Source: Candidatus Freyarchaeum deiterrae (GTDB lineage: Archaea; Asgardarchaeota; Jordiarchaeia; Jordiarchaeales; Jordiarchaeaceae). From it: a stretch of DNA of 64,000 bases. Both the position numbers and the translations under genes were made by a program. Where the stretch lies: contig CP147778.1 in the NCBI GenBank assembly GCA_037305845.1, positions 2,944,001-3,008,000 on the forward strand, written 5' to 3'. The notes under the pieces were generated by a model that was given only the letters and a program-made list of their open reading frames with translations, did no database searches and was not told the DNA's origin. This document shows positions 1-64,000 of this stretch, one piece after another; within the stretch, counting starts at the first letter, position 1, and the number at the start of each line of letters is the position of its first letter.

Positions 1-1542
1 AGACCGGACATTGCTGAGCGTTACAATTTTGGTGGTTCTCCTACAACCGCTTTCCTAACTCCTGAGGGTGAAGTTGTTACCGGAGGTACGTATATTCCTA
101 CGGAGAAGCTTAAACCCATGCTGGGGCAGGTTAGGGAATTTTACGAGACTAATAAGGCTTCTATTAAGGGGAAAATATCAGAGTTACAGAAGACCAGAGC
201 TAGGGCGGAAACCACCGCGGTTGAGACGGGGGAGTTATCCGAATCCATAGTTCAGGACATAGTGGACAGGGTCGTTGATGGTTTCGATTCAATGTATGGG
301 GGCTTCGGAACTAAGCCCAAGCTTCCTATGTCTGAGGCTATAGAGTTGGTGCTATCTCAGTACCAGTTGAAAAAGGATGATGTTCTCCTTTACATCGCGA
401 CGAAAACTCTGGATGAGATGCGCCGCCGCAACATTTGTGATAGGATTGCTGGCGGATTTTTCAGATACTCTATGGCTCAGGACTGGTCGAGTCCCCATTA
501 CGAGAAAATTTTGCAGAGCAACGCTCAGCTTCTCAGGAACTATATTCACGCTTATCAGGTTACGGGAAAAGCGGAATACACTGAAACCTCTAGGTCAATC
601 ATTGGATATGTTAGTTCAACACTCTCTGACAAAGAGAACGGTGGATTCTACGGAAGCCAAGCCGCGGATGAGCAGTATTATAAACTGCCTAAAGATGAGA
701 GAGTGAACGCAAGCTCTCCTCAGGTGGACAAAACTATTTACACCGACTGGAATGCACTAATGGTTTCTGCTTATCTAGAAGCCTATGCGATACTAGGAAT
801 TGAGGAGTGCAGAAAATTTGCGGTGAAAACCCTCGAATTTATAGCGGATAAACTTTACCAGAAAGGTGTCGGCATGTACCATTACTTTGATGGCGAACCC
901 AAAGTAGCTATGCTTCTTAACGATAACTTGTTTTTCTCAAGAACTCTTATTGATGCTTACCAGATCCTAGGCGAGAAGACTCACCTAGAGCAGGCAGAAG
1001 AGATAGCTGATTTCATTCTAGATAACTTTGTAGATATGCAGAGAGGCGGGGTATTTGACAGCTTGCCCGACGTAAACGCGATTGGATTACTTAAGAATAG
1101 AGGAAAAGTCATCATGCAGAATGGATTAGCAGCTGATATGTTTAACACGCTATACCACCTCACCGATAAAAAAATGTACCACTCTGTAGCCGAGGTTACA
1201 CTAACTGCTTTCGCAAAAACCTACCAATCCCATGAACTATACGCCACCGCGTATGCTCAAGCAGTAGATAGGTTTCTTAACCCTGCAGTCAAAATAGTAG
1301 TAATCGGACCCAAATCCGACGATAAAACCCACGAACTACACACCAAAGCACTGAACATATTCGAACCCAGGAGAATTGTGGAACTGCTGGACCCAGAAGA
1401 GGACAAGGAGAAAATACAGAAATCAAACTTTCCCGAAATCGCAGAGCCCGCAGTCTACGCTTGTATAGAAAACTCGTGCTCCCCACCAATAAAAGAGCCA
1501 GACAACGTTTTGCTAAAACTGAAACAATTCATAAGCAGATAG
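1..1542 (+). CDS. Thioredoxin-domain/DUF255 protein (YyaL/SSP411-like), 5'-truncated by the window edge
   Basis: Frame is open from base 1 (RPDIAERYNFGGSPTTAFLTPEG..GGTY). GGFGTKPK, GGFFRYS..W..PHYEK, TDWNALM and the C-terminal AVYACIENSCSPP match the YyaL family. Confidence 0.85.
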   Translation, partial: RPDIAERYNFGGSPTTAFLTPEGEVVTGGTYIPTEKLKPMLGQVREFYETNKASIKGKISELQKTRARAETTAVETGELSESIVQDIVDRVVDGFDSMYGGFGTKPKLPMSEAIELVLSQYQLKKDDVLLYIATKTLDEMRRRNICDRIAGGFFRYSMAQDWSSPHYEKILQSNAQLLRNYIHAYQVTGKAEYTETSRSIIGYVSSTLSDKENGGFYGSQAADEQYYKLPKDERVNASSPQVDKTIYTDWNALMVSAYLEAYAILGIEECRKFAVKTLEFIADKLYQKGVGMYHYFDGEPKVAMLLNDNLFFSRTLIDAYQILGEKTHLEQAEEIADFILDNFVDMQRGGVFDSLPDVNAIGLLKNRGKVIMQNGLAADMFNTLYHLTDKKMYHSVAEVTLTAFAKTYQSHELYATAYAQAVDRFLNPAVKIVVIGPKSDDKTHELHTKALNIFEPRRIVELLDPEEDKEKIQKSNFPEIAEPAVYACIENSCSPPIKEPDNVLLKLKQFISR

Positions 1543-1785
1543 CAAATTCACCCCGGAGGAAAAAAATCTTCTTCGCAATAGTCTCTCGCTTGGTTTTTGA
1601 TAGTATCTCGGGTGGTAATTTCAAAAATTCATAGATAATTGCGTAAAAAAATACCCTGATTTAAGCCTTTAATCAGCGCAGTAAAAAGACTTGTTTTCAT
1701 GGGTGATGCTAAAGAACTAGAAATAGAAATTAAGGACGATTAAAACAAGACTCGCTTTGTTTCTATGCCTATCTATTTTTTCTGC

Positions 1786-3054
1786 CTATCTAGTGTTTTT
1801 CGCCGCTTTTCTCTTTCTGGAAATTGTGGGTGCTACTTTTTGCTGTTTTTTACGCCTTTTCTTTTTCTTCATTATTTCCTGCATATAAGCCTGAGAGATG
1901 ATAACCACCACTACCAGTGTTACAGTGTAGAAATAGAACATTGACTCGAATCCCAAATAAGAACTCATTAGAGCTCCAATCACCGGTCCAACACTATATC
2001 CAACATAATAAGCCAAGTCGAAGAGTGAATTGGCGGTTGCGTATGCTTCGACGCCGCCTTCCTGAAGAGACTCTATAGCTAGGGGTGTCAAGGGTGTCCA
2101 GGCTATAGTTCCTACAGCTGAGTTGGCCATTATACATAGTGTTAAACTCACCGGGTCGTTGCAGAAGGGTATAAGCAGATTTATCACGGCGAGTGCAGCC
2201 ATTCCTCCCACTATGAACTTTTTTCTTCCGTATCTATCAGACAGTCTGCCAGCTAATGGTCGAAGTGCCGCATAGGTTAGAGATGCCAGTCCAAAAACTA
2301 AACCTATCTGTGAACTAGAGAGACTGAAACGCCCGGACAGATACGGTGGCATAAACGGCTCAAGGAATCCCCAGAAAATTGTTGTTAAACCATTTATTAT
2401 TATCAGTATGATCACATTTCTGATTCCGAGAGCCTTCCTTAGTATCTGTCTGTAAGGTAATGTCTCCACAACCGTTTTGCCTCTAGTCTCCCTCAATCTA
2501 AAAAACATGTAAACGCCCACAGCTAGAGAAAATGACGCACTTAGTAGAAAAGGATAATTAAAATTTAACTGAGCTAAGACTCCCCCCACCAATGGTCCCG
2601 CGATACCACCCACACCCGTTACTCCGGCTGCTATTCCTATTTTTTCTCCCTTATCTTTTCCAGGATATGTGTCTGCAACTAATGCTAGAGCTGAAGACCA
2701 AGTAGCCGAGGCCGCTAACCCCTGCACCGCCCTGCCCAACACGAGCAAGGGTACGCTTCGGGCTAGGGGATAGAGCAGCGAAGACACACCCAAGAGAATC
2801 ATCCCCGCAATCATGAAGGGTCTTCTACCGTAACGGTCGGACATCAACCCAAAGGGAATAACGGTTACCAACTGCACCAAGGCGTAAGAGGAGAAGATTA
2901 GTGCCAGGTCAAAATCAGTGGCACCTAGTGTCATTGCGTACTGGGGGAGAAAAGGAACTATGAGTCCGTATCCCAACGTATCTATAAACGCACTGAGGCA
3001 AACAATCACCAAGATCTCCGATGAGGGATTGAAGCGTCTCCGAGGTATCCGCAA
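1786..3054 (-). CDS. MFS transporter (DHA1/SLC18-like), paralog 1
   Basis: ~12 hydrophobic segments; motif A GLMSDRYGRR and GRLSDRYGRK; RAVQG. Confidence 0.9.
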   Translation of the reverse strand: MRIPRRRFNPSSEILVIVCLSAFIDTLGYGLIVPFLPQYAMTLGATDFDLALIFSSYALVQLVTVIPFGLMSDRYGRRPFMIAGMILLGVSSLLYPLARSVPLLVLGRAVQGLAASATWSSALALVADTYPGKDKGEKIGIAAGVTGVGGIAGPLVGGVLAQLNFNYPFLLSASFSLAVGVYMFFRLRETRGKTVVETLPYRQILRKALGIRNVIILIIINGLTTIFWGFLEPFMPPYLSGRFSLSSSQIGLVFGLASLTYAALRPLAGRLSDRYGRKKFIVGGMAALAVINLLIPFCNDPVSLTLCIMANSAVGTIAWTPLTPLAIESLQEGGVEAYATANSLFDLAYYVGYSVGPVIGALMSSYLGFESMFYFYTVTLVVVVIISQAYMQEIMKKKKRRKKQQKVAPTISRKRKAAKNTR

Positions 3055-3323
3055 AAAAATCCGCCCTGAAAAACCTGTTCGAGTACACTCACAAAAATAA
3101 GTACCTTGATACTTTTTAAAGCTTTCAAATTATACTAATGAAGAATAGCTCGGTTACACTTACAAAAAAAAGAATTATACGCAGTTTTTTCCATAGAGAG
3201 CAGGGGAACCCGTTTTAGTATGGGGAAGAAACGGTAACAATAATCATTTGCAGGAATTGTTTTAAGGGATTTAACCGAGCATTGAGCAATCTTAACCTTT
3301 TCGTATATTCATTGCTTCAATTT

Positions 3324-4634
3324 TTAGATTGTTTCCACCTGTTCTTTGTGATTCAACCGTCTTCTCCGGGAAATTTCCAGCTCAACTATTGGTCTCTTTA
3401 CTCTCGCTTTCTTCTTTTTTATTTCCTGCATATAGGCCTGTGAGAAAATGAGACATATCACCAGTATCAAACTGTAAAAGATGAACATAGACTCAAACCC
3501 GAAATAAGAACTCATAAAAGATCCAACTACAGGACCGATACTATAACCCACATAAAATGCTATGTCGAAGAGTGATTGCACAGTGGCGTAGGCTCCAATA
3601 CCCCGGTTCTGAAGAGAATCTATAACTAAGGGTGTCAATGGCGTCCAAGCTACAGCTGCCAGAGCTGAGGAAAGCACCATGAAAAACGTTAAGCTAACCG
3701 TATCCCAGCTGAAGGGTATTATAGCGTTTACTAGTGCCATGAGAATCATTCCACCTATTATGAACTTCTTTCTCCCGTATTTATCCGATAGTCTGCCGAC
3801 TAGTGGCTGAATTATCGCGTAGGCGAAAGTCATCCCTCCAAAAACCAAACCTATCTGAGTGCTTGAGAGCGAAAACCTTCCAGACAGGTAGGGAGGCATT
3901 AACGGCTCAATGAATCCCCAGAAAATTGTTGTTAAAACGTTAATAATTATGATTATGAGTACGTTTCTAATTTTGAGGGATTCCCCAATCATCTTCCTAT
4001 AAGGAACTCTCTCCACCGATTCTCGTCTCTTTTCAACCTTCAGCCTGAAAGCCATATAGACGAACATGGCTATACAAGCCGAGCCGATTATCAGAAAGGG
4101 ATAGTTAAAATTTACACTTGATATGACTCCTCCCGCCAGGGGGCCAGCTATACTGCCCATATTGGTCACACCGCTTGCGAGTCCCAGTTTTGCACCCTTA
4201 TCTTTTCCCGGATACATGTCTGCAACTAACGCTGTAGCCGAAGACCAGGTTGCCGAAGCCGCTAAACCCTGCACAGCTCTACACAAAATCATCATTGATA
4301 CGTTTCGGGCTAGGGGATAGAGTAGCGAAGCAGCACCCAAAAGAAGCATTCCCATAATCATGAAGGGTCTCCTACCGTAACGGTCGGACATCAACCCAAA
4401 GGGAATAACGGTTACCAACTGCACCAAGGCATAGGAGGCGAAAATTATGCCCACCTCTAGGTCAGACGCGCCAAGGGAAATGGCGTACTGTGGAAGAAAA
4501 GGAATTATAATTCCATAAGCCAATGAATCTATAAACGCACATATACAAACTATCACCAGTATCTCCGTTGAGGGGGACATCTTCTTGAATGTTCTCTGCA
4601 AATGAATCGCCCCCAATAAAATCTTTTCGCCCAT
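3324..4634 (-). CDS. MFS transporter (DHA1/SLC18-like), paralog 2
   Basis: Same motifs; close paralog of 1786..3054. Start may be the internal Met (MSPS). Confidence 0.9.
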   Translation of the reverse strand: MGEKILLGAIHLQRTFKKMSPSTEILVIVCICAFIDSLAYGIIIPFLPQYAISLGASDLEVGIIFASYALVQLVTVIPFGLMSDRYGRRPFMIMGMLLLGAASLLYPLARNVSMMILCRAVQGLAASATWSSATALVADMYPGKDKGAKLGLASGVTNMGSIAGPLAGGVISSVNFNYPFLIIGSACIAMFVYMAFRLKVEKRRESVERVPYRKMIGESLKIRNVLIIIIINVLTTIFWGFIEPLMPPYLSGRFSLSSTQIGLVFGGMTFAYAIIQPLVGRLSDKYGRKKFIIGGMILMALVNAIIPFSWDTVSLTFFMVLSSALAAVAWTPLTPLVIDSLQNRGIGAYATVQSLFDIAFYVGYSIGPVVGSFMSSYFGFESMFIFYSLILVICLIFSQAYMQEIKKKKARVKRPIVELEISRRRRLNHKEQVETI

Positions 4635-4728
4635 ATAGATTAGTCTTGAAATTTTTTTAAGGCTAACCCATTTAAAAGCCTAACCATCGAGGCATTTTGG
4701 ATTTGCTTTTTAGAAATTATTTGCTAAT

Positions 4729-5976
4729 TTACAAATCTTTCTTGGAAAGCTTTCTAGTGAATATTCCCTTCTCGATTATCAAGATTTGAGTGATTATTAT
4801 CATTATAACAAGTATTCCACTAAAAACCCAGAAGATGGATTCGAAACCAAAGTAAGAAGTTATGAGCACCCCCAGCATGGGACCAATGCTGTAACCCATA
4901 GTGTACGCGATGTTGAAGAGACCAGAAGCGGTTCCAAAGCTTTCCATTTTTTTACTCCTCAAGGAGTCCACCGCCAGGGGCATCAGTGGGGAAAAGGCCA
5001 AAGCCCAGAAGATTCCTGTAATCCCTAGTATTAGGAAAAGTAAGGGGACACTGGAAGCATAAGGAATTAATGGACTCAGTACACTTAAAGCCACAAGCCC
5101 GCTTACAATAAACACTTTTCTTCCATACCTGTCAGACAGCCTGCCCACAATAGGCTGGAAAACAGCAAATGTTAGAAAAGCCACCCCGAAAAATAATCCA
5201 ATCTCCGAACTGGGCATAAAAAATCTTCCATGCAAGTAGGGCGGCATAAGAGGCTCGGTGAATCCAAAAAATATTGCTATCATACTGTTAATACCCACAA
5301 CTATCAAAACATTCCTAACTCTGGTGGCTCTCCCCAGCATTTTCCGGTAAGGGATAGACGCTTCCACAGGTTCCTTTTTCGCTAAATGCAACCTAGCAAT
5401 CATATAGAGAGCTGCTGCTAGAGCTATGGAACCCAAAATGAAGAATGGTAAACCAAAATTGATGCCCCCCAAAATTCCGCCCACAACCGGTCCGGCAACG
5501 CTGCCCATACCAACGGCTCCGTTCGCAATACCCAGCTTTTCACCCTTATCACTTCCCGGATAGGTATCCGCTACAAGAGCCAAGGCGGAAGACCAAGTCG
5601 CAGAAGCAGCCAACCCCTGAACCGCTCTGCAAGCTACCAATGTCAAGACGCTCTTAGCGAAGGGATAATACAGGAAAGAAGCTGCCAGCAGAATCATTCC
5701 CACTATCATGAATCTTCTCCGCCCATATCTATCCGAAAGCAACCCGAAGGGTATCGTAGTAATGAGCTGTACTATTGCAAACGCGGAAAAAATCAGAGCT
5801 AGATCAAAATCCGAGGCACCCAGAGATAAGACGTATGTTGAAAGAATCGGAACCACTATTCCGTAACCAGTGGAATCTACAAAAAGACTTAGAAATGCGA
5901 CTCCCAAAATTTCTCTAGCTGAAGTAGTTGAAGTCACCCTGAGTTTCAAAGAATCCTCACCATAACCTTCCAGCAC
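4729..5976 (-). CDS. MFS transporter (DHA1/SLC18-like), paralog 3
   Basis: GLLSDRYGRR, RAVQGLAASATWSSALALVADTYP. Confidence 0.9.
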   Translation of the reverse strand: MLEGYGEDSLKLRVTSTTSAREILGVAFLSLFVDSTGYGIVVPILSTYVLSLGASDFDLALIFSAFAIVQLITTIPFGLLSDRYGRRRFMIVGMILLAASFLYYPFAKSVLTLVACRAVQGLAASATWSSALALVADTYPGSDKGEKLGIANGAVGMGSVAGPVVGGILGGINFGLPFFILGSIALAAALYMIARLHLAKKEPVEASIPYRKMLGRATRVRNVLIVVGINSMIAIFFGFTEPLMPPYLHGRFFMPSSEIGLFFGVAFLTFAVFQPIVGRLSDRYGRKVFIVSGLVALSVLSPLIPYASSVPLLFLILGITGIFWALAFSPLMPLAVDSLRSKKMESFGTASGLFNIAYTMGYSIGPMLGVLITSYFGFESIFWVFSGILVIMIIITQILIIEKGIFTRKLSKKDL

Positions 5977-6155
5977 CGCAGCTGCCGCAAATCAAGTTAC
6001 AAACTTTACACTAAGCTATTATACTTTTCCTAACTCTTATCACTCGGACGATAATTTTTCAACTAGACAGCGGAGCGAAAAAATACCCTGTGTCCTTACT
6101 AAATTTTGATAGTGGAGAAATCTTGATAAAGGATTTAATGTCGTAATAAATCGGG

Positions 6156-6563
6156 GTGATAAATTTGAAAGGATATGTAGCCGTTATTGAGAAAGAAACG
6201 AAGAAAAACACTGATTTCCGCCGTGTACTGTACACTGGGAAGTACAGTCAGCTAGTACTCATGAGCCTTAAGCCTGGTGAAGAAATAGGTTCAGAAACCC
6301 ATGAGGATGTTGATCAATTCTTTCGATTTGAGGAAGGGGAAGGAAAAGTGGTAATTGACGATGTAGAAAGCCGTGTCAAGGACGGATACGCAGTCATCGT
6401 ACCAGCGGGTGCTAAACATAATGTAATCAATACCTCTAAGAGCGTTAATCTCAAACTTTACACGATTTACTCGCCACCCGAACACCAAGATGGCGTAGTG
6501 CGCCACACCAAAAAAGAAGCGATGGCTAGCGAGGAACATTTTGACGGAAAAACTACAGAATAG
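6156..6563 (+). CDS. Cupin-domain protein (mannose-6-phosphate isomerase-like)
   Basis: GEEIGSETHEDVDQFFRFEEGEG and VIVPAGAKHNVIN cupin motifs. Confidence 0.9.
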   Translation: MINLKGYVAVIEKETKKNTDFRRVLYTGKYSQLVLMSLKPGEEIGSETHEDVDQFFRFEEGEGKVVIDDVESRVKDGYAVIVPAGAKHNVINTSKSVNLKLYTIYSPPEHQDGVVRHTKKEAMASEEHFDGKTTE

Positions 6564-7021
6564 CTCAATGTTCAATGTTCAGTGCAATATTTTTTTCTAT
6601 TATTTTTTCTTTTACGAAAAATCTATTATCTTCTCTCATTCCTACTACGTAAACAGGTAATGGAGTTTTAACGTTAGTAAAGACTTCTTTCGGTTTGTCA
6701 GAGTTTAAATAATCAGCCAGTCAGGTCAGCTTGCATTGAGATTAAGAGTTTATTCCACACTCAAACCTTAAAAGAACATGCGTCATAAAAATTTTTATTT
6801 AATGCTAAAAAATGGGTTATGCCTTCGGTTAAGAAAATGGCCCTAGACTAGCAGGGTAACTTTTGTTTCATCGCAAAAAAATGAAAAATAATTTTCTTTT
6901 AATTTTAATGCGCCCAGGGCATACGGGGCAAAAAACCCACCCCACAGTTTACTTATACAATGTCAATTAACATCATATAAAAAATCAATAACAAAAAAAA
7001 ACACAAAAATAGACAGAAGAG

Positions 7022-7052
7022 TGAGTAAGGGCAAACTCCCCTGTTTCCCTTA
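7022..7052 (-). terminator. Hairpin immediately after the Hsp20 stop codon
   Basis: Minus strand reads TAAGGGAAAC-AGGGGA-GTTTGCCCTTA, followed by a pyrimidine/T-rich tract. Confidence 0.4.
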
Positions 7053-7508
7053 CTTCTCTTTTACATCTACTTCTACAGGCTTATCAACCGGGGTCGGTTC
7101 CTTCTTCATAACTTTTACTGTTAGAATGCCGTTCTTAGCTTCTGCTATCACCTTATCAGCAATAACTTCATCTGGGAAGCAAACGGTTCTACCGAATTCA
7201 TAAGGTCGTTCTCTGAATAAGTACTTCTTGTCCCCCTCCTCCTTAATTTCGCCACTAATTTCCAAATAGTCCTTGCTGAGATTAACCTTTATATCGTCCT
7301 TTGAAAGTCCAGGAATTTCTGCAGTGATGGTATAGCTGTCACCATTGTCTTCCAAATCGATTCTCGGATAACAACCTCCAGATGATCGGTATTCTATGAT
7401 TCGTCTTGAAGGCAATACTTCAAGCAAAGGACCAAATACCCCGTAAGTGCTGTAGAGTACGTCATCTGGCTCACAAGCCACTACATCTCCATAGTCTACG
7501 AAACTCAT
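7050..7508 (-). CDS. Small heat-shock protein (Hsp20/alpha-crystallin)
   Basis: PRIDL.D..DSY.ITAEIPG.SKDDI; AEAKNGILTV. Confidence 0.92.
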   Translation of the reverse strand: MSFVDYGDVVACEPDDVLYSTYGVFGPLLEVLPSRRIIEYRSSGGCYPRIDLEDNGDSYTITAEIPGLSKDDIKVNLSKDYLEISGEIKEEGDKKYLFRERPYEFGRTVCFPDEVIADKVIAEAKNGILTVKVMKKEPTPVDKPVEVDVKEK

Positions 7509-7537
7509 GTATTTTTCCTCCAGTTTACTTCATTTAT

Positions 7538-7582
7538 TAGTATACACAATCTAGTTGTATACTAGGAGTAAATATATATAAA
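7538..7582 (-). promoter_or_regulatory. TATA box plus 9-N9-9 palindromic operator upstream of Hsp20
   Basis: Perfect inverted repeat TAGTATACA-caatctagt-TGTATACTA at 7538-7564; minus-strand TTTATATATA at ~7573-7582. Confidence 0.55.
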
Positions 7583-7681
7583 CCTTTCCACCGGCAAACC
7601 AATTATCCAAAAACTGTATCGAAAAAAGAAAGTAAAAAGAGCTATGCGAATCTCCAGATTCTATTCTAGTACAGGAGAATG

Positions 7682-9550
7682 TTATACATTAAAAATTGGT
7701 CTTTTCGACATGTGGATGGGTAGTGTTAATTGTTTAAAGGGCTTGTCGCCGATCTTGTTGCGAATTTCTTTTTCGAGTTCTTTTAGGTTCATTTCGGATT
7801 CTTCTCTGGTCTCTCGAACTCGAACTTTGAGTTTTTCGCCCTCCACCTCTTTGTCCCCTACAACTATTATGTAGGGTATCCATTCCTCTTCGGCCTGTTT
7901 TATTCTTCTCGCCACAGTTTCGCTTCGGTCATCGATGTCTGTGCGTACTTCTCTGATTTTCTCTGCAAGCTCTTCGGCGAATTTCAGGTGCCTTTCAGCG
8001 ACTGGAATTATTCGCAGCTGGACTGGAGCAACCCAGACCGGCAGCATTGGGGCTTTGCCCTCTTTCCTCATTTTTACAGCGGTGTCGAATAAAGTGAAGA
8101 GGTATCTCTCAATTGTGCCGATAACGGCTGAGTGCAGTATGAAGGGGAATTTTTCGTTTCCTTGAGCATCAGTGTACTTTATTCCGAACCTCTTACTGTT
8201 TCCGAAGTCTATCTGGACGGTGCCTATCTCTCTTGGTCGTTTGAGGTCGTCGGCTATGTGGTACTCGTTGTTTATTGACCAGTAGTAATTTATTCCTGGA
8301 GGATAGAAGCATATGAGTAGGTTCTTGTTCCTAGTTTCGGCGAGTTTGTGCAGGAAGTCCTTGTTTCTTTTATAGAAATCTTCCGAGGTCATGTTTATGA
8401 GCAGTTCATAGTTTCGCCCCAGTTCATCCAAAGCCTCGTAGATTTTTTCGTGGATTTTATAGAACCATTCCAAAGCTTCGTTCTCGTCTCTGCATAATAC
8501 ATGAAAGTCGGGCATGTGCATCTTTCTGGTTCTGAAACAAAGTAGCAGCTCACCGCTCTGCTCCATCCGGTAACTATCCGCAACCTCGAAAGCCCCAAAG
8601 GGAAGATTTCGGTAACTGATTATCCAGTCCTTCATAATGGCGAACTGCTGGTGGCAAGCCGCATACCGCATAACAAATTTCCTGTCCTCCACCTCTAGCT
8701 GGTATAAACGGTCACCGAAGAGTTCCGCGTGTTCCCTCACTGGCTTCATTTCCAAGTCGAACATGTTGGTTCCCCTAACAGAGTAGACCGGGATTCCCAG
8801 GCCTCTAATGATTCTCTCGGCGTATTCTGCTATGAGTTCGAACATTAGATTTCCCTCAGGACCGTACTTCATGTGGCCCCTATCCGAGAAACTCTCCCAG
8901 TTAATATTGTATCTTTTAACCACGCTGATAAATTCGGGTTCCTCATTAGAGCCGGGGCTCTCTCTGCCCAGAGCCTCTTTTTCGACTAGGAGCTTAAACT
9001 CGTCATCCTCACTGTTTTTTACGTACTCCTCTGCGCCGAATTCCTCACCCTCTTTAGTCAGTACCAAAAATCTCTTAGCAATTTTCTTCGGTAACTCTTT
9101 CTTAACTTCTTCCTCAGCCTCTTTCTCCACGGGGTGTATCTCCCGGGAAAGCTCTGACATAGGGTGACCCTTACAGCTTAATTTGAAAGCCTTGTAGAAT
9201 CCGAAGGGTGCGCGAATCACCGAGTACTCTTCTTTCAGCTTCTCGGCAACACTTTTGAGAATCTCCACAGCCGTTTTGGGATCAGAAAGATTGGGTGACA
9301 GGTGAGCGTAGGGATAAACCACTATGTTCTTGGCTCCCACTTGGTCCGCTACCTTTTTTATTTCTTCAGCGGTTTGGTCGATGACGTAGGTCTTGTTTAT
9401 TTCGTCACCTTTCTCAACTGCCGAAAAAATCACCAAGCATTCCTTGGAACTTCCCTGCTTGATTGATTCATCCGCTAGCTTCTCGGCAATCGGTGTCTTC
9501 TGAGTTACCCTGTACGAAAACTCGTCCGAGTGTATAAGTAGAATCCTCAT
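7682..9550 (-). CDS. thrS: Threonine--tRNA ligase (archaeal type with N-terminal editing domain)
   Basis: MRILLIHSD, YPYAHLS, APFGFYKAF..SCKGHP editing domain; RYAACHQQF, YRMEQSGE, HSAVIGTIER; C-terminal anticodon-binding domain. Confidence 0.97.
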   Translation of the reverse strand: MRILLIHSDEFSYRVTQKTPIAEKLADESIKQGSSKECLVIFSAVEKGDEINKTYVIDQTAEEIKKVADQVGAKNIVVYPYAHLSPNLSDPKTAVEILKSVAEKLKEEYSVIRAPFGFYKAFKLSCKGHPMSELSREIHPVEKEAEEEVKKELPKKIAKRFLVLTKEGEEFGAEEYVKNSEDDEFKLLVEKEALGRESPGSNEEPEFISVVKRYNINWESFSDRGHMKYGPEGNLMFELIAEYAERIIRGLGIPVYSVRGTNMFDLEMKPVREHAELFGDRLYQLEVEDRKFVMRYAACHQQFAIMKDWIISYRNLPFGAFEVADSYRMEQSGELLLCFRTRKMHMPDFHVLCRDENEALEWFYKIHEKIYEALDELGRNYELLINMTSEDFYKRNKDFLHKLAETRNKNLLICFYPPGINYYWSINNEYHIADDLKRPREIGTVQIDFGNSKRFGIKYTDAQGNEKFPFILHSAVIGTIERYLFTLFDTAVKMRKEGKAPMLPVWVAPVQLRIIPVAERHLKFAEELAEKIREVRTDIDDRSETVARRIKQAEEEWIPYIIVVGDKEVEGEKLKVRVRETREESEMNLKELEKEIRNKIGDKPFKQLTLPIHMSKRPIFNV

Positions 9551-9716
9551 GCTTACAGCATCCCATCAAAAAATTATTCCTTGAAATCGATTCTCTGAAT
9601 ATCTAATAAACATATTTATAACTTGTGGTATCACCTGCAAGAACCATTTGCTAAACAATGAACAATCGGCAGCAAAAAAATTAATAACCTAGTCTTATAA
9701 CAATATTATAAGGAGG

Positions 9717-10430
9717 TTGGAAGGAATGGGATTTAAACCCTCTGATTTTAAAATGTTAGAAGAAGCTCCCTACGAATATCCAGCACCCGCTGCCTATTTC
9801 GAACTAGTTATGAACGGGATAAAACAGGAAGAAAAAACGTTAGGTCCTGCGTTCACCTCCAGATACATAAAGTACGCCTTACAGTTTCTAGCCCAAAAAT
9901 ACGGAGAAGAACCCTCAGATATTAAAACACTGGATCAATTGAAAAATTATCTAATCGCGGCGTATGATAATTGCCCCGCTTGTTATCCTCCAGTAATCAT
10001 ATATGCCCAAGTTAGGACTGAAACTGAGCTTGAAGGCAGAGCTGGAGTTGCGGGAACCCGGTTTGAGATGATGGGTATTGCTAAAGATATTTCGGGTAGA
10101 TCAGCCAGTAAAGATAAAGAAGTTGACCTTGACGCCCTTGTGTTAAAGCTTCGCCAAGTCACACTTGGAATGAAAGTCGCTCCCCAAAAATGGGGATATA
10201 CTCTAGATGAAGACGGAAAAATAGTAATACTCCATCCCACTTGTTACCTCCTCGAAGGATGTCGAGCGGCTTTTAATGATGGCTTCTTAAAAAGGCCAAA
10301 CGGTGGGCTTAGATGTGGTATCACAGCGACTGCAATCCAGTACTTTACGCTAGTCACAGGTAATCAATGGGACTACGAACTCTTAGAATTCGATAAACCA
10401 TACTGCATAAGTAAAGCTTTCATGGTCTAA
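9717..10430 (+). CDS. Hypothetical protein with Cys-rich V4R/MetOD1-like C-terminus (paralog of 20519..21295)
   Basis: HPTCYLLEGC...GGLRC...WDYELLEFDKPYC; collinear with the 20519 protein. Confidence 0.7.
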   Translation: MEGMGFKPSDFKMLEEAPYEYPAPAAYFELVMNGIKQEEKTLGPAFTSRYIKYALQFLAQKYGEEPSDIKTLDQLKNYLIAAYDNCPACYPPVIIYAQVRTETELEGRAGVAGTRFEMMGIAKDISGRSASKDKEVDLDALVLKLRQVTLGMKVAPQKWGYTLDEDGKIVILHPTCYLLEGCRAAFNDGFLKRPNGGLRCGITATAIQYFTLVTGNQWDYELLEFDKPYCISKAFMV

Positions 10431-10498
10431 TCATTCATTCAGGAATAGTTTTCAGTGAAATCTCTACACAGAAAAGAAAAATAGTATCCTCACTTGCG

Positions 10499-11290
10499 CT
10501 ACTTCTTTTTCCCTAAAAATGCTTTTGCCCGTTCTATGTGTTCATCTGTTTGGAAGCATATCGCCTGCATGGTCATTTCGTAATCCAATGCTTCTCTCAA
10601 GCTCGTTGTCATGGCCTTGTTAATCGTTTTTTTGGCTGCTCCAACTGCTCTGGGTGGCAAATCAGCCAGTATCTTAGCATATTCTTTAACTGTGGACATT
10701 AAATCTCCTTCTGGAACCACCTTGTTGACCATTCCGAGTTGCTCCGCCTCCTTCGCTGGTACCAGCTTACCCATAAGAATGATCTCTTTGGCTTTCTGGA
10801 ATCCAACCAGCCTGGGCAGGAGCCAGCTTCCTCCACCGTCGGGTACCAGTCCAATGTGAATAAAAACCTCTCCGAACCTCGCATTTTCTGAGGCTATAAT
10901 GAAGTCGCAAGCTAAAGCCCAGTTGCAAGCGGCGCCCGCCGCCGCACCATTAACCGCTGCAATAATAGGTTTTTCGATATTCCAAATTCGATTGGTTACC
11001 TCCGATGTATAGTAGTACAAGGCTTGTCTTAGCTGCAGCTGGTCTGCTTGATAAAACTCTTTCATGCCTTCGATGTCTCCGCCGGCGCTAAATGCTTTGC
11101 CTGCTCCTGTTAAAATTATAACTTTGACATCATCATCCATACTCAGAGCATCTAATGCTTCTCTCATTTCCTCTTGCATCTCACGATTTAAGGCGTTCAA
11201 CTTTTCAGGGCGATTCATCGTTATGGTGGCGATACCGTTTTCCTTTTCAACAATAATATACTGGTAAGAAATAAATCTCACACTCCTCAC
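10499..11290 (-). CDS. Enoyl-CoA hydratase/isomerase (crotonase family)
   Basis: NRPEKLNAL, AFSAGGDI, KPIIAAVNGAAAGA, IGLVPDGGG. Confidence 0.93.
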   Translation of the reverse strand: MRSVRFISYQYIIVEKENGIATITMNRPEKLNALNREMQEEMREALDALSMDDDVKVIILTGAGKAFSAGGDIEGMKEFYQADQLQLRQALYYYTSEVTNRIWNIEKPIIAAVNGAAAGAACNWALACDFIIASENARFGEVFIHIGLVPDGGGSWLLPRLVGFQKAKEIILMGKLVPAKEAEQLGMVNKVVPEGDLMSTVKEYAKILADLPPRAVGAAKKTINKAMTTSLREALDYEMTMQAICFQTDEHIERAKAFLGKKK

Positions 11291-11410
11291 GGACTTTAAA
11301 ATAATTTCAAATTAAAAAATTAAAGATAATCTACTTCTTTTATAACTTTCCATAAAAAGTTTGCTAGAAAAGAAAATAGAGAAATGTAATAAAAAATTAA
11401 AACTGATATC

Positions 11411-12205
11411 TTATTTTCCTATGGACACTCCTTGTGGGTCGAGCTCATGGAGTATCCTGACTTCTTCCCTAGTAGGTACAGGTGTTGTTTCAAGGTCATC
11501 TGCGATTAGCAACTCGAAGCCGCAATTCTCCTTTATCTGCTCCAGCGTGACACCGGGGTGTATGGATATCAGTCTCATTCTCTTGGTTTCTTTGTCGAAA
11601 TCGTATATTCCTAGTTGTGTTATTACTCTGTATGGGCCGGATCCTTCGGGTAATCCTGCTTTCTCTCTTGCCCCTGGTCCGGTGAGGTAACCTGGTGTTG
11701 TTATGAAGTCAACCTTCTTTACAAAGGTTCTCGGTACCTGGTTTCTCATTACGTAAATAGTTCTATTTGATAGTGAGCCGATATCATTCGCTCCACCACT
11801 TCCTGGGAAGCGCACACTTGGAGCATCATGATCTCCGATGCATGTGGTGTTCAGGTTTCCGTACATGTCTATCTGTGCTCCGCCAAGAAAACCGTAATCA
11901 ATGTAGCCCGCTTGGCAGGCTGACATGACATCGTGCATGCTTGAGGCTCCTATCGCTTTATAGAATGTTCTTGAGTCTCCCACGGAAATGGGTAAAGTTG
12001 GTATTTGGGGCCCCATGCCTCCAGCTTCGAAAATAATCAGCAGGTTAGGAGCGTGTGTTTTTTGGGCAAGCATAGTCGCAATCATTGGTAAACCGGTTCC
12101 CACGAAAACGGATTTTTTATCTTCAAGTACTTTGGATGCTGCAACTGCTAGGAGTTCACCCATTGTGTATTTGTGTTCTCCACTAATTTTGTGTAATTCA
12201 CTCAT
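11411..12205 (-). CDS. Family I CoA-transferase beta subunit (glutaconate/3-oxoacid type)
   Basis: FVGTGLP, IFEAG, GFLGGAQIDMYGNLN, PGSGGANDI, SIHPGV. Confidence 0.9.
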   Translation of the reverse strand: MSELHKISGEHKYTMGELLAVAASKVLEDKKSVFVGTGLPMIATMLAQKTHAPNLLIIFEAGGMGPQIPTLPISVGDSRTFYKAIGASSMHDVMSACQAGYIDYGFLGGAQIDMYGNLNTTCIGDHDAPSVRFPGSGGANDIGSLSNRTIYVMRNQVPRTFVKKVDFITTPGYLTGPGAREKAGLPEGSGPYRVITQLGIYDFDKETKRMRLISIHPGVTLEQIKENCGFELLIADDLETTPVPTREEVRILHELDPQGVSIGK

Positions 12206-12215
12206 TGACCTCACC

Positions 12216-13256
12216 TCACTTTTTACGCCAGGGCGCTACCATAGGTGCTCTTAACTGTTCGACTTTCCTAAGGTAGTTTAGTTTCTTCACTCCGCCTACC
12301 ACGCTTAGATATTCTTCGAAGTCCTCGGTGCCGAATACATACTTGTCGAGATATTGTGTTATGCCTTCGTCTGTCTTCGAGAGTTCAAGCCACTCAGCGA
12401 TTTGTTCTTCATCAAAGAAGTACAGGTAGGGCATTTCGCAGGGGTGGGAACCGAAGGGGACTTCACAAACCGCGTCGACACAGTAGAACGGAATTGAAGT
12501 GCGCCACGGCTCGTTTCTAATTCTCTCCTCTGGAATTATTTCCTCTGTCGTTATTATCAGTCTTCTTGCGGCTCTTGAGAGTTCGAAATCCTCAATTATT
12601 ATGCCGTCGATTTGGGCGTTACCATATTTGTCGCATCTGGGTACGTGGATGAAAACCACGTCCGGATTGCATGAGGGAATTAGACATATTGGTTTACCGC
12701 TGAAAGGATCTTCCACCACTATGGCGGAGCTGTAGTTAAATGTATCAGTACCCACGAGGTTTCTTGAAGGGATAAAAGGTACTCCCATCATTCCACCTAG
12801 AAAACGCCACTGATAACCAGCATTACTTATTTCACCGGTGATTTTGCATTTTCCTGTCTCAGCCATTCTTCTCGATGCTGGGGATAAGCCTCTCAGCTCG
12901 TGTGCAAACGAGTAAGCAATCTCCGCTTTGTTAACCGCACCGGAGCCCATAAGAATGTCTAAATCGTGAACAGCTGTCTTTCCTGCCATTGTTAGGTTCT
13001 TTTTCTTCTGTCTTACTATCTCATAAACTACAGACATGGCGACTCTAATGTGGCCGAAACCGCCTGAGGCGATGAAACTTCCGTCTTTGACATATTTTGA
13101 AACTGCTTCCTTCACCGTCATTGTTTTGTCTTCTAGGTCTCTGGTTTTGTTTTCTCTAATCCACTTTCGATGCTCATCTGGGTCGTGCCAACCTATTAGT
13201 TCGCCTTTCCCTTTAGCTAAAATTTTTAATTCCTTTTCAATTTTTAGTTTCGTCAA
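12216..13256 (-). CDS. Family I CoA-transferase alpha subunit
   Basis: EAVSKYVKDG..IASGGF, GVPFIP, PDV.FIHV..CDKYGN, PFGSHP; adjacent to the beta subunit. Confidence 0.9.
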   Translation of the reverse strand: MTKLKIEKELKILAKGKGELIGWHDPDEHRKWIRENKTRDLEDKTMTVKEAVSKYVKDGSFIASGGFGHIRVAMSVVYEIVRQKKKNLTMAGKTAVHDLDILMGSGAVNKAEIAYSFAHELRGLSPASRRMAETGKCKITGEISNAGYQWRFLGGMMGVPFIPSRNLVGTDTFNYSSAIVVEDPFSGKPICLIPSCNPDVVFIHVPRCDKYGNAQIDGIIIEDFELSRAARRLIITTEEIIPEERIRNEPWRTSIPFYCVDAVCEVPFGSHPCEMPYLYFFDEEQIAEWLELSKTDEGITQYLDKYVFGTEDFEEYLSVVGGVKKLNYLRKVEQLRAPMVAPWRKK

Positions 13257-13492
13257 AACTAGTCACCCTTTAATGAACTGAACAACAGCGAATGGATTAA
13301 TTTATATCTTTTTTTCAAAGATTGTTTCTAATTAAAAGTAATAAATATTAAAATTTTCCAATAATATTTGTTATTATTAAAAAAATTAAAGAAAAAATAT
13401 ACAGAGCAACTAAGGAACTTTTCTACAAAGGACTTGCTTCTTAATTGGGACTATTTATTATGCGACTAATCCAAATTCTCTTAAAATTATTA

Positions 13493-14659
13493 TCATTTCC
13501 TACTAGGTTCTGATAAGCTTCTGTAAACTTCAACCATTTCTTTTGCAATGCTTTCCCATCTGAATTTGTCGAGTTTTTTTCGTCCCATTATACCCATGTC
13601 CTTCATAAATACGGGGTCGTTTAAACAGTAATTAACTCCCCATGCAATTGAATCGGAAGATACGTTTACTTTAACCCCATCCACAAAGTTGTTTATGTTT
13701 TCAGCGAGCCCGCCAACTTCTGTTGCAACAACACCTTTTTTAGCACTCCACGCTTCCAGCAAAACTAAGCCGAACGGTTCATTTCTGCTCGGGATAACCA
13801 CTAAATCAACGGATTTTAATACTCTTACAAACTCCATGTCGGGCAAATAGCCCAGAAATCTTACAGAATCACCAAAATCTCTTGCCTTACCATCAAGATG
13901 CATGCGCATATCTCCGTCTCCCGCGAAGAGGAATTTTGCATTCGATTGGTGTTCTAGGACTTTTGGTACGGCGTCAATCAACAAATCCGGTCCTTTCTGG
14001 TAAACAAGTCTACCCATGTAGAATACAATCGGTTCGGGAGGATTTACTCCATACTCTTTTTTTACTTCATCAGCATCAATATCTACGTCGAATTTTTCGG
14101 GATCTATGCCGTTAGGAATAACCTGTATTTTCCATTCTGGAATGTTATAAAGCCACATTGCTTCATCCCTTAAGGACTGAGAGATGGTAGTAATCCTTTT
14201 GCAAATGAAGGCGGCGTACCATTCCTTGCCGGAAATTTCTTTGAACTCCCACCAGCCTCCAAATTCATTACCGTTTCTTCCGTATTCCGTAGAGTGAAGA
14301 GTCAAGACAGTTGGTCGGTTCTGAAGAAGGTGTAAGGCTTCGGTTGGATGCCAGTCATGGAAGTGGAGGACATCGAATTTTCCATTGCTCTCTTCCTTCA
14401 AATAATCATCAACCATCTGTAAACTCATGTCTTTGGAGTATTCAATTATATTAGGTCCAGAGGGATGGCATCGATGATAAAAAACACCCTTTTTTTCAGC
14501 AATCTTCTTCTGAGTCGGTAAACCCGGAGTGAAGAAGTGAACCTCATGCCCTTCCTTTACCAACCTTTCAGCAAGATTAGTAGATGCCATTGCAAGCCCT
14601 CCGACCCTTACCGAATAAAGGGATTCCCAACAAAAGAAAGCTATTCTAAGAGTTTCCAT
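13493..14659 (-). CDS. Glycosyltransferase family 4 (glycogen synthase-like)
   Basis: VGGLA, HFHDW, HSTEYGRNG, GRLVYQKG, PSRNEPFGLVLLEAW; start may be 14680. Confidence 0.92.
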   Translation of the reverse strand: METLRIAFFCWESLYSVRVGGLAMASTNLAERLVKEGHEVHFFTPGLPTQKKIAEKKGVFYHRCHPSGPNIIEYSKDMSLQMVDDYLKEESNGKFDVLHFHDWHPTEALHLLQNRPTVLTLHSTEYGRNGNEFGGWWEFKEISGKEWYAAFICKRITTISQSLRDEAMWLYNIPEWKIQVIPNGIDPEKFDVDIDADEVKKEYGVNPPEPIVFYMGRLVYQKGPDLLIDAVPKVLEHQSNAKFLFAGDGDMRMHLDGKARDFGDSVRFLGYLPDMEFVRVLKSVDLVVIPSRNEPFGLVLLEAWSAKKGVVATEVGGLAENINNFVDGVKVNVSSDSIAWGVNYCLNDPVFMKDMGIMGRKKLDKFRWESIAKEMVEVYRSLSEPSRK

Positions 14660-15016
14660 AACTCTACACACCTTCTTCATACATCAGAACATAACTCTTA
14701 TCTGAATCTTCAAGCTTCACTGAATTGTTTTCTTAATTTCTTCTCTCTATGCGATTTCAATTCATTTTTCGTTTTTATCAACGTTAAGCTAAGTTCCACC
14801 CTCAATGTGTTTTCAGAACAACTTTGACCTATCTCGCACTCTAGTTTACCTAGAACATAAATGTATATAACCATTTCCAAAAATGCAATTTTTAATCTCA
14901 GAATCCGACTGCAGGCCGACTTTTTTCACAATAAGTGGGTCAAACCATCGGTATCCAAGAGGATATAAATTTTATAGAATCTCAAATAATAAAATAAAAA
15001 AGAATTGGCAGAATTT

Positions 15017-16861
15017 TTAGCTGTACATCGAGTCTGCTGCGTCTTGCAGTCCGAGTTCATCCAGCTTCTCTTTTGTGGGTTTGCCGGTTTCCCAATCCCA
15101 TTTTCTTTTTTCGTAGTATTCTTTTAGCATGGCTTCCATGTCTGGAGTTTTTCCGGCTGTGCTTCCCTCAGTCAGGGGTTGTATCGCAATTTTGGGCATT
15201 CGGTCGTCTTTTCTTGTTACCCCCCTCTTATTGTTTATAGTTCTTTTTAGGTTTGTAATTCTCTCACCGATTTTTAGAATGTCTCCTGGTGTGCAGTTCC
15301 ATCCCGTGATGGCGTTTAGCATATTTACGACTTGAGTTATGGTGGACTGTGTGAGATTACACATGAGCAGCGAATCATAGACGTGTCTCACGTCTTGAAA
15401 TTTTATAAAATCACCCGCTCTTCCTTTCATATTTAATCTATATCTCGGTCCAAATATTCCAAGCTCGGGTATTCCTAGGGAGATTTCTAATGAGAACCAG
15501 TCCGGTCTATTATGGTCGGCTCCTCTGGATGATGTCACATAGGCGAGTGCTTGGCCAAAGAATGCTCGAGGATCGTGCATGGGAATTTCCAGTCCCCTGA
15601 TATGTGCCGCCTCATCCGCGCTGACATTGTACTTCTTAGCTATTCCCTGGACGCCTTCAGCTAGTAAGTTTCCGAATCCCTTTCTATTGGCAATCATCTC
15701 TATCAGCTTATTTTCAGCATCAGCGTCTCCCCACTTTAACTTCATCCCCACATCTTTTTCTTTAATAGTTTTCTTCTCGAAAAGATAAAAGGCGAACGCT
15801 ATACTAACTCCCGTGGAGATGGTGTCGAGTCCATAAGCGTTGCAAAGATGGTTCCCATATAGAAGCTTATCCAAATCAAAGTTATCGCAGAGGGGACCCA
15901 GAGCTACCATAGTTTCATACTCGGGTGTGTCAACATCACTCAAACCCATTTTGTTGAACTCTATTGTCTTTCCGCACCCAATGGGACATCCATAACAGGC
16001 GTAAGCCCTCACCGGATACTGCTCTTGGATTTTTGTCATAACAATTTTTTCAATCGGGAACACCGCTCCCTGAAAGTACTTGTAAGGAACATCACCAAGC
16101 AATGATCCCAAGTCTAAATACCCCATGGTTCCGTACTCTTTCAGTAGGTGGTAAAAGGGAGCAGCTGATTGGGTTGCTATCGACTCATCATAAATCTTAT
16201 CCAGTTTTTCACCGTCAGCTATTGTGGGTTTTGTTTTACCGTAAACCGCAAGGGCCTTTAAATTTTTAGAACCCATAACGGCTCCAAAACCGGTTCTACC
16301 CGCAGCCCTTCCGGCATCATTTATCACACAGGCATATTTGACAAGGTTTTCGCCGGCAAGTCCTATGCAGGAAACTCTCGCCGCTGTTTCACCAAGATCT
16401 TTCTTGATTATATCCTGGGTTTCATAGCAGTCCTTTCCCCATAAGTGGCTCGCATCTTTTAATTCTGCTTCACCATCGTGTATCCACAGGTAGACTGGTT
16501 TGTCCGCCTTACCGGTTATAATAACCCCATCGAAACCAGTTCTTTTTAATAAGGCACCAAAGCCTCCCCCCGAAGTTGAATCTCCCCAATATCCAAGTGC
16601 TGAAAGCCCCGCTATCCCGAACCTACTTCCGGAAGGAACCCTAGTCGCGGTGAAGGGGCCGGTCATATAAGCAATGTAGTTTTCTGGAGAGAAGGGATCC
16701 AAATCCGGTGTGATATATTCAAAGAGTAATCTGGCAGCCAGCCCCGTTCCTCCTATGTACTCCTTCATCCACTCTTCTTTTAGTTCCATTAGTTCAAATT
16801 TCTTGTCAGTTAGGTTCACTTTCAATATTTTACCATTGTAACCATTCACCATTTCCATCAC
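15017..16861 (-). CDS. aor: Tungsten-containing aldehyde:ferredoxin oxidoreductase family protein
   Basis: GRTGFGAVMGSKNLKA, CYGCPIGC, PEYET, GLDTIS, HDPRA, RGADH, YYEKRKWD..TGKPT. Confidence 0.93.
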   Translation of the reverse strand: MMEMVNGYNGKILKVNLTDKKFELMELKEEWMKEYIGGTGLAARLLFEYITPDLDPFSPENYIAYMTGPFTATRVPSGSRFGIAGLSALGYWGDSTSGGGFGALLKRTGFDGVIITGKADKPVYLWIHDGEAELKDASHLWGKDCYETQDIIKKDLGETAARVSCIGLAGENLVKYACVINDAGRAAGRTGFGAVMGSKNLKALAVYGKTKPTIADGEKLDKIYDESIATQSAAPFYHLLKEYGTMGYLDLGSLLGDVPYKYFQGAVFPIEKIVMTKIQEQYPVRAYACYGCPIGCGKTIEFNKMGLSDVDTPEYETMVALGPLCDNFDLDKLLYGNHLCNAYGLDTISTGVSIAFAFYLFEKKTIKEKDVGMKLKWGDADAENKLIEMIANRKGFGNLLAEGVQGIAKKYNVSADEAAHIRGLEIPMHDPRAFFGQALAYVTSSRGADHNRPDWFSLEISLGIPELGIFGPRYRLNMKGRAGDFIKFQDVRHVYDSLLMCNLTQSTITQVVNMLNAITGWNCTPGDILKIGERITNLKRTINNKRGVTRKDDRMPKIAIQPLTEGSTAGKTPDMEAMLKEYYEKRKWDWETGKPTKEKLDELGLQDAADSMYS

Positions 16862-18114
16862 CAGTCAACCATTTTTCCCTCGTAAGCATACTCGAAAATT
16901 CGTCTGAGTTCCGCCTCACTGGTAGGTCTCATGCTTTGAACAACTGTGGGGTCCTCTATGGCGTATTTGGCTAGATGGTCTAGCTGTTTTTCGAAATCGC
17001 TCTTACTTATATTTAAGTCCTTTAAGGCAGTAGAGACCCCCAGATTTTTCATGAAATCTATAAATTTATTCACAAGCTTGCTTAGGTATTCTTCTTTGGT
17101 TTTTGCTTCTATTCCCAAATTCTTAGCGAGTTCCACATAGTCTTCGGTCATCTTCGCCTCATACTTTAAAACGTATGGGATAAAGATTCCCACGGTTAAT
17201 CCGTGATGGACTCTGAAGATTTTGCCCAGTGAATGGCCCAACGAGTGTGTTAAGGCAGCACTCGCGTTTCCAAAAGCCAGCCCCGCCATGAATGCTGCCA
17301 GCTGCATATTAAACCGACCCTCCATACTTTTAGGATTTCTATAAACTATGGGTAAATAATTCATGATGGTCTTAATTGCCCCAATCGCCAGAGAATCGGT
17401 TAATGGATTTGTCCACTGTCTATTAATAAATGCCTCAAAGGCGTGAGACAACGCATCAAGTCCGGTTCCTACAGTGAGTGACGGGGGCATTCCCGCCGTC
17501 ATTTCTGGAATTAACGCGGCATAATCCGGCATGACCTCCGGGTGAGTTAAGGCTATCTTTCTAGGTGGCTCTGCTTTGAGATCTGATAACATCATTGAAA
17601 AAGTGGCTTCAGATCCGGTTCCCGCAGTTGTCGGTATAGCCATCATGAGAGCCTTACTTCTGAGACCAATCGGCAACAAAGGAATAAGGGACGCGAGATT
17701 CGTTCCCGGTTTCTCATACTTTATCCAAGCCGCCTTACAGGCATCCATCGCTGAACCACCACCCACCGCCACCAGTAAATCCGGTCCGAATTCTTCCATA
17801 TCTTTAGCAATTTCGTCTACAACGGGTATAGGTGGCTCCGGCACTGCTTTGCAGCACATATTGGTAATGAAACCTGCTTGCTCAAAAAGCGGAACTAAAT
17901 TCTCCGCCAGCTTCCTTATTGGTTCGTCGGTTACAAAGAAAGCACGTTTCTTTTCTCTCATCATTGCGATTGTTCCCAGACCCCTTATCAAAGACATTTT
18001 ACCCATGAAAACCTTTGGGCAAGAAAAAGTTCCAAGTAAACGCCGCATAGGCCTAGCTCCGAAAACAGTAAGCAAAAGTCTCAGTGGATATTGGTACAAC
18101 ACATAATCCGACAA
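16858..18114 (-). CDS. Iron-containing alcohol dehydrogenase
   Basis: AVGGGSAMDACK, IPTTAGTGSE, GLDALSHAFE, THSLGH..G....HG; TTG start at 18114 follows an AGGAGG RBS; overlaps the AOR start (ATGA). Confidence 0.92.
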   Translation of the reverse strand: MSDYVLYQYPLRLLLTVFGARPMRRLLGTFSCPKVFMGKMSLIRGLGTIAMMREKKRAFFVTDEPIRKLAENLVPLFEQAGFITNMCCKAVPEPPIPVVDEIAKDMEEFGPDLLVAVGGGSAMDACKAAWIKYEKPGTNLASLIPLLPIGLRSKALMMAIPTTAGTGSEATFSMMLSDLKAEPPRKIALTHPEVMPDYAALIPEMTAGMPPSLTVGTGLDALSHAFEAFINRQWTNPLTDSLAIGAIKTIMNYLPIVYRNPKSMEGRFNMQLAAFMAGLAFGNASAALTHSLGHSLGKIFRVHHGLTVGIFIPYVLKYEAKMTEDYVELAKNLGIEAKTKEEYLSKLVNKFIDFMKNLGVSTALKDLNISKSDFEKQLDHLAKYAIEDPTVVQSMRPTSEAELRRIFEYAYEGKMVDW

Positions 18115-18268
18115 AAGCTGTCCTCCTAACATTTCAACAAAAACAGATGTATACTTTTTACACTTAACCAAAATTATAAGCATTTTGGCAATAACAGAAA
18201 TTCTGAAATGTATTAAAATAGGTTTTACACCAATAAAATGAATTCTCAAACCAAATAGATGATTCTGC

Positions 18269-18553
18269 TTATCCTCCAGCAGCTATTACTCCTATAGCCA
18301 ACTCAGTGTCCTCAGGAACTTCTAAGACTGTGTTCGAATCCCTAATCATCTCCCCATTAATTATCACCAGAGCATGTCTTTTTATGGTTCGGTTTATCGG
18401 GTCGTAAAGAAATCTGCTGAATTTTTCTCCGTATCTCTCCGCTAAAATACCGAACAAATCCTCTACGCTTGTTTTGTCTGGGATTTCAATTTCCTCCGTG
18501 GTTTTCCCCAGCGCGGAGCCTATTATATTGAGGTAACGGATTTTTAACTTCAT
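18269..18553 (-). CDS. MoaD/ThiS/SAMP ubiquitin-like sulfur carrier
   Basis: Beta-grasp size, IING motif, C-terminal AAGG; upstream of ADH-AOR. Confidence 0.85.
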   Translation of the reverse strand: MKLKIRYLNIIGSALGKTTEEIEIPDKTSVEDLFGILAERYGEKFSRFLYDPINRTIKRHALVIINGEMIRDSNTVLEVPEDTELAIGVIAAGG

Positions 18554-18686
18554 ACTTCTGCCCCGCAAGCTCAGAATTCTCGTAGGAATTCTTACTTATT
18601 GTACCTTTCTGATTTCTTTAATTTGATTGATATCCCGAAATATTTAAGTACAACGTGGAATCCTTCAGGTTTTCGGAGGGTTAAGT

Positions 18687-19136
18687 ATGAGTTACAAAGG
18701 CAAGATTTTTCCCGAATTTAAGCTAGGAGACAAGCTGGTGTCTCACTCGATAACAGTTACGGAATCCCACATAACGCTCTTCGCTGGGTTATCCGGAGAT
18801 TTTAATCCTTTACACATGAATAAGGAGTTTGCGCAAAATACGCCTTTTAAAGAAAGGATTTCTCATGGCATGCTTACATTATCTATTGGATCTGGATTCC
18901 TAGGTATGCTTCTGGCAGGAACCGCCATAGCGTTTATGGAGACGGGATGCAGTTTCAAAGCCGCCGTAAAAATCAATGATACCATTCACACGGAGTTGGA
19001 AGTTGCGGAAATGAAGCCTGTGCAGAAGTATGATGGGGGAATAGTGAAGTTTAATATGAAGATAAAAAATCAGAGAGATGAAACTGTTGTTGAAGGCTAC
19101 GCAACTGTTATGGTATCCAATAAAAGACCAAGTTGA
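18687..19136 (+). CDS. MaoC-like (R)-specific enoyl-CoA hydratase/dehydratase
   Basis: FAGLSGDFNPLH, RISHGML hydratase-2 motif. Confidence 0.92.
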   Translation: MSYKGKIFPEFKLGDKLVSHSITVTESHITLFAGLSGDFNPLHMNKEFAQNTPFKERISHGMLTLSIGSGFLGMLLAGTAIAFMETGCSFKAAVKINDTIHTELEVAEMKPVQKYDGGIVKFNMKIKNQRDETVVEGYATVMVSNKRPS

Positions 19137-19203
19137 ACCGAGACGTATCTGGAAAGAATATTACTATTTCCCTCATATTTAGGCTTTCAGGTCGGTTTTT
19201 CTT

Positions 19204-19599
19204 TTACTTTGTAAGTGTTTTAGCTCTTCCAAAGCGCGAAAATCTCTGCACTAATTTGCGGCTCAGAACGCCGACAATTTTACCCTTTTCTGTTACCGCT
19301 AATCTTTTGAAACCAGTTTTCTGGAATATTTCCAACGCGTCTTTTAGAGAGGCATCTACATCCACCTCTTTAAGTGGTGTTACCATTATGTCCTTGGCGG
19401 TTTTTTTGTCCAAGTTTTCTCTATCAGCAACTAGTCTAAAAATCTGGCCGTCGGTAATCAGACCGATTACCTTTCCTTTATCCTCCACGAAAATTGACCC
19501 TACCTCTGCATCTACCATTTTTTTCGCTACATGGGGAATGTCATCCGTTACTTTACAGGTAACAACATTGAACCTAGCAATATCTCTCACAGTAGACAA
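19204..19599 (-). CDS. CBS-pair domain protein
   Basis: VRDIA...VGSIFV...VIGLITD...AKDIM...RLAV...IVGVLS. Confidence 0.88.
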   Translation of the reverse strand: MSTVRDIARFNVVTCKVTDDIPHVAKKMVDAEVGSIFVEDKGKVIGLITDGQIFRLVADRENLDKKTAKDIMVTPLKEVDVDASLKDALEIFQKTGFKRLAVTEKGKIVGVLSRKLVQRFSRFGRAKTLTK

Positions 19600-19751
19600 A
19601 ATAATTCACCTCCTACAAAAGAAAAATTTCTATTTATCTTAATTTCGAAATTTATAAACTTAACCCATAAACTCCCAAAAATAGCAAGTGAATCATTTTT
19701 AAAGGACCCTAAATTAAGGGGGGGTGGTAAAAAATGATTACAATTTATATT

Positions 19752-20162
19752 TTACAATGGTATAAAAAGGAATTCTGCCCAAAGATGAACTACGGTGCAC
19801 ATTAACGTTAACACGAATGAGACTATAACAAATTCCAGCCAGAACAGGCTGATTTTTCTTCGAAAAACCATGTAGGGCACAGGTGCAACCGTAACAATGA
19901 ATCCTACTAGATAGGGGAAAACGGCGGACAGCCAGGAAACGCCTCTGAGGAGACCTAAAATGTAAGAACTCATGCAAAAGGTGCTGCTTGTGATGACGGG
20001 TACGCCGCCCAGAATTAGCGGTATTGAGTGTAGAAATTCGTGAAATGTAGTAAACATGAACACATAATTCAAAAGCAAAGCCGAGCTACCACCTATTATT
20101 AAAAACAAGTAGGAATGCCAAATTGGTTCTGTTCTCACCAGTCTTTCTTGAACGGTTTTCAT
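19752..20162 (-). CDS. Small membrane protein with HExxH motif (zinc-peptidase-like)
   Basis: 3-4 hydrophobic segments; FHEFLH; GGTGA RBS. Confidence 0.6.
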   Translation of the reverse strand: MKTVQERLVRTEPIWHSYLFLIIGGSSALLLNYVFMFTTFHEFLHSIPLILGGVPVITSSTFCMSSYILGLLRGVSWLSAVFPYLVGFIVTVAPVPYMVFRRKISLFWLEFVIVSFVLTLMCTVVHLWAEFLFIPL

Positions 20163-20518
20163 TCTCTCATCACCTTTAAAGGTTCAAGTCAACCGTCTAC
20201 GAACTGATTCGGCCTTGAAAGGTCTGAAAGGTCTTCGATTAAGTTCGTTAATTTGATGTTATGATAATACGCGTCGTAGTTGGTCTATGATATATATAAC
20301 CTCGATATAATATATAGTTTTCTCATAACCCCCTCGTTGAGCGTTTTCTCGACTGTTTCCCTAGTTACTTCCCCTTTGTCCGTTTAATCCATGAATCTTG
20401 GTTATGTTAACCATTGGAGATTTTGTACTAATGTTCCTCATAAAGAGGCCTTATAAAAAATGAATGCTTCTCGGGGAAAAGATAGAAAAACAGAAAGAAA
20501 TGAGAAAAAAAGGTGTGC

Positions 20519-21295
20519 TTAGGCTTCGAATATTCTCCCTCTGCAATCGGGTTTATCGAATTCGTCCAGCACGTAGTCGAAGCGTTTTTTTGTTATGATT
20601 TCTGTGCAAGCATTGGCCAGTATCAGATTTACGCATTGCAAACCTCCGATCAGGCGTGATATTCCCTCATTCAATAAAGCCCGGCAGGTGTCCTTGTATG
20701 GACAATCAGAGTATAATATGCTTACCTGATTTTTTCCTTCCACTCCGAAATAATGAATCCGCTGAACCTTTTCCGCTTTGCTAACGGACAACCCTCTAGA
20801 TGCGAATGCAGCACCAGCTTTAGCAGCAAACGCTTTGGCTGCTTCCAAAACATTTTCGGTAGTTCCGACCAAATCTTTTAGCAGGCCACCTTTCTCGAGC
20901 ATGCTTTTAGTAGCGGTGTAGGCGGCTCTTCTGGATCCCGACGACCCGGCGTGGCCCTGGAGCTTGCTCTCCGTTTTGGCTATTCCGTAGATTAGGGCGC
21001 AGTTTCCTCTTGGGTATCGGTTCTCATTTGCAATAAGATATTTTATTACTGCTTCCAGCCCTCGAATGTCTTCGGGCGGCTTCTCTTTAAGCATCCTTGA
21101 CTCGAATTCCAGTGCATACTCGGAAACCATCCTATTGTAAATGGGACCGTAAAGCTTCACGTTTTCCTCAATGGAAGCTTTTGATATAAGTATATTAATT
21201 TGGTCTTCGAGCTCACCATCTATTATACATTCATTTTCAGAATTAGGCGCGTTTTCAGAATTAGATAAATTTTCAGATTTAGACATGGGAATCAA
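20519..21295 (-). CDS. Hypothetical protein with V4R/MetOD1-like Cys-rich C-terminus (paralog of 9717..10430)
   Basis: YSDCPYKDTC...GGLQC...FDYVLDEFDKPDC. Confidence 0.7.
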   Translation of the reverse strand: MIPMSKSENLSNSENAPNSENECIIDGELEDQINILISKASIEENVKLYGPIYNRMVSEYALEFESRMLKEKPPEDIRGLEAVIKYLIANENRYPRGNCALIYGIAKTESKLQGHAGSSGSRRAAYTATKSMLEKGGLLKDLVGTTENVLEAAKAFAAKAGAAFASRGLSVSKAEKVQRIHYFGVEGKNQVSILYSDCPYKDTCRALLNEGISRLIGGLQCVNLILANACTEIITKKRFDYVLDEFDKPDCRGRIFEA

Positions 21296-21815
21296 CCACC
21301 AAATAAAAATTATTTTATTTCCTCACTGTCTTTGTTTGGTCAATAAATAAATGGTCTCTACTTAAAAGAGAGAGTTTTCAGTTATTTAAACATTATTAAT
21401 ATATTTTTGTGTTATACTTTCTTCTTCCTATTTCTCTCGAAGGATTTTCCATATCAGCACCGTTTGCGGTTTCCAATGATAAGGGAGAGCCATTTTTTAA
21501 TGTTTATCGTGATGATTTTTTCTAAAAGGAATCCATAATTTCTGTAATAATTTTTTTGTCCCTGGTTGCTGGATGAAACAATATGGGGGCTCTTTCTTAT
21601 CTATAATCAATTTGAACAATTCAAATATCAGCTGCTTAAACTAGACCAGACGAACCGAAATGCGAGTATTTTTAGAGTATACATTAAAAAGAGAACATTT
21701 ACTTAGTTTTTCTCCTAAGATGAGAACGTTCCAGATTTTCGGAGAGCGACGAATTTCATTCTTTTAAAAGAAAGGGTTTTACTCATTTAGATTTCTAAAT
21801 TTCCATTTTGATTTT

Positions 21816-22043
21816 TCACTGACTTCCTCTCTGTATTGCCGCGCTTTCATCAACAAGTCTTCCAATCTTCAAAGCTCTTCTAGAGATTTTCTCTGTATCT
21901 TCATTACTGAATCTGCAACTAGTGTATATTCCCCTAACTGGATTGAAAACAATCTTTTTCTCTATTTCTGGAAGCTCGCATATAAATGCACAATATCCCC
22001 CATCGACTTTTTTGTCTTGTATGCGACAAAAAACTTGAGGCAT
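21816..22043 (-). CDS. Small Cys-containing hypothetical protein
   Basis: AGGAGAAGG RBS; four Cys (FCR, YCAFIC, SCR). Confidence 0.55.
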   Translation of the reverse strand: MPQVFCRIQDKKVDGGYCAFICELPEIEKKIVFNPVRGIYTSCRFSNEDTEKISRRALKIGRLVDESAAIQRGSQ

Positions 22044-22155
22044 ATATCCTTCTCCTGAACATTCTTTTGTTTATTAAGCGGATGATTACATATTTATATT
22101 CGGTTAATATCCTGATATATTTGGTAGACACATTGAAGTATTATTTAACTATTAC

Positions 22156-22315
22156 GGAGATACTCCCCGCCCCGGAGGACTGAGGGTTCTACACTCCTAT
22201 CGTTAGTGTTAGAACTGTGGAGCACGCAACCGCCCTGTTGGCGGCTTCTGCATCCTTCTCGGGTGAGCAAGCTCTATTATCCAAATTCCTTTTTTCAGTA
22301 TTTAGATTCCACACA
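22156..22315 (-). mobile_element. Relic of an IS200/IS605-family right end: TnpB C-terminal tail plus omega-RNA-like structured scaffold
   Basis: GC-rich multi-hairpin island in an AT-rich spacer; minus frame reads ILKKGIWIIELAHPRRMQKPP; ends GAACCCTCAGTCCTCCGGGGCGGGGAGTAT, resembling IS605-type right-end hairpins. Confidence 0.5.
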
Positions 22316-22512
22316 ATTCATTCTTTACTCTTAAAAGTGTATCGGCTTTCTTGCTAATCCTTGGTAACTGAAACGAGCAACCTTACAGGTTTCTGAGAAT
22401 GAATCTTGTTTCGGGGTTCGATTAATATTAGAGATTGACCGAAAGGAAAGAGTGAGGAGAGAATTGGGGTGTAGCTTTGCTTGGAATCTATTGTGAATGT
22501 TTTCTTCTGTTT

Positions 22513-22731
22513 TCACATCACTTCTGGTTTTAACTCGTCTAAGAATTCCTCGAGCTTCTTTGCGCTAGTGAAAACTTTTATCATATCCAACTCTTCTATT
22601 CTGACGATTGCCTGACCCGACTTTACTGTTACATACACTCCCCCGCACTTTTGATCATGGTTTAAATAAACCATGTCTTCGGAGTTTCTGCATCGCCAGT
22701 ATCTCTTTCTTCTTAGAACTTTTCTAAACAT
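22513..22731 (-). CDS. Small hypothetical protein
   Basis: GAGGTGG RBS before ATG; protein-like composition. Confidence 0.55.
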   Translation of the reverse strand: MFRKVLRRKRYWRCRNSEDMVYLNHDQKCGGVYVTVKSGQAIVRIEELDMIKVFTSAKKLEEFLDELKPEVM

Positions 22732-23192
22732 ACCACCTCACCTTATCGAACCGCTTTTCAATGCAATTATCTTTTTGTGCGGATGTAACTTATTAGGGTT
22801 GCTTTGCTGAAAGTTGAAATCTGAATATAAGGAAATTGCTGAAAATGCAAAACTTAAATAAAATTTTTGGTTTTTTTCAAATACTAGTTAATACAAGGTT
22901 ATCAGAAACAGAATTTTACTTAGGGAAGCATCTGAACAAAAGTTTCAGTCTAAAGTTCAGGGCGCCACGATACAAACCAGAAAAAGCAACATTTAAGAAA
23001 AGATCAAAAACGATACCCCGTTAAAAGGCATTAAATTCGCTTCATTCTAAAAAATTGAATTAAACCCCTTTTACAAAAACAAGTTAAATATAAACGCAGA
23101 CTTCAAAAAAGATTGAACATATTCGACAAATGACAAGTCAAGTCTGAGATTCAAAAAAATAAAAATAAAGATTAAAAAAAAAGAGGGAAATT

Positions 23193-24896
23193 CTAAGCAG
23201 GCTTCATTTTCTGTATCTCTTGTTCTCTTAGCACTCTTCTCAGTGTCTTACCAACCATACTCTTAGGCAGCGCGTCCAAGAATTCTACGTATCTCGGATA
23301 TTTGTATGCCGCCATTCGTTCCTTGCACCAGTCAAAAATCTGATCCTCACTAACCTTACCCTTGAACTCGGGTTTCAAAACGATAAATACCTTAATCTGC
23401 TCACCCGATTCGGGGTCAGGTACACCTATCACTGTAGCGTCCATTACCGCTTCGTTTTCGAATAAAACCTCTTCAAGCTCCCTCGGATAAACACTGTGAC
23501 CCTTATACTTGATTATGTCCTTGGTACGGTCCATGATGTAGAAGTGTCCCTTCTCATCCATTCGCGCAAGGTCGCCGGTCTTCAACCACTTCTTACCTTC
23601 AACTTCAAAGAACACCTTCTTGGTTTCCTCGGGGCGTTTCCAGTAACCTTTCATAACCTGAGGACCGCTGACCACCAGCTCACCCAGCTCACCGATGGGC
23701 AAAAACGCGTTAGTATCGGGATCCACGATACCCGCCAGAGTATTCGGAACCGGAGGACCGATAGACCCAGGCACACCAATAAAAATTGGGGCGGGACGAG
23801 TGTGGGTAACCGGACTTGCTTCGGTTAAACCGTAGCCCTCACTAAGAGGATTACCCGATACCTGCTGCCACTGCTTAAAAAGTTCGACGGGAGCTGGAGC
23901 AGCACCCATACTGAGATACTTCAAGCTAGAGAAATCAATACTATGAGACTTGGGATGATTCAGTAAATAGATTAGGATAGCGGGAACAGCGAGAAGCGTA
24001 TTCGGCTTAAAGTTCTGGATTGCGTCAAGAACCTGAACGGGATCAAACTGGGTAAAACACGTACTGATACTATTCAACAAAGTAGCAGTAGCAATCTCGC
24101 AGGTCTGCCCGTATATGTGATACCATGGTAGCACTGAAATTCCTCTTGTTCTTTCATAGCCGTACTTTTTGTTTATGGTTTCTGTAATGGGCTTTATCTG
24201 TAAGGCGTTCGCTAAAATGTTGTAATGAGTAAGCATTGCGCCCTTAGGCAGGCCGGTTGTTCCTCCTGTGTACTGGAGCACCGCTACGTCTTCTGTGGGT
24301 TTTATTCTTATCTTCGGCGGCATTGGTGGAGTTTTTTCCATTAGTTCTTCGTATTTCACTATTTTGTCCAGGTCTTCTTTATCTATGTTAAGTTTCTCCC
24401 CGCCAATGCTGGTAACTATAATGTTTTTGAGCTGAGTTTCACCCTTAATCTGCTTAACGTTGTTGTAGAAAAGATCAATTGTCACTATGGTTTTTGCTCC
24501 GCTGTCCTTCAACTGGTAAGCTACCTCACGGGGTACAAATAGAGGGCTGATGGCGGTAACAGTGGCTCCAGACATTAAAATGCCGTAGTACGCCACCAGA
24601 AACTGGATGCAGTTCGGGAGGTAAATCGCAACTACATCATCCCTTCTCACTCCTAGATTGTAGAGAGCTGCCGCTAATTTCATAGCCCCGTCGCGAACTT
24701 GTTTGCGAGTGTACCCTTTACCATAAAAGAACATGAAAGCCTCGTCACCCCACTTTGCCACAGATTCATTGAGTGTATCGATCAAAGTCTTGTCTTTGGG
24801 AATTTTAACCTCTTTGGGATAATCCTTAGGATAGTAATTCAACCATATTTTCTTCTTGACATAATCAGGCAACTGAATATATTTTACGTTAAACAT
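23193..24896 (-). CDS. Long-chain fatty acid--CoA ligase (FadD-like), paralog 1
   Basis: QYTGGTTGLPKG, EGYGLTEASP, TGDLARMD, DRTKDII, LPKSMVGK; start set at MFNVK by alignment with the paralogs. Confidence 0.93.
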   Translation of the reverse strand: MFNVKYIQLPDYVKKKIWLNYYPKDYPKEVKIPKDKTLIDTLNESVAKWGDEAFMFFYGKGYTRKQVRDGAMKLAAALYNLGVRRDDVVAIYLPNCIQFLVAYYGILMSGATVTAISPLFVPREVAYQLKDSGAKTIVTIDLFYNNVKQIKGETQLKNIIVTSIGGEKLNIDKEDLDKIVKYEELMEKTPPMPPKIRIKPTEDVAVLQYTGGTTGLPKGAMLTHYNILANALQIKPITETINKKYGYERTRGISVLPWYHIYGQTCEIATATLLNSISTCFTQFDPVQVLDAIQNFKPNTLLAVPAILIYLLNHPKSHSIDFSSLKYLSMGAAPAPVELFKQWQQVSGNPLSEGYGLTEASPVTHTRPAPIFIGVPGSIGPPVPNTLAGIVDPDTNAFLPIGELGELVVSGPQVMKGYWKRPEETKKVFFEVEGKKWLKTGDLARMDEKGHFYIMDRTKDIIKYKGHSVYPRELEEVLFENEAVMDATVIGVPDPESGEQIKVFIVLKPEFKGKVSEDQIFDWCKERMAAYKYPRYVEFLDALPKSMVGKTLRRVLREQEIQKMKPA

Positions 24897-24929
24897 CTGA
24901 AAAGTCCACCCTACTTCCATTTTATCTTA

Positions 24930-24970
24930 ATATAATTTATCGGTTTACTAATTAATAAATACTATTACCC
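24930..24970 (-). promoter_or_regulatory. Conserved promoter/operator element shared by all three acyl-CoA ligase genes
   Basis: TAATAGTATTTATTAATTAGTAAACCGATAAATTA, near-identical to 50132-50166 and 53962-53996. Confidence 0.65.
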
Positions 24971-25103
24971 ATTTTTACACAATTATCCCCTTTTCTTTTC
25001 GGCGGAATAAGCCCTTGTAATTAAATTTTCATGTCCCACATCCTTTTTTTCTTGTTTTCCGATATTCAGATATGTACTCCTTTTTAATTATTGTTCAGGA
25101 GGT

Positions 25104-26375
25104 GTGTTTTTGTCCTTAGAGGAGTTGGCTCTTAATTATCATAGAAATAATACCCCCGGCAATGGTAAATTCGAAGTCATTGCAAAGACGCCTGTGAGAA
25201 ACCTAAAAGATCTGGCTCTTGCTTATACTCCCGGAGTCGCCGAACCCTCAAGAGTGATAAGTAAAGACTTATCCAAGATTTACGATTTCACAGTTAAGGG
25301 AAACCTTGTAGCGGTTGTTTCAGACGGTACATCTGTTTTAGGATTGGGAAACATCGGGCCTTACGCGGCTGTACCCGTGATGGAAGGAAAAGCAATTCTT
25401 TTTAAGATGCTTGCAGGTGTGGACGCCTTCCCCATCTGTTTAGCAACAAAAGACCCGAGTGGAGTAGTTGAAGCAGTCAAAGCTATTGCGCCGGTCTTTG
25501 GAGGAGTAAATCTTGAAGACATTGGGGCCCCCTCATGCTTTGAGGTTGAATCACGATTAAAAAAAGAGCTGGATATTCCTGTCCTTCATGACGACCAGCA
25601 TGGAACCGCAGTAGTAGTTCTGGCGGGTTTAACAAACGCTCTAAAGGTTGTCGACAAAAAAATGGACGAAGTTCAAGTCGTGATTAATGGAGCCGGCGCA
25701 GCGGGTCTGACGGTGTCAAAGTTTCTATTGAAAGCCGGAGTAAAAGATTTGAGCCTGTGCGATAGTCAGGGAGCAATCTACGAGGGCAGAACTCAAAACA
25801 TGAATCCTTACAAGGAAGAAATCGCGCGTATCACGAATAAAAAGAGAATCGAGGGAAAACTATCAGACCTGATGAAAGACGCTGATGTATTTATCGGACT
25901 CTCTGTCGCGGGGATTGTTACTCGACAAATGGTGGAATCGATGGCAGACGACCCAATTGTTTTCGCAATGGCTAATCCAGTGCCTGAGATAATGCCCGAC
26001 GAAGCCTTAGAGGGTGGAGCAAAAGTCGTGGCAACCGGTAGATCAGATTTCCCAAATCAAATAAACAACGTACTAGGATTTCCCGGAATCTTTAGAGGAG
26101 CACTCGATGTGCGGGCTTCAGACATAAATGAAGAAATGAAAATAGCCGCAGCTCACGCCATAGCATCACTCGTTCCGGAGGAGAAGCTTTCAGAAAAATA
26201 CATAATCACCAGTCCCCTAGACCCGCGAGTTATGCCCGAGGAAGCCGCAGCGGTAGCCGAAGCAGCCATGAAAAGCGGAGTGGCTAGAACAAAAATAAAC
26301 CCCAGAGAAGTAGCAGAGCACACCAGAAAACTTGTTAATCTACAAAAGAAAAGAACACCCAAACTGTTCCCTTAA
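25104..26375 (+). CDS. NAD(P)-dependent malic enzyme
   Basis: AYTPGVA, VMEGKAILFK, NLEDI, HDDQHGT, GAGAAG, NNVLGFPG. Confidence 0.95.
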   Translation: MFLSLEELALNYHRNNTPGNGKFEVIAKTPVRNLKDLALAYTPGVAEPSRVISKDLSKIYDFTVKGNLVAVVSDGTSVLGLGNIGPYAAVPVMEGKAILFKMLAGVDAFPICLATKDPSGVVEAVKAIAPVFGGVNLEDIGAPSCFEVESRLKKELDIPVLHDDQHGTAVVVLAGLTNALKVVDKKMDEVQVVINGAGAAGLTVSKFLLKAGVKDLSLCDSQGAIYEGRTQNMNPYKEEIARITNKKRIEGKLSDLMKDADVFIGLSVAGIVTRQMVESMADDPIVFAMANPVPEIMPDEALEGGAKVVATGRSDFPNQINNVLGFPGIFRGALDVRASDINEEMKIAAAHAIASLVPEEKLSEKYIITSPLDPRVMPEEAAAVAEAAMKSGVARTKINPREVAEHTRKLVNLQKKRTPKLFP

Positions 26376-26591
26376 CCATTCTAAATTTTAACAATATTTC
26401 ATTATTTACTCAGCAATAGTTAGTCAAATTTTTCTAGCACATATATCCATTCCCAACTAAACAATTGGCACATAAATAGTGAATTTACGAAAAAAACCAG
26501 ATGCAAACTCAATCCCTGCAACTTTTCAACTCGCATTTTATCTTAAATTAAGATTAAAAAAAGAAGATTTTTTGATGAATTTTTCACGATT

Positions 26592-26756
26592 CTATCCTTT
26601 ATATTCTTCGAACATATCCTTTGCTGCTCCGCAAACCGGACAAGTCCAGTCTGCTGGAAGGACTTCAAAGGCTGTTCCGGGTGGTATGCCTTTCTCCGGG
26701 TCTCCTACATCTGGGTCATAAATATATCCACAAACTGTACATTGCCACTTCTGCAT
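26592..26756 (-). CDS. Rubredoxin 1 (54 aa; below the ORF-track cutoff)
   Basis: [54 protein letters not shown]; AGGAGG RBS. Confidence 0.95.
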
Positions 26757-26971
26757 CCCTTTTCCTCCTTTTATAACTCTTTTCAGAATTTTTAATTGAA
26801 ATTAAGAAGAAGAATAAAAATATATTTCTTTCGTTAAGATTTTTAAAAAGGCAGTGAGTATATATAGATACATCATTCATGGAGAGATAGCCACTTTATC
26901 TTTGTGGCTTGTAAGCCGAGTCTTGTCTCATCAAATTAAAAGAGAGTATTTTTTGCACTTGTTTTTTGACT

Positions 26972-27136
26972 CTACTCTTCCAGGGGTTCAAACATATCTT
27001 TTGGTACTCCACAGACCGGGCATACCCAGTCATCTGGGAGGTCTTCAAAAGTGGTTCCCGGTGGAACGCCTCCGTCCGGGTCTCCTACATTTGGATCATA
27101 AATATATCCGCAGGATGTGCATTGCCATTTCTGCAT
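26972..27136 (-). CDS. Rubredoxin 2 (54 aa; below the ORF-track cutoff)
   Basis: [54 protein letters not shown]; GGAGG RBS. Confidence 0.95.
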
Positions 27137-27573
27137 CACATTTTTCCTCCATCAATTTTTGACACTCAGTTCTTTTATACCAGATTTCTTTATATAATTT
27201 ATCGTTAAATTCTTCCCATTTTTCAATGGGTCGTCTTTTTACAAGAAACATACCGTGCGTTTATGGCTATTTCTTAATTTATCAAATTCATAAATATTGT
27301 GTTGAGTCTCTTTTCTTCAACTAAAAATTCCTTATAAATTCGTTTTTGAATACACTAATGTAATACACATCATTGTTTTTTAAGTGTCCTAAAACTGGGA
27401 ATTTTGGATTTTTTTCTACAAATTGATTGTCCAAAAATCTCTTAATCTCAATGTTGCAATTTTTGAAAATTAAAAATGTATTCAACAGTTTTTTATAAAT
27501 ATAAAATAATATTCTTTAGCGTCTTTAGCTAATTACAAAATATTTAACATCATTAAAATAACACAACCAGTGC

Positions 27574-27725
27574 ATTCTATTAATGAAAGTCACCGAAAAA
27601 AAGCAGTCAATGTCTCCATGAAAGAAGAGATTTTATCAGTATTCACCTCAGCTAATCTGAGAGGCAGAATAAATGCTATGTCCGACTTCTGCGAACCTGA
27701 AAAATTCGTTGTCGACCAGGGTTGA
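27574..27725 (+). pseudogene. Frameshifted relic of the C-terminal half of the ~117-aa repeat domain found at 48626-53840
   Basis: Reads ILLMKVTEK, then after a 1-nt shift in an A-run AVNVSMKEEILSVFTSANLRGRINAMSDFCEPEK, matching FLMKVTEK...INLRGRINALSDFYNLEK. Confidence 0.75.
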
Positions 27726-27854
27726 AAGTTAGAAGATGGAATCCACTAACTTGAAATGTTTATTGGATAAGCAAACTCTAAGCGTTTTTATAAAAAAGAT
27801 TTAGTAAAAAAAGGGAACTATTTTTTTTCCATTTTTTTTAAACGGAAAAATCAT

Positions 27855-28064
27855 TTAAAATCTGGACTCTCTTCTTTGATAAGATCTTTTCGGTCGCTTT
27901 TTCTGGTAGCATTCTCGACAGTAAACCGGTCTAACGCCGTCTGGTTTGAATGGAACCTGAGTTTCCTTACCACAATCGGCGCAGGTTACAGTGTGCATCT
28001 CTCGAGGTGGACGTTCTCCACGTCCTCTTCTGTCCTGTCCAGAATCTTCGTCGTCTTCGCTCAT
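27855..28064 (-). CDS. CxxC-x17-CxxC zinc-ribbon protein (putative nucleic-acid binding)
   Basis: REMHTVTCADCGKETQVPFKPDGVRPVYCRECY; AAGGAGG RBS before the ATG at 28064. Confidence 0.92.
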   Translation of the reverse strand: MSEDDEDSGQDRRGRGERPPREMHTVTCADCGKETQVPFKPDGVRPVYCRECYQKKRPKRSYQRRESRF

Positions 28065-28545
28065 ATTAATCCTCCTTGTCAGTATTAGGAACTCTTTTTT
28101 TAGAAAAAGAGCCACTGTCTGAAGTAAAACACTAAGAATATATAAACTGTATCCCTTCGCGCACAATTTTATGTCGATACGAAGGTTTAAACTTGATTTT
28201 TCCCCAAAACCTATTGGTTTTTGAAAAACTCCGTTATTTACAAAGAGATTTCTGGAGTATTTCCTAATTGCTATTAGGGTGTCTCTATTCCTAAATATAA
28301 TATGTTACAAATCACTATAATATATTTTCATTCACACTCAATTATTTAATTTACAAATTGAATTTTATAGATTATTTTTTGTTTATAATTATTGGGCGCG
28401 TTTTACATGAAGTTTCGGAAAAAAAAGGTCTTTTTGCAGAAAATTTTAATCTTTTGTTTATTTTTGCACACATATTTATTAGTGTTACATGTTTCTATTT
28501 TTCTAAGTTAATTTTGGATAAAGGGATGAGAGGTTTACACATACC

Positions 28546-28809
28546 ATGACAGATAAAGCATTTCAAACGATTTGCTCATTAAAAAATGGAGTTTGTGAAA
28601 AAACTCGAATAATAATTAATTTCGAGAAAAACGCCGCAACCATTAATCCGGAGAAATGCCTTGAATGTCCACTTTTAGAGGAAAAGGTAAGAAGATCGGT
28701 AATAATACTTTCTGGTTCTCCTATGACTGAGCTGTACAAAAAAATGCCCACATTTATAATAGGCTTTGATTTACAAATTCCTAAGAGAACCATAGAAACG
28801 GAACAGTAA
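28546..28809 (+). CDS. Small hypothetical protein (four Cys)
   Basis: GAGAGG RBS; ICS..GVC...CLEC. Confidence 0.5.
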   Translation: MTDKAFQTICSLKNGVCEKTRIIINFEKNAATINPEKCLECPLLEEKVRRSVIILSGSPMTELYKKMPTFIIGFDLQIPKRTIETEQ

Positions 28810-28932
28810 CTAATAGACCATCATGAAAAAAGTCTAAACAAACATCTTCAATATTCGAAACTCGGAAACTTACTTACTATGAGATTCTTGGGGAGTGGGT
28901 ACTAGAACAATTTCACAAAATTATATTTGGGA

Positions 28933-29748
28933 TTAAAATTTCACGTCCTTTTTGAGAATGGCCGTTTTTTTAGCGCAGGTTTTGAGCAGTGTTTTTGTTC
29001 CGCCTGCCTGGCTCACGATTTGTAGCATTTTTTGGGTATCGTAAATTTTTACTCCCATCACTGCTGTGGCACCTCTTCTAAATAGGGGTTGAGGAACGAA
29101 GCTAGCCGTGGGCCCCAGGAGCACCACTTCACGCTCCTCCGCACAGTTTTTTAGTATGTTGCCCACTGATCGATTAACTAATGTACTCCCGGTGATTATC
29201 GCGATATCGGCTTTGGAGCTCAGTTTCTTGAGCTGTGTTTCTTTGACAACCTTAACCATTGGGTTTTGAATATCTATTCTCTCTATAACTGTTATATCTG
29301 ATGTTTTTTCCATTAGTTTGGGGATTACCGGAGCCATGTATCCCACCATTAAAATTTTGTCTCCGGATTGGACTAGGTCTAATACATCTACTTCTGTGAA
29401 AGGGTAGAGGTGCGGCTTTTTATTGAAGGCGATTTGTGAAACAGCGTTAATAGTTGCGACGCCTATAGCTGCCGTTACTAGGTCTGGGGAAGTTGCTAGG
29501 TTCATCATGTCCCTAGCTTTTGAGTTTTGCAATTCTCCAGACTTTTCAATAATCTTACAATCAGAGGAATCTTCTCTAAGAACGTGTGCTAATCCTCCTT
29601 CTCCAGTTGAGAGCACGACTCCTGCATACTCAAGCCCTATTCTTAAATCGCTAACCAAGACTTCTTCTAGATGCGGAGCTAACTCATTTTCCAAATAGTT
29701 AATTAAACTCTTTGCAGAGTCCATAGATAAAAACTTCCAAACAATCAC
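28933..29748 (-). CDS. DUF364 family Rossmann-like protein
   Basis: IGVATINA, MVGYM.P, IITGSTLVN, LLGPTAS. Confidence 0.88.
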   Translation of the reverse strand: MIVWKFLSMDSAKSLINYLENELAPHLEEVLVSDLRIGLEYAGVVLSTGEGGLAHVLREDSSDCKIIEKSGELQNSKARDMMNLATSPDLVTAAIGVATINAVSQIAFNKKPHLYPFTEVDVLDLVQSGDKILMVGYMAPVIPKLMEKTSDITVIERIDIQNPMVKVVKETQLKKLSSKADIAIITGSTLVNRSVGNILKNCAEEREVVLLGPTASFVPQPLFRRGATAVMGVKIYDTQKMLQIVSQAGGTKTLLKTCAKKTAILKKDVKF

Positions 29749-29823
29749 TCAAAATGGTATGTATGTGCACTGTATGGAAATCGTCAAGAAAATTAATTGA
29801 AGAGTGTTAATAAAAATTTGGTT

Positions 29824-31437
29824 TTAGCCGAGTGCCCCTCTAATTTTTCCCGCGTATAAAATTAGTTTCTGGGCGATTTCGACCATTTCCTCTCCTTGGA
29901 TAATGTCAAAGAGTCCCTCTTTTTTGATGTCTCCCTTTGAAAGAGTGCGTGCTGAGAGATAGTCCGATATCATTTTAACAACTATTTCATAGGATGGATC
30001 GAGATTTGCGTCCAGATTGATGAACTCTTTAATTTGTCTAAGGTCCTCTTTTACTTGCTCGGTGATTCTTTTTGGTAGTACTTTTTGCGAAGCGTCAATA
30101 CATAGAAAACGAGAGGCGTATTTCAGGGAGTCTTTTAGAGAAGAGCAATAGACGTCCAATAGTTTTTCCAAGGCTTCGCTCTTCCATTCATTAACCGCAT
30201 TTAATCCCCTACCGGTTCCAATGAATTCGGGGGGGAGGCCTATACTGTAAAGTGTGGCTGTGAAGGGAATAGCTTCCACTGGGGGTTCAATTTTGAGATT
30301 CTCCATTTTGAGAAGCTGCTTGGATACTTCTTTGTCTGTGCACATTTTTGCCAGCTGTGTTATCATTGTTTGACAAGATTGGTGGTTTGTGTTTTGAGAG
30401 CTTGTTGGCTGGTCTCGTCTTGGGGGAACGAGTTCAAATATTCTAGTATCGAGTAGAATTTCGTAGAGGCTTTCGTAGTAATTGGCTGTGAATATGCCAA
30501 TTATGTTTATGATTTCACTTTTATCTTTTTTTGAGAAGGTTTGTGGTTTTTGAGATTGTAGTTTATCTTTCAGTAGAAAAATCATCTTTTGAGCGTCTCT
30601 TCTATCAATATCATGTCTTATACTTGAGGGAATTGTTATTGTTCTTATTCCTGAATAATCGTTTAAAATTTTGTCGAGATTTTCGGGATTAACGAATCCT
30701 CTGAATGGTAGAGAACCTGCGTTTAATATGGGAAATGTGTGAGTGCTGAGTTCTTCATCAATTGTTGCAAGATCCGATACCGCAATTTTACTAGCGAGTG
30801 TTGATGGTACGAGTCCGCAGTGAACTGCGCAGTCGGATCTCCCGAGAAGTATTCTCAAATAGTCTAAAGGATTCCTAGAGGAGGAATATACTTTGAGATA
30901 TTCTGAAATAATATTTGAAGTGTTTAATAAGGACGGCAGATCCTTGATATTTGGAATAATTTGAACATCTTTGAGTTTAGCTGCTGCGTCTATCGTTTCC
31001 AAAATGTAATTTTTAAGTATGTTGAAACTCATTTCGATGCGTGCGAGTTCCATAGGCGGCTCTGTCAAGGGGAGGATGACCTCATAGATTGCCCCTCCAT
31101 TAGTTTCGTTTCTTAACATGTAATTTACTTCAATGATTTTTTGGAATATGGCCATCCTTCTGAAACCATGCTCATAATTACCAAATGGAACACTTGGTGT
31201 AATGTTAATATTAAAACTAGGGGTTAACCCCTTATCCATTAATCTCTTAACTACCTTCTCTATTTGTTGAAAAGGAGTCATTTTCTCTGAGAAGTCTATA
31301 ACAAGTTCCTCTGCTCCAACCCCTCCTTCTTCCTTCGAGGACAAGCAGTCAATTGCCTCATCTATCTCCTTGTCAAAACTAATGTAAGCGGTGGCAGAGC
31401 TCGAATCTTGAGTTGCCATAGTGGCTGGAATGCGCAT
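29824..31437 (-). CDS. ppcA: Archaeal-type phosphoenolpyruvate carboxylase homolog with degenerate active site
   Basis: IPATMATQ, GRSD, GSLPFRG, YSGIRT.T, FTATLYSIGLPPEFIGTGR, C-terminal GKIRGALG; catalytic TQHP and PRAI motifs are altered. Confidence 0.85.
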   Translation of the reverse strand: MRIPATMATQDSSSATAYISFDKEIDEAIDCLSSKEEGGVGAEELVIDFSEKMTPFQQIEKVVKRLMDKGLTPSFNINITPSVPFGNYEHGFRRMAIFQKIIEVNYMLRNETNGGAIYEVILPLTEPPMELARIEMSFNILKNYILETIDAAAKLKDVQIIPNIKDLPSLLNTSNIISEYLKVYSSSRNPLDYLRILLGRSDCAVHCGLVPSTLASKIAVSDLATIDEELSTHTFPILNAGSLPFRGFVNPENLDKILNDYSGIRTITIPSSIRHDIDRRDAQKMIFLLKDKLQSQKPQTFSKKDKSEIINIIGIFTANYYESLYEILLDTRIFELVPPRRDQPTSSQNTNHQSCQTMITQLAKMCTDKEVSKQLLKMENLKIEPPVEAIPFTATLYSIGLPPEFIGTGRGLNAVNEWKSEALEKLLDVYCSSLKDSLKYASRFLCIDASQKVLPKRITEQVKEDLRQIKEFINLDANLDPSYEIVVKMISDYLSARTLSKGDIKKEGLFDIIQGEEMVEIAQKLILYAGKIRGALG

Positions 31438-31662
31438 ACAGAAGCCCCTTTTAACCTCTTATATCCTAACTTTTTTGTACTCCTCGTTAATAATTACCGT
31501 ATATTAACAAAAAAACTTTACCTTAGGAAAACAGTTACAATAATTGAACATAATTAATTCTAATCCTTAAAATTAATCCATACACAATGCGTAACATTCC
31601 TAATTTATCTTTCCTTTTCACAGGGATACCTGTTTAAAAAACGACTGCAACGGTGTAATACC

Positions 31663-32124
31663 ATGTCTGAGGTCTGTATAAGGGAGTATAAAGTTGAGGA
31701 CGGGGATGATGTGGAAGAGCTTTTCCGTTTCCATACTGAAAAACACCTACGGAAAACCACCTCCTTCTTTTACAAAAAGGCTTTGGACGGAAAGCCGCCT
31801 GATAACGTAATAGCGGTAGTAGCAGTTTTTAAAGACAGAGTTATTGGCTTTAGTGGAGTTCAAATAGTTAGTAGCACAGTAACCAATCATCCGGTCACAA
31901 TAGTTCACAAAGATTTTAGAAGCAGAGGAATAGGCAAAATGCTTATGAGGAAAAAATTGGAAATAGCACAAAAGAAAGGGCTTCGGGAGTATAACTCAAT
32001 AGTAGGGAAAGAAAATTTAACCTCTCGCAGAATGCTGGAGGGACTAGAAAATTTTGCAATTTCTGACGAAGGGGAATATGATAAAAATAAGAACTGGTTA
32101 AAATACAGGAAAAAGCTTGACTGA
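31663..32124 (+). CDS. GNAT family N-acetyltransferase
   Basis: VHKDFRSRGIGKMLM acetyl-CoA motif; N..S..ML. Confidence 0.88.
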   Translation: MSEVCIREYKVEDGDDVEELFRFHTEKHLRKTTSFFYKKALDGKPPDNVIAVVAVFKDRVIGFSGVQIVSSTVTNHPVTIVHKDFRSRGIGKMLMRKKLEIAQKKGLREYNSIVGKENLTSRRMLEGLENFAISDEGEYDKNKNWLKYRKKLD

Positions 32125-32240
32125 ACAATCTTTAGTAACTCGAAAAAATTATTGAAAAAATAAACTTGGAATAATTTAAAAGGAAATTAAACCTTCTATT
32201 CCAAAAATGTGATAGCTCGATAAATCATTAATTAATCAGG

Positions 32241-33119
32241 ATGGTAACACGATTGGTTGAAAAAGTTGAAGCTTCCAGCCTTCTTAATGAAGGTAAAGAA
32301 TACCTTAAAAAAGAAGATTACAAAAAAGCCGAAAATAAATTTCAGGAAGCCTTAAACCAATTCTCAAAAGAAAATAATTTGAATGGTGTCGCCGAATCAG
32401 AAACATATCTAGGAGTAGTTTTGCAGAATCAAAACAAGTTGTCGAAGGCAAAAGAGCACTTTGAAAAAGCTCTCAAACTCCACGAAGACTTGGATTATAA
32501 ACAAGGAATTTCCAGAGTCTACACTAACTTGGGTAATCTTACCCTAGTAATGTCCAAAGATTTCGATAAGGCTCTTGAACTTCATCAAAAAGCTCTAGAT
32601 ATTTCAAAAAAAGCCCGAGACGATGCAGGAAGGTCAAGAGTTCTGACGAATATTGGCTATGTTCAATTTAGACAGCAAAAGTTAGAAGAAGCATTAGAAA
32701 CACTTAAAGAGGCTTTAGAACTAGCTAACAAAGCCGGTCATGAGCTCACCCAAGCGACTGCACTGTCCAATATGGGAATAATACTTTTTGATATGAAACG
32801 ATACGAGGAAGCTCTTGAAAAGCACGAGGAAGTAGCAAAAATATTCGAAAAATGGGGAAACAAAAAAAGGTTAGCAATAGAACACAGACAGATGGGGTTT
32901 ATACTAGAAAAACTGAATCGCTTCAACGAGGCAGAGGAGCACTACAAGGCTGCAGAGAAACTCTACGGAGAAGTCGGATTGAAAAAAGAGAAGAAAACGA
33001 TGAAATCCATGTCGAAGGCTTCGAAGACCCGTATGAGAAAATGTCCGTCATGCGGTACAATCATCCTATTGCCCAAGTTGAAGTACTGCCCTAATTGCAA
33101 CAAAGACTTGAAAACCTGA
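32241..33119 (+). CDS. Tetratricopeptide-repeat protein with C-terminal zinc ribbon
   Basis: ~40-aa TPR repeats (NLG..Y...A.E.H.KAL); CPSCG...YCPNC. Confidence 0.88.
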   Translation: MVTRLVEKVEASSLLNEGKEYLKKEDYKKAENKFQEALNQFSKENNLNGVAESETYLGVVLQNQNKLSKAKEHFEKALKLHEDLDYKQGISRVYTNLGNLTLVMSKDFDKALELHQKALDISKKARDDAGRSRVLTNIGYVQFRQQKLEEALETLKEALELANKAGHELTQATALSNMGIILFDMKRYEEALEKHEEVAKIFEKWGNKKRLAIEHRQMGFILEKLNRFNEAEEHYKAAEKLYGEVGLKKEKKTMKSMSKASKTRMRKCPSCGTIILLPKLKYCPNCNKDLKT

Positions 33120-33266
33120 ATATTCTATTTACAACCAAGCGAATAACTCAGGAAAAACAAATATTTTTGGAAAATTAAAAAAATACTCGGACACAAATTT
33201 TGTATTACATAACTAACTGTTAAGCAAAATTATTTCGTATTCTAATTATGCTGGAAGGTTTGGTGG

Positions 33267-33683
33267 ATGAGTTCTTCAAACGCTAGTGAAAAAACTCCAA
33301 GAATCGCGGTTGATGCAATAATACTCAAGGATGATTGTGTGGTTTTAATAAAACGAAAGAATCCCCCCTTTCAAGGCCATTACGCTCTTCCTGGAGGCTT
33401 TGTAGAAATCGGAGAATTTGTTGAGGAGGCTGTAGTGAGAGAGGCGAAGGAAGAAACGGGACTGGATGTTCAGGTGGAACGCTTCTCAGGAATCTATGAT
33501 AATCCAAAACGTGATCCCCGAGGACATGTTATAAGCATAGCATACCTTTGTAAGGTAGTAGGTGGGGAGCTCAAAGCGGGCTCAGATGCTAAGGACGCAA
33601 GTTGGATACTGGTAAAAGAAATTAAAAAAATAAAATTAGCCTTTGACCACGCACAGATACTCGCAAACGCGGGAATAGTCTAG
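33267..33683 (+). CDS. NUDIX hydrolase (ADP-ribose pyrophosphatase-like)
   Basis: GGFVEIGE..EEAVVREAKEETG, RDPRGH, LAFDH. Confidence 0.93.
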   Translation: MSSSNASEKTPRIAVDAIILKDDCVVLIKRKNPPFQGHYALPGGFVEIGEFVEEAVVREAKEETGLDVQVERFSGIYDNPKRDPRGHVISIAYLCKVVGGELKAGSDAKDASWILVKEIKKIKLAFDHAQILANAGIV

Positions 33684-33738
33684 TAGCTTTTGAACAATTT
33701 TCTCTGTGTTTTGTTTTTCAATTAGTATTATGATTCTT

Positions 33739-35250
33739 CTAAATGCTAGAGTTGATTCCGTAAACTATCATAGTGGGAAGTCCGGTCCTATAATCAGGAA
33801 TCACTAATTCTTTATAGTAGAGAGGGTTGGACTCTAAATCTGATAGAATCGGTATTGGTACGTAATCATAGAGGCTTATGAAAACCGCGCGCACGTAACC
33901 ACTTTTCGCCCAGCCATCCATCCATTCCGGGAAATTTGGGGTAAACACGCAAAGTCTATCGGTGTAGATTCTAACCATCGGGTACACGTTGGTGATTATT
34001 AGCTGCCACGGCGGCGTTGTGTATTTTAGATAATCATAAACTGGTATAGGATTGTATACTTCCGAGTTAGTGCGAACAAAATATACTCCCATAAATCCTA
34101 CAGAAATGTTGATGATCACTAATAAAATGGCGAGTTTCTTGCTTTTCATGAAAATGTTTTTCGAACGCGATTTAATAGCTTGACTTCTTTCTTTGTACTC
34201 ATCCGTAAGGAGCATGGTTAAACCCAAACCGGTGAGAACGCTGAAGGCGGGAAGTGAGCTTTGATTATACCTGAACAGGTCTACAAGCCTCGAGTTACTC
34301 ATTAGAATAAAGTAAAGCAACATGGATGAGAGTATCCAGAATATCAGGGTTTTATCCGCAACGCTCTTTTTACTTTTTAATGTGAAGTAAAAGTATGGGA
34401 ACAGTAAACTAGGAGTGAAAATAGGGAGCACCGCATATAACGCTGATTCCGAATAGAACGAAACAAAGTCTAACAGCGTTGGCGGGACGAACGGGTTAGT
34501 ATATATTGTTCTGATATAAGTTTGTGTTGAGGCGAAAAAGAGTTTCAACATTCCTAACCAATCTCCGGTGACAATTTCGCTGTAAAACAACCAGGGAAAT
34601 AGTGTTAGGAAGGCACAGATTATTCCCAAATAAAACCATGGAGACTTGAAGGTTTTTTTGGCATTCTTGGAAAAAAATATGTAAAACAAACCCACGAACA
34701 GGACGCTGCCCCCTGGGTACCTGGACAGAAAACTTAGGGTGAGGAAAATTCCTGCTGGCACATAGTATTTAGGATTTTTCTGAGCTCTAACTATAAACAG
34801 AAGGAACAATGCTGAAATCAAAATGAAAGGTACTTCGCTAAGGATACCCCAACAAATAACGATAAATGTGACGCCGCAGCTCAGCGCCAATGCGGAAAAT
34901 TTGCCCACCGTAGAACTATACATTTCTTTTCCCAAAAGATAAACCGCATAGACCCCTCCAATTGAAATTAGAAAAGAAACTTCTTGTGCAACTATTACGC
35001 TAGGCGTTGTAATCAGGTAAGCTAAATAAATGCTGAAATACAATACAGGGACTCTTGAAAAGTCTAGCAAAACTTGGAAAGGCTGCCAACAGTAAAAGCC
35101 GAAATAATAAAAATCGCTTGCCATATTAGAATATACCGCCTCATCCCATGATAGAGAAATGGGAAAGGCTGAAAGTACTCCTCTGATTCCGTTAACAACT
35201 ATGATAATAATAATTGCCCAGTCTATTTTTGAGCGCAGCGTTCCAAGCAT
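33739..35250 (-). CDS. GT-C membrane glycosyltransferase (PMT/ArnT family)
   Basis: WDEAVY loop, multi-TM, VYLLGKE, SE.PF, LSRY. Confidence 0.85.
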   Translation of the reverse strand: MLGTLRSKIDWAIIIIIVVNGIRGVLSAFPISLSWDEAVYSNMASDFYYFGFYCWQPFQVLLDFSRVPVLYFSIYLAYLITTPSVIVAQEVSFLISIGGVYAVYLLGKEMYSSTVGKFSALALSCGVTFIVICWGILSEVPFILISALFLLFIVRAQKNPKYYVPAGIFLTLSFLSRYPGGSVLFVGLFYIFFSKNAKKTFKSPWFYLGIICAFLTLFPWLFYSEIVTGDWLGMLKLFFASTQTYIRTIYTNPFVPPTLLDFVSFYSESALYAVLPIFTPSLLFPYFYFTLKSKKSVADKTLIFWILSSMLLYFILMSNSRLVDLFRYNQSSLPAFSVLTGLGLTMLLTDEYKERSQAIKSRSKNIFMKSKKLAILLVIINISVGFMGVYFVRTNSEVYNPIPVYDYLKYTTPPWQLIITNVYPMVRIYTDRLCVFTPNFPEWMDGWAKSGYVRAVFISLYDYVPIPILSDLESNPLYYKELVIPDYRTGLPTMIVYGINSSI

Positions 35251-35554
35251 TTAACTCACCATGAAATATACGTAAAATGTTCATTCCCCCATAAAAATTC
35301 TTCTGCACTTCTTATGTTAAAAATACTAGACAGTGAAAGGGGTCTCAAAAAACAGTATATAAATGTTAACATAGAGCATCTAGATTTAATGTACAGTCCA
35401 AAACGAGGGGCTGTTTTGTAGTTTATTATTTAGCCCAAATCATAGATGTATCGAAAGATTTTCTTAGGGCGAGGTTGACGAAAAGCATAGAGGAGATTTT
35501 TAACATAAAGAAAACGGCGAAAATAACAAAAACGGCGATGGGAACGATACAGAT

Positions 35555-36433
35555 ATGAAAAAATCTTACCAGAAAATTAGTCCCACTGCTAAACTCGTAG
35601 CGTACCTCAGAACGTTTACCGATATTCCGTTCGCCAAAGAGATAGCAGCGGAGAGCGGAGCGGAGAAAACTTTTCAAGAACTAACTGGTGGAAGCGCAAA
35701 ATCAATTGTTCGAGCTCCTGTATGGGAGGCGCGTTACAAGACTACTGATCGGATTCTTGTACAACGTAGCATAACTCAAATTTTAGAAATTGCCGCTGGG
35801 CTTTCACCTCGTGGTTTAGCAATGACCAAAAACCCAGATGTAGTTTATGTGGTTACGGATTTACCGCAGATTCTCGAGCAAGAAGAAGCTATTGCCAAAG
35901 CAATACTCGCAAGATTAAATAGTCGCCGTCCAAATCTCCATTTTCAGGTCGCAAATGCTCTTGATAGGGAAAGTTTATCGAGGGCGGCAGTCCCTTTTAA
36001 ATCCAATCGGCCTATAGCAATTATTACTGAAGGATTACTTCCCTATCTTAACCGTGGAGAAAAAGAAGTCTTAGCGGGCAACATTCACGAGCTTCTTGGA
36101 AAATACGGTGGAGTATGGATTACGTCGGACGTCAACACCAAACAGTTCATGGAAAGAATTTCTCAAGTGGACGAGAATGTGCAACGACGGCTAAGCAGAC
36201 TTTCTAGCTTTACGGAAAGTAACCTTGAGAGCAACCTTTTTGCCGACAAGAATGACATACTACAGTTTTTCAACAAAGCTGGATTTAATATAGAGGAATA
36301 CCCACATTCAAACGTTTATGAAGATTTATCTTCGGTAAAACTCTTGAATCTCAATCAGGAGGAGCTGCTAAGGATACAACAAGGACTTAAAATAGTTAAA
36401 ACTTTAATTCTGACACCGCGAAATACAACATAG
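35555..36433 (+). CDS. Class I SAM-dependent methyltransferase (LCM-like)
   Basis: ISPTAKLVAY.R, QILEIAAGLSPRG, TDLP, ITEGLLPYL. Confidence 0.85.
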   Translation: MKKSYQKISPTAKLVAYLRTFTDIPFAKEIAAESGAEKTFQELTGGSAKSIVRAPVWEARYKTTDRILVQRSITQILEIAAGLSPRGLAMTKNPDVVYVVTDLPQILEQEEAIAKAILARLNSRRPNLHFQVANALDRESLSRAAVPFKSNRPIAIITEGLLPYLNRGEKEVLAGNIHELLGKYGGVWITSDVNTKQFMERISQVDENVQRRLSRLSSFTESNLESNLFADKNDILQFFNKAGFNIEEYPHSNVYEDLSSVKLLNLNQEELLRIQQGLKIVKTLILTPRNTT

Positions 36434-36623
36434 AGCCGCTGCTTCAAGTCAGTTTGCCGTCAAAGAAAAACTTGAAATTGTTTACTGAACTTTTGTTTGT
36501 ATTTATTAAAAACAATAAGCTGACACAACCGAGAAAGCAAATATTAGCTTTAATCAACTGAAACAGCTTACAGATAAAGCTTTAAGATAGCTTAGACGGA
36601 TATTTCTGTTATGGTGGGTAAAA

Positions 36624-37451
36624 ATGGCTAAGAAAAAAGAAGGAAAGGCTACCAAAGAAGAAGGAAAAAGATGGATAATTAAAAACGTGTTACTATTAGT
36701 AGTCTTCTTCATAGTGAGTATGCTTTATAGTTACGTAACTGCATTCGAGTCTTCGCCACATGTACAATTCACGCCGATTGACTGGTCAATTCCTCTTTAT
36801 CCACCAGCCGTCGTCATTTACCTTTTCGTGTTCTACAGCTTCTTGTTCTTCGCTCTAGTCTACTATGCATTTATTCAGAGAGCTTACTTCAATCAATTGA
36901 TTATATCACTGATCGTCATAGAACTAATAGCAAGCATTGTATATGTCATCTATCCCACAATTATGATTCGACCCTACTGGGCACCTACCAGCCTTTCAGA
37001 TTGGATACTCTGGAGTAATTTGTTAAGCCCTCAATATATTTACAATTGGCTACTGTATGATTCTATTCAATTAAACTCAGGGCCGTTTAACTGGATGCTC
37101 TGGAATGTCTACGCGCATGACACGCCTCTAAACTGCTTCCCGAGCCTTCATGCAGCGGTGTCAACCATGGTAGCTTTCGGATTCTGGCAGGAAAAACGAA
37201 AATACGGCTGGGTATCCTGGCCCATAGCAATAGCTGTAATAGTTTCCACCTGGCTCGTGAAACAGCATGTTATCGTTGATTCAATATTTGGAGCCGCACT
37301 CGCACTAGCTGTGGGTTACATCTTCTACAAAAAAGTGTTTACAACACCAGAAACTCCACCGCAAAAATCAAAGTTATGGCAACTCACACTTATTCTAATC
37401 GTGGCAGAAATAGCAATGATTCTCTACATAAGTGGGACATATCTTCTATAG
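36624..37451 (+). CDS. PAP2 superfamily membrane protein (Aur1/IPC-synthase-like)
   Basis: YP..M.RP, NCFPSLH, STWLVKQHVIVD. Confidence 0.85.
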   Translation: MAKKKEGKATKEEGKRWIIKNVLLLVVFFIVSMLYSYVTAFESSPHVQFTPIDWSIPLYPPAVVIYLFVFYSFLFFALVYYAFIQRAYFNQLIISLIVIELIASIVYVIYPTIMIRPYWAPTSLSDWILWSNLLSPQYIYNWLLYDSIQLNSGPFNWMLWNVYAHDTPLNCFPSLHAAVSTMVAFGFWQEKRKYGWVSWPIAIAVIVSTWLVKQHVIVDSIFGAALALAVGYIFYKKVFTTPETPPQKSKLWQLTLILIVAEIAMILYISGTYLL

Positions 37452-37665
37452 GCATACTCCCACAGAGGGTATTTCCCCTTTTTTTAGTCAAAGAAGTTTT
37501 AATTCGATATCCAAATTGCAATGAAACTTTTTTCGCGAATTCAAACTGTAACTAAATGCAAATAATCAAAATTATAGTCGTATTTTACAGATTTGATTAA
37601 GACAATAAGTTGAGGGGGTTAAGTATATTTTAATTCTTTGTTTACGTCTTAGCTAGTGATGTAAG

Positions 37666-38082
37666 ATGCCTGACTGGGTAGAAATCAGTAAGAAAACTAA
37701 TGAAATACTTAATAAGATGATTCCCGAGGAAGGAGAGATTCTTTTCAAGGAACTATGCTCCTGTCAGACAGAAGAAGATTTTAATGATGGACTGCTGGTA
37801 TTCACAAATCGTAACATTATCTTCATCAAGAGGGATAGCTTTGAGCCTCAGTACGCTGTTGAATTACGCTCTCCTATCGAAAACATTTGCTACTTATCTT
37901 ACTCGGGTACTTTCTATCAAACAATTGAAATTGAAGTAAACGTTGACGGTTGCCCGAAAGCATTCAGCTTTATGGACTTTTCAACACACGTAGAAGGCGC
38001 AAGAAAAATATCCGAAATCCATGATGAACTCCAAAAAATAATCGAAAAAGTTACCGGAAAAAAACTAACTCCTAGTTCTTAA
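37666..38082 (+). CDS. PH-like domain protein
   Basis: EGEIL...GLLVFTNRNIIF...PIENI pattern with a C-terminal helix. Confidence 0.6.
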   Translation: MPDWVEISKKTNEILNKMIPEEGEILFKELCSCQTEEDFNDGLLVFTNRNIIFIKRDSFEPQYAVELRSPIENICYLSYSGTFYQTIEIEVNVDGCPKAFSFMDFSTHVEGARKISEIHDELQKIIEKVTGKKLTPSS

Positions 38083-38224
38083 CCAATTAGTTTGCTATTT
38101 TACGCTAAAAAGTTTTTAGTTCAAAAATTAATCTAAAGTTGAGAAAATTTATAATCTCTGGATACGAATTTCTGATGGGAATAATTGTTAGCTTATTTTA
38201 TTCAAAATAAAGAGAGTGTAAGCA

Positions 38225-38701
38225 ATGTCTTGGGATAAAGAGCCGGAAGACGATTTTGAAAGATGGATGTACCATATGATGAGAAGATTTTGGAAAAGGT
38301 CTCCAAAACAGTATATTTTTGATTTCCCCTTCGGATCCCTGCGCTTTGAACCCCCATCCTTTGAAGCTAAAAGCGAAGCTAGAAGCATATATGCCGATAT
38401 GAAAGAAACCGACAACGAAATTATAATTGAAGCCGAGCTGCCGGGAGTAAAAAAAGATGACATAAACATTAACGCCACAGAAAACAGCGTGGAAATCACA
38501 GCCGAAGCGAAAACAGAAGAAACGGAGGAGGAACGGGATTACATTCGTAAAGAGAGAGGAGAAAAAAAATTTTTCCGCGCCTTCACATTACCCGCAGAAG
38601 TTAACCCCGAAAATTCAAAGGCAACCTACAAAAACGGCATACTGGAATTAAGATTACCAAAGAAAGAAACAAGGGGGAAAAGATCAATTAAAATAGAATA
38701 A
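38225..38701 (+). CDS. Small heat-shock protein (archaeal Hsp20)
   Basis: D..ET..EIII.AELPGV.KDDI, F.RAFTLP..V, ATYKNGILE, SIKIE. Confidence 0.93.
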   Translation: MSWDKEPEDDFERWMYHMMRRFWKRSPKQYIFDFPFGSLRFEPPSFEAKSEARSIYADMKETDNEIIIEAELPGVKKDDININATENSVEITAEAKTEETEEERDYIRKERGEKKFFRAFTLPAEVNPENSKATYKNGILELRLPKKETRGKRSIKIE

Positions 38702-38768
38702 ACTCGAAAATACTAACTACGATCCTTTTTCTAAGAATATTTATGATTACAGATTGTTAGACCATTTT

Positions 38769-39197
38769 TTATTCTCCAATAATTTGGAGAATCACATTTC
38801 TATTTCTAGGTTTCACGTCCAACTCTACAAAAACAATCTGCTGCCAGGTACCCAACATGAGCTTCTTCTGAGTGAAAGGAACCGTTAGACTCGGGCCTAG
38901 GATTGATGCTCTGCAGTGACTATGGCCGTTTCCATCATGCCATCTTAACTCATGTTCATAGTCAATGTTCTTTGGTGAAATTCTCTCCAAAATTCTGGGA
39001 AAATCTTTTAGCAAACCGGGCTCGTATTCGATTGTGGTAACGGCTCCGGTGGCACCCGGGATAAAAACAGTTACGATTCCGCTTATTACTTTCGATTCCG
39101 AAACAGCTTTTTGAACCATATCTGTAATATCCACAATCTGAACTTCACCTTGAGTTGAAAAACTAATTTTCTTGGTTTCAACTGTCAACGCAAACAC
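38769..39197 (-). CDS. yjbQ: YjbQ/UPF0047 secondary thiamine-phosphate synthase family
   Basis: IEYEPGL, YEH...DGNGHSH, LGTWQQI.FVELD. Confidence 0.92.
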   Translation of the reverse strand: MFALTVETKKISFSTQGEVQIVDITDMVQKAVSESKVISGIVTVFIPGATGAVTTIEYEPGLLKDFPRILERISPKNIDYEHELRWHDGNGHSHCRASILGPSLTVPFTQKKLMLGTWQQIVFVELDVKPRNRNVILQIIGE

Positions 39198-39653
39198 CCC
39201 CGATAATCAAAACAAATATAGTCTTTGTTTTAAACTTGGTACAATTTAAAAATATTGCAAAAAGATAAATAAAAAACAGCTTTCGTTATTCTATTCCCTC
39301 ATCTCTCCTCACTTAAGAGAGTTGGGTTTCCTTATGGAATTGTTTGTGAATGCTTTGATGAAGGTTAGAGCCGCAAAAATAGACCACTTGTGGGAAAATT
39401 CCCACTTTTTAAACTTTTTCAAAAGTTGGAAAAATATAACGGAAACGTATTTAAATACAAATTAATCTATACTAAATATAGCTACAATATAATTGTAACA
39501 TATTGCGAAAAACGCAACAGCTGCAAGTGAGAAAACTCGAGAAACAAAACTGTAAATCAATTCTACCAAAAAATCGTTGTGATAAACAAATTTCAAGAAA
39601 TTCGAGAGTTTTCAATGAAACTGAAAATAAAAAATTTAGTGTTGGGTGATGTT

Positions 39654-40034
39654 ATGCCTAAGAAATGGAGAGAAGAACTTGAAGGATTATTGAAAGCGAT
39701 GGCTGATGCAGACCCCGATGTAGTAGCATCTGCTGTGGTCAGAACCGACGGTTTGGTTATGGCTTCTGCACTACCAAAGGATGCCGATGAAGGATTAATT
39801 GCCGCAATGAGTGCGGCACTGCTCAACATTGGAAATCGAGCGGTGAGCGAGCTTGATCGAGGAAATCTCGACAAGGTTATAGTAAGTGGAACAAAGGGAG
39901 ACACTATTCTCCGTGGTGTTGGTACTGAAGCAGTCCTATCTGCCATTACGAAATCTGGTGCCAACATGGGTCTGGTCCTGGTTGAGATGCAGAGAACCGC
40001 TACCAAAGTTGCAGATGTACTTCGTTCGATGTAA
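39654..40034 (+). CDS. Roadblock/LC7 (MglB-like) domain protein
   Basis: SAVVRTDGLVMASAL...IAAMSAALL.IG.RAV.EL.RG.L..V.V.G..G...ANMGLVL; ATG 39654 follows a GGTGA RBS. Confidence 0.93.
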   Translation: MPKKWREELEGLLKAMADADPDVVASAVVRTDGLVMASALPKDADEGLIAAMSAALLNIGNRAVSELDRGNLDKVIVSGTKGDTILRGVGTEAVLSAITKSGANMGLVLVEMQRTATKVADVLRSM

Positions 40035-40168
40035 AACCACGAACTAAAATTTAGCCCTTAAAAAACTCATAAATAAATTTTCGGAGTTTTTTTCCTTTTT
40101 TTATTTTTAATACATATTACCAGACAAAAAAGTAAATTCTTGAAAAATACTAATTATGGGGTAGTAGC

Positions 40169-40459
40169 GTGAGTACAAAAATCGTCTTGGAAAGGTTGAA
40201 GGAGCTTCTACAAGAGTTGGATATTGAGGACCTGGATCACTTGGATGACAAGTTAGAGAATTGCTGGGAGGAATGCAGGAAGAAAGAACACGACTTAGCG
40301 ATTTCCCAAGACTTGGTAGTTGAGAATAGAAAAATACTGCAGGAAATATCTATAGCCATCGAAGTGTACCAAGCCGGCGCAATAGACTCTGAAAGATTAC
40401 AAGAAATCAAAAAAAACCTATTAAAAAATAAAAACACCAAATATGTATCCAGTATCTAA
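40169..40459 (+). CDS. Small acidic helical hypothetical protein
   Basis: ORF with a G-rich RBS and coiled-coil-like composition. Confidence 0.6.
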   Translation: MSTKIVLERLKELLQELDIEDLDHLDDKLENCWEECRKKEHDLAISQDLVVENRKILQEISIAIEVYQAGAIDSERLQEIKKNLLKNKNTKYVSSI

Positions 40460-40467
40460 GATAAGTT

Positions 40468-41655
40468 TTAAACAATGGTTTTTGTGCTGCTTTTTTCATG
40501 GAGGATGTTTTGTAATTCTATTACGTTTTGGTCATATTTGGGCAAATATTTATCAATAATTTCAATTTCTTTTAGGATTGTCTCGTAATACTGTTCTAGA
40601 ACTGGACTATTAAGGTAGTCTGCCGCTTCTCTCATTGCTTTAACGGTTTCCTCTACCCTTTTATGAGCACTATATGCCAGAAGAATTTCGTTTCTGGCTT
40701 CTACCAGTCCGAACTCAAGATCCTGAAGCGAAAAGCTTGCTGGAATTAACTCTTCTAAAGGTGTTTCAGACCTTATGAATGATTGAAGTTTTTTACCAGC
40801 GTCTTCTACGCTGCCCCAAAGCATGGTTAAAATTTGAAGAAGAGATCCTGAAACACACTCGAACACCTTCGCCCTACACTTAACAAGTATAATTAAATCT
40901 CGTTTCGACAGTTTAATCGTTTCCGAAAACTGCCTAAGGTTATCTAGTGAAAGGTTTAATTTACCGACTAGAACTTGATTTATATGACTTACCAGATTCC
41001 TTAAATTGGCTGCTAATTTAGCAAACTCATTAATTACTCCAGAAATTTGATTTACACAAATAGAAATATCTCTTTCATCTTGCACGATTGAGAAGCACAG
41101 ATCTATTTTGTTTTGAATTTTATTCCAATAGTTTTTCTGTTTTTCAACCTCTTCAATAAATGTATTGAGCGCATCCGATTTCAAAATAGTAGACACTTCT
41201 CTGAGGCGGTCCAACTTTTCAATCGTATTAGCCGTAATTCTTTCAAACTGCGGATAGATTAATTCCTCTATGGCCCTCATTTGAAATTTCAGAAAGTCCA
41301 AGTCGATTGTATCGATCTTAATAATGTTCTCTAGATTATTTTTTTGACTAATAATTCCAGAATAATCTTTGACACCAAGAGACAAAACCAGGTTATAAAA
41401 AAATTCCAAGCCCTTAATAATCCCATCAACATAATCTTCAAAGAACAATGCCAATCTTGACACAGCATCGGCTGAACTCTGGAAAGATTCAGTTAAATGT
41501 CCAAATTCATATTTCTTAAGCGATTCCCCTACTCTTGAGGCGAAGTCTCTGTTCACAGAATAAATCGAGAAAACTATTTCCGATGCTATCCTGTAAATCG
41601 ACTCTAAAAGACCTTTAACCTCTTCATCCGACTCTAACAGGATAACATCCCCCAC
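40468..41655 (-). CDS. Unknown all-helical protein, tandem paralog A
   Basis: Collinear with the 41843 and 43222 proteins (FSIYSV..DF.SRVG, DLDFLKFQ, LIILVKCRAK, LWGS, DLEFGLV.ARN, AADYLNSPVL). Confidence 0.85.
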   Translation of the reverse strand: MGDVILLESDEEVKGLLESIYRIASEIVFSIYSVNRDFASRVGESLKKYEFGHLTESFQSSADAVSRLALFFEDYVDGIIKGLEFFYNLVLSLGVKDYSGIISQKNNLENIIKIDTIDLDFLKFQMRAIEELIYPQFERITANTIEKLDRLREVSTILKSDALNTFIEEVEKQKNYWNKIQNKIDLCFSIVQDERDISICVNQISGVINEFAKLAANLRNLVSHINQVLVGKLNLSLDNLRQFSETIKLSKRDLIILVKCRAKVFECVSGSLLQILTMLWGSVEDAGKKLQSFIRSETPLEELIPASFSLQDLEFGLVEARNEILLAYSAHKRVEETVKAMREAADYLNSPVLEQYYETILKEIEIIDKYLPKYDQNVIELQNILHEKSSTKTIV

Positions 41656-41842
41656 TTTAATTATTCTATGTTATCTATATGATAATTAAACATTATTCTT
41701 GTATTTATAACTTGTTGCGAAAAACTACCAATTTTCTAAAGAATTTGCGAAAACCTAGAAAAGTTGAAAAAAAAATATTATAAATTAGCTAAATCTATCT
41801 CTCAAATTGGCTCGTCTCCTAAATTATTCTACTCGAAAGTTG

Positions 41843-43021
41843 TCATTCACTCTTCTCGATTGGTTCTACGCTTTTTCCATAGAGGCTATTTTGTAATTCT
41901 ATTATTTTTTGGTTATATTTAGGAAAATAATTATCAATAATTTCAATTTCTTTTACGATTATCTCGTAATACTCAGCTAGAACTGGACTATTAAGGTAGT
42001 CTGCCGCTTCTCTCATTGCTTTAACGGTTCCTTTTACCCTTTTATGAGCCCTATCCACTAGGAGAATTTGGTTTCGAGCCTGTACCAATCCAAACTCAAG
42101 ATCCTCAAGTGAGAGGTTTGGTGGAATTAAATTTTCTAATGGTGTTTCAGACCTTACGAGTGATTGGAATTTTTTACGAGCATTTTCTTCGCTGCCCCAA
42201 AGCATGGTTAAAATTTGAATGAAAGACCTTCCAAGATATTCAGCTCCCTTCGCTCTGCACTTCACAAGAATAATCAAGTCTTGGCTTAACTGTTTAATTT
42301 TTCCCGAAATCTGCTTGAAGTTATTTACAGAAAGTTCTAGTTTACCGCCCAGAAGCTGATTTAGATGACTTGCAAAACTTCTTAAATCGTCTGCAAAGAA
42401 AATAAGCTCATTAATTATCTCAGAAATTTGATTTATACAAATGGAAATATCTGTTGCTTTTTCAAAAATCGAGAAGCACAATTTTATTCTCTTTTGAATT
42501 TTATCCATTTTTTCCTTTTGTTTTTCAAACCCCTCTATAAATATATGGAGTCTATCCGATTCCAAAAAAGCAGACATCTCTCTAAGCAGCTCAAATTTTT
42601 GAATGATATCCGCTATACTTCTTTCGAACGGTGGGTAGATTAATTCCTCCGTGTTTCTCACTTGAAATTTGAGAAAGTCTAAGTCAATCTTATCAGGCTG
42701 AATAATTTGCTCCACCCTATTTCTTCGACTAAGAACTTCAGAATATTCTTTGATGCCGAGAGCAAAAACCAGATTAGAAAAAAATTCCAAGCCCTTAACA
42801 AAGGCCTCAATATAATTATCAAAAAATGATATCCATTTTGCCACAGCATCAGCTGAATTCTGGAAAGCCTCAATTAAATACCCAAATTCGTATTTTCCAA
42901 GCGATGCACCTACCCTTGAAGCAAAATCTTTATCCACAGAATAGATCGATAACATTAATTCTGATTCTATCCTAAAAATCGACTTTAAAAGATTTTCAAC
43001 TTCGCTTTCCGAATTTCCCAT
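41843..43021 (-). CDS. Unknown all-helical protein, tandem paralog B
   Basis: Same motifs as paralog A. Confidence 0.85.
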   Translation of the reverse strand: MGNSESEVENLLKSIFRIESELMLSIYSVDKDFASRVGASLGKYEFGYLIEAFQNSADAVAKWISFFDNYIEAFVKGLEFFSNLVFALGIKEYSEVLSRRNRVEQIIQPDKIDLDFLKFQVRNTEELIYPPFERSIADIIQKFELLREMSAFLESDRLHIFIEGFEKQKEKMDKIQKRIKLCFSIFEKATDISICINQISEIINELIFFADDLRSFASHLNQLLGGKLELSVNNFKQISGKIKQLSQDLIILVKCRAKGAEYLGRSFIQILTMLWGSEENARKKFQSLVRSETPLENLIPPNLSLEDLEFGLVQARNQILLVDRAHKRVKGTVKAMREAADYLNSPVLAEYYEIIVKEIEIIDNYFPKYNQKIIELQNSLYGKSVEPIEKSE

Positions 43022-43221
43022 AAAAGCTCCCTCGCGTGAATTATTTTCATGAAGCTTTCAGAAAATTATTTGAAATTCTTCGCAATTGTTTTAACAGTAA
43101 TTAATATTTATTCGAACTAACTATAAAACATTTCCAAAAGAATTAATCAAAACAAATCTCCAAAAAAATAAACACGCCAAGTATGTATCCAATATCTAAA
43201 ACAAATTTTAAACTATAGTCT

Positions 43222-44379
43222 TTATACTGCTTTTTCATGGAGAAGGCTTTGTAATTCTATTACGTTCTGGTTATACTTGGGCCAACCTTTATTGAAAATT
43301 TCAATTTCTTTAGTAATCATCTCGTAATACTGTCCTAGAACTGGACTATTAAGGTAGTTTGCCGCGTCCTTAATTGCTTTCGCATTTTCTTCTACTCTTT
43401 TTTGAGCTCTATCTGCTAGAAGCATTTTGTTTCGAGCCTGGACCAATCCAAACTCAAGATCCTCAAGTGAAAAGCTTGGTGGAATTAAATCTTCTAATGA
43501 TATTTCAGACCTTATGAGTGATTGAAGTTTTTTCTGAGCATTTTCTTCACTGCCCCAAAGTATGGTTAAAGGTAGAATATTAGACTCTATAACATACCCG
43601 GCTGCCTTCGCTCTACATTTAACAAGAATAATTAAATTTCGGCTTAACTGCCTAATTGTTTCCGAGAACTGTCTAACGCTATCTAGTGAAAGTTCTAATT
43701 TATTACTCCTAATTTGATTTATGCGACTTGCCAGATTCCTCAAATTGGCTGCAAACATAACAAGCTCATTAATTACCTCAGAAATTTGATTTACACAAGT
43801 AGAAATATCTGTTTCTTTTTCCACAGTCGAGAAGCATAACTTTATTCTATCCTGAATTTTATTCCAGTTACTTTCTTGTTTTTCAATATTCTCCATAAAT
43901 GTATTAATTGTATCCGATTCTAAAATAGCATAAACCTCTCTTAGGGATTCCAAGTTTTTAATCATCTTTACTGTAATTTTTTCTAACTGTGGGTAAATTA
44001 ATTCCTCCGTAGTTCTCATCTGGAATTTGAGAAAGTTCAAGTCGATCATATCCGGCTTAATTAGTTCTTCCACCTTATTTTTTTGACTAATAACTTCAGA
44101 ATATTCTTTGATGCCAAGAGACAAAGCCAGATTAGAAACAAATTCCAAGCCCCTAACAATCCCCTCAACATAATCTTCTAAGAATAATGCTAATCTTGAC
44201 ATAGCATCGGCTGAATTCTCGAAAGCTTGCATCATATGCCCAAATTTATATTTTCTAAGCGATTTACCTACCCTTGAGGAGAAATCTTTATCCACAGAAT
44301 AAATTGAAAATACTGTTTCTAATGCATTCCTGTAAATCGACTTTAAAAGACTATTAACCTTCTCTTCCAGCTTTCCCAA
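43222..44379 (-). CDS. Unknown all-helical protein, tandem paralog C
   Basis: Same motifs as paralog A. Confidence 0.85.
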   Translation of the reverse strand: MGKLEEKVNSLLKSIYRNALETVFSIYSVDKDFSSRVGKSLRKYKFGHMMQAFENSADAMSRLALFLEDYVEGIVRGLEFVSNLALSLGIKEYSEVISQKNKVEELIKPDMIDLNFLKFQMRTTEELIYPQLEKITVKMIKNLESLREVYAILESDTINTFMENIEKQESNWNKIQDRIKLCFSTVEKETDISTCVNQISEVINELVMFAANLRNLASRINQIRSNKLELSLDSVRQFSETIRQLSRNLIILVKCRAKAAGYVIESNILPLTILWGSEENAQKKLQSLIRSEISLEDLIPPSFSLEDLEFGLVQARNKMLLADRAQKRVEENAKAIKDAANYLNSPVLGQYYEMITKEIEIFNKGWPKYNQNVIELQSLLHEKAV

Positions 44380-44563
44380 GAAGACACTCTTCTTTGAATT
44401 GTTTCTATATAACTTGTAGCATATAAATAACTTATATTGAGACGAATTATAAAATAATTTCCCAAAGAGTTTGGAAATCTAGAAAAGTTAAATAAAAATG
44501 TAAGTTAGTTAATCTAGTTCCCTCAAATCCACTATACTCAAACTCGACTCGGCTCAGAATTTG

Positions 44564-45745
44564 TCATTTATTTTTACCACTTGTTTCTTCGTTTTTTCGG
44601 TTCTCCGATTTCATAGTGATTTGGGGTTCTTGATTTACCGTGTATACATCGAGAGTTTGCTGCATTCTGTTCATAACTGGTTGGGCGTTTATCCTCAGTC
44701 TCTTTTTTATCTCCTTCGCCAGCCTTACAGGGTTTCCAAAGGTAGTGTACACTAGCGATGGTTCTACAGCACTTACGTATTCTAAGAGTTGATTAAAGTC
44801 TGCGTGAGAGCTTAGTGGAAAAACAGCATCGATGTCGTAACTCTGTTGCATGGAGAAAAAGAAAGAACGATTAACCGCCCAGCCGGTACAAATGGCAATC
44901 TTAGGAAGCTTAGTTAAATTAAGGCTTTTTGCCACCTTCCTAGGAGCGTCTTTACTCAAACCAAATTGAGGCAATAAAATTACTCCTTTCCCTCCCTCAA
45001 TTATTTCCCTCCCTTCCTCCGAGTCTACCTCAATATACTTTCCTAATTCATATTTAAAGCGTTCAAAAATTTTGTTGAACTCGAAAATCTGCTTAGAAAC
45101 CAGAATGTCATAACCCAGTCCTTTAGAAATCAGCCTGGTTAACTCTTGACACTTGCCCAGAGAGTAGCCCATCAAAACTAGAGGAACGCCATTAGAGACA
45201 TTTTTTTCTACGTAATCCAAAATGTTAGCATTTAGCTCCTCCCTATCTGGAAAAACATATTCCTCAGAACCAAAAGTGGCTTCAATCACCAGAATGTCGC
45301 AGTCCATAACGTCTGCTTTCCGCTCGGTCATGCTCTCACAAAAATTAATATCCCCTGTATAACCAATCAAATGCTCGCCGGTATCTATCTTGAACTGTAA
45401 AGACCCCATGCAGTGCCCCGCATCATAAGCATTAATAGAAAACTTGTCAGTCTTAATTCCCAAGTTCTTATCAAAATAAACTGTGTTCTCCAAAACCTTC
45501 CTTTCCCTCTTCTCTCTCGCTAATCTGGTTATTTCATGAGTAATGCTTGAGGCACCAACCCTCTGCTTTTCCTCAGCCCCTAAAAGACCAGAAATATGGT
45601 CTCCGTGACCATGAGTAACAAGCACCAGGTTGGTAGATTGAAAATCCGCACTCGATTTGGGATCCAACAGAAACTTGAAGTCATCAGTTTCAACTATTAA
45701 GCCACTATCATAAAATACTCTCATGAAATTAGCCTCATACGGCAA
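44564..45745 (-). CDS. Metallo-beta-lactamase beta-CASP nuclease (SNM1/ligase-associated exonuclease-like)
   Basis: THGHGDH, AGHCMGS, YTGD, IEATFG, GYSLGKCQE, SSHAD. Confidence 0.88.
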   Translation of the reverse strand: MPYEANFMRVFYDSGLIVETDDFKFLLDPKSSADFQSTNLVLVTHGHGDHISGLLGAEEKQRVGASSITHEITRLAREKRERKVLENTVYFDKNLGIKTDKFSINAYDAGHCMGSLQFKIDTGEHLIGYTGDINFCESMTERKADVMDCDILVIEATFGSEEYVFPDREELNANILDYVEKNVSNGVPLVLMGYSLGKCQELTRLISKGLGYDILVSKQIFEFNKIFERFKYELGKYIEVDSEEGREIIEGGKGVILLPQFGLSKDAPRKVAKSLNLTKLPKIAICTGWAVNRSFFFSMQQSYDIDAVFPLSSHADFNQLLEYVSAVEPSLVYTTFGNPVRLAKEIKKRLRINAQPVMNRMQQTLDVYTVNQEPQITMKSENRKNEETSGKNK

Positions 45746-45802
45746 CCGCCTTTGTTTAACATACTTTTGAATTCTACTATTAGATTTTCATATTCGAAAC
45801 CT

Positions 45803-46786
45803 TTATTTTAAAATTATCTTGTCACCGTTCAAATCAATTGTTATTTTTCCCAATTTAACAAGTCTCTCGAGGTATGCTAGAGCCGCTCCCTGAAGAAAAT
45901 AGTTATTCCTGTCCGTATTATACGCTTCAGCGGTTAAATCTCCCAATGTAACTTCTTTCTTTTTTTTCAAAACTTTCAAAAAGATTTGTTCTCTGTTTAT
46001 TTTTCTTTCTGCATCCTCTCTTATTTTTTTATAAGGTTCAGTGATTGGGGGGCCATGAGCTGAAAGTATAAGTTTCAAATCTAAAGATTGTAACTTTTCC
46101 AGTGATTCAAGATATACAGTCATGATGTCCTTCTTATCATTACGACTATCTAACACTTCAAATATTCTTCTTAAGGAAATCTCTCGCCAGCTATATCCTA
46201 CGAAAGTTGTTCCAGTTCCAATTATATGGTCTCCCGAAAACAGAACTTTTCTATCTTCATCATATAAACAAATCTCTCCATCGGCATGGCCCGGGGTTTC
46301 GATAACACGTAGGTTAAAATTTCCTAGTTCAATTATGTCTCCCTCCCCTACTTTTCTTTCCACTCTGGACTCGTCAATTAAAAGGTTTAAATCCATATAC
46401 CTACTCACATTTTCCTTAATTTCAGGTTCAAGTTCAGAACCAAGTAGACTTTTTTTTAAACTCAATATGTACTGGTGATAATTCTCAATTATTCTACTAG
46501 TCTCAGGTGAAGCAATTACGTAAGCTTCTGAGGCGTCCTTAATTTTTTGGTTCCCCCCAAAGTGTTCGATATGCTCATGGGTGTTTATTATTGCCGAAAC
46601 ACCCCTCAAGCCTCGGTTTATCTTATCCAACTCTGAAGAAATTATACTCATGGACTTCGGATCCCCCATCCCCGTGTCTATTATGGTCGGCTGTTCTCCA
46701 TCCAAAAAGTAAACACTCAATGTGGGCGTGTTAAAAAAGGGAAGATCCAGGGTGAACATGTAAATATTGTCCAAGACTTTCTTCAT
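45803..46786 (-). CDS. Metallo-beta-lactamase fold hydrolase with C-terminal winged helix
   Basis: IDTG, THEHIEHFGG, TPGH, FSGDH, SAHG. Confidence 0.88.
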   Translation of the reverse strand: MKKVLDNIYMFTLDLPFFNTPTLSVYFLDGEQPTIIDTGMGDPKSMSIISSELDKINRGLRGVSAIINTHEHIEHFGGNQKIKDASEAYVIASPETSRIIENYHQYILSLKKSLLGSELEPEIKENVSRYMDLNLLIDESRVERKVGEGDIIELGNFNLRVIETPGHADGEICLYDEDRKVLFSGDHIIGTGTTFVGYSWREISLRRIFEVLDSRNDKKDIMTVYLESLEKLQSLDLKLILSAHGPPITEPYKKIREDAERKINREQIFLKVLKKKKEVTLGDLTAEAYNTDRNNYFLQGAALAYLERLVKLGKITIDLNGDKIILK

Positions 46787-47065
46787 CTAGATTCTCCTCT
46801 TGATAATTCTAGCCTTAGCAAAAACTGTTGAAATTAAGCAAAACTAAAAAAACTCTGCTAATAAAATTTTTCCCAGCATAAAAGCCTGTAAATTTGAACT
46901 GTTACTGAATCCTTCAATAGTTGTCGCGCTAATAAGAAACTTAGGCTTTCTGGTTTAACCCATCCAGCTTCTCTTAATCACTTCCCACGAATCTGTTTAA
47001 TGTAATTCTCAGTAAATTATAAAGAAAATAATGATATGCAGTTAGTTACTTTAGCTTTTTCATGA

Positions 47066-47743
47066 TTATTTTTTGGCATAAAACCAGAGCCGAACTTTAT
47101 CTTCTTGCTGCTCTTCCGACACTTCAATGTTTGAGAAACCAGTTTCACATAATAAATCATGCAATTCTTCCTTTGAGAGAAGGTTTATTCGCATGTGCCA
47201 TATATTCCGTTTCAATTCCTTTCCAACAGATTTTAAAGGCTCTTTCCGCAAACCGCGCGTTGAGCCGAAAAAAATACCTCCCTGATTCAAGGTTTTATAA
47301 GCAGTTGAGACATATCTTTTGACCGTACGCTTATTGGCTAGGACGTGTATTACGGATCCAGAATAGACAATGCCAAAGGTTGATGATTTGAACGGGAATT
47401 TTTTCGACACAACGAATAGATATTCGAACGTACCGCGGTCTAGGTAGAGGTCGAAACCCAAATTGATGCTGCACCAGTTGACATCGTACCCAACAATGTT
47501 CCGGCGAGGGTAACCGTCATTCACCAAAGCCCGAATGTCGTCACCAGTACCACATCCATAATCGAGAAAACGCTCTTCTCTGTGCAAGATTTCATGGTAA
47601 TGGCTGTGTTTCCGAATATTCGGCTCTCCCATGCGCATGAGAATACGAGGGTACAGAATCTTGTATCTTTTGTACTTTTGGATCAAAGACTCGCGATATC
47701 CCCCCGGATAATTCACCCCATCCGATGCCAAGATATCCATCAC
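47066..47743 (-). CDS. Class I SAM-dependent methyltransferase
   Basis: FLDYGCGTGDDIR, GSVIHV, L..GG.FFG; frame stays open ~25 codons upstream of the called start. Confidence 0.85.
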   Translation of the reverse strand: MMDILASDGVNYPGGYRESLIQKYKRYKILYPRILMRMGEPNIRKHSHYHEILHREERFLDYGCGTGDDIRALVNDGYPRRNIVGYDVNWCSINLGFDLYLDRGTFEYLFVVSKKFPFKSSTFGIVYSGSVIHVLANKRTVKRYVSTAYKTLNQGGIFFGSTRGLRKEPLKSVGKELKRNIWHMRINLLSKEELHDLLCETGFSNIEVSEEQQEDKVRLWFYAKK

Positions 47744-47924
47744 GCGGTTAAGTTCAGATTCTAGAGTTATCCCTTCGGGAAAACTGTGTTTTCTTTTCGC
47801 ACTTTTTCGCCAGAAAATGATAGTTCCCCCTTAATAATGTCCCATTCATCGCGGGTATCTAACAAAATAGTATACTAATTTTTAACTTGTAAACTCCATT
47901 AACTTTCTCAAACGTATTTTCTCC

Positions 47925-48131
47925 TTACTCAGTATATTCTTCTCCTGATTGATCAGGTGAGCTGGTGTAGAATTCCGCTAGAAGTTTCATCTCTTCTTGA
48001 GCTATGAGTACTGCACACTCCTTACAGTACTTTTTTCCTTGGATAGTAACATAATTCCCTTCTTTTAGAATTTTGTTACAATTAATTACAGTACACTTCT
48101 CCGCTTCTTTATCCTTCAAAATTTTCACCAA
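47925..48131 (-). CDS. Small zinc-finger protein
   Basis: CTVINC...GKKYCKEC. Confidence 0.65.
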   Translation of the reverse strand: MVKILKDKEAEKCTVINCNKILKEGNYVTIQGKKYCKECAVLIAQEEMKLLAEFYTSSPDQSGEEYTE

Positions 48132-48625
48132 CTTACAATACCTTTTCTCATTTTAACGTGTTTCTAAAGAACTTTAAACCCGGAGGTTTGAAGCCGCTTC
48201 GTTTCTAATTTTATCAGCTCAGTTAGATTTTTACATGTTTTTTCTCTGATGAGAATATTTTTACAATTACCTACTTCTTCAACTTTTAAAGAGGGGATAA
48301 AACCAACTTTTTCAAAATAAGCGTCGTTAAGAGAAGGCTCCCCATCAGACTTTTGAAAGTCTGGAACTCGCCTCAAAGCTTTTTGAAGAAAAATTAGCGT
48401 TAATATTTGAGCTGGTTATCATCCAGGAGAACTTCAAAGACTGAAATCAACCTGTGTAAAAATTTTAACATATTCTGATTACTTTTAGGCGATGTTTTTA
48501 TACTCGGCTTAAAATTTTACACTATTCGCCGATTACCGAAAATCTCCAATTTTTTCGCTATTTATAGAATTTATGGGCAGAAAAAAATATAACAACTTAA
48601 TACGAAATTTATATTAACGACACAA

Positions 48626-49708
48626 ATGAGGTTTACTCTTTTGAGTGAAGAAAGTGAGGTAGGTAAGCTTATCGAGCTTGTTGAGCGGAATATAGGTACC
48701 TGGAAGCCCCTAGCGGTAGCCATAGTTGACGTAAACTACAAGGTTTGGGGCGAAAAGGGGGACGTTCCAAAAAATATTCTCAACTACTACAAGAAGTTCA
48801 CCCTATCAAGAATGCAAATGGGAGACAGTATTAACAACAGCGGCTCCTTTCTCATGAAGGTCACTGAGAAAACGGGAGTTCTAGTGGTTATGGAAGACTT
48901 TCAAATATCTAGGCTCGCTGCAATAAACCTCAGGGGCCGAATCAACGCCCTATCAGAGTTCTACAATCTAGAAAAACTCATCAAGGAACCTTTGAGCGAG
49001 GAGATCAATGTAGGTAAGCTTATTGAGCTTGTTGAGCGGAATATAGGTACCTGGAAGCCCCTAGCGGTAGCCATAGTTGACGTAAACTACAAGGTTTGGG
49101 GTGAAAAGGGTAGCGTTCCCAAAAATATTCTCAACTACTACAAGAAGTTCCCCCTATCAGATATACAAGTGGGGGACGGCATCAATAACAACGGCTCCTT
49201 CCTCATGAAAGTCACTGAGAAAACCGGAGTAATAGTAGTTATGGGAGACCCTCGCATATCCAGGCTCGCCGCAACAGATTTCAGGGGCCGGCTTAACGCC
49301 CTATCAGAGTTCTACAATCTAGAAAAACTCATCAAAGAGGATGAGAGAAATCCTTTGAGTGAAGCGAGTAACGTAGGTAAGCTTATTGAGCTTGTTGAGC
49401 TGAACGTTGGCAGCTGGAAGCCCCTAGCGGTAGCCATAGTTGACGTAAACTACAAGGTTTGGGGTGAGAAGGGTAGCGTTCCCAAAAATATTCTCAACTA
49501 CTACAAGAAGTTCCCCCTATCAGGCATGCAAGTGGGGGACAACATGAATAACAGCGGCTCCTTCCTCATGAAGGTCACTGAGAAAACCGGAGTAATAGTA
49601 GTTATGCAAGACCCCCATATATCAAGACTCGCCGCAACAGATCTCAAGGGTCGGCTCAACGCCCTATCAGAGTTTCTCACTAAGATAGCTCATCAAAGAG
49701 AAGTATAA
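48626..49708 (+). CDS. Protein of three tandem ~117-aa unknown domains (predicted Roadblock/profilin-like alpha/beta)
   Basis: Three copies of KLIELVE.N.G.WKPLAVAIVDVNYKVWGEKG.VPKNILNYYKK...GSFLMKVTEKTGV.VVM...ISRLAA...RGR.NALSEF at periods of 351 and 363 bp. Confidence 0.85.
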   Translation: MRFTLLSEESEVGKLIELVERNIGTWKPLAVAIVDVNYKVWGEKGDVPKNILNYYKKFTLSRMQMGDSINNSGSFLMKVTEKTGVLVVMEDFQISRLAAINLRGRINALSEFYNLEKLIKEPLSEEINVGKLIELVERNIGTWKPLAVAIVDVNYKVWGEKGSVPKNILNYYKKFPLSDIQVGDGINNNGSFLMKVTEKTGVIVVMGDPRISRLAATDFRGRLNALSEFYNLEKLIKEDERNPLSEASNVGKLIELVELNVGSWKPLAVAIVDVNYKVWGEKGSVPKNILNYYKKFPLSGMQVGDNMNNSGSFLMKVTEKTGVIVVMQDPHISRLAATDLKGRLNALSEFLTKIAHQREV

Positions 49709-49835
49709 AAAACATACTTCACAAATGCTAAGAAAAGAGCAGAAGTACCTAATATACTAGAATAACTGAGTGATTTAGACGCTTTTTTAAAGGAAAACTT
49801 ACCTCTTATAAAGGCTTAAGTGTGTAGGCCTTCGT

Positions 49836-50008
49836 ATGAAGTTTCCTAGTGTGGATAGGATGATTGAACTGGTTGAACACAGAGAAAACAGGAATCATAT
49901 TTGTTATGGAAGATTCTCACAACTCCAGGCTCGCAGCAATAAACCTCAGGGAGAGACTCAACGCCCTGTCTGAGTTATACACCTCGAAAAGTCAATAAAA
50001 AAAGATAA
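49836..50008 (+). pseudogene. Internally deleted copy of the single-domain gene 53490..53840
   Basis: 5' end (MKFPSVDRMIELVE) is joined out of frame to the 3' end (TEKTGIIFVMEDSHNSRLAAINLRERLNALSE); ~180 bp missing. Confidence 0.85.
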
Positions 50009-50131
50009 AAAGTCTAGAATTGGGAAACCATGAAAAAGCCAAGGTAGGAACATAATAGTTTCATGAAAACAAAACTCCAGCAGGGCGGAGGAAAACCTAC
50101 CAAAAATAAAAAATATTTTTGCAACAGCAGG

Positions 50132-50166
50132 TAATAGTATTTATAAATTAGTAAACCAATAAATTA
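50132..50166 (+). promoter_or_regulatory. Conserved acyl-CoA ligase promoter/operator element, copy 2
   Basis: TAATAGTATTTATAAATTAGTAAACCAATAAATTA. Confidence 0.65.
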
Positions 50167-50201
50167 TATTGACCACAATGCAATTGAGGTGAATTATACT
50201 T

Positions 50202-51944
50202 ATGTTTAGATTAAAAAAGTCCGTGAAGTTGCCAGACTATGTTAAGAAGAAAATCTGGTTGGATTACTATCCTAAGGATTTTCCCAAAGAGATTGAAATT
50301 CCTGAAAACATGTCATTACCCGATATATTCGACGAGTCAGTAGAAAAGTGGGGTGATGATGTTTTCCGGATTTTTTATGGTAAAGAATACACCCGCAGAC
50401 AGATCCAAGACTGGGCTAAGAGGTTAGCAACAGCCCTCTACAACCTGGGAGTGAGAAAGGGTGATGTGGTGGCAATCTACCTCCCCAACTCTCCCCAGTT
50501 CATTACCTCGTACTCAGCCATTTTACGGATAGGGGCTGTTGTTACCCCTATCAGTCCCCTGTTTGTGCCCCGTGAGGTTGCCTACCAGTTAAATGACAGC
50601 AGGGCTGAAACCATAATAACAACGGATCTCTTCTACGACAAAGTGAAGCAGATCAAGGACGAAACCCTGCTCAAACACGTTATTATATGCAACCTCCAGG
50701 GAGAGAAGCTTCAGGTCCCGAAGGAAGACTTGGACGAAGTATTGAACTACGACGAGTTGTTAGAGAAAACTCCACCCAACCCGCCAAAGGTGAAGATAAA
50801 ACCCAAAGAAGACGTAGCTGTGCTCCAGTACACCGGAGGCACAACCGGTCTACCTAAAGGCGCAATGCTTACCCACTACAACATTATAGCGGATGGTCAC
50901 CAGTTGGGGACGGTTTCAGAAGCTCTTAACAAAAAGTTAGGCATTGAGAGATCAATAGCGATATGTGTCTTGCCCTGGTATCACATTTATGGTCAGATCA
51001 CCGATGTTATCATTCCTCATTTGCGAAATACGTTCGCTGTTTGTTTTGCCCAGTTTGACCCCGTTCTGGTTCTTGAGGCGATTCAGAAGTATAAGCCTAA
51101 CCTCATGGCCGTGGTTCCTACTCTTTTGGCCTTTCTATTGATGCATCCCAAATCTCGTGATACTGATTTTTCCAGTTTGAAGTATGTTGTTGCGGCTGCG
51201 TCTCCCGCTTCCATTGAACTTACTAAGCAATGGAATAGTGTGTCGGGTAATCCTCTTAGTGAGGGTTATGGTTTGACGGAAGCTTCTCCTTCTACTCATA
51301 ATCGTTGTGCCCTGCTTTTTGGTGATGTGCCGGGTTCTATCGGTCCTCCTCTTCCGAACACCCTAGCGGGTATCGTGGATCCGGAAACCAATGATTTCTT
51401 GCCTATCGGTGAGGTGGGTGAGCTAGTGATTAGTGGTCCGCAGGTTATGAAGAGTTACTGGAATCGCCCCGAGGATACCAAGAAGGTGTTCTTTAAGGCT
51501 GGTGGTAAGAGGTGGTTGAAGACCGGTGACATTGGTAAGATGGATGAGAAAGGCTATTTCTACATTTTGGATCGTACCAAGGACATAATAAAGTATAAGG
51601 GACACAGTGTTTATCCCAGGGAGATTGAAGAAGTTTTATATCAGCATGAGGCGGTTTTGGACGCTGCGGTGATTGGTGTGCCTGACCCTGAGACGGGTGA
51701 GCAGATTAAGGCGTTTGTGGTTCTGAAGCCGGAGTTTAAGGGTAAGGTCCAAGAGGATGACATTCTGGACTGGTGCAAGGAGCGTATGGGTGCCGACAAG
51801 TATCCTAGGTACGTAGAGTTTAGGGACTTTGTTCCAAGGAGTTTGATTGGTAAGGCTCTAAGAAGAGTGCTGAGAGAAGAGGAAGCAAAGAAAGCACAGG
51901 CAGCAGAGAAAGCGCCGGAAATAAAGAAAGCAGAAATTATCTAG
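50202..51944 (+). CDS. Long-chain fatty acid--CoA ligase, paralog 2
   Basis: QYTGGTTGLPKG, EGYGLTEASP, TGDIG, PRSLIGK. Confidence 0.93.
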   Translation: MFRLKKSVKLPDYVKKKIWLDYYPKDFPKEIEIPENMSLPDIFDESVEKWGDDVFRIFYGKEYTRRQIQDWAKRLATALYNLGVRKGDVVAIYLPNSPQFITSYSAILRIGAVVTPISPLFVPREVAYQLNDSRAETIITTDLFYDKVKQIKDETLLKHVIICNLQGEKLQVPKEDLDEVLNYDELLEKTPPNPPKVKIKPKEDVAVLQYTGGTTGLPKGAMLTHYNIIADGHQLGTVSEALNKKLGIERSIAICVLPWYHIYGQITDVIIPHLRNTFAVCFAQFDPVLVLEAIQKYKPNLMAVVPTLLAFLLMHPKSRDTDFSSLKYVVAAASPASIELTKQWNSVSGNPLSEGYGLTEASPSTHNRCALLFGDVPGSIGPPLPNTLAGIVDPETNDFLPIGEVGELVISGPQVMKSYWNRPEDTKKVFFKAGGKRWLKTGDIGKMDEKGYFYILDRTKDIIKYKGHSVYPREIEEVLYQHEAVLDAAVIGVPDPETGEQIKAFVVLKPEFKGKVQEDDILDWCKERMGADKYPRYVEFRDFVPRSLIGKALRRVLREEEAKKAQAAEKAPEIKKAEII

Positions 51945-52271
51945 AATTTTCCTTCTCCCTTTTTACTCTTTATTTTTAATTTGTTCCTTTTTTTGGTCAG
52001 GCAGTTGATTTGGTTTGTATCTTTTTCCTAGCTTCTAAGAATATAAACCCAAACTGACAACACTTGTAATTACCATTTAAGATTATTGCAATTTTTCTAA
52101 AATCTTTCGCTTGAAATATTCTTTAGAGCTATATTATCAGCTCAGTTCGATTTTTACATGCCTACTCTCTGATGAGAATATTTTTTACTGAAGATCTTCA
52201 ATTTTTTTGCAACTATTTGTAAAATTTATGGACAGAAAAAAATATAATACAAAAATATACAATTTATATTA

Positions 52272-53363
52272 GTGACATTTGCGAGGAATGCAATTTTGAT
52301 TGAAGAGGTTAATGTTGACAAGCTTATCGAGCTTGTTGAGCGGAATATAGGTACTTGGAAGCCCCTAGCGGTAGCCATAGTTGACGTAAACTACAAGGTT
52401 TGGGGTGAAAAGGGGAGCGTTCCCAAAAATATTCTCGACTACTACAAGAAGTTCCCCCTATCAGGTATGCGCGTGGGGGACAGCATTAACAACAATGGCT
52501 CTTTTCTCATGAAGGTCACAGAGAAAACGGGTGTCATAGTGATTTTGGGCGACCATCAAATATCTAGGCTAGCCACAATAAATCTCAGGGGCCGGCTCAA
52601 CGCCCTGTCAGACTTCTACAATCTAGAAAAACTCGTCAAGGAACCTTTGAGTGAAGAGGTTAATGTTGACAAGCTTATCGAGCTTGTTGAGCTGAACGTA
52701 GGTAAATGGAAGCCCCTAGCGGTAGCCATAGTTGACGTAAACTACAAGCTTTGGGGCGAAAAGGGGAGCGTTCCCAAAAATATTCTCGACTACTACAAGA
52801 AGTTCTCCCTATCAGACATGCAAGTTGGAGACAACGTTAACAACAACGGCTCCTTCCTAATGAAGGTCACGAAGAAAACGGGAGTCATAGTAGTCATGGG
52901 CGACCATCAAATATCTAGGCTCGCCGCAATAAACCTAAGGGAGCGCCTCAACGCCTTATCAGACTTCTACAATCTAGAAAACCTCATCAAAGAGGAGGAA
53001 AAAAATCCTCTGAGCGAAGCAAGTAATGTAGAAAATCTAATTGAGCTCGTTGAGCGGAACATTGGTAACTGGAAGCCTTCATCGCTAGCCATAGTTGACC
53101 TAAACTACAAGGTTTGGGGCGAAAAGGGGAGCGTTCCCAAAAATATTCTCGACTACTATAAGAAGTTCCCCCTATCGGACATGCAAATGGGAGACAACAT
53201 GAACAATAGCGGTTCCTTCCTCATGAAGGTCAATGAGGAAACCGGAATCATAGCTGTTATGGGAGACCTTCAAATATCTAGGCGCGCCGCAATAACTCTC
53301 AGGGGCCGGCTTAACAACCTATCAGAGTTCTGCGCTCAGTTATCTCAAAAAAGAGAAGGATAA
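52272..53363 (+). CDS. Protein of three tandem ~117-aa unknown domains, paralog of 48626..49708
   Basis: Same domain three times, with the same 351/363 bp periods. Confidence 0.85.
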   Translation: MTFARNAILIEEVNVDKLIELVERNIGTWKPLAVAIVDVNYKVWGEKGSVPKNILDYYKKFPLSGMRVGDSINNNGSFLMKVTEKTGVIVILGDHQISRLATINLRGRLNALSDFYNLEKLVKEPLSEEVNVDKLIELVELNVGKWKPLAVAIVDVNYKLWGEKGSVPKNILDYYKKFSLSDMQVGDNVNNNGSFLMKVTKKTGVIVVMGDHQISRLAAINLRERLNALSDFYNLENLIKEEEKNPLSEASNVENLIELVERNIGNWKPSSLAIVDLNYKVWGEKGSVPKNILDYYKKFPLSDMQMGDNMNNSGSFLMKVNEETGIIAVMGDLQISRRAAITLRGRLNNLSEFCAQLSQKREG

Positions 53364-53489
53364 AAACCACATTTCGCGAAATGCTAAAAAGAGAGCAGAA
53401 GCATTAAATATACGAGAATAACTTAATAATTCTATACTTTTTAAAGAAAATTTTTGCTCTTTTAAAGGCTTAGGTGTGGAGGCCTTTGC

Positions 53490-53840
53490 ATGACGAATCC
53501 TAGTTTGGATAAGATGATTGAACTGGTTGAGCTGAATATTGGTCGTTTGAAGCCTGAAGCGGTGGGCATAGTTGACGTAAAATACGGGGTATGGGGTGAA
53601 AAGGGTAGTTTTCCTATGGGGACTCTCGATCATTACAAGAAGTTCCCCCTATCAGACATGCACCGAGGAGACAGCATTCACAACAACAATACGTTCCTCA
53701 TGAAGGTCACAGAGAAAACGGGAATCATAGTTGTTATGAGCGACCTCCACACAGCCAGGCTCGCAGCAATAAACCTCAGGGAGCATCTCAACGCGCTGTC
53801 AGACTTCTACAAACTCGAAAAATCAATAAAAAAAAGATAA
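53490..53840 (+). CDS. Single-copy ~116-aa version of the same unknown domain
   Basis: KMIELVELNIG.LKPEAVGIVDVKYGVWGEKG...FLMKVTEKTGIIVVM...RLAAINLR..LNALSDFY; GGAGG RBS. Confidence 0.85.
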   Translation: MTNPSLDKMIELVELNIGRLKPEAVGIVDVKYGVWGEKGSFPMGTLDHYKKFPLSDMHRGDSIHNNNTFLMKVTEKTGIIVVMSDLHTARLAAINLREHLNALSDFYKLEKSIKKR

Positions 53841-53961
53841 AAAGTCTAGAATTGGGAAACCCGGAAAAACCCGAAGTAGGAAACCAAGAGTCTCATTAAA
53901 ACCCGAAGCAGGACAAGGGAAAACCCCACCCAAAAGAAAAAAATAATTTTACATCAGCGAA

Positions 53962-53996
53962 TAATAGTATTTATTAATTTGTAAACCGATAAATTA
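53962..53996 (+). promoter_or_regulatory. Conserved acyl-CoA ligase promoter/operator element, copy 3
   Basis: TAATAGTATTTATTAATTTGTAAACCGATAAATTA. Confidence 0.65.
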
Positions 53997-54031
53997 AACT
54001 GTGCATATTTCAATTGAGGTGAATTATACTC

Positions 54032-55753
54032 ATGTTTAGATTAAAAAGGTCTGTGAAATTGCCAGACTATGTTAAGAAAAAAATCTGGTTGAAGTACTAT
54101 CCGAAGGATCTTCCCGCAAAAGTTGAAATTCCCAATAAGTCCTTACCTCAAGTATTCGAAGAAGCGGCGAAAACGCATGCTGAGGAAGTCAGCGTGATTT
54201 TTTATGGTAAAGAAGTCCGCCGCAAAGAAATCTATGAAGGGTCTTGCCGGCTTGCAACAGCGCTCCACAATATGGGAATAGGAAAGGGTGATGTGGTCGC
54301 GCTTTATCTGCCCAACTGCATAAATTTTATAATTTCATACCAGGGCATTCTAAGATCAGGGGCTATGGCTACCACTATCAATCCGCTGTTCGTGCCCCGT
54401 GAGATTGCCTACCAGTTACAGGATAGCGGAGCAGAAACCATCATAACAATGGACATGTTCTACAACAATGTGAAACAGATTAAAGATGAAACCCAGCTCA
54501 AAAACATTATTCTTTGCAACCTCAAGGGAGAGAAGCTCCAAGTCGATAAAGAAGACCTAGACAAAATATTGAACTACGACGAACTAATGGACAAAACTCC
54601 ACCAAACCCGCCGAATTTAGAGATAAACCCCACACAAGATATAGCTGTACTCCAATACACGGGCGGCACAACCGGCCTGCCTAAGGGCGTGTTGCTCACA
54701 CATCACAACCTCATAGCAAACGCATATCAAGTTGCAGCCGTGGGAAGGGCACATTTAAAAGCTATGAACGAAGACAAAGTTAGATCCATCAGTGTAATCC
54801 CTTGGTATCATATATACGGTCAGAGTAATGAGCTTGTTTTGTCTGCTTGCGAGTTGGTTCCTAAGGAGACGACCCATGCTTTTACCCAGTTTGATCCAGC
54901 TCAGATTCTTGACGCAATCCAGAAGTATAGGCCGAACGTTATGGCAGCAGTTCCTACCATTCTCGCCATGTTATTATATCATCCTAAGGCTAATGATACT
55001 GATTTTACCAGTTTGAAGGCTCTTACTATGGGTTCAAGTTCCTGTCCTATTGAGCTTTTGAAGAAGTGGGAGGAAGTGTCGGGCAATCCCCTTAGTGAAG
55101 GTTATGGTTTGACCGAGGCTAGCCCAGCTGTTCTTACTCGTCAAGCGTGGATTTTCGGTAATGTACCGGGTTCTGTTGGTGTCCCGATTCCGAGCACCCT
55201 AGCGGGTATCGTGGATCCCGATACTAATGATTTCTTACCGCTCGGTGAGCTGGGCGAACTGGTGGTTAGCGGTCCTCAAGTTATGAAGGGTTACTGGAAA
55301 CGCCCCGAAGACACTAAGAATGTATTCTTTAAGGCTGGCAGAAGGAGATGGTTGAAGACCGGCGACCTTGCACGAATGGATGAGAAGGGATACTTCTACA
55401 TTGTGGATCGTACCAAAGACATAATCAAATATAAGGGTCACAGTGTCTATCCGAGGGAAATTGAAGAAGTTTTATATGAGAACGAGGCTGTCATGGACGC
55501 TGCTGTTATCGGTGTGCCTGACTCCATGGTGGGTGAGCAGATCAAGGCTTTTATCGTTTTGAAGCCCGGTTTTAAGGGTAAGGTTAAAGAGTACGAAATT
55601 CTAGACTGGTGCAAAGAGCGTATGGGAGGGGACAAGTATCCAAGGAGCATAGAGTTAAGGGACTCTCTCCCCAAGAGTCTGATTGGTAAGACTCTAAGAA
55701 AAGTGCTGAGAGAACAGGAAGCAAAGAAAGCACGGGACACAGAGGTCGTTTAG
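54032..55753 (+). CDS. Long-chain fatty acid--CoA ligase, paralog 3
   Basis: QYTGGTTGLPKG, EGYGLTEASP, TGDLARMD, LPKSLIGK. Confidence 0.93.
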   Translation: MFRLKRSVKLPDYVKKKIWLKYYPKDLPAKVEIPNKSLPQVFEEAAKTHAEEVSVIFYGKEVRRKEIYEGSCRLATALHNMGIGKGDVVALYLPNCINFIISYQGILRSGAMATTINPLFVPREIAYQLQDSGAETIITMDMFYNNVKQIKDETQLKNIILCNLKGEKLQVDKEDLDKILNYDELMDKTPPNPPNLEINPTQDIAVLQYTGGTTGLPKGVLLTHHNLIANAYQVAAVGRAHLKAMNEDKVRSISVIPWYHIYGQSNELVLSACELVPKETTHAFTQFDPAQILDAIQKYRPNVMAAVPTILAMLLYHPKANDTDFTSLKALTMGSSSCPIELLKKWEEVSGNPLSEGYGLTEASPAVLTRQAWIFGNVPGSVGVPIPSTLAGIVDPDTNDFLPLGELGELVVSGPQVMKGYWKRPEDTKNVFFKAGRRRWLKTGDLARMDEKGYFYIVDRTKDIIKYKGHSVYPREIEEVLYENEAVMDAAVIGVPDSMVGEQIKAFIVLKPGFKGKVKEYEILDWCKERMGGDKYPRSIELRDSLPKSLIGKTLRKVLREQEAKKARDTEVV

Positions 55754-56009
55754 AATTTTCCTTCTCTTTTTTTTGTCTTTTTTTATTTTATAGCTTTTTG
55801 GCGAGTTTTGCGAATTGGTTTGTATCGTTTTCTTATTGTATAATGACTATATACCTAAACTTACAACCCTTGGAATTGCAATTCAATATTATCGCAATTA
55901 TTATGAACTATTTCGCGTTAAATATTCATGAAATATACAGATAATGCAGTTTTTTTCTCCTATTTTGCGAAAATAATATATGTACTTATTTTAAGTATAT
56001 TATGTAGCA

Positions 56010-56300
56010 ATGCTATTAAAAGGGGTGAAAGCAACAATGACAAAAAGGCAAAGAATAGAGTTTCCTAGAACAGTGAGACTCAATCTATTATATTGGCTGT
56101 ACTTCTGGAATCCCATATGTCTTGGTTTGTCATTCGTAGGTTTAATTGTTTCATTTATCTACTCGAATCCATGGGCGGTAACGGCCTTTGGATTAGGATT
56201 GGTTACTTCGCTTTGCCTAGAAGTTTGGAGAAGCTACTTGAAGCTGAAATACAATAAAGCCAACATAACGCAAAAAGCACAAGATAGAGAAAAAGACTAA
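56010..56300 (+). CDS. Small two-TM membrane protein
   Basis: Two hydrophobic segments; GGGGTG RBS before the internal ATG. Confidence 0.6.
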   Translation: MLLKGVKATMTKRQRIEFPRTVRLNLLYWLYFWNPICLGLSFVGLIVSFIYSNPWAVTAFGLGLVTSLCLEVWRSYLKLKYNKANITQKAQDREKD

Positions 56301-56569
56301 TTAAAGTGCTCTTCACTTATTTTTTGTATTATAAAAATTTTCCAAGCAATTCTTCTTTGTTTTTCCGTTTTATCCTATTTTGAGATTAAATACGATAATG
56401 ATTATCTCTACTGAAAACTTAAAATGTTGAATGCATTGCATTAAGATTGATTATTACAATTTTTCCTCATGTAACTATAAGACGAAGATCTTTTTGACTT
56501 GATGCTAGTTTTTTTCAGACATATGTATGCAATATTTAATGTCAGTTTCAAAAAGTTTAATTAGGCGAC

Positions 56570-57328
56570 ATGAATATTACCAAAGCCATGGATCCAATAT
56601 CGCAATTTTTGGCGCAATACATAAACTTCCTCATGAATCTCATTCCTCCATCTGGTTTACTGCAGCAATTATCAAGATTTCTCATGAATTTCATTTCTTC
56701 CGTAGGCTACCCTGGAGTCTTCCTACTTATGATTGCGGAGAGTGCGGTTCTCCCAGTGCCCAGCGAGGTTGTCATGCCTTTCGCTGGCTACTTGGCTTAT
56801 ACCGGCACGTTTGATATTTGGCTTGTAACACTTATGGGTGTCCTAGGCAACCTAGTCGGCTCTTGGATAGCGTACATTGTAGGTTTAAAGGTTGGAAGGG
56901 CCGGGATTATAAAATACGGCAAATATATTCTGCTTAGAGAGAGCCATGTTGAACAAGCAGAGAGCTGGTTCCAAAAATATGGAGACAAAGCCATTTTCGC
57001 AAGCAGACTTTTGCCAGTTCTTAGAACTGTAATTTCTCTGCCAGCTGGAATTGGTAAAATGGATCCCAAAAAGTTCACACTATATACTTTCGTTGGGTCT
57101 ATCCCTTGGGATTTCGCTCTCGCTTATCTAGGATATACACTCGGACAAAATTGGAACGCAATCGAGGGCTATTTTAAATACATTGACATTTTAATCATAG
57201 TGGCCGCAGTTGCTATCATAGCATTCTACATCATAAGAAGGAGAAGAAGAAAATCAACACAGCCTAAGCAATATGGTAAGGCTGAGGCTAAAGAGTCTAA
57301 GACAGCTTCTAAGGCAAAGAAAGCGTAA
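56570..57328 (+). CDS. DedA/SNARE-associated Golgi (VTT domain) membrane protein
   Basis: ESAVLPVPSEVVMPFAG, WFQKYG..AIFASRLLPVLRTVISLPAG. Confidence 0.93.
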   Translation: MNITKAMDPISQFLAQYINFLMNLIPPSGLLQQLSRFLMNFISSVGYPGVFLLMIAESAVLPVPSEVVMPFAGYLAYTGTFDIWLVTLMGVLGNLVGSWIAYIVGLKVGRAGIIKYGKYILLRESHVEQAESWFQKYGDKAIFASRLLPVLRTVISLPAGIGKMDPKKFTLYTFVGSIPWDFALAYLGYTLGQNWNAIEGYFKYIDILIIVAAVAIIAFYIIRRRRRKSTQPKQYGKAEAKESKTASKAKKA

Positions 57329-57536
57329 ACCGCCTCTAAAATAGAGGATGCTTAAGAATTAGAGGGTCTCTCTTTTTTATTTCATCCAATGCCACAAAAA
57401 CCTTCAATCCATTTTCCGCTTTGTTCCCTATTTTTAGCCATTTTAAACGGAACTGAAGGATAAAATTATTCTTATTAAAAAAATTTAAATATCGATTGCA
57501 AGGATTGCTATAAACAAAAGTAATGGAGGGTAAAGT

Positions 57537-58676
57537 TTGCCTATAGATTTTGGTTTTACCCCAGAGCAGGAAAAGCTAAGAGCTTCTGTGAAAGAGTGGT
57601 GTCAAAAAGAGATTACTCCATTAGTGAATGAGATGGAAGAGAAAGAAGAATTCAATAAAGGTCTCGTCGCTAAATTTAAGAAAAAATTTCTGAACATGTG
57701 GATTCCCAAAAAGTATGGAGGAACAGACGCCGATACTGTTGATATATGCATTGTGGCTGAAGAAGTCGGCTACGCTTGTGGCTCATGTCTAACCCTCCTT
57801 GAGGTAGGAGGTTTAGGATGCTTACCAATTGTATTCGGTGGAACCGAGGAACAGAAAAAGAAATTCCTAGTGCCAATAGCGAACGGAGAACATTTTTACG
57901 GTTTCGGATTAACCGATGAGGGATCAGGCTCAGACGTCGCAAACATGAAGCTAACAGCCGAGAAGAAAAACGGTGAATACGTTCTAAACGGTATGAAACG
58001 CTTAATAAGTAACTGTGATATAGCCCACAGCATTACCGTCTTCGCGAAAACAGATCCCGAAAAAGGAGCTGGAGGCATTAGCGCCTTCGTGGTTGATCTC
58101 GGAACCCCGGGATTTGTTATTGGTAAAAGACTGTGGGGGTGGGGAATAAAAGTACACCACACAAACGAATTAGAGTTCCATGACTGTGCATTACCTGCGG
58201 AAAGACTGTTAGGTGAAGAGAATAAAGGCTTCGTCTACGCCATGAAAACACTTGACAGAACCAGACTGGTTTTAGCTGCGGGCAATGTAGGAATAGGCCG
58301 AGCCGCCTTCGACGTAGCAGTAAAGTTCTCACAGGAAAGAGAGGCTTTCGGAAAACCCATATCAGAAAATCAGGCAATAAGTTTCAGACTCGCCGAATTA
58401 GCAACAGAGATTGAAGCCGCACGCCTCCTAGCGTACAAGGCAGCCTGGCTGGATAACAAGAAGGTTCGCCATACTGTAGAGACATCGATGGCTAAGTACT
58501 ACGCCTGCGAGTTGGCAGCAAAATCAGCTGAGTCCGCTGTGAAAATACTGGGCGGCTACGGTTGGAGCAAAGATTACCCAGTTATGATTCATCTACACGA
58601 CGCGCTGGGATTCATTAACGCTCAGGGAACATCAGAAATACACAAATTGATAATATCAAGATCCCTATACGATTAA
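57537..58676 (+). CDS. Acyl-CoA dehydrogenase
   Basis: GLTDEGSGSD, LNGMKRLISN, REAFGKPISENQ, SMAK, ILGGYG, GTSEI. Confidence 0.95.
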   Translation: MPIDFGFTPEQEKLRASVKEWCQKEITPLVNEMEEKEEFNKGLVAKFKKKFLNMWIPKKYGGTDADTVDICIVAEEVGYACGSCLTLLEVGGLGCLPIVFGGTEEQKKKFLVPIANGEHFYGFGLTDEGSGSDVANMKLTAEKKNGEYVLNGMKRLISNCDIAHSITVFAKTDPEKGAGGISAFVVDLGTPGFVIGKRLWGWGIKVHHTNELEFHDCALPAERLLGEENKGFVYAMKTLDRTRLVLAAGNVGIGRAAFDVAVKFSQEREAFGKPISENQAISFRLAELATEIEAARLLAYKAAWLDNKKVRHTVETSMAKYYACELAAKSAESAVKILGGYGWSKDYPVMIHLHDALGFINAQGTSEIHKLIISRSLYD

Positions 58677-58791
58677 ATTCTATTCCTTTTTTTTATATTA
58701 TTGTGATGCAAATGTATAGTTATTTCACTTTGAATTATCTGTTTGGATTTTTGGTGTAGTTGTACTCAGAACTATTTTTTGTAAAATTCTA

Positions 58792-59040
58792 TTATTCATG
58801 TTTCAGAACATGCTCTCTTAGAGTGGTGGTTTTCTCGGGCAAATATTTCTCCAAGATCTCAATTATCTGCTCGTTTATTTTTTCGTGTTGAGGTCCACAG
58901 GCGCTTACACTTTGTTTACCCCTTAAGATGCCTGCAGTGTTTTCGGTTATGCGGATCAGCTCGGTGGCAATTACTCCATTTAACCAGATAAGATCCTTTA
59001 GTAGTTCCTTCAACTCGTTCAGTTCTTTTTCAGCTTTCAC
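58792..59040 (-). CDS. Small helical hypothetical protein
   Basis: LIWLNGVIATELIRITENT...HVLKHE; GTG start after a GGGTGA RBS. Confidence 0.65.
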   Translation of the reverse strand: MKAEKELNELKELLKDLIWLNGVIATELIRITENTAGILRGKQSVSACGPQHEKINEQIIEILEKYLPEKTTTLREHVLKHE

Positions 59041-59175
59041 ACAAATCACCCAGAATAACCCTTCAATAATAATTTCAAGTATATACAAAAAATTTTTTAT
59101 CTTAAAAGACTAGATTTTTTGACTTTAGTTTTGTTTAGAATGTTTAAAAAATGTGTCAAAAAATTGTTTTCATTT

Positions 59176-60195
59176 CTACTGTGTTTCCTGCTCTTTTTTT
59201 AATAAGAGTTCTCCTGCAGATTTAAAGAATTCGTCTACGTTTGTACCGAGTTTAGCGCTTGTTTCGAAGTAGGGTGCGTTTATCTCTTGAGCGTATTTCG
59301 AACACTCTGGCAATGGTATTTTTCTCTCTAAATCATTTTTGTTGCCAATCACAATTATTGATTGAAGGTTGCCAAAAGAGTTGTATACCTCCCAACGCCA
59401 CTTCTCCAAGTTTTTGAATGATTCGGGGTTGGTTAAGTCGAAAACTAGAACGACTAGGTCGGCGTCAATGTAGAGCTCCTTTCTCATTTCTTCAAAGTTA
59501 GCTGAACCAGCAAAATCCCAGAAATGCAGACGCACTTTGTTTTTTGCGATTTCTAGCTGTTTTGCAGTGAAGTCGCATCCAATAGTGGGGGAGTACTCTG
59601 TTGGGAATTTGTTTTCGGTGACTTTTTTAATTATACTTGTTTTCCCCACTTTTTTATCCCCCACAACAATAATCTTAAACATGAAAGTCTTTGATCTTCT
59701 AAGGACCTGCTTTAATGATGATGCGGCTGTTTTGGATGGTTCTTGGAGGGGAATTGAGGTTTTGGATATTACCTCTGTTGTCTCTGGAGTGATTAATTCG
59801 CGAATCCTACTCTGTAACAACATTCCATCGACTTTCACTCCAAATCCGGTAAACGGTTGTACATTTCCGTCCCATTGCTCGAGTAGGGGACCAAAATTTT
59901 TGATAAAAGCATCCAGTATATTGCCTAAGAAGCCTCTAACCAATTCTTCGTTGTCTTCCTTACCAACAACTGCCACCGCCATAATACTGTCACGCGGCTC
60001 ATAGAGCACTCTGTAATTTTTAAGAAGAATCTCCCGAAGACTCTCATCATCCGCACCCTGAATAAGTTTGCTGGAGAATCTAAGTATTGCGGTTAGAAAA
60101 CCTCCAATAAGGTTTTCATCGATTTCAATGGAACCATACTTTCTGCAAAGAATACAGATACCCCTACTATCGATAATGTAGATTCCCTGAATCAT
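59176..60195 (-). CDS. Longin-like domain fused to a Rab/Ras-like small GTPase (eukaryotic signature protein type)
   Basis: N-terminal MIQGIYIIDSRGICIL...LIGGFLTAI..F (longin/AP-sigma-like); G1 GDKKVGKTS, PTIG, WDFAG, NKND, ETSAK. Confidence 0.9.
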   Translation of the reverse strand: MIQGIYIIDSRGICILCRKYGSIEIDENLIGGFLTAILRFSSKLIQGADDESLREILLKNYRVLYEPRDSIMAVAVVGKEDNEELVRGFLGNILDAFIKNFGPLLEQWDGNVQPFTGFGVKVDGMLLQSRIRELITPETTEVISKTSIPLQEPSKTAASSLKQVLRRSKTFMFKIIVVGDKKVGKTSIIKKVTENKFPTEYSPTIGCDFTAKQLEIAKNKVRLHFWDFAGSANFEEMRKELYIDADLVVLVFDLTNPESFKNLEKWRWEVYNSFGNLQSIIVIGNKNDLERKIPLPECSKYAQEINAPYFETSAKLGTNVDEFFKSAGELLLKKEQETQ

Positions 60196-60624
60196 AAGGG
60201 TAAACCACACAATAATAATCATTCTCTGAATCAAAAGTAGTGAAGTTGCACTTAAATTCTTTATTATACCCTCTCCTAATGGTTCAATGTCAAGTTACTA
60301 TAAATAAACAACATTACCCTATTCAATTCAAGGCAAAAATTTGTAAAACGTTGATAGCTCAAGCTTGACGGTTGTTGATATTTTCAGAATAAAAAAGGGG
60401 GAAAGATAGACGAGAGTTGGGATATCATTCAGGAAATTCCAGAGAAGATGACACATAAAAATGAAGTTTTCTAAGCCAAGCCAAGTCCGGCCCGCGGTTC
60501 ATAGTAAGTGTGTTAAAATATCCTGTTCACTATTAAATTATTCACTCAAGAACTCCATTTACTTAACAAAGCTCATACGCTAAGCTTTTAAAATCCAACT
60601 TTGTTGTGAAGTGTGGTGATATTT

Positions 60625-61518
60625 ATGGATTTTGAATTTCCTCCCTATCGTCCACCATCTGAGGCTTACAGTATGCTCATTAGGGTGACTAGGAACTGTC
60701 CTTGGAATAAGTGTGCCTTCTGTAGTATGTATAAGGGTCAAAAATTTTCGAGGAGACCGTTGGATGACGTTAAGAACGATATATCCATGGCGGCCGATGT
60801 TTACGGGGAAAGACCCACAATGTTCTGGGCAGACAGTAACTCCATCGTTCTAAAAACCGAGGAACTGGAAGAAATTCTAAACCACACCTACAAAGTTTAT
60901 CCCAACTTGGAAAGAATAACTAGCTACGCCCGAGCGAAAACCATTCTTCACACAAAAACCGTGGAAGAATTGAAAAGACTGCATGAGGCTGGGCTCACTA
61001 GACTGCATTTGGGTCTTGAAACTGGAGACGACTGGCTTTTGAAATTCATAAACAAGGGTGCAACTGGGGAGGAAATGATTAAAGGTGGAAGAATGGTGGT
61101 GGAATCCGGAATTCATCTCAGCGAGTATGTGATTCTGGGTTTGGGTGGAGTGGAGAGAAGCCAAATACACGCAAAGGAAACAGCTAAGGTATTAAACCAG
61201 ATAGACCCCGCTTTTATCCGCGTCCGCACACTAATACCAGTACCCACAACCCCGTTACACGAAGCCTTTCAAAAAGGAGTTCTTCATCTGTGCACCCCAC
61301 TAGATATTTTAAAAGAAACCAGAACGCTGATTGCTGAACTGGAAGTTAACAGCGAGTTTATTAGCGACCATGTTTCCAACTATTTAACAGTGGAGGGCAA
61401 ACTACCCGAAGATAAGGATACCATGTTGGAGTTTCTAGACTCCCACATTGAACTTTTAGAGCTCGACCCTGAAACCGGGAGAAAACTTCTCCAACCAGAA
61501 TACCTAAGAAGGCTCTAA
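60625..61518 (+). CDS. Radical SAM protein
   Basis: YRPPSEA..., CPWNKCAFC, GLETG, SDHVSN. Confidence 0.92.
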   Translation: MDFEFPPYRPPSEAYSMLIRVTRNCPWNKCAFCSMYKGQKFSRRPLDDVKNDISMAADVYGERPTMFWADSNSIVLKTEELEEILNHTYKVYPNLERITSYARAKTILHTKTVEELKRLHEAGLTRLHLGLETGDDWLLKFINKGATGEEMIKGGRMVVESGIHLSEYVILGLGGVERSQIHAKETAKVLNQIDPAFIRVRTLIPVPTTPLHEAFQKGVLHLCTPLDILKETRTLIAELEVNSEFISDHVSNYLTVEGKLPEDKDTMLEFLDSHIELLELDPETGRKLLQPEYLRRL

Positions 61519-61548
61519 AAATAATATAGTTTAAAAATCTCACTCAAA

Positions 61549-62220
61549 CTATTTTTCAAATATTTTCAGAATCTCCCCCAAATCATGTATCACTAGATCC
61601 GCATTCTGTACTAGTTCTTCGGCTGGCCTGTAGGCTACGCCCAAACCTGGCACCGAGAGAAAGGATTTGTCAAATCTACTATCCCCCACTGCAATGCACT
61701 CATCAAGTTTAAAACCGTAGGATTCTGCAACCTTTTTAAGAGCTTCATCCTTTTTCAGTAGCTCCACTCTAAAAATTCCCTCACCCGTCAGAAAACCATT
61801 CCTGTCTACTTCTAGACCGTTAGCCACAGCACACTTTACACCTAATTTACCACCCACGTCCTTAGCTCTGATATCTATACCTGCTGATATTATACAAATT
61901 TTTAGTCCCAAATCTCCCAGCTTTTTTATGACGCGCTTGGCGTGTGGCTGAAACTTATAATCCAAAAGAACTCTTTCAACCTCATCGACGTGTGGGGGTG
62001 GTTGCCAGAGCTTGATGTCCCTTCTCATAAATTCCGAGTAATCAATTTTTCTCTCTAAGTAGTCTTTCAAATTTGTTTGATTTTCTACTCCGAAGTGCCT
62101 ATGCAGAGTCTGCCAACTATTGAATCCAGAGATTATTGTTCCATCCATATCGAAAGCGATTAAGCGGTATTCTCTCAAAACAATCTTCACCTGAATGACA
62201 TTAGTTGATTCTCCTCTCAT
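61549..62220 (-). CDS. HAD-IB phosphatase (phosphoserine phosphatase-like)
   Basis: AFDMDGT, IISAG, K, AVGDS..D. Confidence 0.88.
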   Translation of the reverse strand: MRGESTNVIQVKIVLREYRLIAFDMDGTIISGFNSWQTLHRHFGVENQTNLKDYLERKIDYSEFMRRDIKLWQPPPHVDEVERVLLDYKFQPHAKRVIKKLGDLGLKICIISAGIDIRAKDVGGKLGVKCAVANGLEVDRNGFLTGEGIFRVELLKKDEALKKVAESYGFKLDECIAVGDSRFDKSFLSVPGLGVAYRPAEELVQNADLVIHDLGEILKIFEK

Positions 62221-62415
62221 TTGGCTAATCTTTAAACTTGATTTATTTAATCTACTTTAGAGATTCGTTAAAATAATCTCAGCAAAACTCTTTTTTCTAT
62301 ACATAAAAACTTTTAACACTCTACCTGATTTATTCTAGCTATGGAAACATATAAGTTAGATTTTAACCTACGTGAATTAGCAAATTCCAAAATTATTATT
62401 TGAAGGGGTAATTTT

Positions 62416-63591
62416 ATGCTTATCGCAGTTTTAGGAGGCGCGGGGCTTGTTGGCTCTGCTGTTGTAGATGACTTGGTCAGAAGCGGCGTTGACGAGGTTG
62501 TTGTCGCAGATTTGAACATACACGCAGCTCAGGAGGTCATTGAAAAATACAAGAGAGCGGACACCAAGGTTTCCGCACAGTTCGTCGACGTCAACGAACA
62601 TAAAAGCTTGGTTGATGTTATCTCTGGAGCCGATGTAGTTTCAAGCAGCATCGGGCCGTCCTACGAGTACTGCAACAAAGTTCTTGAGGCAGCCATAGAA
62701 GCAAAAGTTAACCTGGTAGACCTCTGTGACGAATTCGACGCTGCGGAAGAAGCCTTTAAACACGACTCACAAGCCAAGAAGGCGGGAATAACCGCTTGCA
62801 TAGGCTGTGGCGCAAGCCCCGGATTAAGCAACATCGTTGCCAAGTATGCGTCCAGCAAAATGGACAGAGTAGAAAGCATTCAAATAGCCTGGGCAGTGAG
62901 CGTCCGTGACACCGGAGGCCCTGCTGCGAATTATCACTTCTTTCACTCTTTGAGCGGCAATATCCCCACTTTTCGCAAAGGTAAAATAAAATACATCCAA
63001 GCTGGCTCGGAGAAAGAACGAGTGAAATTCCCTGACCCTATAGGAGAAGTTGAAGTTTACAGCTTCGGCCACCCTGAACCCCTCACCCTACCCCGATTCA
63101 TTGAAGGTGTAAAGAACGTAAGCATAAAAGGCGCAACACTCCCCATATGGCTTGACGAGGTTTACAGAGGATTGAGCAAATCAGGATTAACCAGCAAACA
63201 ACCGATAAACGTTAAGGGAATATCCATCATCCCACTGGATTTTGCTGTTTCACTGACCTTCTCACAATACGCTCTTCCTTCGGAAATAAAAGAGATGATA
63301 GACAGAGACGCCCCAACCACCTCAGCAGAAAAATGCATAGTGACCGGAGAAAGAAAAGGAAACCCCACAAGATACACTTATGATGGACTGGCGAGTTTCG
63401 CCAAAACAACCGCTACCTCAGCCTCGGTAGCAGCGCAAATGATTGCCACCGACAAGACAACAAGTAAGGGAGTACTGCCACCAGAAGGATGCTTAGATGC
63501 TGTAACGTTTCTTAAAGAGTTTGTAAAAAGAAAAATAGAAATAACTGAAACTGAAGAGATAACACGAAGCCTAACTGAAGAAACAATCTAG
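62416..63591 (+). CDS. Saccharopine dehydrogenase family oxidoreductase
   Basis: VLGGAGLVG, GCGASPGLSN, GHPEPLTLP, GVLPPE. Confidence 0.9.
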   Translation: MLIAVLGGAGLVGSAVVDDLVRSGVDEVVVADLNIHAAQEVIEKYKRADTKVSAQFVDVNEHKSLVDVISGADVVSSSIGPSYEYCNKVLEAAIEAKVNLVDLCDEFDAAEEAFKHDSQAKKAGITACIGCGASPGLSNIVAKYASSKMDRVESIQIAWAVSVRDTGGPAANYHFFHSLSGNIPTFRKGKIKYIQAGSEKERVKFPDPIGEVEVYSFGHPEPLTLPRFIEGVKNVSIKGATLPIWLDEVYRGLSKSGLTSKQPINVKGISIIPLDFAVSLTFSQYALPSEIKEMIDRDAPTTSAEKCIVTGERKGNPTRYTYDGLASFAKTTATSASVAAQMIATDKTTSKGVLPPEGCLDAVTFLKEFVKRKIEITETEEITRSLTEETI

Positions 63592-64000
63592 GAAGAAATT
63601 ATCAAATTTTATTTTTTAATTCCTTCCTAACACATCACCTTCATCGGATGAGTCAAAATCGGTTTTCCGCGACTTAATCTGCCTTCATTTTTTTAGATCA
63701 TTTCCAACTCTCAAAGCAAAAAGCACATCAAAAAACACATTTTTTTAAAAAAATAATTATGCCTTTTGGGCGACTCCACCACATAATCTGCGACTAATCA
63801 CTCCGAAAAACAAGAACAAATTTTAATTGAAATTACAAAATAAGAGAGTGTTAATCTAACCTCAGACGATCTCAAATATTCCTTAATTATTTGGAATTGG
63901 GAAGGGGGCATAGTTTTCCGAGAAACTAATTGTTTTGTACCGGTATTAACCCGAAGTGTTGGTTGAGTTCGTGACAACCAGTCCAGCAGGTGTTCCAGCA

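Follow-up and report, generated by a model that had tools for sequence, protein, structure and literature searches.

The window, by which we mean the whole 64,000-nucleotide stretch of DNA analysed here, contains an intact reading frame of 537 residues whose product, P0001, had been singled out in a sequence-only reading as a homologue of archaeal-type phosphoenolpyruvate (PEP) carboxylase, PepcA. The frame is present as described and lies on the minus strand, which that reading had not named (Table 1). Directly downstream is the gene for a DUF4213/DUF364 protein, P0121, and beyond a putative promoter region on the other side lie genes for a GNAT acetyltransferase, a TPR protein and a NUDIX hydrolase. 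A homologue of the TPR gene occupies the same relative position in 6/6 relatives' loci (29–69% identity), and the NUDIX gene (56–80% identity), for which NCBIfam gave sub-threshold matches to NadM-Nudix, has the same position in both lineages compared. Of the loci compared, the two from the same genus have the GNAT gene and the Jordarchaeum-type ones lack it. A malic enzyme had also been reported about 3.5 kb from the PepcA-like gene; it is indeed there (25104..26375, 3.45 kb away), and a functional link to it was rejected because the synteny is restricted to the genus. An Rfam search of the low-GC spacer at 26.3–29.0 kb found nothing, and neither PEP carboxylase (PEPC) nor DUF364 has a gene-level entry in the supplements of the Freyarchaeia paper.

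Table 1. Features of the PepcA-like locus, in coordinates of the window
Feature	Position	Strand	Basis and remarks
DUF4213 + DUF364 gene, P0121	28933..29748; likely true start ATG 29724	minus	PF04016 127 bits, PF13938 60 bits
PepcA-like gene, P0001, 537 aa	29824..31437	minus	ORF, PF14010, TIGR02751, 3ODM match; a catalytically degenerate archaeal-type PEP carboxylase paralogue
Codons for residues 133-147 (helix), candidate new interaction surface	30997..31041	minus	Clade-specific invariance
Divergent intergenic region upstream of PepcA-like gene, putative promoter region	31438..31662		A/T-rich; purine-rich AAGAGGT before ATG
GNAT acetyltransferase	31663..32124	plus	PF00583; inserted in block, this genus only
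TPR protein, C-terminal zinc ribbon	32241..33119	plus	Pfam TPR + zf-ChsH2; part of class-wide four-gene block
NUDIX hydrolase (ADP-ribose pyrophosphatase-like)	33267..33683	plus	PF00293 84 bits; part of conserved block

P0001 is a full-length member of the PepcA family. It scored 260 bits against PF14010 (cut-off 25), covering profile positions 1–493 of 493, and 262 bits against the 'equivalog' model TIGR02751 (cut-off 146). The collinearity with PepcA claimed earlier was borne out, residues 1–537 aligning to the Clostridium perfringens enzyme 3ODM (E 1e-84), which has the same length and is 30% identical. The AF2 model of P0001 (pLDDT 91, pTM 0.92) has the PepcA TIM-barrel fold, superposing on 3ODM in Foldseek with a TM-score of 0.91–0.94 (~0.92) and an rmsd of 2.3–2.6 Å. 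A search of the ESM Atlas with PEPC families excluded returned no usable match, and Pfam found neither DUF364 nor any other domain fused in the best-hit proteins longer than 600 residues (P0145, P0172 and P0173). Phylogenetically, P0001 falls in a divergent clade confined to Jordarchaeia, comprising the window's genus and a sister subclade from Jordarchaeum-type genomes. The two subclades group together (SH-aLRT 98–99), and their sister is a canonical Odinarchaeia protein, P0123 (SH-aLRT 100). On this tree the divergent clade is of single, old origin.

We compared the clade with 55 PepcAs, among which 66 columns are conserved in at least 88% of sequences. The divergent clade has lost 15/66 of these near-invariant columns (H11, P12, E50, G74, R82, M124, L163, E165, G239, Q270, R343, Y352, R354, P387 and R388), and P0001 taken alone retains 49/66. 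All six motif replacements listed by the sequence-only reading (TQHPD to TQDSS, DFEGK to DFSEK, TPRIP to TPSVP, IPLxED to IPNIKD, TxQSA to TIPSS and PRAI to VEAI) were found in the alignment, at positions that are nearly invariant in ~110 diverse canonical PepcAs and each 93–100% conserved in the 55 comparison sequences; changes of this kind lie far beyond chance. To that list we can add G74, G239, R343 of the RDR motif, Y352 and R354. The motifs RSD, GSLPFRG, GLPPE and RGALG are retained as had been stated, although describing them as structural does not suit RSD and LPFRG, which hold catalytic residues.

The PepcA profile could be aligned with Escherichia coli and maize PEPC (hmmsearch, hhalign) over β4–β7 only. 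Within this region E165 aligns with the E. coli metal ligand E506 in both HMMER and hhalign, D202 of RSD with the metal ligand D543, and R246 of LPFRG with the loop arginine R587. Of the metal-ligand pair, P0001 retains D202 and has Lys for E165, a position occupied by Lys, Arg or Gly across the divergent clade. The catalytic His of TQHPD, present in 98% of the 55 sequences, is D11 in P0001; we take H11 of PepcA to be the presumed equivalent of E. coli H138, from its invariance and the literature. Four arginines that are each 95–100% conserved in canonical sequences are also replaced (R82 by Ser, R343 by Gln, R354 by Ser and R388 by Glu), and across the clade the PRAI Arg position holds Gly, Glu, Lys, Ala or Asn. 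The arginines of TPR, RDR, GYxR and PRAI presumably bind the phosphate of PEP; for PepcA residues besides E165, D202 and R246, the roles given here are presumed from conservation. In E. coli PEPC, catalytic importance is reported for His138 and R587 (PMC11832675). The equivalent of R587 in the Gly-rich loop, R246, is retained in P0001.

The sister subclade shares 12 of the losses, the catalytic His and the PRAI Arg among them, and has lost D202, the equivalent of D543. The window's genus and the sister subclade have thus lost opposite metal ligands, so there is no metal site common to the family.

The search for a second, canonical ppcA that had been proposed located one in the same genome, 527 kb away and scoring 631 bits, and a canonical PepcA also accompanies the divergent copy in each relative examined. 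This paralogue belongs to a different PepcA subfamily, on the opposite side of the tree, and is ~26–28% identical to P0001. Canonical PepcA also occurs in many Asgard genomes that have no divergent copy. For the divergent copy, dN/dS was 0.04–0.10 in the window's genus and 0.10–0.11 in the sister subclade, and that of the canonical paralogue in the same genomes was 0.08–0.13; purifying selection on the divergent copy is as strong as on the canonical one. The value near 1 that had been put forward as the sign of decay was therefore not seen.

P0121 contains both DUF364-family domains above threshold, is the only DUF364 match in the window's genome, matches 3NPG (E 8e-11) and has a dN/dS of 0.14–0.16. 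The next gene downstream of the PepcA-like one encodes a DUF364 protein in 10/10 Jordarchaeia genomes and also on 9 public contigs. The two genes are 4–19 bp apart in Jordarchaeum-type genomes; in the window's genus the gap is 75–160 nt and contains a T-run, so that here they may be transcribed separately. No DUF364 gene was found beside canonical PepcA at 20 Asgard loci or at 3 metagenome PepcA loci with flanks, the metagenome scan with P0123 as query having yielded relatives at 30–46% only. Between P0121 and three unpaired Asgard homologues 43 positions are invariant, among them Gly, Asn and Glu in the motifs aligned to 3NPG, which we read as those named in PMC2954201, and on this basis the DUF364 protein looks intact. 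Five residues are specific to the PepcA-paired copies in a comparison with these three unpaired homologues only. Close DUF364 homologues in other Asgard lineages have no PepcA-like neighbour. The adjacency could nonetheless reflect an inherited gene order, since conservation extends to the TPR and NUDIX genes on the far side of the PepcA-like gene.

Eighty-seven columns are invariant across the divergent clade. Of these, 22 are clade-specific, and eight of the 22 fall on one helix (residues 128–149 of the AF2 model): R133, E135, N139, I140, K142, N143, Y144 and E147 are invariant in 16/16 divergent sequences, even though identity between the two subclades is only about 35%, and present in 15% or fewer of canonical PepcAs.

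P0001 thus combines lost catalytic residues with purifying selection and an active-looking paralogue in the same genome. The sequence-only reading had called it a candidate pseudoenzyme, and the label holds: P0001 is a full-length homologue with a dismantled PEP-carboxylating site, a dN/dS of 0.04–0.10 and a canonical ppcA elsewhere in the genome. From its residues we infer that P0001 probably lacks any catalysis. The catalytic loss, the strong conservation and the constant DUF364 neighbour together point to a repurposed protein, and with middling confidence we regard P0001 as a PepcA-derived pseudoenzyme that is most likely a non-catalytic partner of the DUF364 enzyme. An ancestor of Jordarchaeia had a PepcA of ~530 residues, the closest surviving canonical relative of which is in Odinarchaeia. 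The PEP-carboxylating site of that PepcA was dismantled, and the enzymatic work stayed with a second, canonical PepcA. The residues lost were His in β1, Glu in β2, Gln in β8 and the arginines R343, R354 and that of PRAI, and after them, according to lineage, either of the two Mg2+ ligands; the TIM-barrel fold has stayed intact under strong purifying selection. The old active site would then have been free of selection, its positions varying more than the average column, and selection would have shifted to the fold and to new surfaces, in particular the invariant helix 133–147. P0001 would most likely now act as a scaffold, regulator or ligand-presenting module of the downstream DUF4213/DUF364 enzyme, which belongs to a family of adenosyl/SAM-binding Rossmann enzymes for which genome context suggests a part in metal or cofactor handling.

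That the protein is instead a retooled enzyme is rather unlikely, if still a serious contender. The barrel, with a partial anion pocket, would carry out a new reaction whose substrate is an oxyanion such as a carboxylate or phosphate, in a pathway common with DUF364 that might, for instance, produce or load a metal-chelating compound or a cofactor. D48, K52, R195, R341 and R533 are invariant in both subclades and R246 is kept in all but one sequence (Lys), so these charged residues may still form a ligand-binding or even a catalytic pocket, and in the window's genus D202 is retained and D11, S82 and P270 are fixed. The strong purifying selection and the operon-like pairing with an intact-looking DUF364 enzyme would suit such a reaction too, as would the finding that DUF364 acts on SAM derivatives (PMC12930334) and its location elsewhere beside Mo transport or NifX-like genes. 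However, the replaced positions 50, 163, 165, 343, 352 and 388 have not been re-fixed, being variable within the genus clade and different between the subclades, and the different metal ligands kept by the subclades leave no common metal-dependent chemistry apparent. Mean entropy in the genus clade was 1.02 for lost columns against 0.55 for ordinary columns (resampling p = 0.003), a contrast that is partly circular since variable columns are easier to score as lost. Moreover, the ends of the β-strands show no new conserved cluster, the new constraint lying on a helix that should point outwards from a TIM barrel.

The sequence-only reading had suggested a role such as a regulatory subunit, a metabolite sensor or a partner of an active PepcA. 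That P0001 regulates or co-assembles with the active PepcA, or senses PEP, aspartate or malate in anaplerosis, we consider improbable. PepcA is a tetramer, plants have mixed PEPC complexes (PMC8100219), the dead copy is always accompanied in its genome by a canonical PepcA and a malic enzyme is close by; yet the two paralogues, ~26–28% identical and on opposite sides of the tree, are unlikely to share oligomer interfaces, and their genes are 527 kb apart. Nor is the malic enzyme neighbourhood conserved beyond the genus, many Asgard genomes have canonical PepcA without a dead copy, and the conserved neighbour is DUF364 rather than a gene of central carbon metabolism. It is very hard to credit that P0001 is still a PEP carboxylase through compensating residues: its score exceeds the TIGR02751 equivalog cut-off and D202, R246 and the C-terminal RGALG are retained, but the conserved His, the conserved arginines and one metal ligand are all gone, their replacements are variable and non-conservative (Lys, Arg or Gly for Glu, for instance), and a canonical copy is present in the same genome. 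The loss of many catalytic residues might also mark a pseudogene before its first stops, a reading that we rejected as having next to no chance given frames without stops in any divergent copy and intact in 10/10 genomes of two families (32–37% identity between families), a dN/dS of about 0.04–0.11, the 87 clade-invariant columns and a fold predicted with high confidence.

Returning to the pseudoenzyme partner of DUF364, a stronger version, which we think unlikely, makes the dead PepcA barrel of Jordarchaeia an obligate component of the DUF364 enzyme, in a complex that makes or loads a metal-binding metabolite or cofactor. The barrel could provide a pocket for binding oxyanions or carboxylates, or serve as the TIM barrel onto which DUF364 docks with its enolase-N-like cap domain, and Jordarchaeia, as organisms rich in tungsten- and molybdenum-dependent enzymes, would be possible users of the product. 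If true, this would offer a first way into the function of archaeal DUF364. The DUF364 family is large and had no reported biochemical function until 2026, and a conserved, testable PepcA-like partner could help to define what its archaeal members do.

NCBI, JGI and TIGR02751 all label P0001 phosphoenolpyruvate carboxylase, judged on its residues almost certainly a misannotation, and metabolic reconstructions of Jordarchaeia or Freyarchaeia that follow the label would count as PEPC a protein that in all likelihood is not one. We found no PEPC pseudoenzyme in the literature searched. The Jordarchaeia clade is a clean case: a homologue has a solved structure, the same cell carries an active paralogue, purifying selection is strong and the gene partner is fixed. 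It does not stand alone, as PepcA has become catalytically degenerate in at least two other lineages elsewhere, represented by the full-length PF14010 proteins P0184 and P0209 (of which P0209 is named Woesearchaeota) and P0162. Like P0001, these have lost the catalytic His and show several Arg and metal-ligand changes; their replacement patterns differ from those of the P0001 clade. Their separate places in the tree argue for independent origins, P0162 being on a very long branch and of unsure placement. At least three origins of dead PepcA-like proteins (Jordarchaeia, the Woesearchaeota-containing lineage and P0162) would point to recurrent non-enzymatic use of the fold, and current family models do not reflect several independent degenerate PepcA lineages.

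Compared with archaeal-type PEPC (atPEPC; 3ODM), P0001 has D202, R246, the PPE motif and the C-terminal RGALG, but is without the β1 His, β2 Glu, β3 Arg, β5 Glu (a metal ligand), β8 Gln, the second Arg of RDR and the Arg of GYxR and PRAI, positions that are now variable, and its clade has a conserved helix of its own and the constant DUF364 pairing. The nearest active-looking relative, the Odinarchaeia PepcA P0123 (about 532 residues, 38–39% identity), retains 66/66 conserved columns, unlike P0001. In plants, class-2 PEPC hetero-octamers mix plant-type (PTPC) and bacterial-type (BTPC) subunits (PMC8100219), and there, too, the main enzyme has kept a divergent second paralogue at its side. Plant BTPC, however, belongs to the long bacterial/plant PEPC family rather than to PepcA, and its partner is a PEPC, whereas the genomic partner in Jordarchaeia is DUF364. 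The bacterial-type subunit of plants is, in addition, catalytically active. The DUF364 family includes Dhaf4260 (PDB 3L5O), 3NPG and the Streptomyces methyl-SAM cyclase Orf5, and P0121 has both Pfam domains of this family. A PepcA-like neighbour of DUF364 appears neither in the context analysis of PMC2954201 nor in the M. maripaludis study or the other papers examined that mention DUF364. Elsewhere DUF364 genes are found with Mo/W/Fe transporters, NifX-like genes and natural-product gene clusters; in Jordarchaeia the companion is a PepcA-like gene.

The gene for P0001, a 537-aa protein related to archaeal-type PEP carboxylase (PepcA), is uninterrupted (see table), and its product has the length and fold of PepcA, since it matched Pfam PEPcase_2 over the entire model (260 bits) and the NCBIfam equivalog for archaeal-type PEP carboxylase at 262 bits (cut-off 146), aligned end to end and collinearly with the Clostridium perfringens PepcA structure 3ODM (E 1e-84) and gave a confident AlphaFold2 model (input alignment of 71 sequences; pLDDT 91, pTM 0.92) that superposed on 3ODM with a TM-score of 0.91-0.94. 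The sequence-only reading had described just such an intact, full-length homologue, with altered catalytic motifs. We tabulated ten motifs across about 150 PepcA-family proteins. TQHPD, D(F/Y)EGK, TPR, IPLxE, (R/K)SD, LPFRG, TxQS, PRAI, PPE and a C-terminal R-x-x-L-G are near-exceptionless in around 110 diverse canonical proteins; P0001 reads TQDSS, DFSEK, TPSVP, IPNIKD, GRSDCA, GSLPFRG, TIPSS, PVEAI, GLPPE and RGALG, bearing out against the canonical set the changes previously listed (TQDSS, DFSEK, TPSVP, IPNIKD, TIPSS, VEAI). In a combined alignment, 66 columns were conserved in ≥88% of 55 comparison sequences, and the P0001 clade has lost 15 of these (H11, P12, E50, G74, R82, M124, L163, E165, G239, Q270, R343, Y352, R354, P387 and R388). 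Of the 66, P0001 itself keeps 49, the canonical copy in its genome 59 and its closest canonical relative every one. In the P0001 model the lost residues lie at the C-terminal end, or just past it, of barrel strands β1, β2, β3, β4, β5 and β8 (six of eight), with one more, G239, on β7.

Features of the window around the PepcA-like gene
Feature	Position	Strand	Remarks
PepcA-like gene (P0001), 537 aa	29824..31437	minus	uninterrupted; ORF and profile matches
DUF4213 + DUF364 gene (P0121)	28933..29748	minus	probable ATG 29724; directly downstream of P0001 gene
Small Cys-rich ORF, 87 aa	28546-28809	+	convergent with DUF364 gene; C-x2-C pair, five Cys
Treble-clef zinc-finger gene, 103 aa	27855..28166	minus	lone gene in low-GC stretch
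Low-GC stretch	26400-28930		between malic enzyme and DUF364 gene; few ORFs; GC 32-34% versus ~40%
Malic enzyme, 423 aa	25104-26375	+	

Two methods, hmmsearch (1FIY, E 3e-4) and hhalign (probability 87%), aligned a canonical-PepcA profile with E. coli Ppc. Both alignments equate PepcA E165 and D202 with E. coli E506 and D543, the two Mn2+/Mg2+ ligands in 1JQN, and PepcA R246 with R587 of the GRGGxxGRGG loop. They stop short of the N-terminal His, and we presume that H11 corresponds to H138 from its 98% conservation and the literature. For E. coli PEPC, catalytic importance is reported for His138 and R587 (PMC11832675, citing Terada & Izui 1991 and Yano 1995). On this mapping P0001 has lost the His and one metal ligand and retained the second ligand together with the loop Arg. 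RSD, GSLPFRG and the other motifs earlier called structural are indeed retained, but the label does not suit two of them, which are catalytic remnants (D202 = D543, R246 = R587). Together the replacements show a PepcA homologue that should be incapable of normal PEP carboxylase function.

P0001 has eight close cluster representatives (71-86% identity), after which identity drops to 36%. Among 1.84 billion cluster representatives searched with a profile, only two were of the divergent type; the next match, P0123, labelled Odinarchaeia, is fully canonical and was itself matched at E ≤ 1e-60, among 400 Asgard genomes, by only two families of one order. Divergent and canonical copies occur together in all five genomes of the window's genus, and all five of the second, Jordarchaeum-type family carry a full-length relative (32-37% identical) plus their own canonical copy. 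In maximum-likelihood trees these two subclades form one clade on long branches (SH-aLRT 98-99), with the Odinarchaeia protein as sister (SH-aLRT 100). The canonical PepcAs that these genomes also encode fall in the opposite half of the PepcA tree, so P0001 is not a recent duplicate but an old paralogue, derived from another PepcA subfamily. Twelve losses are common to both subclades (H11, P12, E50, G74, M124, L163, G239, Q270, R343, Y352, R354 and R388). The window's clade has additionally lost R82 and E165 and retains S201 and D202; in the Jordarchaeum-type clade R82 (4/5) and an acidic residue at 165 persist, and S201, D202 and R274 are gone. That each lineage dropped a different metal ligand argues that metal-dependent chemistry was already dispensable in their common ancestor.

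The PepcA-like/DUF364 pair was found in 10 of 10 genomes and on nine public contigs. Searches of 20 canonical Asgard PepcA loci and three metagenome loci with flanks turned up no DUF364 gene, and P0121 is encoded by the sole copy detected in the genome. The intergenic gap is 4-19 bp in Jordarchaeum-type genomes and 75-160 nt, with an internal T-run, in the window's genus, which makes co-transcription less certain there. On the opposite flank, genes for a TPR/zinc-ribbon protein and a NUDIX protein are likewise conserved in both families, so the adjacency may in part be inherited synteny. Other Asgard lineages have DUF364 homologues that are just as close (42-45% identity) and have no PepcA-like gene beside them; in two of three such genomes a NifX-like (PF02579) gene adjoins the homologue. 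The DUF364 protein looks functional, judging from 43 invariant positions that it shares with the unpaired homologues and a dN/dS of 0.14-0.16.

Several further observations concern these loci. The low-GC stretch gave no Rfam match at E ≤ 0.1. The Cys-rich ORF has no Pfam match and recurs, at 60-65% identity, in that position in two genomes of the genus; an unrelated convergent ORF of 71-79 aa occupies its place at Jordarchaeum-type loci. The malic enzyme has an 82% identical counterpart in another genome of the genus, ~6 kb from the pair there, and none at the locus of the sister family. At Jordarchaeum-type locus L035 (genome G006; 4675-5493 and 11035-12816) the conserved block extends to genes for a MobA-like NTP transferase and HypD, with NAD synthase and short-chain dehydrogenase genes nearby; none of these four was found next to the pair in the window. 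At L046 (2351-3241) and L047 (2326-3252), from Asgard genomes G036 and G053, which have no PepcA-like gene there, the DUF364 homologue lies downstream of the NifX-like Nitro_FeMo-Co (PF02579) gene and of a 109/110-aa ORF; one of these ORFs was scanned, without a Pfam match.

Selection has maintained the divergent gene. Its dN/dS (Nei-Gojobori) is 0.04-0.10 across five genus genomes, versus 0.08-0.13 for the canonical gene, and 0.10-0.11 among Jordarchaeum-type copies, counting pairs with unsaturated dS. Values of 0.04-0.11 are far from neutral decay and no copy contains a stop codon, so the gene is not decaying. P0001 represents a protein type that is under selection, confined to Jordarchaeia, accompanied by a canonical enzyme and fixed beside DUF364.

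What is conserved within it bears on its role. Mean entropy in the genus clade is 1.02 for the 15 lost columns (27% of them invariant), 0.18 for the 51 retained canonical columns and 0.55 for ordinary columns (lost versus ordinary, p = 0.003, resampling test), so most former active-site positions, D11, S82, L124 and P270 in this clade excepted, have not been re-fixed into a new constellation. By contrast, at 22 columns all 16 divergent sequences agree on a residue found in <30% of canonical ones, and eight of these columns (R133, E135, N139, I140, K142, N143, Y144 and E147) lie on one helix, which looks like a newly constrained surface. Together these two results favour a role that rests on the fold and its surfaces and not on catalysis. 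Our preferred reading, to which we give an even chance, is that P0001 would be a non-catalytic partner of the DUF364 protein. The main rival, a retooled enzyme of the same pathway as DUF364, could draw on the charged residues left in the pocket (D48, K52, R195, R246, R341 and R533), which may still bind a ligand; given the variability of the other lost columns, we judge it possible, if rather unlikely. The earlier proposal that P0001 regulates or partners an active PepcA finds a candidate in a second PF14010 gene (631 bits, every canonical motif present) on the single 3,576,204-bp contig of the genome, which encodes no long bacterial/plant-type PEPC, but that gene lies 527 kb away and we consider the proposal improbable.

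For the favoured DUF364 partner, published accounts describe enolase-N-like and Rossmann-like domains with an adenosyl-type binding pocket, and genome contexts in which Mo, W and Fe transport is prominent (PMC2954201). The Methanococcus maripaludis member lies within a modABC operon cofit with nifH (bioRxiv 2024.03.05.583561), and the family's first reported biochemical function, cyclisation of a methyl-SAM to a methylazetidine carboxylate, is described in PMC12930334. The passages on DUF364 in these three sources mention no PepcA-like neighbour, nor does any of 13 papers naming DUF364 point to one.

Altered active sites also occur elsewhere in the PepcA family. A subgroup comprising P0100, P0101, P0104, P0088, P0098 and P0134, with one Bathyarchaeota-labelled member, retains the His and has Met/Leu for the EGK Glu and Glu for D202, with E165 replaced by Gly and PRAI by PPRW in some members; its active site may be partly altered. 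Three cluster representatives, P0184, P0209 (labelled Woesearchaeota) and P0162, are PF14010 members of full length that lack the catalytic His and also differ at several Arg and metal-ligand positions. P0184 and P0209 form their own clade and P0162 sits elsewhere in the tree on a very long branch, separate positions which, with that of the P0001 clade, suggest that PEPC chemistry has been lost within an intact PepcA fold at least three times.

Follow-up and report, generated by a model that had tools for sequence, protein, structure and literature searches.

Roadblock/LC7 proteins, such as MglB, LAMTOR2/3 and the Rag C-terminal domain, are built from a helix, two strands, a central helix, three strands and a C-terminal helix in that order, and those of the MglB/LAMTOR type relay to small GTPases or other regulators. 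Prokaryotic 7TM sensors normally bear their own enzyme output; eukaryotic GPCRs signal through a separate GTPase system. The long central helix's C-terminal half forms the dimer contact in Roadblocks (PMC10933270), and MglB works on MglA as a dimer (PMC4316618). The Asgard RB (Tran et al. 2024, PMC10933270) and the Loki Roadblock-Longin domain 8YQK are among the systems closest to the one described here. Asgard archaea hold 130 Roadblock-superfamily clusters (Liu et al., 10.1101/2020.10.19.343400); lineage-specific Roadblock families are expected in them, so that the fold alone is unsurprising. The actinobacterial conservon consists of the CvnA kinase, the CvnB roadblock, CvnC and the CvnD GTPase (PMC4316618, PMC13343842).

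The locus belongs to a genome of the Freyarchaeia/Jordarchaeales. Within the 64,000-nucleotide stretch of DNA analyzed here (the window), two tandem units each close with a FadD-like ligase gene, and all domain and ligase ORFs of both units are on the plus strand:

48208..48262, plus strand: 55-bp upstream element at the start of the duplicated unit, repeated at 52131-52185 with 89% identity between units
48641..49708, plus strand: gene A, with three Roadblock-fold domains in tandem; 355 aa counted from TTG, in an ORF opening at 48626
49836..50010, plus strand: pseudogene of the single-domain gene of unit 1, by comparison with the intact L030 copy and 53490-53840
50138..50163, plus strand: 26-bp TATA-containing motif, putative promoter of ligase 1
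50202..51944, plus strand: FadD-like acyl-CoA ligase 1, 580 aa (PF00501 and PF13193)
52296..53363, plus strand: gene B, with three Roadblock-fold domains in tandem; 355 aa counted from TTG, in an ORF opening at 52272
53490..53840, plus strand: gene C, with one Roadblock-fold domain only (116 aa; AF2, VIA, tree)
53968..53993, plus strand: 26-bp motif (motif scan), putative promoter of ligase 2
54032..55753, plus strand: FadD-like acyl-CoA ligase 2, 573 aa, sharing 67% identity with ligase 1
23193..24961, minus strand: another close ligase paralogue, the third, which also bears the motif (24936-24961) but has no adjoining Roadblock-fold gene
27534..27716, plus strand: decayed remnant of this Roadblock-fold domain (E 4.8e-7), with in-frame stops
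39579-40034: canonical Roadblock (PF03259)
57537..58676, plus strand: acyl-CoA dehydrogenase, syntenic in relatives
59176..60234, minus strand: N-terminal longin-like domain fused to a Rab-like GTPase (Ras family)

An earlier note on this DNA had described two tandem units of about 3.9 kb, each with a triple-domain, a single-domain and a ligase gene, and both the ORFs and the alignment agreed with this layout (spacing 3.7-3.8 kb). Its count of seven intact domains (here measured at about 115 aa each) and one deleted copy was also recovered, the latter being the frameshifted single-domain gene of unit 1, which has lost 176 nt in a frameshifting deletion and 1 nt in a second one; the canonical Roadblock and the longin-GTPase that it placed in the window are both present. 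Units 1 and 2 were 83% identical in DNA over the domain genes and 74% over the ligase part, so the duplication is real and old, and an assembly or read-collapse artefact was ruled out as the source of the two units. Pairwise identity among the domain copies in the window was 55-85%. Translation of genes A and B likely starts at TTG, at 48641 and at 52296, and the resulting lengths agree with P0089/P0090.

Structure prediction for gene C, proposed in the earlier note, returned a Roadblock-like fold. The AF2 model (pLDDT 92.6) contains the elements H6-17, E24-29, E34-39, H45-49, E62-65, E68-72, E77-82 and H86-98, and it displays the Roadblock/LC7 hallmark, a five-stranded sheet between the central helix and the paired N- and C-terminal helices. 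Its best VIA match was the Lokiarchaeota roadblock 8yqk (Z 12.2, rmsd 2.6 A, 105 residues aligned), and Roadblock, MglB and Rag C-terminal domains made up the whole of the best 50 Foldseek matches. The suggested Roadblock/longin/profilin-like topology was therefore borne out for the Roadblock fold (AF2, Foldseek, VIA) but not for the profilin and longin hallmarks. Profilins have a three-strand insertion in place of half the central helix; this candidate was rejected on a model with five strands only and on LokiProfilin at Z 7.2, far under the best match. Longins lack the N-terminal helix and have a second C-terminal helix instead, and were rejected because helix 6-17 is present in the model. 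As the note had held, the domain falls into no named family: comparisons to Pfam (PF03259 included), NCBIfam and PDB sequences gave no significant match, and hhalign detected homology neither to the canonical Roadblocks of this genome (probability 7.6%) nor to longins (probability 9.1%).

The central helix of the model consists of only 5 residues and a short turn (pLDDT 94-95 in that region), and at the level of this model the long dimer-contact helix of Roadblocks is absent. The idea that 3+1 domains form a four-domain scaffold of two pairs was not upheld, given that helix, the dead single-domain gene of unit 1, and counts of 1+1, 2+1 or 3+1 domains at the orthologous ligase-side locus in relatives. 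A Ragulator-like fixed four-domain set was rejected likewise (2, 3 or 4 domains at the orthologous locus, 3 in unit 1 here). The Atlas model of triple-domain gene B had a pTM of 0.36. In comparison with Roadblock/LC7 proteins, the family described here is without a profile match, has a short central helix and in-chain tandem repeats, and was found in one order only, and its main partner gene encodes a 7TM protein; some of its members are nevertheless fused to a second Roadblock or lie beside MglA/Rab-like GTPases.

Copies were detected in 11 of 400 Asgard genomes, every one Jordarchaeales. No copy was found with A2 or P0084 in the 389 other Asgard genomes, a loose first-pass screen in which many genomes are incomplete, so that absence elsewhere in Asgard is not proven. 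P0084 and P0086 are two distant Roadblock+longin-like proteins from unclassified contigs that match no solved structure. This genome holds 19 intact copies, 12 of them outside the window, besides pseudogenes or remnants numbering at least five. In the tree, gene C and the repeat domains belong to different subfamilies, and the repeat domains nest (96/88) inside a starred group of 17 rows that also takes in 7TM-coupled and orphan copies. Copies without a recognized partner form the largest class (38/87); three such orphans at 2.646 Mb of the genome occupy the place of a Roadblock+7TM module in a relative (L033), and orphan copies appear to come about through receptor loss.

The most consistent partner gene of the domain was a stand-alone 7TM protein with a GPCR-like shape. 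An intact domain copy lies directly upstream of 18 of the 25 near-full-length 7TM genes in the order and a broken copy directly upstream of another 5, giving 23/25 with either (two could not be assigned). The two genes usually overlap by a few nucleotides and are usually translationally coupled. The 7TM protein has an N-out, basic-inside pattern, with basic, conserved inner loops (conservation 0.56-0.80) and variable outer loops (0.21-0.43). Its model matched GPCR-fold chains at Z 14-17 and rmsd 3-4 A over about 200 residues, with VIA scores of Z 17.3 to a designed GPCR-like fold and Z 14.8 to ADGRL3 (rmsd 3.8 A, 194 aligned); because helical bundles score high by chance, these VIA scores speak for the fold only. 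The Foldseek list was full of GPCRs with none at E 0.001, and Pfam gave no significant GPCR match. A shared GPCR fold does not prove common descent. A complex was predicted for one cognate Roadblock+7TM pair, taken from another locus and not from the window copies, and scored 0.43 against 0.00 for the best control (at least 89% of contacts agreeing between runs, partner pLDDT at least 74). The score mark was reached by 58/80 solved and 2/110 mismatched pairs, with passing scores of 0.60 or under in 7/80 solved pairs and in both passing mismatches, and the predicted complex lends the pairing weak support. Six 7TM paralogues are encoded in this genome, all outside the window.

Selection was estimated from 12 comparisons of window copies, and dN/dS was 0.18-0.45 in all 12 (0.18-0.35 for gene A; 0.17-0.39 for 7TM-coupled control copies), with reading frames staying open across dS 0.16-0.5. 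At positions 78-100% conserved in 7TM-coupled copies, gene C carries the changes W20L and N31K and the repeat domains carry H58Q and H64N; with these conserved positions altered, receptor binding may be lost.

With little more than even confidence, we favor a Jordarchaeales-specific, Roadblock-fold receptor-adaptor domain whose window copies lost their receptor gene and act in trans, the ligase being a neighbor. The domain would dock on the conserved cytoplasmic loops of 7TM receptors and would relay receptor state to small GTPases or other regulators; the step to GTPases is one that we infer, since the 7TM-coupled loci hold no GTPase gene. GTPase genes do accompany the domain at loci other than the one in the window: in two genera (L017, L095) the domain, fused to a second, canonical-type Roadblock, directly precedes an MglA-like GTPase, and a divergent copy that bears a winged helix follows a Rab-like GTPase (L090-L093). 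The window copies would descend from Roadblock+7TM modules that lost the 7TM gene, one gene having expanded to one to three tandem copies via unequal exchange. Being under purifying selection, they most likely act in trans, and may be additional or multivalent adaptors, or else competitors, for the six receptors whose genes lie elsewhere. The ligase, with a putative promoter of its own, would have been duplicated along with the domain genes as a bystander.

It is doubtful that receptor-free copies in one sub-lineage were instead recruited locally, as binding partners or regulators of the acyl-CoA ligase or as sensors of fatty acyl-CoA. The link is kept on the same strand in J. madagascariense and five more contigs, the unit was duplicated whole here, and clade-specific changes at conserved positions coincide with continuing selection; yet all ligase-side copies trace to one orthologous locus in the tree, and synteny with relatives extends just as well over all of the surrounding region. 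Both ligases are ordinary AMP-binding enzymes with N- and C-terminal Pfam domains, show nothing unusual beside FadD-type acyl-CoA ligases, and have long-chain models as their best NCBIfam matches, at scores below curated cut-offs. An adjacent domain was found for 2 of the 15 ligase genes in the genome and not for the other 13, and close ligases without an adjoining copy occur in 4/5 congeneric genomes. The 26-bp motif had three matches in the window, each before a ligase, and none in shuffles, so that each ligase seems to have its own promoter motif, common to the Roadblock-free paralogue (a sigma-70 promoter/terminator scan, with models unsuited to archaea, gave no excess over shuffles); ligase 1 is intact despite the dead single-domain gene in its unit. 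An acyl-CoA gene lies within 3 kb of 5/11 other loci when remnants and a divergent copy are included (P 0.005; background 11.6% of multi-copy genes in this genome) and of 3/8 with intact copies only (P 0.056), and the family ranks second of 21 dispersed families in this genome. However, neither a 1-kb distance (P 0.15) nor the copies in other genomes (4/24, P 0.30) showed an excess, and the neighbors of the five loci are different enzymes, 3/5 on the opposite strand. A lipid role is possible in view of this modest excess, and the ligase link is probably incidental, an inherited neighborhood rather than a partnership. The claim that the domain regulates the ligase is weakened by the single locus, the domain-free paralogues and the separate promoter motifs, with the acyl-CoA excess in this genome in its favor. 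Homologues beside AMP-binding enzymes, for which the note proposed a search of Asgard genomes, were found in at least six other contigs but represent that single orthologous locus, in line with the note's own caveat that the linkage was seen only once independently.

It is unlikely that the domain serves a small GTPase, perhaps the longin-Rab 5 kb away, as a scaffold or GAP in the manner of MglB and without 7TM proteins, the repeats being Roadblock pseudo-dimers. The Foldseek matches would suit this, as would the L017/L095 fusion ahead of an MglA-like gene, which would give a one-chain MglB-like dimer; natural fusions of the domain to a second Roadblock are also represented by P0071 and P0075. 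The GTPase-linked copies, however, fall in other tree branches than the window copies, the model's central dimer helix is short, and odd domain numbers occur at the ligase-side locus; the longin-Rab gene, on the opposite strand, holds the same position in L001 and L117 but is missing there in L118. Still less probable is a GAF/PAS-like sensor of small ligands, in which shortening of the central helix would open a pocket and a metabolite would be bound by the domain itself. Several GAF domains reached Z 7-8.8 by VIA, every one under the roadblock match, and two samples carry the domain as an N-terminal fusion to a histidine-kinase module; that fusion is the product of an insertion into a Roadblock+7TM module, its phospho-His box is degenerate (P0095 has lost the His), and the genes behind it are broken. 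Being secondary and partly decayed, the insertion was not taken as a guide to function. The window copies might finally be functionless, neutral debris of a rapid birth-and-death family, as the pseudogenes and remnants, the variable repeat number and the homogenized L117 repeats (90-95% DNA identity) could suggest, but this is very improbable and looks unlikely already from the low dN/dS and open frames.

Among known systems, conservons are similar in being multi-copy operons that pair a membrane sensor with a Roadblock protein, and the L017/L095 operon also has a GTPase. Here, instead, either a 7TM protein with no kinase or a surface protein anchored in the membrane is the sensor, the 7TM modules are without a GTPase gene, and a look at these operons without a profile showed no CvnC-type gene; the conservon set of histidine kinase, Roadblock, CvnC and GTPase is absent at the window and the 7TM loci. 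With HisKA_7TM, 7TMR-DISM and eukaryotic GPCRs the 7TM partner shares the seven-helix arrangement and its orientation. It differs from HisKA_7TM and 7TMR-DISM in having no fused kinase, cyclase or phosphatase, a separate Roadblock-fold gene being coupled instead. A search of a limited set of literature found no paper on a stand-alone GPCR-fold protein coupled to a Roadblock-fold adaptor.

It is the partner gene, rather than the fold or the ligase link, that gives the finding its weight. Tentatively, and with a good deal of doubt, stand-alone GPCR-fold 7TM proteins of Jordarchaeales may signal through this Roadblock-fold adaptor to small GTPases, with no kinase or cyclase, the tandem window copies serving as multivalent adaptors that are maybe tied to fatty-acid activation. 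Found in one order only, the 7TM-Roadblock module is likelier an analogue than an ancestor of GPCR signaling, and a stand-alone GPCR-fold protein coupled with a GTPase-regulator fold in an Asgard order is a small, testable model of a eukaryotic-style design.

The plus strand of the window carries two tandem units, each composed of a gene encoding three repeats of a domain of about 115 residues, a single-copy gene and an AMP-binding ligase, as the earlier note had described; the DNA of the two units aligned at 83% across the domain genes and 74% across the ligase part. The note's count of seven intact copies (mutual identity 55-85%) and one deleted copy also held, the broken one being the single-domain gene of unit 1, in which a frameshifting deletion of 176 nt and a second deletion of 1 nt were found. 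The source genome is a single contig of 3,576,204 bp (3.58 Mbp for the curated Freyarchaeum deiterrae genome, PMC11291895), and homologues carry the labels Freyarchaeota/Jordarchaeia. Tandem duplication is common within the window, where the following were also observed:

1786-5976, minus strand, three tandem transporter paralogues, by eye of major-facilitator type
40468-44379, minus strand, tandem array of three paralogues encoding helical proteins (385-395 aa) with no assigned function, adjoining a canonical Roadblock (one full copy in the relatives L117 and L118)
47925-48131, minus strand, small gene oriented divergently to the cassette and containing two CxxC-like motifs, its position kept in L117 and L118

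Family-model and sequence searches returned no family match for the domain, which the note had likewise been unable to assign. The AlphaFold model (59 homologues in the alignment) had a pLDDT of 92.6 and runs from a first helix through a pair of strands, a short helix and three more strands to a long closing helix. The top 50 Foldseek matches were Roadblock, MglB and Rag C-terminal domains, and an unbiased structural search put a Lokiarchaeota roadblock, 8yqk, at the top (Z 12.2, rmsd 2.6 Å, 105 residues), with a Mon1-Ccz1 chain (Z 9.7) lower. The Roadblock part of the proposed Roadblock/longin/profilin-like topology was thus supported; the features that Tran et al. (PMC10933270) use to tell these folds apart place the domain with neither the profilins nor the longins. 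The central helix, the dimer-forming part of canonical Roadblocks (PMC10933270), is very short here, and no profile similarity to canonical Roadblocks was detected. Judged from the model, the domain is a Roadblock by fold, yet outside PF03259, and its family is a real, unnamed Roadblock-fold family. Two distant homologues on unclassified contigs (P0084 and P0086, 354-374 aa; L057:74-1198 and L058:6001-7065) have the domain followed, by eye, by a longin-like region, an architecture of the same name as that of 8YQK.

A profile search of 400 Asgard genomes recovered the family in 11/11 Jordarchaeales and in none of the 389 others. In the source genome, 15 genes hold 19 intact copies, and there are several remnants and one divergent copy besides. 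Of the 87 distinct domain sequences compared, 28 are immediately followed by a gene for a seven-helix membrane protein (7TM) and 12 by the ligase gene; 6 are next to a small GTPase, and for 38 no partner was recognised. These counts include kin and are not independent.

The domain recurs beside AMP-binding enzymes in J. madagascariense and on five other contigs, always from one locus: its syntenic place is the same wherever flanks are readable, and contigs that include both flanks carry a single unit. Phylogenetically, the domains on the ligase side fall into two starred groups, one for the repeat gene and one for the single gene; both trace to this locus, and the repeat domains nest with 7TM-coupled and orphan copies. 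Domain counts at the orthologous locus are 1+1 (L110), 2+1 (L030, L118) or 3+1 (L117); given these variable counts, the fixed four-domain scaffold proposed earlier is unsupported. An adjoining domain was found for only 2/15 ligase genes of the source genome, and ligases of 66-67% identity occur in four of five congeneric genomes (completeness 87-97%) with no copy adjoining them. A 26-bp TATA-containing motif, none being expected by chance, precedes all three window ligases, the Roadblock-free one included, and is a putative separate ligase promoter. A dedicated ligase regulator is therefore not required. The only other ligase proximity seen is in a sister-family genome (L059:4808-9923), where a fusion of the domain with a partial canonical Roadblock lies 2.8 kb from an opposite-strand AMP-binding gene. 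Window genes 9717-10430 and 20519-21295 appear to belong to a putatively V4R-like family of 40 genes in the source genome, with 6/20 of its loci near acyl-CoA genes.

The more frequent partner was the 7TM gene. From the receptor side the association is close: the order has 25 near-full-length 7TM genes, and just upstream of them lies an intact domain copy in 18 cases and a broken one in five (two could not be judged), usually with an overlap of a few bases between the genes. The protein has seven helices, matches GPCR-fold chains (Z 14-17) and has no output domain; its inner loops are basic and conserved far more than the outer ones. One cognate pair, taken from the tree group that also holds the window repeats, was modelled as a complex, and scored 0.43 against 0.00 for the best control (contact agreement 89%, partner pLDDT at least 74), in a range (0.60 or below) where passes came from 7/80 solved complexes and both passing mismatches among 110; the prediction weakly supports binding. 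Loci bearing on this partner and on small GTPases are as follows:

G000:C1:814947-818028, 3465594-3468455 and 420800-422785 (L021, L022, L024; source genome), a pair of stand-alone GPCR-fold 7TM genes at each locus, every one of the six immediately preceded by an intact or decayed domain copy
L114:10001-11074 and L116:655-2242, fusion of the domain to a histidine-kinase module whose His box is degenerate; behind the L116 fusion lie the remains of a Roadblock C-terminal end and of a 7TM gene's beginning, then a broken response regulator
L017:643-3882 and L095:3494-7174 (two genera of the sister family), membrane-anchored surface protein, fusion of the domain to a second Roadblock, MglA-like GTPase directly after, unknown 220-240-aa protein
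G000:C1:2926079-2929848 (L093; also L090-L092; conserved in this genus), longin gene and Rab-like GTPase gene in divergent orientation, then a divergent domain copy fused to a winged helix, and acyl-CoA dehydrogenase

The remains in L116 show that the kinase fusion was an insertion into a Roadblock+7TM module. The L017/L095 operon resembles actinobacterial conservons, except that it has no kinase.

The reading we judge slightly more probable than not is that the domain is an adaptor on the inner loops of the 7TM protein. A ligand would meet the variable outer face, the adaptor seated on the conserved inner loops would switch state and thereby signal to a regulator or small GTPase, and receptor-free copies like those in the window would operate in trans, the triple-domain protein as a competitor or multivalent adaptor. 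Local recruitment to the ligase, or a role in sensing acyl-CoA, seems unlikely. One result speaks for a lipid role: at 5/11 loci outside the cassette (remnants and the divergent copy counted) an acyl-CoA gene lies no more than 3 kb away, one of three distances tried (P 0.005 against the multi-copy background; 3/8 for intact-copy loci, P 0.056). No excess appeared at 1 kb, nor in the other genomes.

An MglB-like GAP acting independently of a receptor is less probable again, and a GAF-like ligand sensor (a GAF-fold enzyme reached Z 8.8 in the structural search) is quite improbable. That the copies are debris is hardly credible; the window copies have dN/dS of 0.18-0.45, resembling 7TM-coupled controls, and judged by selection they are functional. 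Between units, dS is 0.3-0.5 for the repeat genes against 0.73 for the ligases, and in L117 the repeats share 90-95% identity, suggesting gene conversion. The window copies are altered at several positions that receptor-coupled copies conserve, and so may have moved to other targets.

MglB/LAMTOR-type Roadblocks, conservons and prokaryotic 7TM sensors are the closest systems, and none has this combination; our literature search found no published description of a Roadblock-fold adaptor with a stand-alone 7TM protein. This receptor module is of more interest than the ligase cassette.
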